A stretch of 61,503 nucleotides of DNA, the filler included, from Choristocarpus tenellus KU-1152 (Eukaryota > Protista > Phaeophyceae): assembly GCA_964200185.2 (NCBI GenBank). It is 11 parts of 11 records of this genome, joined end to end, with 100 filler letters (N's around TTAATTAATTAA, not from the genome) between each part and the next. Parts side by side here need not be neighbours in the genome. Positions count along the whole stretch, not along the records: positions 34,572 to 43,124 come from CAXNAD020004594.1; 10 more parts are not named here. One strand, 5' to 3'. Made by a program: the position numbers and the translations under genes. The notes under the pieces are model-generated. The model saw only the letters and a program-made list of their open reading frames with translations. It was not told the origin of the DNA and did no database searches. Below, one piece after another: positions 1-61,503 of this stretch (position 1 is its first letter; every line of letters starts with the position of its first letter).

Positions 1-1697
1 CTCAAAAAATCCTCACAACACACATCACTCCCCCATGTCCCCTCCTCCCCCAAGTTAGAACTACCCCCCCCCCCCCCCCCCCCCACCCCTTCCCTCCATC
101 CTTCTTCTCTTAATCTCAGTCCCTGCATCACTCCGATATATCAATCAGAGTGCTTGTGGTGTGGTGAACTATTATCGTTTGCAATCTGGTTTAGTCAAGA
201 AGAAGTTAAAAGTGATCTTGTCGCCCGTACCTCCTGTATCCCTCCCGCAAAATGTTGGTACAGAACAAACAAAAAACACAGGAGAGGCAAGCTTTCATCA
301 GTTTTTTTTTTTAATCGAATTTGCATCCAGGGCCTTTCACCAACTAGATTTTTTTTATTCTTCTTTTTTACTACTGATTAAAAAAAATAAAAATAAAAAC
401 TGAACACGTTTTTTTGTTTTTTTTTGTAAAAAAAAAAAATCTACAATCTCTGGCAATGAGCCGATGGTGAAATGTACGGTTTTGGTGAGAAGGAGGTGCT
501 TGCTGTGCCCCCAAAGGAGGGTCACCAAAGGTAGGAATGATGCGGTAATAGGAGCAGTACTTGTATCGGTGATTTCTCCTATGAAGAGGTTGATCGCCTA
601 CCCAATAATTGTTATTTTCTTCTTCTCTTTTCACCTCGCCCGTTTCTTGCATCTTTTATTTTTTTCACATGAATCGAGCACGACCGATAGCGACGATCCC
701 CCATCTCTCTACAAACTCATTCCCCTGTGCATTCCATTTCATCTGGCGAGGGTTCGAATCGCGCCTCCTGCCGCCTGCCCCTGTAGAGGGGGTTTGGTTT
801 TAATTTTTTTTTTTGTAATCAACTCAGTGAAAATAAAATAAAATATATATATATATTTTTTTAATGTGTGTGTATTTTGGTGTCGAGTAGTCAACTCGAC
901 CAAATCGTTTTTTCTTTTTATTTTAAACCGAGCAATCAACTTTACCAATATTTTTTTTTTTTAGCTGAGTGATCGAACTCGGCCAATACCCCTGCAAGGA
1001 AGGGTCAGTCAATATATAGAGCCAGTGCTGTTTATACCCGGTACCGTGAGGGCGCGTGTCCAATTTATCATCCCGTAACATCTGGACTAACTCATGGTCC
1101 ATCTTATCTCACAAGAGGTGTAGTAACCCTATGTACAGGCAATTTTATTTTTTTTGTATTTCTGAGGAAGAGCCCTCAGGCGATGGATTTTTGAAAGGTA
1201 TCCTGAGCAGGTTTCGTCGTTGACAACAGTGGACAATGGTGTGTGTGTGTGATGGGTGATGGTGTGTGTCTCTTAAAGAATGTATGTACATACATGAGTG
1301 TGTGTATCAGGAACAAATACATGTAGCACTCTACATAGTAAAGAATATATATACATATACATACATATATATATATATTCGCATGTGTGTCCGGAACAAA
1401 TACGTGTGGTAATCTACATAGCATGCATATTCTGACCCTAACCCTAAGTAAATGGGATTTACTTGCACGTGAATGTAACATACACTCACTCGGGTACGTT
1501 TATTATTTGTTTGTTTCCTTGTTTGGGTGATGTTGTTAATAGTCGAGTGATGAGACCAGAAGAGAGGAAGGTTTTTTCCACAGTTTCGTTTGTTTTTCGT
1601 GTGTGTTGTCTCTTCAGAGGCATGGTGTGTTCACCTCTGCTATTGATGTGCAGGTGGGGGGCAAGACCTTTATTTTCCACTGTATTTCTGAGTCTCC

Positions 1698-1736
<39 letters not shown>

Positions 1737-2218
1737 GCACACACTCTCTCTGTCTCTTATAAAGATCTGTTTCGTCTTGGGCAACTCTCTCTCCAACAAG
1801 GAAAAGAGTCTGTTAATAATCTCTTCCCTGAGTGAAGCGGAAAGTAACTGTGTGGCGGCGAACCTGTAGGGTACCTCTTTTATGCACGGTCTATTTGAAC
1901 CTGTAGATTGGGATTGGAGATTTTTATTTATTTATTTATTTTTTGGGGGGGGAGGGCCTTGGACAAGAAAGTTCTGCATCGAACTTCTTTTAAATTTTCG
2001 CCTGAGTGCGCTCGGATTGGAACGGTATATAGCTTTTTCGATTAAATTTAAATTTAAGTAAAATAAAAAGAATTATGTACCTGCCGTAGGTTGCATAGTC
2101 CATGGGCGCGCTCTACTTTATAGTTTTAATTTTACAGGTGTTTTTTTTTCATCTTTTTTGGCTGATGATGTTGATGATAGTGTGGCTCATAGATACCCCC
2201 CTCCCCACCCATCCCAAG

Positions 2219-2305
2219 GTTCGGCGACTCTCGGCAGAGAAAGAGGTGTTGGAGGAGAAACAGGTTGCAGCTGTAAAGGCAGCAGAGAACAAGCTAAACA
2301 ACCAT
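2219..2305 (+). CDS. Isolated internal exon, coiled-coil-like protein (VRRLSAEKEVLEEKQVAAVKAAENKLNNH)
   Basis: Pyrimidine tract then caag| acceptor; 87-nt phase 0-0 open exon; |gtgaga donor; heptad-like E/K/A composition. Confidence 0.55.
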
Positions 2306-2520
2306 GTGAGAGGGGCATATTATGACCTACTTCCTGTTCATACCAACGATCAACAAGCATGGTGCTACGAATAGTGGGTTCAAATGCTTATGTAGTAGGG
2401 GAGTGTATTGTCACAAGATGTATATCCCCCTCCCCCTCCCCCTCCCCCTCCCCCTATTTTCTTTACTGGTAGTTGCAATGTGTCGGGCTTAGGGTTAGAG
2501 GTTGGGGAGGATGTGTCACA

Positions 2521-2663
2521 GTTATGTGTTACAGTTATGCGTTGCAGTTATGTGTTGCAGTTATGTGTTACAGTTACGTGTTGCAGTTATGTGTTGCAGT
2601 TACGTGTTACAGTTACGTGTTACAGTTATGTGTTGCAGTTACGTGTTACAGTTATGTGTTACA
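2521..2663. repeat. 13-bp tandem minisatellite, about 11 copies (GTTAYGTGTTRCA)
   Basis: Units read directly; explains the spurious repetitive ORFs at 2408-2779. Confidence 0.95.
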
Positions 2664-3104
2664 GTTGTAGATATTCGGACGCGTTTCTGTGCTTGATCTA
2701 TTTTGTAGGATGTCTTTTGTTGTCCTGGGGTAGGGGATCGACACGGGGGGGGGGGGCAGGGAAAGGAGAATGCCACTAATAGTTAAACGGNNNNNNNTTT
2801 TTTTGTTTTTTATTTTTTTTGGGGGTTTTTTTGTGTGTCCGGGGGGGGGGGCTCCAACGGGGGGGGGGGGGGGCAGGGAAAGGAGAATGCCACTAATAGT
2901 TAAACGACTCTTGATTTATCGATAGTTTATTGAAGTGCAAGAGTCGCGGTTTGCCCCCAAGAACATTAACTAGAGAGCCTAAGCACCCAGGGAAAACAAT
3001 GGGTATCAGGGAAGTAAATATTTAAAAAATAGTTTTAAAAAAACCTGGCAGCATGCTAATATCGATGACGATTCGGAGATTCCCTCCAACCAGCTATTGG
3101 GGGG

Positions 3105-3332
3105 CATTAGGGTTAGGGTTAGTATGACGTTGTGAGGTATACCACCAATATTAATATTTAGATATGCTGTTTTCGTTATGTATTAGGGTTAGGGTTAGTA
3201 TGATGTTGTGAGGTATACCACCAATATTAATATTTAGATACGCTGTTTTCGTTATGTATTAGGGTTAGGGTTAGTATGACGTTGTGTGGTATACCACCAA
3301 TATTAATATTTAGATACGCTGTTTTCGTTATG
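3105..3332. repeat. 76-bp tandem repeat x3, each unit carrying TTAGGGTTAGGGTTAG
   Basis: Near-identical units start at about 3105, 3181 and 3257. Confidence 0.93.
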
Positions 3333-3491
3333 CATTAATTAAGTGTTTTATAACGTTGCCACTTTTCTTTTTTATTTCACAGTTGATTGCACCGGTGGAC
3401 TGACTCTCTATCACTTGTACATATTGTACTTCTTTATCACTTGTACATACTGTACTTTGATGGATATGGACCTCTGCCGCGTAGTCTGAGT

Positions 3492-3526
3492 GTTAGTGTT
3501 AGGGTTAGGGTTAGGGTTAGGGTTAG
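3492..3526 (+). repeat. Interstitial telomeric repeat (TTAGGG)4-5
   Basis: gttagtgttagggttagggttagggttagggttag. Confidence 0.9.
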
Positions 3527-3929
3527 ATGAGAGGGAAAGAGATTGAGATCAGTGATTGGTATACATCCCGTGTGTGGGATATTTGCGTTTTTGTTGTTGT
3601 TGTGGTTGGTGGTAGATGTAATGATGAATGATGAATGAGGGATGAGGAATGATGAATGAGGAATGAATGATGAGGTTAGCAGGACACTTTTGCTTTTTTT
3701 ATCAGAGGGGTTGTTTGAGAGATTTGGAACTGTGTGGGGAAATAGTGTTAGGGATATATGGATGGATGGATGGCATTTTTATTATTTTATGTTGTTGACA
3801 AGACTATTCTGTTGTATTTGCATTTGTGATGATTGTGCATGCAGTATATATATGTAGAGCTCTAGTCTCCTGGGTGTTACTGGAGGGCATGTGGTTGCAG
3901 TGCAGATGGGATGGGGGTGGGGGAGGGAG

Positions 3930-4029
3930 NNNNNNNNNNNNNNNNNNNNNNNNNNNNNNNNNNNNNNNNNNNNTTAATTAATTAANNNNNNNNNNNNNNN
4001 NNNNNNNNNNNNNNNNNNNNNNNNNNNNN
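3930..4029. other. Artificial contig-joining linker (first of 10)
   Basis: 44 N + TTAATTAATTAA (stops in all six frames) + 44 N. Identical linkers at 9066-9165, 16633-16732, 21969-22068, 25560-25659, 30686-30785, 34472-34571, 43125-43224, 48661-48760 and 58167-58266, giving 11 unlinked contigs. Confidence 0.98.
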
Positions 4030-4123
4030 ATATGTATTTTTTGCATTTAAAAAAAAAATACATATCGACACTTTATCCCAGTCAATTTTGGTTCAAGTCC
4101 ATCCTCAATGAAAAGCTCCATCC

Positions 4124-4700
4124 TCAATTTTTGAAATCGGCTGTTTCAGGGATGAGGTAGAACCATGCTTCGTCGACGTGAATCATCTTGCACCCACTCA
4201 CCCAGCTGTTGCGGTTCTTGGAGCTTGGTCGAGGATAAAGTCTATCCTGTTTTCCTTGTGAGAACGACAGGCTCGGGGTAATGCACTGTTTTATCCTTGT
4301 TGCTCCCATCAATTTGAGCCAGCGGTGAAGTTTCGAGCTTCCAGCTACGAGACCGACATCGGCTACCTTGACTCCGAGTTGCTCAAGGGTCAGGGTCCGG
4401 TTTTGGGGGTTTACACGACGAATTTTCTCGTGCTTCGTTGGCGTTAAGTCGGACGGCTGGCTGGTTCTTGGCACTGATTTCAGGGAAACTGTGTTCCCGT
4501 TCTTGAGTTGGTCTAGGACACGTGCACTACCACAATTTCCTCGAGTAACTGTTGCTCACTCCAAACAAGTCTGCTAACTCGGGTCTAACCCCTTTCAGAA
4601 GCTGTTGTTTTCTGGGAGTTGACAAAGCGTAGCGGAGGATCAACATGGTCCAGCCTTTCTCATTCAGTTCGGAATTCTTTCCTCGAGATGGTGCGCTCTC
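4124..4700 (-). mobile_element. Degenerate mariner-like (plant/oomycete DD39D-type) transposase, N-terminal HTH through the first catalytic Asp
   Basis: Frameshifted frames give ...LLKGVRPELADLFGVS... (HTH-like) and ...KLHRWLK...MIHVDEAWFYL, matching the (V/I)HxDEKWFY motif of DD39D mariners. Confidence 0.7.
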
Positions 4701-4956
4701 TGGGAGAGACGATAGACTAGATGGGGAGGCTATGTGGGTGATGGTGCTTGCCGCGTGGTGGTGTGAGTACTGTGAGACCGTAGATGTCTGGAAAACGGAG
4801 TGGCACCACTCCAAATTGTACTGAAAGTTCATCTGGAATGTTGTACTTCTATAATTCTACTCCGAACCAACTTGGAACACACTATTCTCACCAACTATTA
4901 TGTCAGATTTGGTTGATTCAGAGCCTTTCGTTTTCAGTTATTGTTCAGAATTTCTA

Positions 4957-5690
4957 CAGTGTTGGCAGTCGCCTCCTGCATCAACTTTGTCGTGCCATAA
5001 CTTTTGATCAACAATTTTAATTATGAAAATTCGTTTGTTGTAATTGCATCAACATGTTTAACCTTATTTGGGTCTCGGTTGGTCAGATTACAGTAATCGT
5101 GAGAAATACAGGAGCATACTTAAATCAAGTGGTCCCAGCGCACGGTTCGCGCGGGGTGCCACGCGGTGCGCGCGAACCGCGCATATTTTATGATTTTGAC
5201 GCCTGAACAGGTCATCTTCACCCAGAGAACATGGACGTTGTTGTCTCTCTATTTCTTTCCATTATTTCCCATTTATGCGATGTTGTCACCTGCTGGCTAA
5301 TGCTCACTCATGGGGGCCCAGGCCTCTGAACCAGACAATCCATGCCAAGTCAAATGAGCTATTCTGAAGGTGCAGGCCTCCTATGGGACTTAAATTAAAT
5401 GTCTTGTGCACCCTGTCCAATTTGGTGCACTCCATGCCTTTTTCGTTGGAATATATCAGGTGGTAAGCAATGCTCAACCTGAAGAACCTCTCCACAATTA
5501 CTGTGGACAACCTACCTTCCTTGAAACTGACAGGAATGTTGGCTCTCATTCCAGGCAACGTATAGTCACATTGACCTCGTACATAGTGCTTAACCCACCC
5601 CTAGACCATCTCTATCGGGTTCAATTCACAGTGGCCCTTTGGAAGCACCAATCAGTGTCCTCCAAGATGCTCAACCAGAATCGTGTCCTG
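4957..5690 (-). mobile_element. 3' end of ITm (IS630/Tc1/mariner) DNA transposon, same family as 58267-60176
   Basis: Reverse-complement match to about 59460-60176. Encodes LPKGHCELNPIEMV* and MPGMRANIP...ERFFRLSIAYHL. Terminus CAGTGTTGGCAG is preceded by TA (4955-4956). Confidence 0.85.
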
Positions 5691-5744
5691 TGAGTGGCTT
5701 AAACAGTATTAAGCCGAGGTTAGCCCACTTACCGTTTTGGTGGT

Positions 5745-6057
5745 GACCAATCTTGATTTTGTTGAAAGGGTTGCCCAACGATTTAATCAATAATCAGCAT
5801 ATCAAATGAAAGCTCTGGATATAGTCTATCACTGGTGCATAGGAATTCTTTCGGAAAATTATGTTTGGTCATGATAATTCATCCCGGAGCATTTCCAAGG
5901 TTGTGCCGAAAACATTCGGTTAAAATTGAACCTTACCAAAAACAATTCCGAACAAATTCCTTTGCACGAGTGATAGCTTAGATCCAGAGCTTTCATTCGA
6001 CATGCTCATCGTTGTTTAACTCGTTGGGCAACCCTTTCAAAACAATCAAGACTGGTC
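5745..6057. repeat. Long imperfect palindrome (foldback/MITE-like), arms about 140 bp
   Basis: gaccaatcttgattt..gaaagggttgcccaacga..atgaaagctctggat pairs with atccagagctttcat..tcgttgggcaaccctttc..aatcaagactggtc. Confidence 0.8.
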
Positions 6058-6305
6058 TAATCCCAGAGGCTACTACCAACACTCTGCTTACATGTGAGGA
6101 TATGACATGCGATTTTTTTTTCATTTCCAGTCACTTTTGGTCGATTTTACTGTTTTTCCTAAATCTTCCATTTCCGAAATAAAAAAGTGTTGAGGGACAG
6201 GTTTCTCAATCATTTCCAACTGAAAAAATAGTTTGGAGGTATCTATGTCCAAGCCGAAGTTGTTGGGTTTCGAACATTATTTCTTAGTTCTGAAGCGCAC
6301 TTACT

Positions 6306-6600
6306 TTGAGGGTTCTTTTGACCTTCGTAGTTACAACCTTCGCGATGGAAAGTTTTGGACGACTTGGTAAGGAAGCAGAAAGTCTTCTGGATGAGTTGGC
6401 TACACACATGGTATGGAGGAGAGAGGAGGGAGGCTACAGCAGGAAAGGAGCTGTCAAATCCAGTCTAAGAAATATAGTGTCCATCACAACATAAGTAGTT
6501 CTATCAACACGTGTCATGCGTTTTAAGCTGAAGACACTAGAGAGATGGGCAAGGAGGGGCTTGCTAGATTCTTGGGACGCATATCTACCTCCTCGCCGGT
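6306..6600 (+). mobile_element. Non-LTR retrotransposon remnant, CRE-like clade, C-terminal restriction-like endonuclease region
   Basis: TTFAMESFGRLGKEAESLLDELATH...KGAVKSSLRNIVSITT*VVLSTRVMRFKL resembles the 'AVESFGRLG' C-terminal motif of CRE-type elements; internal stop. Confidence 0.7.
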
Positions 6601-6779
6601 GCAGGGCTAAGCTAGGTTGGAGGCATAGGAGGGCAGTGGTGTAGCATAGCTGGTAGCAAATGGGAAGTTTATGATGTAATGTGAGTTTTCCAGACGGGAG
6701 AATTCTGGAAGGAATGATGAATGGGGAATTGAGTGCTGATTAGGGTTAAAAAAAAGAAAAAGGAGAAGGTGGACTAAGA

Positions 6780-7015
6780 GAGCCAAAGTATCTTTTAGAG
6801 GGTAGAGCCGCGTCCATTTGGNNNNNNNNNNATGTAATTTTGGCTATCGTGTTTGTTGGGAAGTGTCAATGTCTATGTTTCGGACGTACCTTTCATAACG
6901 TATACATTTTACCTACTCCGAAACATTTTGGAGTCGGAAAATGTCATAAAAAACCCATGGGAAGCCAAGCCCCACAAACAGGGGGAAATTCGTACCCTCT
7001 AAGATAGTTTCACTC
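6780..7015 (+). mobile_element. MITE family A copy (GAG...CTC termini, Sola2-like)
   Basis: Begins GAGCCAAAGTATCT, ends GTACCCTCTAAGATAGTTTCACTC; homologous to 54112-54368; contains an internal N gap. Confidence 0.85.
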
Positions 7016-7309
7016 AGATTGAAGTACTGGGTGGCTAGAAGGCAGGAGAGGTAGGAGAGAAGTTAAAAGAAAAGGGTGGTTGGTGGAAAGCATGAGGTAG
7101 GAAGGAATAGATCAGAACTTAAGGAAACTTGAGGCCGGTGGGACAGGACAAGCAAGGCGAGAGCAAGGTAACCACCGAGCAATCTTTCCCACCCTTTCGA
7201 TTGCTCACTACCGGCTGGGATGCTGGGGAACAGGGGGAGGGAGATCAAGTTAAGGCAGGGTATTATGTCTTCTAGTTCAAAAGCATAGTAGTGAAGTGGA
7301 CGATGAAGG

Positions 7310-7755
7310 GGTGTTCTTGGATTAGTGTGGAGTAGTGTTGAGTGGTGTTAAATGGTGTGGTGGAGTGGAAAGTGGTGGAAGGTGATGTGGTGTTGAGTGG
7401 TGTTGAATGGTGGGGTGGAGTGGAAAGTGGTGTAAAGTGTCATGGGGTTAAGTGGTGTTAAATGGTGCGGTGAAGTGGAGAGTGGTGTGGGATTGAGTGG
7501 GGTGTATGGTGGGTTGGACCGGAAAGTGGTGGTGACTGGAAATAAGTGGCGAAGGGGTCATACTGGATGGTCATCGGGTGTGGTTGGTGACTGAAAGTAT
7601 ATGGCGAAGCGGTCACACTGGTTGAACATTGAATGTGGGTTGGTGACTGGAAATCAGTGGCGAAAAGGGTTTGTTCGCACTGGGTGGTCAAGGGATAGGT
7701 TGGTGACTGGAAGTCAGTGATGGAGGGGCTGCACTGGTTGGTCACGAGTGGTGTT
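7310..7755. repeat. Degenerate GT-rich minisatellite (gtggtgttaaatgg.. and ggttggtgactggaaatcagtggcgaa units)
   Basis: Two intergrading imperfect tandem arrays read directly. Confidence 0.75.
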
Positions 7756-8926
7756 ACAATGGGGGGATAGAATAGGTGGAATGCAAACAAAGAATAAAAT
7801 AATAATCCAGAATTGCGAGCAAAGCAAAGTGGTAAATAGATGATAGAAAAAGTGCTTTCACATTTACGACAACTGTTCTTCTACAGGCGCTGGTCTGATA
7901 ATTTATTGGCTTTTCATTGGTTTTTCCCCTGTGACACATGAGCTAAATGTCAAAGGGCATCATAATATCACATTTGAAAAAGATTTTCACAAAAAACCAT
8001 AGTGATACAAACTTATGCGATAGAATTCAAAATTCAAGATAGAACACAAATATGTCGTGTATTTGTTGTTTGGGTGGATGAGGTGATTTGTGTTTGCAAG
8101 ATGTATGTAGACACTGTACACTATATTTCGACACTCATTCGATCAAGGGTCAAATAATGTGTGAAAATAGTACATGTATAAATTCAAAAAATGCACAGAT
8201 ATGTGATAACACATTCTCACTTCACCAACATACATGTTCTTCATGATTTCTAATGAAAAATATCCTGAGAAATTTTTGAAGTACTATCTACAGGTGATAT
8301 TGGAGTATAAGTTGACCTTTGACATATCAATATGCATTTTTTATCGTGGACTGCTACAATACGCAGTGGAGATGGTCCAGACAGACCAGAAAAGGTTAGA
8401 CTTACAGGCAGTCAGGGTCCGGACATGGTATATTAGAATAATTGACCGGTCCGACCAGCGGACATGGACTGCGACATGTTAAGTAATTGGGGGATTGGTC
8501 CAGCTGGGAACACGGCATATGCCATCTCATCCTCCCTTGTGTGTTTTTTTTGCCTTCATGTTGAGGGCGATGAACTTGTTTGTAAAAACAAGATTCGTAA
8601 TATTTCCGAGAAAAAACTCGATGTATTACTTTCTGGGTTTATATGTTCTAGGAAGATTCACCGTAGAACTTAGGAAGTCGCTCTTATTGACACCTGGTAC
8701 TTCCAACAATACGGGTGCTCAACATTATCATGGTATCTATCCTTCTGCCTGTGCTACGCAACACATCTGGCCTCCTTGTGCTGTGGACAGGAAATCCACA
8801 CCTATACTGTCCAGTCACCCCACACCAAGCATGCCCCTCTCCTGGTTGTAGGCTCTTCTTGTTGTTCCTTTGTCCATGTTTTCCGTTTGCCAATGGCCAC
8901 CTCATTGGGAAACCTGCTGTAGTTTA

Positions 8927-9065
8927 GAGTGAAAGTATCTTAGATGGTACGAATTTTGCCCTGTTTGTCCATTTGGGACTTGGCTTCCCACAGGTGTTTT
9001 ATGACATTTTCCTACTCCAATATGTTTCGGAGTAGGTAAAATTTGCACGTTATGAAAAGGTGTGT
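8927..9065 (-). mobile_element. MITE family A copy, truncated by contig end
   Basis: Starts GAGTGAAAGTATCTTAGATGGTAC, the reverse complement of the right TIR, and continues in antisense homology. Confidence 0.85.
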
Positions 9066-9186
9066 NNNNNNNNNNNNNNNNNNNNNNNNNNNNNNNNNNN
9101 NNNNNNNNNTTAATTAATTAANNNNNNNNNNNNNNNNNNNNNNNNNNNNNNNNNNNNNNNNNNNNCGCGGGGGTGGCTGGGGGGGT

Positions 9187-9232
<46 letters not shown>

Positions 9233-10959
9233 GGTAGAACAACACAGAGGGTAACGATGACCTCTCGAACACAACTGTTTGCACCTCGGCTGTTGACACA
9301 TCAAGATTCTTCCCAATGTACCACATATTCTACCTCTGGTCTATTGCGTTACACCCTTCAATCGATTGTTGGTGCAGAGTGCAATCTCCGCCGCGAAAAA
9401 ACTCTTCAAACCAACCGTGCAACAACCGCTCGACCGACCGTCACTTCAAAAAAAAAAAGTGAAAAAAATGCTCACTTTTAGAGTCTCCAACGAATCAATC
9501 TACGCTGCTATCCAACAGAAAGAGAAGAAGAAAAAAAAACTGAAAAGGTTTTGTTCCGTGCTCCCCAAGTTTGTTTTTTTCAACTGTGGAAATAATGAAC
9601 ATGTTTTATAAATTGTGTCAACTTCCAACAACAGTGGGGAAGAGCCAACCGATATCAAAAGAAAAGGAAAAAAAAAGACGGGGAATCTAAAGGCGAGAGC
9701 GTCTAGATCCATCCCCATCTTTTCGTGCGTGTGTGTTTCAGGGGATGTACCCTCCTCCAGAACACCATTTCGTGGCATGTGCAATTCCACTGGATGATCA
9801 AGTAGGTACAAGGAAATGAAAAAAGATGTGAGCGCAAGCGCTCTCTTCCTTGCCATCCTCCCCCACCCCCAAAAAAAAAAAAATCTAAAGAGACAAAATT
9901 TTAATTTTGAGTCCTGGAAAGAAATTTTATTTCTTAATTCCTGAAACAAAAACAACAAAAATAAAGGTATGGAACAAGGGCAAAAGGTACGTGACTATCC
10001 CTTCAGTGCTTGTAGCCTTTCTTTGCCTTTTACTCACAAAAGCATACTCTTTGCATTCTTGAGCCCAAAAAACTGACAGAGGGGCATAATTTTCAACTCT
10101 GGACAAGGACATCTCACCGATACCCCCCTTCCCTCCCACCCCCCACTGTTCAAATTTCCAGTCCCCTCATGAAACTCTTCCTTCACAAGTTCACCGCGAC
10201 CGATCTTGACCCAAAAAGGCCTCCGTAGGATATGCAATACTTATCCAAATCAACCATAAACCCTCATCTCATTCCACCATATCTACCCATCAAAACACAC
10301 ACAATCACAGGTTCTTCTCACTCCTAAAGGCCAAGCCCTTGAGGACTAAAGCAACAAAAAAAGAGCTCCTAAATCTACATTTATCACCCCCCCACACACA
10401 ACTTCCATAAGACTGCTGCTATCGTATGTCACTTCCCAGCTTCAACACCAACATCCCCCACTACCACTCAGCCCTACCCAGCCCAACCCAGCCCACATTT
10501 CCATCTCTGCTTCTTAAGGCTTCAGCAGTGCAGACTAAACAACTTGCATATAAATCCTGCTACAAAGAAGAATATGAGATCATCACGACACCTCCCTACA
10601 TATGACAGTTGGTAACAGAATCAAAATGAGGGCTAGTACTAAAATGAAAGGGCAACATTTCACTCAAAAAAATTCCCACCACTCTTCTAGGCCCACAACT
10701 CCAACTTGCCTTTTGAAAGGTTTCTACACTCCAATGTATGCCTTAAATTGGGTGCTGACCCCAAACCTACTTCATTGACTGCTTTAGGGTTTGGGTGTCT
10801 GATTTGGCGACTCAATCAGAGTTGACACAAACAATTCAACAGGGAATGTGGGGCAACCTTCTCTGGTTAGCTTTCACCTCAACCCAACCCTAACCCTAAC
10901 CCGAAGATGGAGCTGAGAAGAAGGCATTAAACCCTCAAACCCTTAATGAGCACAACGTA

Positions 10960-11080
10960 ATGTTACGGTACTTGTTACGGTACTTGTTACAGTACTTGTT
11001 ACAGTACTTGTTTCAGTAATCATTACCCTTAATGAGCGTAACGTAATGTTACGGTACTTGTTACGGTACTTGTTTCAGTA
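10960..11080. repeat. 12-bp tandem repeat (GTTACGGTACTT) within a short local duplication
   Basis: Direct reading; flank cccttaatgagc..aacgtaat is duplicated. Confidence 0.85.
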
Positions 11081-11952
11081 GTCATTATCGAAGGTCTGTC
11101 TATATGAACACTTTTACTATTGTGTGTTGTTGCGTTAATTCTCTTTTGCATTTCTTTCTTCCTCCCTGAGAGTAACAGCATTAGGAACATAAAAATAGGA
11201 ATCTGCATGAATATCACATTTAAAAAAATAGCAAGGAAAAATTAAATGCAAAAAAAAAAGAGAGTGAATTGCACAGAAAATATGGGCATCGTGCATGAAA
11301 AGTGTAGGAGTATCTACATAACCTTACTTCATTGTGATCGTTTTTGCAAAAAATATATATTGCCGTGGAACCTTCCATCCTCTCTTCCCAAACAAAAGGC
11401 ACACCTACTCAAGAATAGGAGAATGTTTCTCTCCTGCTTCTGTCCCAAAAATAAGCAAGAACATGTATATATACAGAAACTAGTGATGTCATAAAAAAAG
11501 GGGTGTGTTGTTGAGTGTTGAGGGACCCCATGGTTACCTTGGGGTACATGTGTTTTGGACACTAGAGAGGAGTCTTTTGACTAGCAATGTTTTCATGGCT
11601 TATCTGCTCTTCTACAGTACCAACTTTGTAAGCAGGGGTAATTGCATTTCAAGCATGGATATAGTGTATATTGCAAAGGACTCAAAAAGTCATGAAACTC
11701 AAAACAGTCAAAGGTGACCCCCTTCTTCAGTCGTGTGGTTCTATGTGGGTGGGTCAAAAAAAATAGATGCATTTTACAGTTTTCAAGATTTTTCAATCAT
11801 GGGTGTTTCTCAATTCATATGAAGGCTTTGTTGAGTCCCACCCCCAAAATCGCAGTGGGTTTGAGCTCGCAAGAAAGAATGATTGTATTACCATGAGAAA
11901 TATTATGCAGACGGTAATGGGTATTAAAAATATTGTAATCCAAAAAATCAAA

Positions 11953-12230
11953 ACGTAGTGGACATCACTGTTGTAGGCCGTTAACAACGATTCAAAATCG
12001 AGGCAAAACTTCACTCCAAAATCATTCAATTCACACTCTGACGGAATCGGGAAGTTGAACATAATTTCCCTCACCACGTGCTCCAATAGGTTCTCGGCCA
12101 CGGCCAAGTCCGCCACCATTTTGAGAGAAGCCGCTGTGGGATTGGCCTTGAGCTTTCGCAGGGCCCGCTTTGCCCGTCCCAACCCCTTCTTCTTTCCATT
12201 TGGCCGGCGAAAAAAGCCAAAGAGAGCCAT
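11953..12230 (-). CDS. Probable first exon of a hypothetical protein (MALFGFFRRPNGKKKGLGRAKRALRKLKANP...); possible later exons near 11325-11404 and 10140-10250
   Basis: GC-richer ATG-initiated ORF with protein-like composition that turns into AT-rich intron-like sequence at about 11950. Donor position is approximate and no family was recognised. Confidence 0.45.
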
Positions 12231-13836
12231 AGCACCTTCCCACCTCGCCCGAGTTGAACTTACTACCCAATCGCCGTCCAGAGCGGCGTGTATTATTCAG
12301 TCTCGTGCTAGACTCCACCGATATTTCTACGTCTCTATTTCCTACCTTCCAAGGCCACAATCCACCATGCCGACCCCACCCACTACTCCCTCTCCTTCCA
12401 ACAAGGACTGATGTTTCCCCCTCGCCTTCTGCGTAACCAGGATTCGGTTAGCGCAGCTTCCTTTTTCAACTACCATACGCAAGTAACAACGGGGAGGGTT
12501 AATAGAGGAAATCGAGGGAGTAAGGGAGGTGAGGCCAGGACTTTGGGGCGTGCAGACAAAGTGAGGGTAAGATCGAAGTCTGGAAAGAGGGGAAGTACGC
12601 CCAAACACGTACCTCGTACGCTGGCTAAATGATTCCCCATCACAACCAGCATGTGGAGCAAGGAACCGTGAGAGGTCCAACGTTGGGTTGGTGAAAGGGG
12701 TAGGGATGCCGTGATCACGAATTTTGTAGAGGTCGTTCAGAGCGCTTGTACACCTTCTACCACTACCTTGAAAGGAAACTATCCTAGACCTGTCTTTGCT
12801 GCAGGAAAAACAACAAGTTCCTTGGACGAACTAAACCTGTTCAAATTGTCACAAGTGTGTCCAACTGAACATCCAACCTCATCTAACTTTTGCCATCGAA
12901 TTCAGTCACCAATACCACCCAATATGTACAACCCTACCAGCATCCCTAACTCTCACACTGTCCGTTCATAGACATGGGAGAAGTCACCTTGTTCAACCCC
13001 TGACTGGATACAATGAAGCCTTTGAGAGGAGGCGAACGAGGCTCGTACTAGTCACTCTACACCAGTAACAAACACATTAGAAGGTCATCGCAGATACAAA
13101 TAAGTATCTGGGAACGCAACAGGTCGATCAGGCGTTTCCTCCACTTACCACACCACTTCTAACGTCTCCATTAAGTGTACGTTGAACCCCTCTACATGAG
13201 GGTATTAAAACTTGATGTTGGACATTAATGGATACAGGAGAATCATGGGAGTTGATGTTGATGAGAGAAATAGTTGTGTGAAACATATTATATATTATAG
13301 TATATAAGATTTATTAGAAATTACATGTTCTTCAGAAAAAAAAGTAGTGAAAATTGGTGATATAATCTATCAATGGTTATAGGTCAGGGATAGTTTTTGG
13401 ATCTCTACAGAAAAATAGTGAGTCTTGAGTAATGTCTTGAAATATTATTTGAATATCCATCAACTCTTCCTATATCATATAAAAAAATATTTGCCTCAAA
13501 ATGATGTCCACTAATGCTCCTTTCCATCACCATCTTCCAAAATCTCATAAGAATACACATTATTGCTCATTAAATTTAATAATGGATATTTTGACAAATA
13601 TTTTCAAATAAATATAATAAGTACTCTTTAAAACTCTTTTTCCAACACATTATCTTTTTATGGAGTTTTGGTTCATGTAGAGGTATATTCTCTGATTCTG
13701 TAACTGGTCAGTCGAAGCAAAGCCAATAAAATTATTGTAGAATAGAATTGGAGGCACACATCAATTCTCAACCAATCAACTTTGATTACTCTCAATATAT
13801 GGTGGTTCTGATCGTCCAATACTTCCAACTACTGTA

Positions 13837-13877
13837 TTTTATTATTATACCCTCTGACATTTTGTAGATGTGTCAGG
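13837..13877 (-). mobile_element. 41-bp 5'-truncated retroposon insertion with 12-bp TSD
   Basis: Flanked by CCAACTACTGTA at 13825-13836 and 13878-13889; insert matches the LINE 3' end at 14751-14795, including an (AAT)-rich tail. Confidence 0.8.
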
Positions 13878-14319
13878 CCAACTACTGTATAAAGATACTT
13901 CCAAAAAATTGGAGGAACAATTTAAATTGAAGTAGTTGCACCATATTCCAGGTTCTGGTGACGAAAAGCTCACCTAGAATTTCTTGAGTGTTGATATATA
14001 GTAGGGGTAAGAAATATATATACTTAATGTTATAGGTGAAAACGATGTGGAATATATGTCGTCATTTATTCCATCTTGCTGACAAACTCTACCAAAATTT
14101 CCAAATTTCAAGGCAACCAAAACAATACATTGTAAAACTCATTAATATACTAACAACAAATACGTTCATTTGTGGATGTCCACAATCGTCTCGTCGGTGA
14201 TATAAAAGCAAAAAAGATCAGATCAACAAATAGAACAGAAAGATAATATATATATCATAATCAACAAAATTCCCGATTTCCAAAATAGATAAAACTATTT
14301 ACTACACGAACTTTTAGGG

Positions 14320-14795
14320 ATAGGTTCCTTTTTTGGGATCTCCCCCACACACATTTTGTGGACATGGCGCACAGCCATATACCTTGCGCGTGTCAACCAC
14401 ATCATTGAACTTACCATACACAAAACCACCACAACAGATAGATCTGACCAGTCATAAGCACTGTCAGAACGAAGATCCATTCCGATCCTGACTGATCCAT
14501 TTTCCTGCTATGACGTTGCTCAGTCATTCTGTGACATCTGTAGTGCACTAAGGTCCCAGTTCTGTTATGAATTTCCCCAACTGACGCTGGGACGCTGGGC
14601 CAAGACCTGTGACTGGACTCTCTAAGGTAGAAGAATTTCAGTCTGGTGATTGTGATTGCCCCCTTTTGCATGGAGCTTTTGAGCCTTGACACTTCCACAG
14701 AAACTACATTACTTTTACAGGGGTCCTTGTGATATTGGTTTGGTTTCTTCCCTGACACATTTACAAAATGTCAGAGGCCATAATATAATAATAGG
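14320..14795 (+). mobile_element. Probable LINE (L1/Tx1-like) ORF2 C-terminus plus 3' UTR with terminal stem-loop and (AAT)n tail
   Basis: Frame reads ...THILWTWRTAIYLARVNHII...QFCYEFPQLTLGRWAK. The 3' end is repeated at about 7920-7966, 13837-13877, 14838-14890 (inverted) and 43440-43480. Confidence 0.45.
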
Positions 14796-15319
14796 AAAAT
14801 ATATATAGGGGTTAAGGTCCCTTCTATACATTATATATTTATTATTACGCCCTTTTCTGACATTTTGCGTATGTGTCCAGGGAAGAACCTACGAAAAACC
14901 ATTCTAATATCAGAACTTGTGCAATATAGGCTAGGTAGTCTATAGGGTCTCATATGTTTAGTGACCATTATCATACTACAGAAGTATTGGCAGAGTGAAG
15001 TAAGTGTCAAGGACTTGCTTCCGAATGGCTAGAGTGATAGATTCGTGTCTCGGTGGACTGATCTCTTATTTCTGTTTAATAAAAGTGGCTGACGTGGTGT
15101 AACTGACACAAGCACATTCTGACGTGTTTGCTGACGTACGCACAAGGTAATAAGGGAGAGCACCCCCCCACCTCGAGGGCAGTGCTCACTCCGCTAATAA
15201 ATACATCCATACCACATAATGCAAACACTATTAGAATAGCTCTCTTTTGCATACAATCCACAAAATTCCAGATTTGTATGTCAGTTGAACTATTTTCTAC
15301 AGGAAATGAAAACAATAGT

Positions 15320-15580
15320 AGTATGAGAGTCATCTTTCAACTAAGGTATACATTTAAGGTGACCTATCTTGAAGATCTGTTATTGCATGTTGAAGTTAAC
15401 ATCTGCTTGAAGTAAATAGTGGGTGGTTTGAGGGGACCTTGCAAACCCCCGTCGTTCACTTTTCACTTGTTCTCTCTTTCCTGAGTAATCTTCTGAGGGT
15501 TGCTCTCCCTCTTGCCTTGCCTCTCTTCTTTTTCTTGCCTGTTGTGGGTCTTTCTACTTCTCTTCAGTCTGAAGAACCTG
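15320..15580 (-). mobile_element. Dispersed repeat, LTR-like; homologous to 45436-45720
   Basis: Reverse-complement match: gaagtaaatagtgggtggtttgaggggacc..aaacccc vs ggggtttgtagggtccccttaaaccaccccctatttacttc. Confidence 0.75.
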
Positions 15581-16557
15581 TCAGTCTGTTTCCATCTGTT
15601 TCACAGTAGTAGTAGTAGTAGTCCACAAAATTCCAGATTTGCGTATCAGGTTAACCATTTTCTGTATGAAATTACAACGGTAGTACTAGTAGTAGTCCAA
15701 TAAGAAGTTTATAGAAATATGTGCTATTACTATGTAATACATAAATTATACCCCCTAACATTGTACGCATTTGTCAGTATGTAGTATTTAGTACATAATT
15801 ACCAAGTACTTATGGCAGTGAGTATGACCACGACCATCAACCCCTTAAAATTGAAGCTTAAAGATAAATATTGCATTGTTTTTCCCTCTCATGTTACACA
15901 TTGTAGGAGGTAGGGGGGAGGGTTTCAGGAGAAACAGACCTGTGAAATAAAGATAAATACACGTTATTTCAGTCACTCCTCAACTGGCGTCTTCAGACAA
16001 AACTTAGAGCTTTCGCGTGAAACAGGGTTATCTGTTTACGTCCCGTTATATCGCCGTACGCCATGTACCTTCATACAATTTTTAGTTCCGTGTCAAGTTT
16101 CATTTCTAATGGGGGACCTTCGGTGAGAGTGAGTCCATGAGCGTTAAGTATCATAGGTGGATTTTGCCCACTTTTGGTGTGAATGGGTTTCTATTTTCTG
16201 TTTTCTGGCTTGAATCATTAAGTCTCTACATCCTCCAATCATATATTCATCTATAATTTTGCTCATTTATGGATGAGAGTTAACTGAACTTAATTAATCA
16301 AAATGGACAGTCAGGAATCACAGTTATAAACCCCCCTCTAAGGATATTTTACCTCCCATAGAATCTCTCCAAGAGACTAGTCCAATAGGTGGTGGACTTC
16401 TCTTAATTCTAAAACACCAAGAGTCAAGGATTCCTTGTTATACCGCACCCTATCACTTTAGATTATCCACACTCTCGTGAAATCCTCTTCACTCTGCACA
16501 GTTTCACTTGTCCAATCATAACCTCATCCTCTCAGTTGTACTTCGTCTCGGTCTATC

Positions 16558-16632
16558 TGTTACAGGCGCCCCTCAATGCTCACCTTCCAGGATGTACAAC
16601 TCAAATCCAACGACCTCAAAACGATGCTATGG
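16558..16632 (+). mobile_element. 5' end of the TGTTACAGGCG element (see 43702-44310), cut by contig end
   Basis: tgttacaggcgcccctca...aaatccaacgacc...gctatgg matches 43702 onward. Confidence 0.85.
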
Positions 16633-18226
16633 NNNNNNNNNNNNNNNNNNNNNNNNNNNNNNNNNNNNNNNNNNNNTTAATTAATTAANNNNNNNNNNNN
16701 NNNNNNNNNNNNNNNNNNNNNNNNNNNNNNNNGCGCTCCACACCACCTAGGGAACAGACACACCAGGGGAGGGGAAGGAAGGGGGACCAAGGAAGGGGGG
16801 GGGAGGGGGGGGGTCATCACAAGACAAATGAAGAAAAACAAAAAAAAATAACAAGGAATGCATCTCACACCCTTGAGGTTACTGCCAGTGAAATTAACAA
16901 ATAATATAATAAATAAATCTTTACTATTACAAATACTACTACTACTCACTGGCTTCCTGTGGTACAACCCAACAAATTATTAGTTGGAACCAGCAGGACT
17001 CATGGATACCGTACCACCTACCACCTGACTCAACTATTTATGTACATTGCAGTCTTCTCACTAAAAAAAAGAAGGTACTATATATTATTTTTGTATGCTT
17101 TTTCAAACGGTGGCATCACTCACAAGTACACACTAAACTTGAAAAAAAGACAAAAGGACAAAATATTTTAGAGATGACCTTTTGCATCTCCACTCAAATC
17201 CACTCAAACCAGCCAGGTACAAACCCTCATCACAAGCACACGCCTGCCTGCCTATATATCTACAAACCAAAGGAGTCAGGAGGAGGAAGGTTTGGAAGGG
17301 CAACTGAATCACTGTTTAGCATCACACTACTACATTGTGACCTTCTACTAAGCAGTGCTGACACACCTATCAACATCAACCTGTGCTCACATACAAATAC
17401 ATAGAAAACACATCAATAGAACCCTCAACAACAAAGTCAACCACCACAATTATACCTCCAGAACCCCCATTTACAACCTAATATTGAGCCTTCCAAGTCA
17501 CGGCCCCTTCCCCCCTTCATCCTTCCAGCAATTATAATATATTGTTTTTGATACTTCAGTAGTGTGAAATATTCTATTTAGCAACATATCCCGGCAGATC
17601 CATACAGAGAACAGAAAAAGGTCACACCAGTATTTAAATGGCACACACATACCCCTCACCAACGCATTTTTTTTTTTAACACATCCTTTCCCATCAAAAC
17701 TGCAGTTACAACAACATACATCATATTATTGTTATTACTATGTATTGCACAGACTGTTACAGTCATAATGCTGCATGCAACTGTCACACATGCATGCATA
17801 TATACCACACGTACTCCAAAGTACTACATAGATCACCACAGAGCACTACAGAGCTGCACTCATCAGATCAACGGCCATTCATGGACACAGTCTGAACAAC
17901 AACAACAACAATAATAATAATAACATACACAGTTATATCTGTTATTAAAATTGTATCAAATACAGAAATGTTACATGTATTTCTGAAGTATAATTTAAAT
18001 CGTAAGTGTTGATAGAGGTGGACATTAATCACTTCACCATTGTACAAGACCATTATACAACCAACAACATATCAATCACTCAAGAGGAACACAAGCAACT
18101 CAAGCGCCCCAGACAATATCAGTATTTACATGTACATTAACTATACACGCGAATCTTATCAACTATTTGTTTCTAACCTGCACACCACACACAGAAAAAA
18201 TATTTTCAACAACTTCAAAATATTAT

Positions 18227-19922
18227 CTAGGATGTAGCTAGAGCCCTCCAACTCTTGCACCCATCCTTAGGGAATCTAGTCCCTTCTCTTCTGGCCCTGA
18301 TCAAGTCATAGCTCCACTGTAGTGCTAATAGTGGTGTTAGTGGTGTTGATGGGTACAATGAGTGCGATGACCTGATGCTTGCATCCTCTTCTTTCCTTGG
18401 TAACAACCTATCAGCTAAGGTCAAAGGTCTCCCCTGCTGTCACAACACCAGGTGAGCGATCGACTCATGTCTCAAATATCTGGCTTCTGGAGTAATATTG
18501 CCGTTTCCCACTTACTAACCATCTCACACCTCATTCAAACCGCAACACTGATCCTTCAACTTCAACTTCAACATCTACCCCCCCCTCCGCCCCCTACTTC
18601 AATAACTGTTTTTGTATTGGTGTCAGGTTTTACGACCCCTTCAGACCACATCAATAACCTATATACTTTTATGTGCGGTGTGAGCAAACCATATATAAAT
18701 AAACATATATAAATAAACATATATAAATAAACATTATAAATAAACATTATAAATAAACATATATAAATAAACATATATAAATAAACATATATAAATAAAC
18801 ATATATAAATAAACATATATAAATAAACAGAAATAAATAAACATATATAAATAAACATATATAAATAAACATATATAAATAAACAGAAATAAATAAACAT
18901 ATATAAATAAACAGAAATAAATAAACAGAAAAATATAGTTTAACAACAACAAACCATATATAAATAAACAGAAATAAATAAACAGAAAAATATAGTTTAA
19001 CAACAACAAACCATATATAAATAAACAGAAATAAATAAACAGAAAAATATAGTTTAACAACAACAAACCATATATAAATAAACAGAAATAAATAAACAGA
19101 AAAATATAGTTTAACAACAACTAACAGTAACAACAACAAAAAAACTGAAAAAAAAGAACCAAGAAAAGAAATGGGGTTTTAGTTTTTTTGTGTCTCATTA
19201 TTGTTCTTCCATCGGTCCATAAAAAAATGATTATTTAAAAATACCTCTATTCCAGCAATAAGTATCATGGCGCATACAACTCCATATACCAACACCTGGA
19301 AGGGAAACTCACAAACCGACTCCAATTCTTTTTAATCTGTTTAGTTCTTCAATATTCTACTTTTTCTTCTTTTCTTCTCATTTTCAAGAATGTTAATAAT
19401 AATAATAGTAGTAGTGATAGTAATAGTAATAATAATAATAATGATAGTAATAATAATAGTAGTAGTAGTGATAGTAATAGTAATAATAGTAGTAGTAATA
19501 GTGATAATAATAGTAATAATAGTGATAGTGATAGTAATAATAATAATAATAGTGATTCACACCAATAATAGGTGCAGTTGAAGCACTGCATTGACAAGGA
19601 CACCCACAGTAAAAAATAATCAAAATACTAGGGAAATATTACCAAGAGAAGACAAAAACAAATGCCTTCTCTGAAAAGAACTCCACTATCATAGTGCATT
19701 TGACATGTATCATCTATCCCTTTGCCCACCCAAGTTCACAACCAAGTTCCCTGCCAACCATCCTAATGATAGAATTTAAAAATCATGTGTGATCAGTGTT
19801 ATTTTCAGACTCAATAGATCCCTAACCCTAAACCTGACTCAAAAGGGAAATGTTCTGAGGACACTCTGCCCCTCAGTGCGTTCCCCAATTATTATAGATA
19901 CACAGGATTTAACCTTTTTATC

Positions 19923-19973
<51 letters not shown>

Positions 19974-21854
19974 GGTTAGGGTTAATATTGGAACAGCTTC
20001 TACTAAACTATTGGGCGATTTTGTAAGGAAAACAGCGCACACCTAATCTTGTTACAGCAATTGAGTTTTATAGAACACAGTGAAGACAAACACACTTTCA
20101 CTCTACCTTGTGACTGGAGCCATCCACCACTGCTTCCCTCTTCACCTCCCTGTGGGCTCTTGGTGGAGGCTCATGCCTGTAAGCATCACCCAGACAAAGG
20201 CAAAAAAAAATCAATAATAATATTAATAAAAAATAATAGTAATAATAATAATCATCAAATAATAATATTATTAATAAAAAATAATAGTAATAACAATCAT
20301 CATCACGGTCTCAATCAATTGATTGATCTGATCCACATGGTGAAGCGATGAAGGGAGCACGCTCTATGTGTTCACACAAAAAAAGATGAAAAAAAAAATT
20401 GTTTACCCGAGTGGAGCAGGGCCTCCTGTGACGTCATGACACTCTGGCATTGGTGAAAAGGCCAGAATGCCATATACAACAGAACATCTTAATGACTAGG
20501 GTTGATCACATTGAGGGTAGATCGCATTGAGACAGTCCACAACAGGATACCAAGCAGAGACACACACACACACACAGAGTACAGGTTTGTGGAAAAGAAC
20601 TGTTGGGGTATTTTCTTTAATCTACTCCACTCTGGTCTGGTCTGGTCCAAATAAAGGGTGCGGAAGGAGCAGTCTACTAATCAAATTAATCAAACCAAGG
20701 GTATTGGTATACTTACTATTATTATTATTATTATATTACATCATCACACCAAAACTAGGAATGGAAAAATGAGACAAAAAAGAGAACAAGGGACTACCCT
20801 AACCCTAACCCTAAAATAAAAAGTACCACTACATATCCCTGTACAGCAGTGTTATCATACAATTAACATGAATACCCACATCATTGATTTCACACTCCCT
20901 CATACTGTTACAACAGTTACAACAATACCAAGGGTATCGACATGAACATCAATATCTATCAATATCAAACCCTACATCTATATTAAGAAACACACAGAGA
21001 GAGAGAGAGGCTAAATGACCATGTGGTGAACTTTGCACTCATAACCACCTTCTCAACAACCATCTCCAGACATAACACTGACTACTCACAAAGCAACACA
21101 AAAAATCAGAACAAAAAAAGGGTGAAGTCATGATAGCTTCGATCAAAAACAACCTTATCCACATTGAAAAAAAAGAAAAATCAGTGTTTGACATCACATG
21201 ACATGAGAGGTGTCTTACCACTCCACCACAACTACACACTCCAAGTAGGACCTTTCAATTGCCAACATCTGGCGCACATCGCCTGATCAAGGAGGTCAAA
21301 CAAACACACCACGTACGTACAATACGCAACAAGTCTGTGTCACCCAAATGCCTATCTAATGTATACTAACACCTATGTGTGTATAGGTATGTACTACACA
21401 TCATGTGTGTGTGTGTGTGTGTGTGTGTGATGAACTCTGTTCTTGGTCAACAGTGTCTTGTCTCAATGTGATAAAATATACACTAAAAATATTTACAAAC
21501 ACCAAAAATGCCTCTTTATCAAACGATTGTGTATCACATCCTGGATAGAATAGACCGCAGCCATCAGGAGCTCTGAAAATGAGAACAATTTATTAAGAAA
21601 AAAAACTGAAAATATGAATACAAAAGCATGCTCAAAATGCCTGCTAAGTACCACCAAGTGCCACTCCTACTAACCTCACCCATACCATGCTCTCACCTGT
21701 TTTTAGCATTGATAGTCTCAGACACTGACGACGCCCCCGCCCCTGCCCCTGCACCCCCCAACCCCAACAAAGGAGGGGTAGTGCTGTCTGGCAGGAATGA
21801 CTGCCCATTTGAGAGTCGATCAATGATACGCTGGCGCTCTGGGGCAACATCCAC
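18227..21854 (-). CDS. Putative 3' part of a multi-exon hypothetical gene; candidate exons 21854-21697, about 20490-20407, 20176-20107, terminal 18436-18227
   Basis: Each block is open and flanked by AG/GT (VDVAPERQRIIDRLSNGQ...; CSVVYGILAFSPMPECHDV...; HEPPPRAHREVKREAVVDGSSHK; QGRPLTLADRLL...ATS*). The last three join in compatible phases. No family recognised. Confidence 0.45.
18688..19120. repeat. AT-rich tandem array: 14-bp ATAAATAAACATAT units grading into a 57-bp higher-order unit
   Basis: Direct reading; source of the spurious MFIYICL ORFs. Confidence 0.93.
19393..19555. repeat. Compound trinucleotide microsatellite (AAT/AGT/GAT)n
   Basis: Direct reading. Confidence 0.95.
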
Positions 21855-22953
21855 CTAAGCAAGGTGCGTCAGGATCAGTATCAGATACAGTCAACAGGGA
21901 ATTGGGGGGGTGGGGAGGTAACTAGGGAGACTTGGGGGGCAATAAGTTGGTGATAAGGAGCGGAGAGTNNNNNNNNNNNNNNNNNNNNNNNNNNNNNNNN
22001 NNNNNNNNNNNNTTAATTAATTAANNNNNNNNNNNNNNNNNNNNNNNNNNNNNNNNNNNNNNNNNNNNAATTATGTTCTATAAGTCAAAGTGCTGCTCCT
22101 TGTTAACTCTTTCTTAGGTATCAATGTTTTTTTTTGTTTTCCCCCCCCCCCAATTATTATCAGATTAGTACTAGTGCCTTAAACTAAACTAAGCTATAAA
22201 TGGAATGCTCAATAACCCTGTATGAATGTTTTGATTGGTAGATAACCAGCTGTTCTAAATGGTGTCAACAAGCAGCTTGAACAAAAAACCCAACACAAAA
22301 CCATCTAAGACAGGTGATGCCAGACAGACAGGAATTTCTTACTGCACTAAGACTGTCATATTTAATGATCAACTGATACACACCTACCCGTAGAGTAGAG
22401 TTACTTATACACGCCGCTACTTGTATGCTTTCAAGAGTAGGTGGACACTCTGACAGAAAAAAACCCCGAAGTGGATAACGAGATCAATCTCCTTGCAATA
22501 TTTTATTGACATACCACAACTGTTCTTATCGTCATCGACCATGGACAAACAAAAAACAAAAGAGACTGACAACGAAATACAGTCTTCCACACACGCCTTC
22601 TTCCCTCTCCATCACAGAAAAAACACGCCTGTTTAGCGTGCGTACTCGCCAGTCTCTCAACCGCAACTACACAACTAAATCCTCTAATTGTACACACAAC
22701 ATACAAATAAAAAAACTCCTCAAGGTTAGGGTACTGTACGCAGCCGTCCCGTCCACATCCTGTGTCCGCCCTTTCTGAGCAAAAGGAAAGACCCACAACG
22801 GAGCGTGGAACGCCCCCATAGATTTTGAAACATGCTTCGACTCACACAATCCTTCCAATCGAAACCCCAACAAACGACGGTGCCCTCCCTCCCTTGCCCC
22901 AAATCTATCTCGGGCGTCCTCCTCCTATGATCCCCTGCCACCGACCCAGTCAG

Positions 22954-25279
22954 TCATCTCGGGGAACCGCTTGCTTCCCACTGACCACCCAACGCATTAA
23001 CTAAATGTGGTTCTTGGTGTTGTTCTTGAGCCCGGGCCATGCTCGCCAATGCCTGTGCGGCAGCATCGAGGGTTTCATCCTTTTTACAGAAGCAGAACCG
23101 GACGAGGTTCTCCCCAATGCCTGAGTCCCTTGATTCTGCAGAAAAAAAGGCACTTGTTGGGATGGCTACCAGGCCATGTTCGATTGCCATCCACCGGCAG
23201 AAGGCCCAATCCCTTCTCATCACGGGCATGGCAGGCGTTCCCTCCGACAGGTATGAATCAGGTACCTGGCAGTTTCACCCGTTGTTTCGAGGGGCGTTAA
23301 TTAAGTATAGCAGTGTAGCGAGTGGGGGCGGGTGGCGGGCTTTTTCAAATGTTAGTAAGGCGTGAGTCAGGCACCTCGCAAGCGGAGGTAGTATAGAGTG
23401 GTAATGCGGGTCGTGGATTCTTTGTGGTTAGGGTTAGGGTAAGGGACAAATCTGATACTAGGAAACTTAGGGTTCAATATCCTTTTCAGGTGTGGCACGT
23501 GGGCATAGATAGCATCAACACTCAAAGACTAACAAAAACGTTTCCTTCTCCACGGTTCGTTGTGAAGTACTCTGGAGTGCCATGTACTTAAGGGGAAAGT
23601 ACCCAACAGTGGTTTTGAGTGAGTATATCAGAGAAGGGTCCAGCACTTGTGAGGGGATGAGACAGGCGTATCCGTAGTTGGGAGGTTCACATCAGGTACC
23701 CGGCACCTATTAAATGCGACTTTCAAGGGCATTGGAGTTAGGACAAACAAATGCAACATGTTTTCCCCAGAGCTGTCTTGTGACGAAGATGAGGGTATAA
23801 AAAAATCATGCGGCAGGGCCTTCAACAAAATGAAATTATAGATCAATCCCTACTGTCACACCCAATTTTCAAGAAATGTATTTAGGCACCACTGAACGAC
23901 CAATGTATTCACTATCCAACGCATAATCTTCTCCTTGAAAAAACCCTAACCCTAACCCTAACCCTAACCCTAACCTCTAACCAGGATCTACTTCCCATGC
24001 CCCAAAGTGGGGGATGTTTGCATGTATGTTCTTGAATTCAAAATCCTCTTTGAACATCTCATGCCGGCAATGGGTGAAGTAAGTCCAGGTGTCAGTACCA
24101 AATACAATGGAGGATGGGCATAAGGAGGAATGACACCGCCTCTATTTCGGAAAAAAAAAATCCACTGTGAAATCAGATCGAGTCAATAGAAATACCTCTT
24201 CATCAAACGGACCCAATAGGACATATCTACTTTGTACAATTACTTGACATCTAGTCACCATCCCCCCTCCCCGACTTGTTTCTGCATGACTCGCAAGGTC
24301 ATTCAGTGTAAGAAACATCAATCATTTCATCCCTCAGCCAACAACCCCCCCCCCAACAACACATACACACACGCAAAACAAGGTCTCTCTCACCCTTGGT
24401 ATACATGACCTCAATAATTCAATAATTCAATTGCACCAAAATACTTTCACATAGCAAATGCATTCCTGCATGGGCCCAATTGCTGCCTTGGTCAGGTCCT
24501 CACATGAGCTGTGCTCATCACATTCAGCATTCCCTGGGGTTGCACAACTTCCACCTATTTTTGTTTTGTTTTGAAACAATAGGACACCAGAATGCAGAGG
24601 GCCCACACTGCCTTCCAAGGCGAAATCAGGTACTGCCGCCGACTAGGTCTGGGGGGAGGGGGTCGGCATATACAAACAAGAACAGGCAACAACAAAAATT
24701 CTCCTGTACTCTCTTTAATAAAAAACCGATAAAAATATCATACAATTAAAAAAAAGAAAAATCCAACTGCAACTATTATACCTCCAAAAATATAAACAAA
24801 AAAAAGCTCGACAGATATATACACACTAACAACAAGATAAAAAATGTACCATATTTTTTTTAAATTTTATTTTTATTCTACGGCACATACGTACGTACAA
24901 TCGCAATCGAGAGTTAACATCACAATAACAATTTATAATAATACTAATAAATATATATACTCCAAACATATATTTAAACATTTTTTATTTTTTTACTTGC
25001 CTTCACAGCGCTAATGTCGCCGATGAGAAAAAACCCCCCCTCCCCGTTAAGGGTGGGTATCCCCGCCGCCTCCAGCGATGCTTCAAGCTGCGATCTCTTG
25101 CCTGCATACTCCTGCCTCAACCAGTCGTAGTAGCTGGAGCGGCCCTTGTACGGCTGCTCTGCCTGAACCAATGCCGTACACATGGCCTCCTGCATGGGAG
25201 TCGCTGCGCAGAACTGCATGTACGGGAGGGTGGTCTGTATCTCTTGAATCACCCGCTGAGGCCCCAGCACCCACCCCAC
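22954..25279 (-). CDS. KYAT: PLP-dependent class I/II aminotransferase, kynurenine/glutamine transaminase K family; last two exons 25279-25001 and 23265-22954
   Basis: Spliced: (K)VGWVLGP...QFCAATPMQEA...GEGGFFLIGDISAVK|VPDSYLSEGTPAMPVMRRDWAFCRWMAIEHGLVAIPTSAFFS...LVRFCFCKKDETLDAA. The DxxFCRW, AIPxSAF and RFCFxK motifs are typical of KAT/CCBL. Intron is GC-AG. Confidence 0.9.
23942..23982 (-). repeat. Interstitial telomeric repeat (CCCTAA)5-6 in the aminotransferase intron
   Basis: aaccctaaccctaaccctaaccctaaccctaacctctaacc. Confidence 0.92.
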
Positions 25280-25353
25280 CTTTAACCAGAGTTTTAACGT
25301 TAAGCAAAGGGGGGAAGGGGGGTGGGGGAAGGAGGCAATTTTGTGACCGTGGT

Positions 25354-25545
25354 GAGCCAAAGTATCTTAGGGTTAGGGTAGGGCCGCGTCCATTTGGGGA
25401 CTAAAATCTAAAGTTGTGGATTTTGATGAAATTTTGACTATTGTGTTTGTTTGGAAGTGTCAATATCCTTGTTCCAGAGACGCCTCTTCATAACATATAC
25501 ACTTTATCTACTCCGAAATATTTTTGAGTAGGAAAATGTCACAAA
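25354..25545 (+). mobile_element. MITE family A copy, truncated, with TTAGGG repeats in its left TIR
   Basis: GAGCCAAAGTATCTTAGGGTTAGGGTAGGGCCGCGTCCATTTGG, then homology to 54112-54368. Confidence 0.85.
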
Positions 25546-25815
25546 AAAAAAATGAGAGGNNNNNNNNNNNNNNNNNNNNNNNNNNNNNNNNNNNNNNNNN
25601 NNNTTAATTAATTAANNNNNNNNNNNNNNNNNNNNNNNNNNNNNNNNNNNNNNNNNNNNTACATAAAACACCTTATCTCAATATCATCTCAACGAGAACC
25701 ATTTCTTCCCCCCCCCCCCCCCAATCAATGAACTACCAACTCCTTCAAAACTATACTATGCCATACTCTATAGTATACTATCTTACACAATACATTTATT
25801 TTCTTTTTTTCTCAC

Positions 25816-28800
25816 CGCAATCTTACGGGGTTCCCATTCCCCCTTGTACGCAGGGTTGTCAATGAGAGGTGCAACCCACTTCCCCTTGTAGTCTGGGTTA
25901 GCCTTGGTTGGGCGCTGCCACACCCCACATCCAGGTGCCTCATCACACTTGGGGTTGGCCACCTGTAACGACATTTATTTATTTTGATGATCATGTCAAC
26001 AACCAACAGGCCACACTGTCTCAACAGATAACCTACATGTGGTATACTGACGTATGTACATACGTCAATGAACCCCATGCATGCATGGAATATCAAGGCA
26101 CCATTCCCCCCAACCCCCCACTCTCCTGCATAGTGCCACAGAGCGCTCCGCAGTGCTACGAACCACAACACAGTAACCTTTCTTGCATGTGGATGATTAG
26201 TAGATAACATCAACTTGTGACTAAGGTAAACTCGACAGGTGGTACTTGCTTGGACAAAAATACTAGTGCACTGCACACAGTCAACATGTTTCAGAACAGT
26301 AATCTTCCTACTGTCCACCGCACCCTAGAGATCTACCTGACAGTACATCCCCCCCCTCCCCCCTCACCCTCCCCAAGCCCCCACAAAGAAAGAACTTGGA
26401 GGCTCCTTGATGCATGTATTAATGTATATATAAATTTATTGCCGTTATCATGACATTCTTTTGTATACAATTATACTCCTCAGCTCCAAAAAATAAAAGT
26501 ACTTCAAAGAAAAAAAATTCATAATGCCTTTCTTTATTTTAAAACGTGGAAACATCAAGATTGAGGGGGATACCTAGCATTACAGTTGAACATATTTGAG
26601 AGTGGGTGCATATCACTGGCTCATTGCTGCAAAAAGTTAATCAATTGGCAAAAATGAAAAAATGGTTATTTTTGTGAACCAGATATCACGTTAAAAGTTG
26701 TAAATAAAACATGTGCAATCCAGACCAAACTCCTAAGGTATACATGAAACGCACACATGTGGAGCACAAACAAAAAGGTATATGCCCTAAGACGATGCAC
26801 ACACATATAAAATAAATATAAATATTGAATGAGGCACGGAGCTGAACAAGGCAAAACTCCTTATAACTCTACCCAGAAAATTCTGCTCAACTTCAACTTG
26901 GGGAAGCAACCTGCCGTGGGACATGCATGCGCTACTAACCCTATCCCTAATCACCTGTAGCCGTGGTTAATTAACACTCTGTCCGAGAAAGACTTGAGGT
27001 GACCATTGAGCAATTTGGGTTGGACAAAGATGGGAGACAGTGTGTAGCAGTCCCAGACTTGAACTCAGTCTTTTTGTGCTACCAGTTCAGAATTGGTACC
27101 AGTCAGTAAACACACTCCCTACAAGAAACCATTGGGTGACCTATGCCTTCACCTCTTGGAATATCAAGAGGTGATCCCCCTAGTTTCAGCCTTGGAGCAT
27201 TGGGCATTTGCCACTAGGTGTTTGACTTACTCCTTTTACCTGTCTCAATGTCCTTGTCCTCATCTTTTGCAACAGCCCTGATGATACTCTTCAACAACAG
27301 CACCAACATCCCCTCCCCTCATGAATCCTACTTTATACCTTCACACAACAACATAAGAATACACACCTTCCAATTTCCACACACACACACACCCTCAACA
27401 CAAACAATTCTCAATACAATACCAAACACCAAAACTAAAAAACTAAAAATACTACAAATAGTTGAATAAAATACTACGACTACAATTAAAAATGTATCTG
27501 TCTTGATACTGTATTCAGCACCTGTACCAGCGATATGCAAGGAGAGTTTTTCTTCAAATTGATGCTTAACAGAGTAAAAACAACACAAATAATATAGTAA
27601 CCCGGTTAGTCTTCATCGTTTGTACCAACATCTGGCCTATATACAACGAGAACATGGACAGGGTAGAAAACACACCTAAAATACATAGATAGTAGCCCTC
27701 ACACAAAACACAGGCTTTCAACAACTTGAAAGGGCGTTACCAATCCCTAACCCTAACCCTTTCATGAGTACACAAAAAAAACAAATATTACAGACAATAC
27801 ACACCCACACACAGGCAGGACTAAAGGTACCAAACATATATACACCTACAACAGTCTACAAACAGACCCATCATAATATAACAAACATGTATTACCCCAA
27901 AAATATATACCAAAGCTTAGAAACACATACCTACACACTCTAAAAAACACAAAAAGCACACATGTACTGTCTTAAGCCCCTCTTACCAGCACAGGTTCCC
28001 ACTCTCCATCTTCCTCATCATCCCAGTCTTCAGGCTTCACACCCTCAGGGTCCGGTATCCTCAATGGCTCTTCCACCAACCACCCCTCAGGCATGATGGC
28101 ATCCTCATCCAAGATCCTGGCAGGAGCATCCTCATCCCAGTCCTCAGGCTTGGACGCTTCCGGGTCAGCAATTTTTGCCTGTGGTTCAATTTGGCCAGTT
28201 TTTGGTCGTTTCGATTGGTTCTGTTGTTCAAGTCTGAAACACCATTTCAAAAATAAAAATAAAAATTTCACTTCCTTCGGGAGCAAAAACAAAAGAAATT
28301 CTCAGAAAAAATATTTCAGGTTTCTATCTCCAAATCAATGCATCAAAAATGCCTCCACCCAGTTCGGAACAAGTGTGGACTGTGCCTGGGGGTCTCTGTA
28401 CATGCCTGTGCAGGAGGAGGAGGAGATGATATGGCTAGACATACTCAAAGTACATGTGCAAGTGAGGAGCCGTTTTCAAAATCATCAACAGGGAGTTCTA
28501 AACCAACAAAGGCGTTACAGGTCAAGACCCTACCAAAAAAACCACAAAAAACAAAATCATCGTCTGCGATAACCCTTCTTAAGAATGACAAATATTTCAC
28601 TCTCTTGGGAAGGCGTTTTCCTTCTACATTCACACAATACCCACGACCATACACAACCGCCTGCTCAACAAATCAGACCGCACCCATACCTCCGCTCAAT
28701 TATTGCTCAGAACTACGACTATTCTTGGTCATACCAACCATTCTTGTTCCCCAAAGTAACACCGCAGTCCCCCCCAAAAAAAACAATATTCCTAGTACAA

Positions 28801-30609
28801 AGAGCAAATGGCAGGGAAGAGCTCTAGATTCAAACAATAAATCTAGCTCACCTCATCCACCCAGTCCTCTGGCATGAAGTCTTCCGGGTCGTCTATCTCC
28901 GCAGGGGGATTCACCGGCGGCTGAAAGCTCTCCAGGAGTGAGCCGGTGGAGACGCTTTCGGTATCTATATAGATTTCGAAGGCGTTGTCCGACTTGATGT
29001 GAAGCGTATACACGTGGTTCTTCTTGTCATTTTTTATCTGAGTAAGGAAAATAAACAAAAAGGAATGGATTGGTTACAAAGACAGTTTCGTAACAGTTTC
29101 ACAACAGGCACAGCGAGAGACAGGCGGCTATTACTATATCCATCATTTAAGTACAAAAAAATGCAGAGGCTCACCAAGTGTTCTTTGCACCAAATACACC
29201 AATGGATACACCTACGATTTCCTAAACAAAATGAATAATATCGAAATGCGACCAACCCCACCCCCCCCCCCCCCCCCCCCCCACCACCAAACCAAAAAAA
29301 ACCCCACAAAAAAAAAAACAAAAAAAACAACAAAAAAAAAAAANNNNNNNNNCCCCTCCCCCCTCCAAAAAAAAAGAAGAAAAATTCCACGTAAGAAACA
29401 AAGCTAATGAATACATTAACAATGTACATTTCAGTGCTAATACTTCTAGTCTGTTAAAAAAAAAAGGTGATCACGTTCGAATCCTTGTTTGATCTCTATT
29501 TTCAAGGGGATAACGTTCTATTCTTCCCTCGGGCATCTCCAAGAACAAAGCTAAAATCAAAAATAGTCCAAAGGCAGCAACATTTTTGACCAATAACAAG
29601 ACCCGGATTCATCAACCCATGTAATTTTCATGCAGAGGATGGCAATAATTGCCCGTGGTATGGTTGGAAAGTGACAAATCAGCGCATCTCTTTACAAGTC
29701 CACATATGTCAACAGAAAGAGAGAAATTACCCTCTTACATTGGAAATAGCACTTGATCACTGCACACACAGAAATAAGTGCTATTCAATAAAATATCATA
29801 TTTGCAGCTCATTATTACCTTGCAAGTTCTGGCCTTGTAAACACACTAAATAAACCTATTTCTAGACTAGAATGAGGTACACCAGATTTAAACACACCTA
29901 AGGAAGAAAACAAAACAAAAAAACGCATAATAAAGAATTCTACATAAAAATAATATAACACAGCGCAACACTCCTCGCCAGTGTTAAAATATAGCCAATT
30001 AACCACTTCGACCCAAACATTGAAATACAACCTCAAGAGTAACCCCCCAAAACATTGAGATACAACCGTAACCACAACACAATAAAAATTAAAAATACAT
30101 TATCAAGCAGGGGCTGGACCGTAGCAAAAATCAAGAACGAAATCCTCTCAAGACGTGTGCAGGCCAGCACTGGCACTCTTCATCAAGTGCAACTTCCAAG
30201 AAAATCAGTCCGTAAGTAGTCAGAAAGAGCACTACCTTCAACAAACATCCCGACTACTGGGTAGTTAGTCTCCACAAAACACTCACAAAAAAAGGTTTCA
30301 TCCATACACGAGCAGCCCCTCAGTCAATGCATATATCACTCTTTAAATGTGTGTATGTGCACCCTAAGCTTAGAGGCACGTGGATAAATGAATCTAACCG
30401 TATTCAGATGGATGAGTGTGGGGATTTATTTAACTATTTTGTCCTAGATATTCCAAGCGCTCCCAACGCAACTGATCACATATTCTTGTCTATGTTTGGA
30501 AATCAGATACCATTTATGTATATACTCTACATGCCTTTGGTGGATTCTCAAGGTGCTTCTCCTCCCACCCTCCTGTGACCGGGTTCTTGTGCTGGAAAAT
30601 AAAGTGCAC
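25816..30609 (-). CDS. CANX: Calnexin, internal exons 30609-30535, 29037-28852, 28178-27987, 25962-25816
   Basis: All exons phase 0. Spliced: [25 protein letters not shown]|[14 protein letters not shown]...[23 protein letters not shown]|[19 protein letters not shown]...[17 protein letters not shown]|[18 protein letters not shown]...[26 protein letters not shown]-domain repeats plus the CxxAPGCG loop identify calnexin rather than calreticulin. Confidence 0.96.
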
Positions 30610-30611
30610 CT

Positions 30612-30645
<34 letters not shown>

Positions 30646-32699
30646 CCCCCCAACCACAACAAAAAAAACAACAAACCACAAAAAANNNNNNNNNNNNNNN
30701 NNNNNNNNNNNNNNNNNNNNNNNNNNNNNTTAATTAATTAANNNNNNNNNNNNNNNNNNNNNNNNNNNNNNNNNNNNNNNNNNNNCTTTTATTATCTTTA
30801 ATTATTACTACTCAAAATTGTTTGTTGGTGGTTTGGGGGGGGGGGGGGGGGGGTAAGTGAGGGTTAGTTAGGGTTAGAGCTGTTTGCACTATTTACACAC
30901 TATTTACAAACAATTCCTAGACATGCGCCTTGAGGACCCCCACAAGAAGTGATGAAACATGTGAAAGTAGTTGGTATGAACCACATGAGAATGCTATATT
31001 CCATCCAAGAATATTTAGTAGTTGTCACTAAATCCAACGTGGTGGATAGCTTTCAACTCTTCCCTTAAATATCCCATTCCCTTCTTTCTGATCATTTGAA
31101 GAGATTTTGAAACAAACCAGAGCATATCTTATGCTTTTGTCAAAATTGTTCTTTTGTGGGTAAGTGAATGGATTCGTGTTGTACATCAATGCACATCAAC
31201 AACACTACCCATGAAGCTATGTACCCAAGGACAGTAGTTTCATTTTTGGGGTTGGTATGATGGTGCATCTAGAAAATACATGCAGGAAGTGCAAACGGTG
31301 CTCCATCCCATCCAGGGTTAGGGTTAGGGTTATTGGAAGGGTATGGCTACCGTGAAAGAACCCAATGGCATTATGAAGCATTGAATATATGCTGTAAGCC
31401 ACATACTTGTATACTGACTGTATATTGACTGTATACCTCACAACATCATACCAATCTGATGATCCACCAATATTTGGTTGGCAGTAATCTCAGATTTGTT
31501 GTCAAATTTTCCATGCCACTGATTTTTTTCCCACTCATTTACTTCCCTGATTCCACCCCCCCAAAAAGTTTTGTGCACGATTTATTGAGGTATACTTGGT
31601 GTTGTAATGAAATATGATATTCCAGCATATGGTCTGTGTATCCATGTGTTTTGTGCATGAAGGATTATGCATGTCAGGCAGTACTTTGGTTGACAGGGTT
31701 AGAGTTAGAACTATGTCGTCACTAGTATTTTGTTCAGTGCAGTGATGGGGCTGTGTTTGCCAGATTTCGGTAGTCAAAAGGTATGCCTGTTCCTTGTCCT
31801 TGAGTAATCCAATGATGACCACCTCACACACTCATTCTACTTGTGGGAAATGTCCTTCAAATCGACTTGACATGACTCCTCACTTGATAGGTTGATTATG
31901 AACCCTTCATATCTATGGGGTTGTTCAGAATGGTGTCACCTTGCAGTTTTTTTGGGAGGGGGTTAAGATTGCCTTGAGGTGGTTTTGGTGGTAGGTCACA
32001 TGGATATGTTGTGAAGGTTTCAGTTTTTGTTTGGTTGGCACATTCATGCTGTATTTTAAGCATTTTGTCTTTTCTGTCACCCTGTGCAATAGGGTTAGGG
32101 TTAGTGTTACTGTGCAATAGGGATCACACAGTTTTCTTGTCAGGACTGTATTGAACATCAAATTTGGTCCTTTTTGTAGTGTTTACACACAGTGCTAACC
32201 CTAACCCTAAGTTCCATACAGTCTATGCTTTTACCTGCCATTGGCTTTCAGTATCCTAATACAGCTCCCTGCACACTAGAGCTCTGAATTCTGTTGTTTG
32301 GGCAAACTAGGCTTATCCTTACGTTGTTAACACAAGGAGATAGCAAGGGTTAGGGTTAGGGTTAGGGTTATTACAAGTAGATTTATGATATTTCACTACA
32401 CCACAACAAACTTGACAACCCACTGTCAAAGGCAGCATACAACACCTGCTGCTGAGCTTGTATGGAGGTTTGGGATTGTTTTGTAGCAATGTATGTTTGC
32501 ATGGACTCGACTTGGGGAAAAGTAGTTGCTCCTCTAAACCCAACATCAAACGGTGCTAATCACTCAACTTCTAACCCCAACCCCAACCCCAAGATTGCTG
32601 TACTACCTGCCACTTAGTTTTTGCTAGATTTTGTTGCTGTGTACCATGTTGTAAATCTGCTAGCTAGGTCAACTTTTCAATTACGAGGGTTAGGGTTAA

Positions 32700-34200
32700 A
32701 GCTATGATATGATATGATATGCTCGATAAAGGCACATTGTTTCCTCAACCAGCGAATGGCAGTTGATATCACCACTAGGTTAAACTTTGTTACTATCACA
32801 CAGTGGGTCCCCCATTCCAACATAACATGTTGTGTATGTTTGCATATTGGACCTTTTTGTTCCAATTCTGATTTGTATACATCCTCTGTTTCACTCTCAG
32901 TTGGCGAAGAGACAGCTGAGGAACCCTGGTACTCAGCAATTTTTGTGTACAGTCCTGCACAAGGCTGAGGTGAGCACTTCAGGGGGTGAAAGGGGTCGAA
33001 AATTTGCACCTACATGACATCAATGCCATTAGCCTCACCTTCAAATTGTTTTTATAGTATTTTTCATTTTATGTGGTAGTATGGTTTAGGGTTAGGATTT
33101 AGACAATGGGAGGTATCATTCCTTGAGTAGGTTTTGAAAATGAGCCACTCAACCCCCCCCTAACCGAACACCATAGTTTGTCTTTAGGGTTAGGGTGAGA
33201 TTAGTTGAGGAAACGGTTTTTGGAGGTTTCATAAACATTTCTTGCTGTCCGTGTGTTGTTTACATTGCTTCAAAGTATCCTGAAGTATCCCCCATGTCCT
33301 ATTCTTACTAGAACTATCCACTGCTTTGTATCCTTTCTTGCACTTGCATTTGCCAAGCCTGAAACTCTGAAAGCACTGGCAAGTTCAGCTGGTGTTCCTG
33401 TCGGGGATGGGTTGATAAATAGGGTAAGCAGCTACTTGAAAAATGCAAATGGCAAGACGCTGGAGAGCTGGGTAGACATGGGCGAAATAGCTAGCTGTGT
33501 GTACAGGAGGATGACCCAGCTAGCGGTCCTGTGGTCGCGTGGTGTTGCCATATTGGGGTTGTGGCTCGTGTGGGTATGGGTAAAGTCATGCTTTGCACCT
33601 GTTGCACTTGTCAATGCTGCCACATAACATTGCTGTGATGTTTGACATACTTTTGATGTTATTTTTTGACGATGTGTTAGGTAGTAATAATGAAGTGCGG
33701 CACCTTCATTGGTGATACAGAGGTCAACCGAATTGAAAGCATGACAAGTATGCCTTACCCTAACCCTAACCCTAACCCTTGGAGAGTGAGACCATACTGT
33801 TTGCTTGGGGGTTGTACCCCTGTGTTTATGTGAACCTATTCCTGGGCCAAGCTGCAACATGTCTGTGAGCATCATTTGGCAGAATCATTACTTACAAACA
33901 AAGTTTTTTCTATTTGCTACTCCACTTAACCACAACAGAGTATGGTGTATGGGACAGGAGATATGGGTTGCTTATGTGTGTGTGTGTGTGTAGATTGTGC
34001 TATGAGGTAGGGTAGACAGAGAGAGGAATCAATGGCTAAAGTATTGGTCCGGTGCAGGCAGGTATCGCCGGAAAACCCAATTGAACTGCATGTACTTGAC
34101 AGAAGAAAAACACAGGCCAGGGGTAGTATCACCACATAGCAGGTACAAGGAACTTCCCTCCATACCTCTATTTTTCCCTATCAAGTGCACTATGTATAAT
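32700..34200 (-). mobile_element. Possible degenerate Crypton (tyrosine-recombinase DNA transposon)
   Basis: Broken frames give, in the expected order, HAFNSVDL..., QQCYVAALTSATGAKHDF (cf. MxxxYxxxLPxxxMRxxAGF), LPYLSTHP...SEFQAWQMQV and TQHVMLEWGT...AIRWLRK (GCR1_C-like). Weak by-eye motif matches. Confidence 0.3.
33757..33779 (-). repeat. Interstitial telomeric repeat (CCCTAA)4; one of at least 10 tracts in contig 30786-34471
   Basis: Others near 30860, 31314, 31695, 32090, 32196, 32347, 32687, 33086 and 33184. Confidence 0.9.
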
Positions 34201-35380
34201 AATGCTGTGATGAAGATTTTGTTTATTTCCTTAGACAAGTGTGTATGGAATATTCTCAGTGGAAGTGAAGAGCAAGGTGCTTTGAGGTGTGCAGTGTGTA
34301 CTTTGAACTAAATACTAGCCTACTGTATATATATATTTATCACTGTCTAAGGAGACTGAAGATTTTTTATCATGCCAATCTATGTATTTTTCGTGAGGAA
34401 TACAAACACTATGGATAGGGTTAACATGTTTTTTATTTATTGCTTTGACCCAAAGTATCTGGGAGGGGGGGNNNNNNNNNNNNNNNNNNNNNNNNNNNNN
34501 NNNNNNNNNNNNNNNTTAATTAATTAANNNNNNNNNNNNNNNNNNNNNNNNNNNNNNNNNNNNNNNNNNNNGGTCTAGGTGGGGAAGGGGAGGGGGCCAG
34601 GGGGTGATTTTAAAATGGTACAGAATGATACTTACTTGTAAGGCAAATGGGTCCTCTGGAGTCAGTGTGACATGGAGGAAGGTGATAGAATAGTGTACCT
34701 CATTGGTTGCATCTAGTACCACAACTGAGCATTTTTCTGAAGTCTCTATCCAACGATTGGTCGGTGTATGGCAGGCACTAGGGAGTGTCAGTTTCTGTTG
34801 ATAAAATAGGCAGTCTTGAGGGAACAACCACGATTCAGAAACTACAGACCATGTGTTGTGGTGTGTTTGAAGGGTATAGTGTACAGTAGAAGTATCCTAA
34901 GTACCTCACTTTGAACTTGGATGTGTAGGACTCTATGGGATGTAATCAGAGAGTCGTTATGGTCTCATGCTATAGTATGTTTTGTGATAAGCATGTTTTG
35001 TAATAGGGTAGGTCAGGGTTGCTTGTGATGTGATGGGGCAACACACAAGTGAATCGTTCCTCTCCTAGAAACATATCAAGAGCATGTTGAGATTGGTTTA
35101 AAGTACTACTTAGTACATCATAACCACGTTTGACAATATACTTGGGGGCACTACATCAGAACTGTGTTCATCAAAGTACTAAAACCGAAGAGTCAAGGGG
35201 TATGGCAGGCTGATAATACCTCTTGTATTGTATGTTCTTTAAATAGTAGTGTACACTGTCAATACAAACACATATGTTTGACCCTGTTCTTTACATCCAC
35301 ATACAATGCACTCTCATGCTCACTACATTGTGCTGTCCAAATGCTTGTTTGTCTTCATTTTTTGGTGTCTTGCCACTAAG

Positions 35381-38300
35381 TTATGCCTTCCTCTACGCCA
35401 AGACAGTCACGCTGGGAGCAACACACTGGCCACAGACCAACAACGTCATGCTCCGCAACAGACGCATTGGCTGCAGGTTAAGACGCTCAAAGGGTTCACT
35501 GCATTTGCCTCAAACCCCAAAGAGGGAAAAGCAGAAAGGAAGAACAAAGAGTCTTCAATATATATGGAGTATGTAGGCCAATATTTTCCATGGGAGTTAT
35601 CGCAACCTTTTTTTTGCTAGTAGCATAGGGTTTTTTTAAAGGGAAAAAAATCGTTTTGTATGCATACTATTAGAAGAAAAAAGTGGAGATCCTTGTTAAC
35701 CATGATCGCATGGTCCCCAATATTGTCGCATGTTGACTGGTTTGACCCTTGTAACTGATGAGCTTCAGCCTGCCTGCCTGTGTTGCCTGACTACGTTGGA
35801 CCGCTAATATTGGAATGCAGGGATACCAATACCTTTAATGGTTATTGTAACATCATGTTGGAAGTTATGTCACTCGGGAACATGTTCTTGTGAGGAAACG
35901 TTTTATCCATGTATTGTTCACTGCTGTATCCTCCTGGCTTGTGATTGACTCATGACCTTGATCTTCTCGTGGATACGGCATCGCTCAGCCCATTTTGGTT
36001 TCCGCATACATGCAAAGGCATTTCTCGTGGCAAAGCCCACTGGTGTATGCCCCTGTCTGTCGCACAGGCAGCAAGAAAAGTGCTGGGTGTGCCTTCCTAG
36101 TATGTTAAATATGACTAAACGGTACCGACATTACAACATAGTGCAAAAAGTATGAGATTGTACCAAGAGTTCCTTCCCCTAGAGGACACAATTGCTCTAA
36201 TGATTAAATGTGTGCAACTATTATTTGTTGTGCTAGCCCTTGCATACCTTTTCTTGCTTTTAGTCAATGGCTGCTACGTTTGTTCTCCCTTCTGTGAGTG
36301 TGAACATGTACTGGGAAGGGCATTGGTGACTGGAAAGTAGGTGACTCCCCAACAAGACACGCCCCTCACAATTATATGAGTAGTTGTATGTTATCCGCTC
36401 AATGGCCGCTGTGTTCTTCGCCTCTTCAATTGCTAAATTTTCCCTTGTCTCTTGTGTGTGTGCTCTCTCTGAGGGATGTTGACGTTGATGATTCACACTT
36501 ACCCTCCTTTGGCTACATCTTTCCACTCTTGTAAGTTGGCTTTTTTCATGGTAAGAAAAAAAGAGGCAATGAAAATTGTTTGATTTTTTGTCCACCTGTT
36601 AGATTTCGTAACTGGCTGGAAGGAGCACAAGCTACCTTTATTGTGTATTAATAGATACACAGTACCTACACACTACTGTGTTCCATGTACTCACTTCACT
36701 TCACTTCACTTCACTGCAGTAAACACGTACTTGCTACTGGGGTGTTATGGAAAATTTCTGAGTGCAGAGACTCTTGGAGCCATCATTCTCACTTGCTCTA
36801 AGAATGACCAGATCAACTTAATGAAATTATCTATCCATTTTCCCTTCAGACTTGTTCCCTACCCCCTTTAGAATCATCCCTTCCTTACACTGGAAACCCG
36901 ATGTTGCCCTGGATACTGCTTGTGTGTGTGCTGTATGTATATATCTACGTTATTCCTGTTCTACCTGTGAGCCAGTATGAGCGGTCTGGCCCAGTTTGTT
37001 GCTGCTAGAGGACTGGGTACGCTTCAAGAGTGGTGTGAAGAGGGCTACCAAAGGGTGATGCAAACAGACAAGAAAATCTCGGGTGAGAATTGTATTATGT
37101 AGTGACTGACAAATGTGACCTTTGATGCCAATATTGCCAATGTTGAGGGCAAGAGAGGAAGGTAACCAGGTAAGTGAATCCTACTGACTTATTAGTAGGA
37201 AGTTATCGCCCCTTTCAACGGTTGAATCGATTCTTTGGTTGTACCATGGTGAAGCACTGTTTGCAATGTTGTGCTTATATTTGGTGCTTTGTACATTGTG
37301 TGAAGCAACCAAAAAGGTTCTTTGTTGAGGTCACGGTGCTGGCTGATTGGGCGTTACAATGGTTTTGATATTGCCGGTATGTTTGCTAATCGTGTGTTAA
37401 TATTTGTAAGAACATGCACAACTATTGGTACCAAGGTGTAACGTTCTCATCTCTGGTGCCACCATTGTCTATTGCTGCCCCCTGGTCTCCTGTTCAATCT
37501 TTTACAATGGCCTCGTGTCTTCCACTGAGTGTTGAATGAACCAGACGGCAAACAAATACGCCTTTCTTGTCTGGTTTGTCCCACACTCAGAGGAAAACCA
37601 TGAAGAAATTGTATCAGTCTCGATGATGAGAAACCAGGAAGGAGTGTGTGATGAGTGGTAAGAAGTGTTCGTGATCAACCATTCCAGTACAGGAGAGGGT
37701 TTGGTCTGATGATCTTTACAACCGTGGCACCTACGTTACCCTTATCTTATACTGTACTTTATTTATTTATTTATTTATGTAGTGTTTTTATTCGGTAAAA
37801 TATTTTTATTTCTGTGATTTCCCTAACCCTCTAAACTACAATTAGTGATTTAAAAAAAAAATGGTTTGCAGGGGGTGTTTGTGGGGGGCAAGGTAGAGCG
37901 GAAGCAATGAGTGTTTGACGTATGAACAGCAAGCACTTTTGAGTGATACCGTTTATGAGGGAAAACGTTTTAACCCTGTTGGTCCGTTTAGGTTTGAAAT
38001 ATTGTGGCAAAACACGATGTTTTGAAACCCTTTTTTTTTCATTTTGATCTGTACCGGATTCGGTGAAGGGTACAAGAATTGTCGATTTTGAAGTCCATTT
38101 TTCATTTTACTCCGTTCCGGATTAAATGATATCAAGATCACAACATTGAATAGCTACCCCAAACAGATGCCTGCCACTCCTTGTGAATTGGCATGACTGT
38201 TAGTTGTGCTTTGATGTCATACCGCTCATATCCTGGATGGTACTGTAGAGGTTTTGTAAGTTACTGTGTTTGTAGTACTGTGGGATTGTTATTGTAATCC

Positions 38301-41300
38301 CGATTGTGTTCATCGTAACATACCTGATACAACCAAACATCAACTGACCAACTGTAGACCACTGGTGTGGCTGGCCCTTGCGTCGAAATGACGACTTGAA
38401 AAAATTGTTTTTTTTTCTTGCTAGTGCAAATGAGAAAGAAAAAAATAATCCAGGTTGGAATGCCCACTTTTACTTGGTGTGCCGCTTGGTTTTGGAAGGA
38501 TTTTGTGGTTTGTTGAGATGAGTACATTCAATTTTTTTTGTTTTTTTGCAACCTGTTGTTGTCTTGCTTGAAAGGTATCCTTGAATGTCTCCTCGAGCTT
38601 CTATATCAAACAAGTACAGTTACGTTTTCTCCCACTTTAAGATTTGACCGTGCTTTTATCCTCCTGTGCCTTTGCTCTTCCTGCACATTACCTATTGTTA
38701 TGCACTGTTTCCCTGCAGCACGCCATGTACGATACTTACAGTGTGTGTGTGTGTACTGGAGAAGGTGGTACATATTTGAATGTCAAGTCAGGAATGAAGA
38801 AAACATATCAGTCTTTTGTTTAATCTTTATTTTTCAATGTTCAACCTCTATGTGGTAGTAGTGCCATGTAGTACACATATGTGTATGTATATATATATAT
38901 ATATCAATGGCAGTATTACATATTGTAGTACTTCGCAAGTGACTGTGTCACCTTTTTATTTTCTGTTGACTTTCTTCTATGGTGTCCTTCTGTGGTTGAC
39001 AGAACAACTGGGCATACCAACATCGATCAAGACAACCAGCATCAAACCTAGTGGGACTGTGTCTCTCCTTGCAGGAGCAACACCAGGTGTGCCATAGTCC
39101 ACTTGGCCTCAATTTGACATTGTAGTACAGTAATGATGCATGGCGTTATCTGTCCCTATCCCTATTAAGCTATCAGGGTCATTGTGGGAGAGAGGTGGAG
39201 ATGTGAGGACCTGCTGTTTTCCTGGGGGTGACATGAGCGCACCTGACCTATTGAAACTACTTGTTTGAGACAGGTTTTTTCTGACACTTGCTCTCGGGTG
39301 GCTGTGTTTTAATGTGGATATTTTTATGGAGTAGTTGAGTGCTCACTTTTGACTGCAGATAGAAAACAGTGTGCTTTTCACCTTCAAGCAGACTTCTTTG
39401 ACTTTTTGTTTTTTTGTTTTTTTGAGGGACTTTTATTGTCGTGCCAAATGCAAATGAAATATTCAGCAATGTCTATCACAAATGGCCTATCTTCTCTAGC
39501 CTGTGGACCAAGAATGGTGCTGCAAGTCCTGGGTGTCTCAGGGCTGACATCAGTCTGATATTGGTGAAGTAGTGGATCAACCATATCAACAATTTAGAAC
39601 GGTTTATCTCAGAATCAACTCTTGGCAGACTAAATAATTCTGATTTATTGTCTGGGTCAGATCACATAATCACACAAAGGCACTTTGCAAAGGCAAAAAT
39701 AGTACCTTTGTTGAGGTGTGTATGGCCTCAGTGGAAAGAAAAATACTTGTGACTAAATACAATTCTGCTTGTATTGGTGCCAATTCAAATCTGAGAATTA
39801 AAAAGTAAGTGATTGCTTTCAAGTACTTGGACTATGAGTAGTGGGGTGGGGTACTGTAGGGTGGGTCAAGTATGACCAACAACAACGGCTAACAAACTAC
39901 TAGTATAGGTAGCATGCTCCTTGGATTCGCCTTGAGCTGTTTGTTACAGGTAGTGTTACAGGTGTTAAGATTCAATCACACGCTTTCTTAGGGTTAGGGC
40001 TAGTTTGCACGACCCGCAAGTGCTAATGATTCCAATTTCTGTTAATACTGTTATAGGTGATGCAGGAAGGGTGGAATCAAGACATTTGAATTTGTTCGTT
40101 TTGATCATCATTTACCTCATACCATACCCCAATGCCAGGGTACATCATGTTGTGAGAACATCCACCGACCTGCACTATGCAGTGTTGTTTAGAAATGGGG
40201 AGTGGATATATCTTTTACTATTTACACATGTAATGTCTGGTTGTGCTTGTCTCCCACCATTTCGAAGACTGCCTAGTCAGACCAATCACCTCACCTGCCT
40301 GTATGCATGCAAGGCCTTCAATGACCTACTTTAAACACTTGGTGGAAGTCCAGATGTGCTACTCCACCCTGTCTGAGTGCTTACAAAATCAAATCTTGCC
40401 ACTGTTGTTGGTAACACGGAGATAAGTCTATATGAGGTGATCTTTGTATTTCACCACTCTATTGGCAGGTAACACTGATAGAGGAGAACACAGAGGACAA
40501 CATGATATCTATCACAAACCCCCCTCAGTTTGTAACAAGCCTAAACAAGTCTTACTACCCTTGAGTCTCACATGTTCCCTTTTTTTCTCCAGGAATGCAC
40601 TACCCGGAGTCCAGGTTCTACCTCCGAAGAGTGAGGCTTTCAGCTGACTCCGACCTTATCCCTACTCTACAAGAAGCCGGCTATAGGTAGGGTCTGGCAC
40701 ACAGAATACGATTGAAACCTCCAACAGAACATTCTGAGACTCTGATCTAAGAATATGTGCTGGGAGTGGATTGAGACATAAAGGAGGTGAAGGGTGTTAG
40801 GTTCAACCTATGTCAAGCTGATTTCTCCAGGAAAAGCGAGCCTCACACAATCCAGATCATTAAAGATAACTTTTATCTCTGGGCACTTATTGTGTATCAA
40901 CTTGTGTGTGTGTGAATTGAGTGCAGAACTGGTACACATAGAGAATGTTGATGTTATCTGCCTCTCTATAACCCATTTGGACAATAGTGATGATAAAAAT
41001 GTCCCTCCACATATCAATTCATTTCCTGTGATGTATGACGTTACACAAATTGACCAAAACATCACCGTGAAACCCGAGATCGTTTTCCATTTTTGTGGCG
41101 TTACTGTGATATGTCAATGCAGTGTCATTGCAGAAATATTCCATACTACCAAGGCTCCAAATGTCTCTTTTGTATCGCAATTTCTGTTCAAGACCAATTC
41201 ACAGTAAAATCCCCTTAATAGGCTGTCAACATGGTCCCCACTTCACCTTGCAGTTCTCAATGCTTTGTAAGGTGTTACTCACACATTTTTTCTTGTTGTA

Positions 41301-42731
41301 TTGCGTGGACCATACCATTTTACTATGCTGGGTGTGGTCTTTGCTGATTGTGAGAGCTCATGTTTGACAAATAACGCACACCTGTGGCACTGGGTAATAC
41401 TTCAAAATAGTACTGTAGATTTAAGAGAGAAGTTGTGAGAGATCATCCCTGCTGCGTCTTGGTTGTTATTTATGCGAATTTGTTGCTGGTAGAAACCCTT
41501 CAGGATAATCATGTTCGCTTCAGATTTATGTTTCACTCCTCAAGGTGCATACTGGCTATCATGCAGTAAGATATAATTATGTTCCCTCCCTCCAGAGACA
41601 GAAGACTTGAGGATGGCATCCTTCCCCCCTGCGTGCTTCCCTTAACAAAGTCTCTAGTCAACAATATAATAGTGACAAGGAAAAAACACTGTTGGCAAGT
41701 ACTCCAAGCGCAGGTATTTGGTTGAAACCACTCCAAACAAATCCATGTCTTGCTTCCTTGTCCTGCTTGCTCATGCCTTCTCACCATCCTCATCTGCAAA
41801 CACACAAAAAGTATTGAAGCATCAACTACTGATCCAGAGGGCACTGTTGTTGTGAAGATACCAGTGGATGTGGGTGAGGGTGTCCGCACTGTGGAGGAGG
41901 TGTCAATGTGGGAACAGCTCAGCTTTGCTGCGTTCCTGCAACGATTTTGGGCTGACAATCAGGTGAGCTTTAGTATTTTTCCTTTCCCTTGTTTTTTTTT
42001 TGGTGTGTGTGAGAGTGCGTGCACCTGTTGTCCCTAGTAATTTAGGTGGGGCATAGAAAGTTGTGCAGGCGACTGCTGACTTCTTGTGAATGTCCCTTTC
42101 ACTGTAAGAACAGCCAATTTCCTTATTATTTTTCTTTTCGGGGTTGGGTTTGTTTCCTGCGATGGAGAGGTCTACCGATTCCCTCGCTGTGTTAAATACA
42201 ATGCTTGAAGTTATTTATGTACTTTTGTTTGTCAAAAAAAGTTGCTGCTACGTACAGAGGCCATTATACTTCGAACTGAGAAGGGCTCCAAATGACTACA
42301 GTGCATCAGAGTGAGTGCCCCAGAGTACATGCTATTGTACTGAAGTCATGAGGCAAAGGGAATTGGGTGATAGGATTTGAAAGAGATCACTACTCGCCTT
42401 TTGTTCCCTGTCTTCTCCTTCACACAAAGTGGATACACATATGGTCGCCAGACATTGTTTTTCTCTTTTCCTAGATACTCCGAGTGATGGGCAAACTGTT
42501 TGTGCAGGTTGATTTTCTCTGTGGAGTTGAATCTGATTTGATCAAGTTCATGCGTCAGTCTCGCTGGCCTTTCCTCTGAGCCGTTGCACTTGTATCCCTC
42601 AGGTCAGCTGCACTGTAACATTCGACCCAGACAAGGAAGGTCCTCATCTCACACATGCACTTGATTATTTCCAGTACCAACTCAAGGGGGTCAGCTTCCT
42701 GCCCCGCATTAACTATGGGGCATTTCCACAG
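35381..42731 (+). CDS. nrdJ: Adenosylcobalamin-dependent class II ribonucleotide reductase (monomeric RTPR/NrdJ type), C-terminal half; exons 35381-35476, 36976-37082, 39003-39086, 40593-40686, 41812-41962, 42603-42731
   Basis: Six exons splice in consistent phase (five GT-AG introns) into 220 aa without stops: YAFLYAKTVTLGATHWPQTNNVMLRNRRIGCSMSGLAQF...SIKTTSIKPSGTVSLLAGATPGMHYPESRFYLRRVRL...VSMWEQLSFAAFLQRFWADNQVSCTVTFDP...QYQLKGVSFLPR..GAFPQ. These motifs are characteristic of RTPR-type NrdJ. Confidence 0.93.
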
Positions 42732-43067
42732 GTTTGTGTCACCAAGAACAATAGTGCTACATTTCTGTACCTTACTCCCCTTAGATGATGCTTAGTGGGT
42801 TCAGTGTGCCAGAAGAGAGCTGCGTCCCTTGCGCTATTTGCTTGCACATCTCAGAATTTAATTATGTAGATTGCGTGATGGAATGTACCAAGGCAGCATG
42901 TTGAGATACAGAGAGACATGGATTTCAAAATATCCAAGCACGATCATGATCTGTGAATTGCCAGAAAACTTGCAGCAATGATGGTCATACATGACCAGTA
43001 TCCAAATTTTACTCTTGTATTTTCGTTTTTTGATCTTTGTCACTCTTCTGGGTTGCACTGTTGTATC

Positions 43068-43098
<31 letters not shown>

Positions 43099-43224
43099 GT
43101 TCTGTTGGGCTGTTTTTCGTGGGGNNNNNNNNNNNNNNNNNNNNNNNNNNNNNNNNNNNNNNNNNNNNTTAATTAATTAANNNNNNNNNNNNNNNNNNNN
43201 NNNNNNNNNNNNNNNNNNNNNNNN

Positions 43225-43433
43225 TGCTTGGTGTCAGTAGAGTGATTGATTAAATTTAAGTGGGGCATGCAAGTCCCCATAAAATCAGAAATATTTCCTT
43301 TTATATGAGAAAGATTATCATTCAACTAATCACTAGTAAAAGGTTCTGATAATTCAACCACTAATTGATTGTTTCGTTACTCTGTAACTGTCGACGTAAC
43401 TGTCCGATAGAGTTGGAAGAGTCTAATCGAACA
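43225..43433 (-). mobile_element. Partial LTR of the Copia family at 50259
   Basis: Reverse-complement match to 50259-50469; homology stops exactly at the TGTTCGATTAG terminus. Confidence 0.8.
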
Positions 43434-43552
43434 TCTTGGAGCCTTGACACTTTTACAGAGGGCATAATAATAAAATAATATTTGTAGTTTCTGAATCTCA
43501 CATTTGAACAAGTTATTCACAAAAAAACGAAACGATAGAGAGTTATGGGATA

Positions 43553-45251
43553 TAGTGTTTGTTGGCAGTCGCCTCTAGGACAAAACCGGCCTGGATTAAT
43601 TTCGAGGTGATGCAAGGCGTCGTGTTCGGTGATCAGTACGCCAAATTAAAGCTGAGATAAAATACGGTCGATTGGGGCAAAGAAATCTGGTCGCAAATTA
43701 CTGTTACAGGCGCCCCTCAGAACTCACCTCCACAGGATGTACAACCCAAATCCAACGACCTTAAAACGACGCTATGGGGGTGCTGCCTCTTACGACGGGT
43801 TGTATGGTGTCAGGTAGTCTTTCTCTAGATACTCCACTCAATGCTTAGCTCAAAGCTTGACTCAATGTTTCGTTCAAAGATAAAAGACTGGGCCATAAGG
43901 GAGGTAAAAAGTGTGTTACCACTAAAAAGCTCTCTTATTATTTTCATCATCCACCCAATTTGGTTGGTCTTCTATCAACTACTCTATAGGTACTCCAATC
44001 AAAAGCCTTTGTTCTTGAACTTCTTAGTGACTTTGACATTTTCCTCTGTAATGTTAAGTAGGTATTCCGAATCTTACTCTGCGTCTTCTCAAAATAATAA
44101 CTTGTTTTGTAAGGCTACCTATGTGTTACTAATATCGTATATAGTCCGTATTTGTCAGAACTCGAGAAACAATCCTCACACTGTACATCTGTTACAAATG
44201 TTCGTATTTCCTAAACCATGAGGATAAAATGCTCGCGCTATTCGCGAGTAACAAATGCTCGAACTTCGTTGAAATACAAGAAGAAACGCTTGCGCTATTC
44301 GCCTGTAACATTACTTTGTGTTGAGTTAGTAGTAAATGCCGAACGGTTTGGGTGAATTGCAAAAAATAATGAATTTCGCTGAAAATCATCTTATGATTTT
44401 TTTTCCGACCAGATTTCTTTGCACCAATCGATGCTTATAATCTCAACTTTAATTTGATGAACTGATCACCGATCAGGATGCCTACATCACCCCAAATTTT
44501 TATCAAGACCTGTGATGCTATCATAAAGGTGACTGTTAACAATATACTGTGCGAGGCTTTCGGAGCTTGACCTTCACGCGCAGTTCACTACAACAAAGTA
44601 GATTGTCCACGCAGAACTCGGCACAATGGCTGTGGAAGCCCCACTGTCGAAGGACATGCTGGATATCATGGTGCGGTCTCTACCTCCAGGTTTCAAGTTT
44701 CATAGACGTCGAAAGAAGAGGTTGGGCAAAGCGCTGGTGATTGCCGTGTGTGTCGCGAAGGGGACTCGCGCTTGATCGAGTGGACCAGTCAATCACTGCG
44801 GAACCAGAAATCAAAGAGGAGTCACGACTACAAGAGAGAGATTGTATTCTTGGTCAAGCTCGATGATGAGGGCTGGCTGACTGGTTGCAGTCTGATGAGC
44901 TTTTACACATAACAGTGGAGCTACAATAACAATGAAGAGTCCAGGGTTGCACACAAACAGATAAGACATGGAGGATCACGACTCTTCTTTTCCGTGGAAA
45001 AAGTCGTCCTTGGCAGAGGAGAAAAAGCCCTCCAAACCATATACTGGACAACGGACGGACGGATGTCTAAGTAAGTTGACGTTAGTGAGGAAAATCGCCC
45101 TCTCGCCCATCGCACCACAACATACTCAACTTATCTACTAATTTTAGGATTGATTCAAGGGTCACATCAGGCTTTATTTTGACGAAAAACTCCACCCCGA
45201 TCAAAAGTTAGAGCAGGACAAATTCCGTCCTAGAGGCGACTGCCAACACTA
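43553..45251. mobile_element. Non-autonomous ITm-type composite element(s) with TAGTGTTGGCAGTCGCCTCTAGGAC TIRs and TA flanks
   Basis: Left end at 43553 and inverted right end at 45251, both next to TA. Internal inverted arm 44400-44545 pairs with 43553-43700. TIR is shared with the transposase-bearing family. Confidence 0.7.
43702..44310 (+). mobile_element. 609-bp solo LTR-like (or Ginger-like) insertion with 11-bp terminal inverted repeat and 4-bp TSD
   Basis: TTAC|TGTTACAGGCG...CGCCTGTAACA|TTAC; second copy begins at 16558. Confidence 0.85.
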
Positions 45252-45259
45252 TAGAAGGA

Positions 45260-45720
45260 GTGTTAGGTGGGAATGATGGATCCAATTGCAATTCTTATTA
45301 ATATTATCCCTCTAACATTTTCCAAGTGTTTCAGGAGAAAAACCAATGAAAACCACTCGAACGCCAGAACAACCCCTAAAAAATTAATAGTTGTCCTAAA
45401 TGTTAAAGAATGTTTTCTATCATCTACTTTCTCTGTTCTTCGTACTGAAGGAGAGCCAGAAGACCAACAACAGGAGGCAAGGAAAAGGAGAGAGACAAGA
45501 CAAGAGGGCCAGCACACCCTCAGTACATCACTCAGGAAAAGAGTGAACAAGTGATAAAGTAAACGAGGGGGTTTGTAGGGTCCCCTTAAACCACCCCCTA
45601 TTTACTTCAAGGAGATGTCACCTTCAACATTCAAAAACAAATGTCATACGAATATCGGATTCTTAAAAGATAGGTTACCTTCAAGGTATACCTTCTTTGG
45701 AAGATAACTCTCACACTACA
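45260..45720 (+). mobile_element. Solo LTR-like repeat (TG...CA)
   Basis: Starts TGTTAGG and ends CTACA; 3' half is homologous to 15320-15580; no clear TSD. Confidence 0.55.
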
Positions 45721-47933
45721 CCCTACATTTTTTTTGTTATGCTTCTTCTTTTCTTCTTATCTTCTGTTCTTCTTCTTCTTTCTTCGAGGGACGGACTAAA
45801 TAATACACTTGCTAAATACTATTGTGGTTTCACTTTGATTTAACTTACCCTACCATAACATACTTCCCCCATACCCCACACATTTTTGTCTCACCGGTTA
45901 TTCAATATGACAATGACCCAGGAAAACGTCAAAGAATACAAATATTACTGACAAGATATCTACGAAGATGTGTCTCTCAACACTTTTAGCATGATGACCA
46001 CTTCAACACCACTTCATTCCTTTGACAGAGAGTGTCGCATGTCTTTCCGTCCAATTTGTCTCCTATTTACCATCATTTGAATGGATTATTGCTCTTTACT
46101 CTTTCTCTCCTTCTCAATAAGCGTACGAGTTATGGTGGCAATTTGGGAGACACTCTAATGGTTTTCTGATTCGAGGATGTCACTTCACCACCTACTACGG
46201 GATGGATTGAACCAGAGAGGTACTAATAGTACACACCTGTTATATGTGCCAAATGTGAGGAGAATATCATGTTCCTCGTTGTTACGAAGGGAAGCATATT
46301 GTACTTCTTCAGTGAAGCCATATATGGGATCACCCACACCTTTTTGCCCCTAGTATGGAGTAGCAAAGGACTCACAGGTATGCTCGCTGCTTTTGAGGCC
46401 TCTGCAGTAATATGCTCATCCCGCCTTGCACCTCTTCACACCATGTCGCTACATCCATCATCTCCCACCCCACTCCCTTCAATCTTCACTCTTACAAGCT
46501 GCATCGCAGCAATAGATAAGATACGACATCGGGTAGGTTACCGTACCACCGGAAGATCGTTTTTGATCCCTTTCCCTGTGATGATATGCTCATGAACGAC
46601 CTTTGGCAGGACGTCAAGTGGGAATCGTTGCGGCCATCAATCCAATGGCTCAATTCCTCATCAGCCCGTCTTTGTGCTCCTTAGCTGACCGGTATAAAAT
46701 TCATAAAAAGGTTTGAGGTTGTGGAGGGTTGGCTGGGGTTGCATTGATCATGTACCCATTCCGCCTATCAACGACCAGAATATGGACAGCAATCTGTTTA
46801 AGGAAAACGTATGCAGTTACAATGCGTTGAAGACATGCTGTGATTCCGCCATCTACACTTCCATAATGCTGGTGTGTAGGATACACGGAGTACGATCATG
46901 TCTTCTGTCTAGTTCTTGTCTCACCTCGCATTTCATCCTCAGTGCAAGATGTTAGGACCTGACCACCTGGCTGTGACAGGCAGCAAGCTGAGCCAACAAA
47001 TAGCCTATGACCTTTTCGCTTCGAAAATATCACATGTTACTACCATGTGGATCACCATGCGCATCGGGTCTGTAATCTCTCTCTACTCTTGTCCCTTGTG
47101 CTTGCCTTTTTGATTTCAGATGCTCCGTACGTGTCTCTTGCTTTGGGGTATCATGTGCATACCCGTGATCTTTGTAGGAAGTTTCTCAGCCGTGGCTTTG
47201 ATAGAAACTGCATCAGGGGTGTCTAGCTGTCCTGTCTTCAGCCTCATAAACACGTGCGTTGTCAAAGTGTACGGAGCAAAAGGGTGAGGAAAACTTACAT
47301 TTCACGTGTAAGAGCAACGGGGCACGTATCATCCTGCTTGCAATCGAATTCGTTTTCTCTCACTATGTCGATATGAGGTCATGATCCAGCAATGGGAAAT
47401 CATGTGTGGTCACTGACCTTGGGCTGCGAACTCATTGTGGCAAGAAGAGAGTCTGTGTGAGCGAACCATTGTGGAATCAAAGTCCACCTCCTCCCTATAC
47501 AGAGTTCTTCCTAATATACTTTGCAGCAAACATATACCTTGCTGAGAAGATTGGATTGGGAAACTACGACTCAACTTGAGAAACACTTCGAAAACATAGG
47601 ACGATGCCTTGCATTTTTATAATATGGTAAATCCATTGTTGTATATCCATATCATCGTATTTTTGGGGGAATTGTCTGCCGGGGACATTGTGCATAAATC
47701 ATGTGCTGCTCATAGCTCGCACACACCATACCACTGTGGAGTATTTGGGAGGGACAAACCCCCTGGTTCATCAACAGCAATCTGATTAATATTTAGGGTT
47801 GGGCTGCCTTCCTTTTTTATCAACTCTCGTGATCCGAGGTTTTGCTTATAATTTGGCCTTTGCAATACAGCACAGTATTTTGTGCTACATGCCTTACTGC
47901 TGCCAATTCCATTGGTCGTTATTCCAACCTGAG

Positions 47934-48660
47934 CTGTATGCCTATAACCTTCCTTCTAATGATAGATACCCAGTCCATCGTACATGGGGGGCAATCGGGG
48001 GGGGAGTTTTTGCACTTGCTTCAGGGATCGTTGCTGGCACCAAGGCAGGGTTCACTGGTGTTCTGATTGTCTTTGCGGGACTAACAATTGTTGTGTTTTT
48101 TTGTGTGGGTTTCTTCCCGGAAGACAACATGCACTACCATGAGCAGCCAGACACTGAGGATTATCACAGGTATGAGGTATTTGATCAGGTGCAGAAGGCA
48201 TTTTTGAGTCATCTTTGCCCTCCTTGGACCGAATGGAATATGTTATTTTGTCGTTGTTATTTAGAGTTTTTGACTGTAGGTTGTTACTTGTACAATGAAA
48301 CTTGTGTGTTTTGCTACTGCCTGGGCAACAAACTATACCCCCAAACACGTAACAAGACCAGCTCTTCACAAATGTGCATAATTTTGGAGAGGATATAGTG
48401 AACGGTATATTTCATTTATATTTTTATCACCAAGTGTCAAATTCCTATTTATTACTTCTGCTCCATCAATGATGCATACAATACAATTCCAATGCAACTT
48501 TGATATATGACTATAGGCCCAATCCAATTTTTCCATTTCCCTCTCTACCAGGAATGCTGTGGGAACACGCTTCGGTACTTCATCCTCCACCCCGACATCT
48601 TTGCCTCCCACGCCAGTTGATTTTGTGGCAACAGAGGTGGAGGAGAATGACCCTGCAGTG
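47934..48660 (+). CDS. MFS transporter (MFSD6/MFS_1_like), internal exons about 47934-48169 and 48552 to beyond 48660
   Basis: DRYPVHRTWGAIGGGVFALASGIVAG + hydrophobic helix resembles the YGxxRLWGAxG motif. Donor CACAG|gtatga joins in phase to accag|GAATGCT (RNAVGTRF...). The 5' acceptor is uncertain. Confidence 0.65.
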
Positions 48661-48760
48661 NNNNNNNNNNNNNNNNNNNNNNNNNNNNNNNNNNNNNNNN
48701 NNNNTTAATTAATTAANNNNNNNNNNNNNNNNNNNNNNNNNNNNNNNNNNNNNNNNNNNN

Positions 48761-49100
48761 CCATTGTCATCTCCATGTCACTTGTGGAAGGTCAATGAAA
48801 AAGCTCTCGTGCTTTTTGAAGAAGTACGGGATGCAAAGCTTCCATCCAATCGAGCTACCCTCCAGATGCTAGGACGGAAGGCGAGAGATGAGCTCCTCAG
48901 GAGTGTGAAGTCCGACGAAGAACGCCAGCGGCTCAACGAATTCAACGCAAGCGAACACTAGGTAACAAATTTTGTCATCCACAACAATCTCAAAAGTGTT
49001 CTACTCCACGGTGAAGCGGGCAGCGTCGACGAAGACTTCTATTGCAGATGGAATGGCGACTGTCTGCAAAGAGTGCGAAAATCAAAAATGGAATGGATCA
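48761..49100 (+). mobile_element. Degenerate pogo/Tigger-like transposase, CENP-B HTH region
   Basis: VNEKALVLFEEVRDAKLP...LQMLGRKAR...FNASEH*VTNFVIHNNLKSVLLHGEAGSV matches the FxASxGWxxxF...LHGE motif; internal stop. Confidence 0.8.
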
Positions 49101-49325
49101 AGGCCGACTCGAGGAAAAAAACAGTACAGAGTGACATTCGTCGTTTCTCTTGATGTGCTTGGCATGTACTTTCGTCTTGAGGTTGCGTCACAGTAAGATT
49201 ACGCCAGNNNNNNNNNNTATTCTCTTTCCTTATGGCGAGGCGGGAGATTCGCATTAACACATAAACATCATTAATAAAAAGCGCTCGTAATCTTTTCCAT
49301 CCTATCCATGAAGCTTATGCTTCAT

Positions 49326-49620
49326 TTTCCAGCTCGTCACGATTAATTAGTCGCTTCAACAATTGCTTCGACGATTGATTTCCCAGCTCACCACGATTAA
49401 TTAGTCGATTCGACGATTGATTTCCCAGCTTGTCACGATTAATTAGTCGATTCCACGATTGATTTCCCAGCTCGCCACGATTAATTAGTCGATTCAACAA
49501 TTGATTTCACAGCTCACCACGATTAGTTGGTCACTTCGACGATTAATTTCACAACTCACCACGAATTAATTTCCCAGGAATGGCCACAATTGTTAGTCGA
49601 TTCAACGATTGATTTCCCAA
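49326..49620. repeat. 42-bp minisatellite, about 6-7 imperfect copies
   Basis: Unit ttcccagctcaccacgattaattagtcgattcgacgattgat. Confidence 0.9.
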
Positions 49621-50049
49621 AATACGATTTTGTACCACATCAATTTTGTTCCTCTTTTTTTGGGCATGCTCATGGGTGAACAAAATCGGGGCACCTACTG
49701 TATAGAGATACTTAAACGAAAAACAGTTGGGAGATATGTATTGGTCAGAAAACAAATCCAGAACAAACCAAAAAGGAAATACGACCTATCTCCTATATAC
49801 AAAAATAAGCCATTATTCCTTGGTAAGATGTATGTATTACATGTTCAACATTCATTCTAGACAATCTAGACATGTCTGACAGGACAAAAAAGAGGACCAA
49901 ATCTTGATAGTAGATCATTGAGTGAAGTCAGCAGAAAGAAGGAATAACTAGAGAGAAAAACCTTGGAAGGGTAGATCTATCAGCCAAGTCCATATTATTA
50001 CACGTGGCTGGTAGCTGTTTCAACCTCAATCAGTGGTATGTTCGGTGTC

Positions 50050-50258
50050 TATGAAGAATTTACCTCCATCCTCCACACATCTTTCCACCTGAGTGGAAGT
50101 GAAACCTTCTGATGACCAACTGCATTGTCGACAGCATGGAGGTCATCTTGAAGGCACCACCACCAACTCTTCTTTGGACCTCCCTTTTCTCTATTTTCGG
50201 TTTCTGAGTGGTAAGTTCTCCGAGCATCATCATCTATATATCCACAACATGAAACCTG
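50050..50258 (-). mobile_element. LINE (RTE-like) ORF C-terminal remnant
   Basis: EKGGPKKSWWWCLQDDLHAV resembles the G(G/R)xxKxWxxCLxDDL motif downstream of the RT domain; interrupted by the LTR at 50259. Confidence 0.45.
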
Positions 50259-52520
50259 TGTTCGATTAGACTCTTCCAACTCTATCGGACAGTTACAGTG
50301 GAATATGTATGGAGTAACGGAACAATCAAGTAGTGGTTGAGTTATCAGAACCTTTTACTAGTGACTAGTTGTATGAGAATGTTTCTGATAAAGAAGGAAA
50401 TATTTCTGATTTTATTGGGGCGTTGCATGTCCCACTTACCTTTAATCAATCACTCTACAGACACCAAGCAATCTCGCCGAGTTTATCACCTTTATCCTCT
50501 TTTATGATTTGGGAGATAGTTTAACACAATATATTGAACCTTAGGTTTCTAACCCATCATTTCATCATGTCTACACGAGGAGATGTGATTCAAGAATTGT
50601 GGGGGAACCTGTTCCTTCCGAGGGCCCATCTGTCCAAGAATTCAGACAGCTTATGGCGACGGTAGCGGAGTTGGCAAGAAACGTTGGCAGTCTCATGGTT
50701 CAGTCTGAAAGAGTCGGCGACGGAAATCATCCCGTCGTCGAGGCCGCTCTGCCCAGCACACGGCCTCCGGCTGGGGGCGTACCAGTCAAAGTGGGTCCTA
50801 TGGAACCCATGTTGAGGGAAAATTTCCCAGAGAGGGGAAACAGTTTGGATGCTGCGAGCGTCAGAAGTGGAGAAAGTCGGATGTCCAGTTCTTCGGAGAG
50901 CTTGGGGTCAGGCGCACATATTGTTCGCCCTATGTCAAAGAGATCAAGAACCCCACCACCGAAACTATTGGACGACTTGGACTACCGGGACTGGCGGAGG
51001 CGTTTCATCGTTCATGGCCGATATACTCACTGCTTGGATGCGTTGACAAGTGAAAGACCAGTCAATCACGAACACTCCTACGAGGAACTTCTCTCGGACG
51101 GCTTCAGTGCGAATGATATCTGGATGGCCGAAGAGGCCTACCATGCACTTACTGTTGCTCTCGTTGCTCCCACCACCAGGGCACTGTGCTATGCGCACCA
51201 AAGCCCGAGCGAGCTTTTCCGAGCAATAGATCATTGGTTCATGCCTAATAAAGTGGGTAATAGCCAACACTTGTTTCGTGAGTTTTTCACTTCAAAGGCA
51301 GTGAAGGGGGCGAATCCAATCCTTACCTTAACTGCCTGGAAGAGCTACAGGGGAGGATGCTATCAATGGACCTGGTGATCTCGGACAAGCTGCTGCTCCT
51401 ACAGTTCCTGAGTGCTCTCGGATCAGATTACGATACCGAAATACGCATGATGGCCTCGCAGAGACACTATGTCAAGCAGACGTAGAGAAAACTGCTAGAG
51501 AGCGATATGCTTCCCTTCATCAGGGGAAGGACTCAAGACATGCTTTGGTCGTTAACGGCTCATCGCAAGGGAAGAACCAGTCTCATCGCAACGGCCAAGG
51601 TCACGGGGCCGAACGTAAATGTAATGGTGGAAGAAAGAAAAATGGTTCTAATTCCAACCCAAAACGTTCTTAGAAGATTCCTTGTGAGAGATGCGGAAAG
51701 CATGGACATGAGAAGCCAGCTTGCCCAAACCGCATTTGCACTAAATGTGGCGGACGTACCCATGATGCAACAACATGCACTTCGGTATTCTTGACTACAG
51801 TGCAGTCTGGGAAAGAAGAGATCAAGACTGAGGCGAATCCTTCCCACATTACTGTGGAAAGTACCACCAGCTGCAGTGACAACGAGTGATACGCACTACT
51901 GGTCGCCACTGAGGACTCTCCGAGCAGCAATGCTCCAGGCAAGTGTGGGGCAAACGAATGTTTGGTGTCAAGTGTTGGGATTGGCCGCGAGAGAGAAGAA
52001 TGGATTTTGGACAGTGCGGCTTCATGTCATACAACAAATATGGTAAAATCCATGAAAGGGTAGTCACTGCTAGCCTAAATTCCTTTCGCATCGCTGTCAT
52101 GGTGATCTAACCATCTTGTTTCCGTCACGTGACAACAAGGAGGTAGAAATACTCCTTAAAAATGTCGCTCATGACCCTGATCTCGGGTTGAACCTTTTCT
52201 CTTGCCAAGCAGCAGCTGATAAGGGTGCAAAAGGCATTTTCACAGCCAGCACATTCTCACTATTAGGTGGAGTACTTACCTTCGCAAGAGATCCGGGTTG
52301 CCACTACACCCTCCATGGTCAACACATATTGCTGCGACTAGATGGAAATGCTGAAGTTGATTTAAAGGCCACTATAGCCCCGTCGCTTGCACCCCACACT
52401 CCCCACACGGAGATCGACATTAACCTCTTCCACCACTCTTATGGCCACGCACACAAGGCATTGCTCAAGTCCACTGCCACTTCAATGGGCATTACAGTTG
52501 GTGGGTGAGCTGGAGCCATG
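50259..52520 (+). mobile_element. Ty1/Copia LTR retrotransposon, 5' part: LTR (about 50259-50540), decayed PBS, Gag, zinc knuckles, protease, GAG-pre-integrase
   Basis: Gag DYRDWRRRF...SPSELFRAIDHWF; CERCGKHGHEKPAC and CTKCGGRTHDATTC; protease WILDSAASCH; LFHHSYGHAH pre-integrase motif directly after the protease (Copia order). Multiple frameshifts and stops. Confidence 0.9.
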
Positions 52521-52892
52521 TGTTCGTAGATAGTACTGCTGATACACTATAGACACCACTGGTGGATTATGCGATAGGGTAGAGAACCAGTGACAGACAT
52601 ATTAGATGTACTGACTCATAGTGTTGATTGGTTATATCATGTTCAAGATACATTTCCTATAGTTAAGATAAGTAAATAAGTAATTCATAGTAAATTAGTC
52701 TGGACGATTACAAACCCCACACTATAGAGTAATGATGGTAGTTAAGGCTAGAGTCTCACCCACGAGCTCAGTCAGCGGAATCGAGACCACTAGCCCATTG
52801 TAATACGAACATTGTTCATCCATATCAAGCTGTTCTTTGTCCTTCATTAAAGCACCATAAAAGCCGCGGGTCCAGTGTGGGATAGTTCAACA
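52521..52892 (+). mobile_element. 372-bp LTR, copy 1
   Basis: TGTTCGTAG...TTCAACA; direct repeat of 54887-55258; truncates the Copia pol. Confidence 0.88.
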
Positions 52893-53174
52893 CGCTACGT
52901 AGCAGACCGAATATTCCTGGGACGTTGTGCGAAGCGACAAGACTGGTAGTGAGTATTGTTATTGAGTACAAGACATCTGCGGCAACCCCATCAGGGTCGC
53001 CAACCTCCTCACGTTCGCTGGGAAGTGGGGAGAGGATTTCCTCGCTTCTTCAGTGAGAGCCCAAGCTACCCTTAGAGTCTGACTGTGACTTCGGTCTTCA
53101 TGGCTTCGACATCATCTGTAGGGGATCAGTCTGGGCAGTGGACGTGGAGTTGAGTTAGACTTCCAGCATGGAGC

Positions 53175-53612
53175 TTGTCAAGTTCCTTTAGTGGCAAAGG
53201 TAACTGCCACGCTGTGGTTGTGAGTGCGGGAAGGTGGACTGCTGGTAGAAGGGGTCGAGAAAAGGGCCGTGTAGTCTGTTTTATGTGTGGCAAAGATGGC
53301 CACACCAAGTACCACTGCCCCATCCTCGATCGGGTTACAAGACTGGGGGGAGATGACGGTCAAGGTAGAAGATGCATGAGATGCACAGGGTTGGGTCACG
53401 AGATGAGCGAATGTCCCCTGGCTGTTCGAGTCAGGGAGAGGACAAGAATACCTTCTGGAAAGGGGGCTAAGGAGGGCTCGCATATGGTATCGACCACAAC
53501 TCCTCCCCCAACCGAATCTCGAGAGGTGGAAGACATCAGTTCGAGACTGGACAGGTTCGAAGGCTTCATCAGGAGCTCTTATTTCGGTGACAGAGAAAAT
53601 TACCCGTTGTGA
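53175..53612 (+). mobile_element. Retroelement Gag C-terminus with two CCHC zinc knuckles
   Basis: CFMCGKDGHTKYHC and CMRCTGLGHEMSEC. Confidence 0.8.
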
Positions 53613-53844
53613 CTGTTTTCCCTTGTGTTTATTGTCATTCTGAATTATTATAATTTGAGTTTGTCCCCCATCTGTATTGTCTATTTTTGTGCATACCCAC
53701 AGTAGTCAAGTGACAGCTGTGGTTTTGTATGCAGACTGACTGTCGTCAAGGAGAGGTTTTCCTCATTTTTGTGTGTATGGTATTTCAGTGATATGTCAAT
53801 TGTTTAGTACTACTCTTTCGAAATATTCACCTTAGGCGTGACGC

Positions 53845-54710
53845 TAGGGATATTTCGTGGATCGTGGGAGACGCAACATAGTATTGCTAAGGACCCCGCT
53901 ATTTCCAGGATCGTGCGAGATGCAAAATGGTATTGCTAAGGACCCACCATTCCATGGATTGTGAGAGACGCATTTTGGTATGGCTAAGGACCCACAGTAG
54001 AAAACACCCCAGGATGTGTTCGTAGAGATTGTGATAGGATAGGTAGGAAGTGACAGTTCCACCATATTACTTTGTTCCGAAGATTTGTAGTGGTGATGTA
54101 CTAGGGGAGATGAGCCAAAGTATCTTAGAGGGTACAGCCGCGTCCATTTGGAGACGAAAATCCAATGTCGCAATTTTGGTGTAATTTTGACTATCATGTT
54201 TATTAGGAGATGTCAATATCCTTGTCTGGACGCTCTTTTCATAACGTATACATTTTACCTACTACGAAACATTTCGAAGTAGGTAAAATGTCAATAAAAA
54301 CCCATGGGAAGCCAAGCCCCACATGGACAAAGAGGACAAACTTCGTACCCTCTAAGATACTTTCACTCAGATTTTGTTGATTGTAGGAGATGCTGTATGC
54401 ATTGCTAAGGATTCTGCCATTTCATGGATTTTGGGAGACGCAACATGGCATCGCCTAGGACCTGCAGGAGAAGTATCCAATAATATTTCCACTCGAGGCT
54501 ACAATAGGAGGTAGATATGAGGTGGGATCTGTGTTCCAGTGACCTGCAGCAGTGATGTACTAGGGAGGTTTTGTTGATTGTAGGAGACGCTGGATGCATT
54601 GCTAAGGACCCTGCCATTTCATGGGTTGTGGGAGACGCAACATGGCATTGCTAAGGACCTGCAGGAGAAAGTACCCGATAATGTTTCCATGGGAGACTGC
54701 AGCAGGACAA
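53845..54710. repeat. Satellite with about 49-bp subunits (tgctaaggaccc...gggagacgcaacatgg) and a higher-order unit, interrupted by a MITE
   Basis: About 8 recurrences of the gctaaggac-like core; longer duplicated blocks. Confidence 0.85.
54112..54368 (+). mobile_element. Complete 257-bp MITE (family A), 24-bp TIRs, 4-bp TSD AGAT; Sola2-like
   Basis: AGAT|GAGCCAAAGTATCTTAGAGGGTAC...GTACCCTCTAAGATACTTTCACTC|AGAT; the empty-site paralog is visible in the next satellite unit at about 54550-54585. Confidence 0.92.
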
Positions 54711-54886
54711 AAGGTTTAAATTGATGACTGATTTTTTTGTACCTACACAGACCCAACGTCAACATTGATGTTAGGGTATATTTATTGCATTGTTTTTGAG
54801 AGAGTTTGCATAAGTTTGTTTCTCTTTCTCCAAGTTTGAGAGAAGTATATTCTCAGGGTGTAGAGTGTCTGCGCAGCAAGCGAGAG

Positions 54887-55258
54887 TGTTCGTAGATAGT
54901 AGTGCTGCTGATACATATAGACACTACCGGTGGATAATATATTAGGATGGAGAGCCAGTGACAGATATATAGTATGTACTGACTCATAATGTTGATTCGT
55001 TTTTATATCATGTTCAAGATACACTTCCTATACTTAAGACAAGTAAATAAATGATTCGTAGTAAATTAGTGTGGACGATTACAAACCCCACACTATAGAA
55101 ATAATAATGATAGTTAGGCTAGTCTCACCCACGTACTCAGTCAGAGGAATTGAGACCATAAGGCCCCTTGTAATATTAACTTGCTCATCTACATCAAGCT
55201 GTTCTTTATCCTTCATTAAAGCACCGAAGCTGCGGGTCCAGTGTGGGATACTTCAACA
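54887..55258 (+). mobile_element. 372-bp LTR, copy 2
   Basis: Same length and termini as 52521-52892, moderately diverged. Confidence 0.88.
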
Positions 55259-55946
55259 GACCCCAGGACATCCCAAAGGCAAGAAGGCCAGGCCTCTGTC
55301 GCAGCTACACACACTCCAATGTAGCCTGTGCGTTCTGTAATTACCTGAAAGAGGGATTAGCGCTTGAAGACTTAGCATAGCGAAGCATATGGTCACCATA
55401 TCCTTCCGAAATCATACACTTGCATCGAAATCAGAGAGACGTGGTGTTCACCAGTTCCACCGTAGCTCCGAACCGTTGACGCACACGTCCTTCCATCAAG
55501 AGCAGAACGAAACCTAACGACAAAGTTTGTGTCCTCCGATATCCGCGTTTCGATATGCATCGGAAGTAAATGATGTTCCTTCCAGTGTCTGTTTCCGATC
55601 CCAACCCTAGCACCTGTCCCAACCCTAACCCTATGCCCCAACCCTCACACCGTCCCTCACTCTTACACAATAATGAAATTATGCCAAGTCATGTTTCACT
55701 CTTCCTTATCCGCTCGCCTCATATCATTTTTGCCATACTTTACCGTACGACAAAGTATGGCAAAGGTTGCGGCCGTCCATGTTAAGAATATGCTTTTTTA
55801 TTCATGTGTAAAAGATTCTGTGGGAGAATTCTTGAACTATTGTTGGATTGTGGGATAATTTATAGTAATCTTTTTTATCAGGTGACTACGAAAATATTGT
55901 CTGAGTTATTATTATAGTACAACAAGAAGAATCCTAGAAAAGGAAT

Positions 55947-57174
55947 GTTGTAGCAAGTAACATAGCAAGTAACATGGATTGAGTGACGTGTTATTAGAAT
56001 ATGAATTGTAAGGTGATGACCCCCTTGCTTGGAGCTTTGAAGTTCACTCTCCTTCCTTACACCTTTCTTACTTCATGTACAACCTGTTCTGCATAATAAG
56101 GAATTAATCGAGTCATTTACATGCACAAGTCTTGGGAACACCGATTTCTTTAACATGCTAGCTAGCATTACTTATTGAATTGTGCTAAGTTCTCAAGGCT
56201 AGCGTTAAATCGACTTGACGGGGAGTCCCGATGGAGGAGGCCGTCGGTTATAGAAGACATACTTCGAGAAGAGCGGAGTATGGAGACACGACACCTGCAA
56301 CACCAGTTGAAGAAGGTGGAGAGGCGGTCGAGTCTGAGGATGATGAAGACGGAGGGGAGTTTAGCAGAACCGCGCAACAGGGGGTACCAACTGGACGGAG
56401 ATTAAGACAACTGATTTCATTGCCATCAACGTTTAAGGTCTACAGTGGTGATGATGATGATGATGGTGATGGATATGCCATGTTTGAACGAAAATTCCTT
56501 TCGTGAACTACCATGGGCGACTGGAAGGATACGTTGTTATCTGATGATCGCATCAGAGTCAGCAGCGATTCCTTCGACGATTCAAGATGGTCTTAACGAG
56601 AAATCGAAAAGGTAAGTATGGCCATGGCTGCTCTAGTGATGGCTTTGGGCGGGTTCGCGGAACAAGTGGCGAGCAACCAATACAGTCCTTCCGAAGCTTT
56701 TCCAAGCTTTGAGGAACCACTTTAGGAGAAGTGGTATCACTGAAAGGGCTAACTTGCGATTGAAGCTTAATTCGTTACATTTACCTGCTGGAGAGGATCC
56801 ATCCACAGTCATCATGGAACTGGACAGCATTGTGAAGAAAATGCGATCCCTGGATGATGAACCGAGTGATGAAGAGCAATTGAGTGCCATACACAATTGC
56901 TTGACTGACGAATATTTTATTGAGATTCGACAGGTCACAGGATGCGGTCGGGCAGCGAGGATGGATCTACAACAACAAATTTGCGAAACGTATCAACTTC
57001 GTAAACGACAGCTTAATCGACGGATGGGAACTAATGGTGGTGTTGATGGGTGGAGGTCCCTGTTCGAGTAGTGGAACTGCAGATTTTCAGAAGGATCGGC
57101 AGTCAAGACGTGTGGAGTGCTGGCAGTGTGGAGGACCACACTTTCAATCTTCCTGTCCCACCGTTGTTAAATAA
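55947..57174 (+). mobile_element. Second Copia-like element: probable LTR (about 55947-56155) and degenerate Gag with zinc knuckle
   Basis: YAMFERKFLS*...SPSEAFQALRNHF...LKLNSLHLPAGEDPSTVIMELDSIVKKMRSL...CLTDEY (UBN2-type Gag); CWQCGGPHFQSSC; stops and frameshifts. Confidence 0.8.
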
Positions 57175-58266
57175 AATCCAGTACAAAACCCTTCAAAAGA
57201 TCTTATCATACCCTTTCATTTTATATACATATATATATATATATTGTATATCTGTTGTGATGTTCCCGTCAACAAATTCAAGATTGCCACAGAGGGCGAA
57301 GCTACAGGTACCACCTTACTGCAATTTTATACACGTTGCACACCAGTACTACACTTTAGTAACTATGTAGATCAAATTTCGCAAACTGTCATGAACGAAC
57401 CCTATGTTACACACAATTTGGTCTGGAGGTGTTACGGTCACTACATAGCATTCCATACGTTTTCGTTGTCAATGTTGTGGGCGTAACATAGTGGTTCTAT
57501 TTTAACGTAACACACGTTGTGTCAGGGCACAAAATAGTGTGATGTAGTAATTTCGTTATATTATTAAATTATCATAATGAAGAGTATAGTTGGTACTATA
57601 GTGTTGTAAATCGTGACGGTGCAATCGGCTTTAGTTCGATTTACTGGAATAATCGAAAAAATGAACTGAAGACGTTGGTTATTCGGAAATTTAGAAGTCA
57701 CAGAACGACATCTTCGCCACCAAGTTTCACTACCCACGGCTCATTATACATATATATCGCTGTTCATGACTTCAGATCTGCCAGCTAATACTTGTGGAGG
57801 CTTTGCAGTCTTCGACCGTGCATACTTCGAGTGTGTCACCTCTTCGGTGGACAGTTTAATCTGATCAATCGATAATCGATAATTTTCTACCCAAAAATTA
57901 GAACTGTAAAGTCTTTCGGTTCACAGCATTAGTGATTACATGGTTGAGTGGTATCTACTACTACTACTGCATGAGATTTCACCCTCTCAACGGAAGAAAC
58001 GACAGAACATCTGGATTTGCCTTTGGACATCAACGTCATCACCATACAACAATTGACACAAAAACAGAGTACAGCCGTGAATAAGACCCAAAGTATCTTG
58101 GGGGGGGGGGGGGTCTACACCAGGGTGTCAATTTGGGTAAAATCGGGAAAAGTGTATTTACTTTATNNNNNNNNNNNNNNNNNNNNNNNNNNNNNNNNNN
58201 NNNNNNNNNNTTAATTAATTAANNNNNNNNNNNNNNNNNNNNNNNNNNNNNNNNNNNNNNNNNNNN

Positions 58267-60176
58267 CCCTCTCAGATGCTTTGAGGCAGAAGGCTCAACG
58301 GTGGGGCATCAAGGATGAGCTGGTCGATGGGATTGAGCCGAACGAGGAAGGTTTCATGTGGTTTAACATCAACCAACATTTTCAGAACACACTGGAGGAA
58401 TTTGCAGAAACACTGCAAGAGAGAGTGATCAGCAAGAGAATACTTCCTGATGGGCGCATGGCTTTGTTTTGCTTTCAAGACGAGTCCATATTCAGAGGTA
58501 AGGGCGGTGTTTTTGGAACCGAACTGTTCGCGGTAGTGCACTATGTGCTTTGATGATCCAGTACTCTACTAAGTCCGGAGTACTTTAGATAAAATACAGA
58601 GTACTCCAACTACTCCGGAGTAATTGCTAACAATGCACCATTTCCCTCGACACAAACATTGCATCTTCATGATCGCTAGCAAACCACGGGAAGATTTTGC
58701 TTGGCTCTTCCTTGGGCTGACCACGCTAAAGAGCAAATCTGAGGGAGCTGGGGTAATGGTGTCTCGTACAGTGACGAAGGATGGTTTCCTGTACTCAACG
58801 GAACAACAGGTCGAGGAGACTTGTAGGATCCGGAGGGAGCACTGTGATATTGATGCGGTAAGGGCAGCACGTGGAGAGCTCACTGGTAGGAGGCCAGAGA
58901 AGTATCTAGACCTCAACATGATGTACAACAACGAGGATGGTGTGTACTGGCTTTACTACTTGCTCGAATATGGTAAGAATCGAGAGGATATTGGAATGCT
59001 AAGAAAATGCTGGACCACACTGCAAATGTAATGGATTTGCTTGAAGCGATCCTAGGGAAGAAGTACAGACCTTTGTTCTGTTTTGACTGGTATTCTTGCA
59101 ACGACTGTCTGGAAGAGGATGCAGCGTCTGTCTCCAGAATGAATGTTGGAGTAGGCGGCCAGAGGTAGGGGGTGAAGTTGCCGCCAATCCTACCCACTAG
59201 GCTGTTGGCAGATACACCTCGCATGAAAGCTGGTGATATTCAGACGCTCACGTTCGCTCAGGGTGATCCACCCCCATTCGACCAGCCCAACATACCTACC
59301 AATGAGTATGTTGGATAGGTTAAGGGGATGAGACATATTTTGCAAGAGAGAGGTTGTATATCCTAGGGATGACCAAGGGCAGGGGCAGGGACAGGAATAA
59401 GAGCATGAGCATGGCGCACGTTCTTGAGGAGCAGCCAGATTTCAAGGTGGTAGAACCGAGTCTTAAGATACTGGTTGAAAGTCTTGGAGGACACTGTTTG
59501 ATGCTTCCAAAGTACCACTGTGAATTGAACCCGATAGACGTGGTCTGGGGGTGGGCGAAGCACTATGTACGAGGCCATTGCGGCTACACGTTGCCTGGAA
59601 TGAGAGCCAACATTCCTCTCAATCTTAAGGAGGAAGGGGGGCTTCCCAGAGTAATTTCGGAGAGGTTCTTCAGGATGAGTATTGCTTACCATCTCATCTT
59701 CCAACAAGAAAGGCATGGAATGCACCAAATTGGACAGGGGGTACAAGACATTTAAGTCTCACAGGAATCCTGCACCTTCAGAATATCTCATTTGACTTAG
59801 CATGGATTGTCTGGTTCAGAGGCCTGGGCCGCCATGAGTGAGCCTTAGTCAGCAGGTGACAACATCGCATAAACGGGAATTAATGGAAAGAGAATGGAGA
59901 GATAACAACGCCCATGTTTTCCGGGTGAAGATGGCCTCTTCTGGCGTCAAATTCATCCCCAAATGCGCGGTTCGCGCGCGCGGACTACTTGATTTAAGTA
60001 TGGTCCTGTATTTCTCACGATTACTGCAAGTTGACCAACCGAGACCCATCACATAACATCAAATAGGATTAGGCATGCTGATGCAATTACAACGAACGAA
60101 TTTTCATGAAAAAAATGGTTGTTGATCAAAAGTTATGGCATGGCAACGTTGATGTAGGAGTAGGCTGCCAACACTG
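58267..60176 (+). mobile_element. ITm (IS630/Tc1/mariner) DNA transposon with degenerate DDE transposase, probable intron 58498-58679, and right TIR
   Basis: FCFQDESIFR; KSKSEGAGVMVS; EYGKNRE-GYWN; LFCFDW; RMNVGVGGQ; VLEEQPDF; GHCLMLPKYHCELNPIDVVWGWAKHYVRGHC. Ends GCTGCCAACACTG at 60176. Confidence 0.88.
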
Positions 60177-61359
60177 CAGTACAACACGTAGTGGATATGG
60201 TTTGAACATACCCCAAACGTCATGACCATTTAATTCGGCAAACCAGTGAAAAGCCCTGAAAATAAACAACACTGACATAGGCGAGCAAAAAAGATACTCC
60301 CCACCAGAACAATCTTGAGTATGTTCAAATGTATTATTTGTACATACTACAATGACACAAGCACATCACCTAGTGATTTTAGGGAGTGCAGCCACTCAAT
60401 GGATCAGTGTAGAGCTACTGAACGCGAGTGAGAGAAGTATGTAACTGATATGTCTTCAATTCTCATTCAGGGCCTACTGTCACTGGCTGGAATATATGGT
60501 GTGCCGGCTTTTTCAACTTAGTGACTCCTTCTGTACTGAGCCTCTTATTGATGTTGACAAATGTACTTAGTGAAATTCTGTGAGGTGGTTTTCCCCCACT
60601 CCGTAAAACGCATATATATACGTATATATGGAACAATGTGATCGGGGATGAAGGGTCAATGGTCGCGGAAGAAATACGATCAGCCCAAGACCCTCACAGG
60701 CCACGCGCCTACAGCATTTTCCAGCCATTAAGTCAAGCCCGGGAATGAATATATTGCAATTGTAGGTATCCATGGAAAAGGCAGACAAGCAACTTACAAG
60801 TTTAGATTGATAGCCCTTGACCTGGTCATTCCTTCTTTTTGTTTATTGCTGCAAGAGTTGGGATTATAATATACTACAAACTAATATATTGTTCAGGAAC
60901 TGTGCCGTTTCCTCAGTTTCCTTTCGAGACCGAAACAAAGCAAAGTAAATATAGCCTCATGGGCAACCTTCGTTTAACAACAAACCAATATGGTAACCAG
61001 CACTAAAACATTGCTCTACACAATATGCTTGCATCTCCATGATTGATGGAAAATGTCGCCCTTTGTCTCTCTGGTTTCTACGATTGACTGCATTTTACAT
61101 AAACCACAACAGCACATCAGCATATTGTTGGGTATGAGTACGTGGTGCGCATGATGTAGGGCCTAGATCTCTTCACACACACAACGAATGCATGGACTCA
61201 CTGAGCGCTTGATTGGATACCAACTTCCACAACACACAATAGTCGTATACAAACTCTACCTCTACAATTCCTTCTCACACGGTGTTCATGTATTTTTTTG
61301 GATGGGAGTGGTAACCAAGATTCGAGGACTATTTTGTTGAGTAGCTTAGCGCGTGGAAA

Positions 61360-61503
61360 GGGCTCAAAGTATCTGGGAGGGGGTGGTGGCTGTCCGTTTG
61401 GGGTCAATTTTTTCATCTTGCAGTTTTTGTGTGATTTGGTTGCATACGTCGGATGGATAATGTAAGTGCAATTTTCCTGGTTATGGCCCAAATGGACAAC
61501 CTG
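61360..61503 (+). mobile_element. Left end of a MITE related to family A
   Basis: GGGCTCAAAGTATCTGGGAGGGG...GTCCGTTTGGGG. Similar GACCCAAAGTATCT starts at about 34447 and 58085. Confidence 0.5.

What the first reader, a model, noticed from the sequence alone, without database searches (positions are those of the whole stretch)
35381..42731. Intron-containing, intact B12-dependent class II ribonucleotide reductase (monomeric RTPR/NrdJ type) in a eukaryotic nuclear contig
Seen: six small exons across 7.3 kb, only partly visible in the ORF track, splice in phase into 220 aa with no stops. The peptide carries YAKTVTL, RNRRIG, KPSGTVSLLAG, RRVR, WADNQVSxTVTF and LKGVSFLP. Established: these motifs typify adenosylcobalamin-dependent, O2-indifferent class II RNRs. 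Eukaryotes normally use class Ia, and class II has a patchy distribution (e.g. Euglena, Dictyostelium, oomycetes) usually linked to horizontal transfer and differential loss. Inference: the five long spliceosomal introns argue against bacterial contamination and point to an old, domesticated gene. This alga-like host may therefore have an iron-sparing dNTP route that depends on bacterially supplied B12. The catalytic Cys region and the C-terminus lie outside the contig.
Basis: partly seen in the sequence, partly recalled or inferred. Interest (0 to 1): 0.78.

Follow-up and report, generated by a model that had tools for sequence, protein, structure and literature searches.

The report
Brown seaweed B12 ribonucleotide reductase gene
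This is part of a real, spliced brown-seaweed gene for a likely vitamin-B12-dependent enzyme that makes DNA building blocks; the gene is ordinary for brown algae and their relatives, but many related copies begin with what looks like a mitochondrial address tag, so the enzyme may work inside mitochondria.

Summary
Observation confirmed: six GT-AG exons on one 8,553-bp contig give 220 codons without a stop. Contigs of public run X3 skip all five introns exactly and continue into further exons on both sides. NCBI already holds exons 2-6 as an unnamed partial protein of the brown alga Choristocarpus tenellus. [quoted passage not shown] It is not rare here: orthologs occur in other brown algae, xanthophytes, Chrysoparadoxa, Nannochloropsis and oomycetes, the tree places it among them (99/96), and intron positions look shared. 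The iron-sparing idea and a class Ia partner were not tested. The lead worth keeping comes from relatives, as this gene's start is off the contig: 29 of 43 eukaryote-clade homologs with an N-terminal extension look like mitochondrial presequences, against 1 of 19 prokaryotic or viral ones (my own post hoc rule). One paper calls RNR-II cytosolic. The scan noted the same presequence idea on other DNA (e1-7130743). Verdict: new member of a known kind; mitochondrial location about 55%.

The parts
35381..35476 (+). Exon 1 of the visible part (96 nt, phase 2-2; YAKTVTL and RNRRIG); omitted by the NCBI model
   Evidence: X3 contigs join it to an upstream exon and to exon 2
35477..36975 (+). Intron 1, 1499 bp, GT-AG
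   Evidence: skipped in X3 at depth 134.8, also covered by an unspliced contig at 12.9
36976..37082 (+). Exon 2 (107 nt)
   Evidence: start of P0003
37083..39002 (+). Intron 2, 1920 bp, GT-AG
39003..39086 (+). Exon 3 (84 nt; KPSGTVSLLAG)
   Evidence: alone hits TIGR02505 at E 2.8e-5
39087..40592 (+). Intron 3, 1506 bp, GT-AG
40593..40686 (+). Exon 4 (94 nt; RRVR)
40687..41811 (+). Intron 4, 1125 bp, GT-AG
41812..41962 (+). Exon 5 (151 nt; WADNQ)
41963..42602 (+). Intron 5, 640 bp, GT-AG
42603..42731 (+). Exon 6 (129 nt; TVTF, LKGVSFLP)
   Evidence: the X3 contig runs on 165 nt into a downstream exon that is not in the window
34572..35380 (+). 3' part of the upstream intron; in brown-alga-like relatives the exon before it carries the NPCxE motif
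   Evidence: AG acceptor at 35379-35380; X3 loose end at 35374; exon-shaped ORF calls in relatives
42732..43124 (+). 5' part of the downstream intron, up to the contig end
   Evidence: GT donor; X3 loose end at 42731

Best explanation
These six exons are the spliced middle-to-late part of a nuclear brown-algal gene for a monomeric class II ribonucleotide reductase, predicted to use adenosylcobalamin to turn NTPs into dNTPs and likely imported into mitochondria. Shown here: exon structure, open frame, splicing in one run's contigs, family assignment, and position among brown algae and their sister groups. From established knowledge of L. leichmannii RTPR and Thermus-virus NrdJm: Co-C homolysis makes a thiyl radical on the NPCxE cysteine, a cysteine pair reduces the substrate, and a C-terminal cysteine pair is recharged by thioredoxin; no iron subunit or oxygen is needed. 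Inferred from orthologs: the unseen 5' exons hold the catalytic cysteines and a basic, acid-free, disordered N-terminal extension that would act as a mitochondrial presequence. The enzyme would then sit where adenosylcobalamin is made and would supply dNTPs for mitochondrial DNA when B12 is available, beside an expected but untested cytosolic class Ia enzyme. Confidence: about 0.95 for identity, about 0.55 for the whole statement.
For: Family: P0003 hits only TIGR02505 in NCBIfam (E 1.8e-32) and only 1L1L below E 0.1 in PDB (E 6.4e-28). The Laminaria ortholog model matches 1L1L at E 5e-49 (target TM 0.78), ahead of dimeric NrdJ (1e-17) and class I (1e-15 or weaker). Cys119/408/419 equivalents and NPCxE are invariant in 50 of 50 aligned homologs; 46 of 50 have a C-terminal Cys pair. 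Splicing: 5 of 5 joints in X3. Inheritance: clade with brown algae, xanthophytes and Chrysoparadoxa at 99/96; gene-model artefacts in relatives break at the same junctions. Presequence: 29 of 43 versus 1 of 19; in 28 extensions of 55 aa or more, first 25 residues pass in 18 and last 25 in 0; 577 of 7429 core windows pass; 18-34 of 43 versus 1-5 of 19 over 12 rule settings. Laminaria and a full Ectocarpus model share a similar basic start. Residues 1-160 of the Laminaria model have pLDDT below 50. No hydrophobic signal peptide in 14 of 14 N-termini checked. Non-photosynthetic Rigifila, Hondaea, Lagenidium and Aphanomyces stellatus pass. Adenosylcobalamin is made in mitochondria (PMC11439496, passage).
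Against: This gene's own N-terminus and catalytic cysteines were not seen; two searches for them failed. The presequence rule is mine, set after viewing the sequences, is not a trained predictor, and counts related sequences. Hydrophobic moment did not separate the groups. 14 of 43 extended proteins fail, 14 more of 57 have no extension, and 8 of 18 named models fail, among them Chrysoparadoxa, Phytophthora sojae, Nothophytophthora and Saprolegnia; Nannochloropsis oceanica also fails. Some failures are truncated models (Bigelowiella, E. siliculosus, P0124), but the Phytophthora start is shared across species. PMC11439496 states that RNR-II is cytosolic (passage). No text match to ribonucleotide reductase was found in the main texts of the Andalucia and Diplonema mitoproteome papers; I did not check whether those organisms have the gene. 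Dictyostelium NrdJ protein was undetectable and did not rescue class I inhibition (PMC3605638). Three of four full-length orthologs score below the TIGR02505 cut-off.
Confidence: 0.55

Rival explanations
1. Same enzyme, but cytosolic: a back-up to class Ia that supplies nuclear dNTPs without iron or oxygen when bacterial B12 is present. The N-terminal extension would be a linker without targeting role.
For: PMC11439496 states RNR-II is cytosolic (passage). PMC3566019 proposes an anoxia role for the Nannochloropsis enzyme beside class I (passage). Phytophthora, Chrysoparadoxa and Nannochloropsis N-termini fail my rule.
Against: The basic, acid-free signal is confined to the very start of long extensions (18 of 28 versus 0 of 28) and recurs in distant lineages, including both brown-algal genera with a complete start. 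No iron- or oxygen-response data were examined.
Confidence: 0.32
2. The enzyme is targeted to the plastid, or to both organelles, to supply organellar DNA.
For: Ser/Ala/Arg-rich acid-free N-termini also resemble plastid transit peptides (own knowledge); the host is photosynthetic.
Against: Stramenopile plastid import needs a leading signal peptide (own knowledge); the highest 11-residue hydropathy was 0.25-1.49 in 14 of 14 N-termini checked. The same kind of extension occurs in plastid-lacking Rigifila, Hondaea and oomycetes.
Confidence: 0.07
3. A transcribed but non-functional relic, or bacterial or viral DNA rather than a host gene.
For: About two thirds of the coding region, including the active-site cysteines, is unseen. 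Close prokaryotic and viral homologs exist at about 70% identity over this span. Brown-algal genomes carry inserted viral DNA (bioRxiv 2024.02.19.579948, passage).
Against: Five spliceosomal introns removed in X3; open frame of 220 codons; short terminal branch (0.15) nearest Discosporangium; flanking exons are transcribed in frame and match the Laminaria ortholog.
Confidence: 0.04

Closest known systems
Ectocarpus siliculosus CBJ29109.1 / UniRef100_D7FJK6 and other brown-algal models (Laminaria digitata CAM9251274.1, Discosporangium mesarthrocarpum CAM9837565.1)
   Same: Orthologs: 72-76% identity over the 220 aa for Ectocarpus sp. 6 and Laminaria, 79% over 124 columns for Discosporangium; apparently the same intron positions; UniRef already labels the E. 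siliculosus protein RTPR.
   Different: Uncharacterised database entries, many mis-spliced or cut at the N-terminus. Intron 5 has a GT donor here, whereas read-through in most relatives suggests GC (inferred from peptides).
Lactobacillus leichmannii ribonucleoside-triphosphate reductase (RTPR/NrdJm, PDB 1L1L; TIGR02505)
   Same: Only significant PDB sequence hit and best fold match of the ortholog model; catalytic cysteines align in orthologs.
   Different: About 30% identity; bacterial and intronless; lacks the roughly 160-residue disordered N-terminal extension of the Laminaria ortholog.
Eukaryotic NrdJm of Dictyostelium, Euglena, Phytophthora and Nannochloropsis (PMC3605638, PMC3019208, PMC3566019)
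   Same: Same monomeric subclass; the papers place stramenopile sequences in this clan (passages and section 22).
   Different: The passages I read do not name brown algae or propose mitochondrial import of NrdJ. Dictyostelium and Euglena sequences were not in my trees.
Aquatic virus-contig and uncultured prokaryote NrdJm (for example loci L081-L160, L001-L014)
   Same: 59-62% identity to the Chrysoparadoxa ortholog; nearest non-eukaryotic group in both trees.
   Different: Intronless, median N-terminal extension 2 aa against 53 aa. Direction of transfer was not tested.

Membership tests
Monomeric class II RNR (NrdJm/RTPR) | Closer to RTPR than to dimeric class II, class I or class III | tested here: met
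   P0003: TIGR02505 only, 1L1L only, phrog_367; tree inside NrdJm
Monomeric class II RNR (NrdJm/RTPR) | Reaches the TIGR02505 curated cut-off (340.05 bits) | tested here: inconclusive
   Fragment scores 112; full-length orthologs 333, 314, 320 (below) and 367 (above)
Monomeric class II RNR (NrdJm/RTPR) | Thiyl-radical NPCxE cysteine and redox cysteine pair | tested here: inconclusive
   Off the contig and not recovered; invariant in 50 of 50 homologs; the window begins about 21 residues after the last one
Monomeric class II RNR (NrdJm/RTPR) | Insertion that mimics the dimer interface | tested here: inconclusive
   Off the contig; 4 of 4 full-length orthologs carry PF21995 and PF17975 above cut-off; ortholog model fits 1L1L far better than dimeric NrdJ
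Monomeric class II RNR (NrdJm/RTPR) | C-terminal cysteine pair for re-reduction | tested here: inconclusive
   Off the contig; present in 46 of 50 homologs; X3 shows that the next exon is transcribed
Monomeric class II RNR (NrdJm/RTPR) | AdoCbl dependence, triphosphate substrates, monomer in solution | not testable with these tools
   Defined for NrdJm in PMC6459318 (passages); needs an assay
Class Ia RNR large subunit (NrdA/RNR1) | Best match to NrdA models; ATP cone | tested here: not met
   No TIGR02506 hit for P0003; E 3e-4 at best, in 1 of 4 orthologs; no ATP-cone family in Pfam
Spliceosomal intron-containing nuclear gene | GT-AG introns removed in transcripts | tested here: met
   5 of 5; one run, kind not on record
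Mitochondrial matrix protein with cleavable presequence | Basic, acid-poor, Ser/Ala/Arg-rich N-terminal extension without signal peptide | tested here: inconclusive
   Not visible for this gene; met in 29 of 43 extended homologs, including Laminaria and Ectocarpus
Mitochondrial matrix protein with cleavable presequence | Amphipathic helix, trained-predictor call, import or cleavage | not testable with these tools
   Hydrophobic moment did not discriminate; no predictor available; Atlas feature search of residues 1-90 gave no usable hit

The most novel reading that the evidence does not exclude
Brown algae and many other protists make dNTPs de novo inside the mitochondrion with an imported, B12-dependent monomeric class II RNR, placed where adenosylcobalamin is produced. 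That would explain why a seemingly redundant class II enzyme has been kept beside class Ia across several eukaryotic supergroups, and would overturn its description as cytosolic.
Probability: 0.5. Interest if true: 0.72.

Novelty: new member of a known kind. Interest (0 to 1): 0.35.

Why it matters
As a gene it adds little: one more ortholog, with a corrected exon and first splice support. If the presequence reading holds, it gives a testable answer to a stated puzzle (the role of eukaryotic class II RNR is called enigmatic in PMC3605638), ties bacterial B12 to mitochondrial DNA upkeep in seaweeds, and would be an organellar de novo dNTP pathway. I found no report of one in 10 library searches, of which addressed location; most subscription papers are not covered.

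Tried and rejected
No whole genome is held, so class Ia RNR, METE/METH and B12 uptake genes were not checked. Single exons gave no RNR hit in Pfam (0 of 6) and hits for 3 of 6 in NCBIfam: too short. The run search listed no holder on record as RNA; this says nothing either way. Searches for this gene's upstream exons failed: no Choristocarpus label among the 120 shown of 1492 hits; 0 of 555 stored proteins carried the expected exon-end motif after the representative search (150 shown of 807). Locus searches with a single protein found no relative in genomes or viral contigs. The metagenome scan gave 80 of 457 loci at 55-63% identity, none brown-algal by identity, so intron positions in relatives were not seen at DNA level. 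Atlas search of the extension: no usable hit; whole protein: RTPR clusters. Exon-1 skipping, seen in 4 relatives' models and implied by the NCBI model here, has no support in X3 (no joint or loose end at exon 2's start); I treat it as prediction error, though contigs drop rare forms. Eukaryote monophyly: 99 in FastTree (97 rows) but unresolved in IQ-TREE (28 rows); no donor is claimed and no clade test was run. Supplements of PMC11439496, which may hold targeting predictions for RNR-II, could not be read. Helliwell 2011 is not held. Contamination and pseudogene readings were rejected as above.
Full report
Observation. The window is eleven short contigs joined by spacers; the finding lies on contig 34572-43124. 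The quoted motifs occur on the plus strand in six pieces. Exons 35381-35476, 36976-37082, 39003-39086, 40593-40686, 41812-41962 and 42603-42731 are separated by GT-AG introns of 1499, 1920, 1506, 1125 and 640 bp. Joined, they give 220 codons without a stop; the other frames have 11 and 5 stops, and each intron has 10-30 in-frame stops. A full-length ortholog finds these six exons and nothing else in the window.

Splicing. Three public runs of one study hold the stretch; none is on record as RNA. X1 and X2 cover introns and exons alike and show none of the joints. X3 shows all five joints as GT..AG skips at contig depth 135-189, with contigs at depth 13 or less over parts of some introns. I infer that X3 is a transcriptome. 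Its contigs leave the window at both ends of the gene, and the loose ends read in frame as the residues that precede and follow this span in the Laminaria ortholog. The gene therefore continues on other contigs. Contig depth is no measure of expression level, and the runs may include the assembly's source.

Host and family. A search with exon 5 returned P0003, 100% identical, on a contig of the same length, labelled unnamed partial protein of Choristocarpus tenellus (120 of 397 hits shown). That model covers exons 2-6 only. P0003 hits only TIGR02505 (RTPR) in NCBIfam, only 1L1L with a significant E-value in PDB, and phrog_367. An AlphaFold model of the Laminaria ortholog has a confident core and pLDDT below 50 over residues 1-160; its best fold match is 1L1L (E 5e-49), far ahead of dimeric class II and class I. 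The cysteines that align with 1L1L Cys119, 408 and 419 and the NPCxE motif are invariant in 50 of 50 aligned homologs. None is on this contig. Three of four full-length orthologs fall just below the TIGR02505 cut-off.

Distribution and history. Orthologs are in Discosporangium, Laminaria, several Ectocarpus, Hapterophycus, Scytosiphon, Tribonema, Heterococcus, Phaeothamnion, Chrysoparadoxa, Nannochloropsis, oomycetes, Hondaea, Bigelowiella and Rigifila. E. siliculosus CBJ29109.1 is labelled RTPR in UniRef. In FastTree (97 chosen rows) the window pairs with Discosporangium (87) inside brown algae (88), within a brown alga, xanthophyte and Chrysoparadoxa clade (97), within a 61-row clade holding all named eukaryotes (99). 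IQ-TREE on 28 rows keeps the nine-row clade (99/96) but resolves neither brown-algal nor eukaryote monophyly. The window fills only 33% of columns. Mis-predicted models and ORF calls in relatives break at the junctions seen here on both sides of exon 1, before exon 4, on both sides of exon 5 and after exon 6; intron 2 was not checked. This is indirect evidence of shared introns, in line with intron stability across brown algae (bioRxiv 2024.02.19.579948, passages). The nearest non-eukaryotic homologs are from viral contigs and uncultured prokaryotes; no direction of transfer was tested.

Literature, all seen as passages unless stated. PMC3019208 and PMC3605638 (also section 22) describe eukaryotic monomeric class II RNRs, including stramenopiles, as transfers from bacteria; the latter calls the class II role enigmatic and could not detect the protein. 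PMC3566019 reports class II beside class I in Nannochloropsis. PMC11439496 surveys algal RNR-II, states that it is cytosolic and that adenosylcobalamin is made in mitochondria; its supplement was unreadable and may bear on targeting. PMC6459318 and PMC9669993 define NrdJm features; the latter has no occurrence of 'mitochond'. PMC11550330, PMC4580454, PMC4850488, PMC7050145 and PMC12699882 added nothing on brown algae or location. A search for the phrases 'class II ribonucleotide reductase' and 'mitochondrial targeting' found 0 papers. The library lacks most subscription papers.

The presequence lead. I noted N-terminal extensions in orthologs (note) before finding that an earlier scan note, e1-7130743, made the same suggestion on other DNA; that note is not evidence. 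Test: from the 61-row clade I dropped 4 rows (the window, two models without N-terminus, one redundant partial), leaving 57; 43 have an extension of 20 aa or more (median of all 57: 53 aa). Of 162 non-eukaryotic proteins 158 could be anchored (median 2 aa) and 19 have such an extension. With the rule 'at least 3 Arg or 4 basic and at most 1 acidic residue in the first 25', 29 of 43 pass against 1 of 19. In 28 extensions of 55 aa or more, the first 25 residues pass in 18 and the last 25 in none; 577 of 7429 core windows pass. Twelve variants of the rule give 18-34 of 43 against 1-5 of 19. No signal-peptide-like stretch was found in 14 of 14 N-termini, and plastid-lacking lineages share the feature, which favours mitochondria over plastids. 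Against: the rule was set after viewing the data; sequences are related; unnamed rows and L011 (titled as a bacterial MAG) count as eukaryotic by tree position only; hydrophobic moment did not discriminate; 8 of 18 named models fail, as do 11 of 14 further records, many partial, including Nannochloropsis; the Phytophthora start looks genuinely different. This gene's own N-terminus was not recovered.

Mechanism. Most likely a working NrdJm that reduces NTPs with an adenosylcobalamin-generated thiyl radical (established for the family, not shown here), likely imported into mitochondria to supply mtDNA synthesis when B12 is available (inferred from orthologs, about 55%). That this host also has class Ia is an expectation from PMC3019208 and PMC3566019, not a result.

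Verdict. Observation confirmed; interpretation partly supported. I score 0.35, carried mainly by the testable mitochondrial hypothesis.

Noticed in passing
window 35381: First base of exon 1 is T in the window and A in the X1 and X2 contigs; X3 has contigs with both letters joined to the upstream exon (depth 54.9 and 78.4), so probably a heterozygous Ser/Arg site at acceptor +1.
   Followed up: partly
window 41963 (intron 5 donor) and orthologs: Donor is GT here, but 8 of 9 other named brown-algal models and 11 of 13 unnamed ORF calls read on as Ala-Ser or Ala-Arg after WADNQ, which suggests a conserved GC-AG intron that gene predictors miss. DNA not seen.
   Followed up: partly
window 34584-35408 and 35447-37002: X3 has unspliced contigs over the upstream intron and all of intron 1 (depth 10.7 and 12.9), possibly slower splicing around exon 1.
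   Followed up: no
P0349/P0348 and P0121 (Tribonema): Tribonema minus has two NrdJm copies; the P0349-type copy has a presequence-like start in T. gayanum, P0121 fails the rule. Possibly compartment-specific paralogs.
   Followed up: partly
L011 3001-4953: NrdJm on a contig titled Proteobacteria MAG groups inside the eukaryote clade and has a presequence-like start; probably a eukaryotic contig in the bin.
   Followed up: no
window 27975-28301 (-): Calreticulin/calnexin-family exon (PF00262, E 6e-22).
   Followed up: no
window 24977-25366 (-) and 22957-23274 (-): Aminotransferase class I/II exon (PF00155, E 7e-8); the second piece looks like its C-terminal exon by eye but had no Pfam hit.
   Followed up: no
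window 47790-48398 (+): Major-facilitator-like transporter fragment (PF12832, E 6e-5).
   Followed up: no
window 56640-57071 (+), 50545-52508 (+), 59324-59755 (+), 4124-5600 (-), 58215-59031 (+): Transposon remnants: copia gag (PF14223) and DDE_3 (PF13358) hits; the other pieces are assigned by eye only.
   Followed up: no
window 11796-12296 (-): 167-codon open frame with a hydrophobic segment and no significant Pfam or PHROG hit; unexplained.
   Followed up: partly
whole window: Twenty TTAGGG/CCCTAA doublets in the window, telomere-like but not mapped to contig ends.
   Followed up: no
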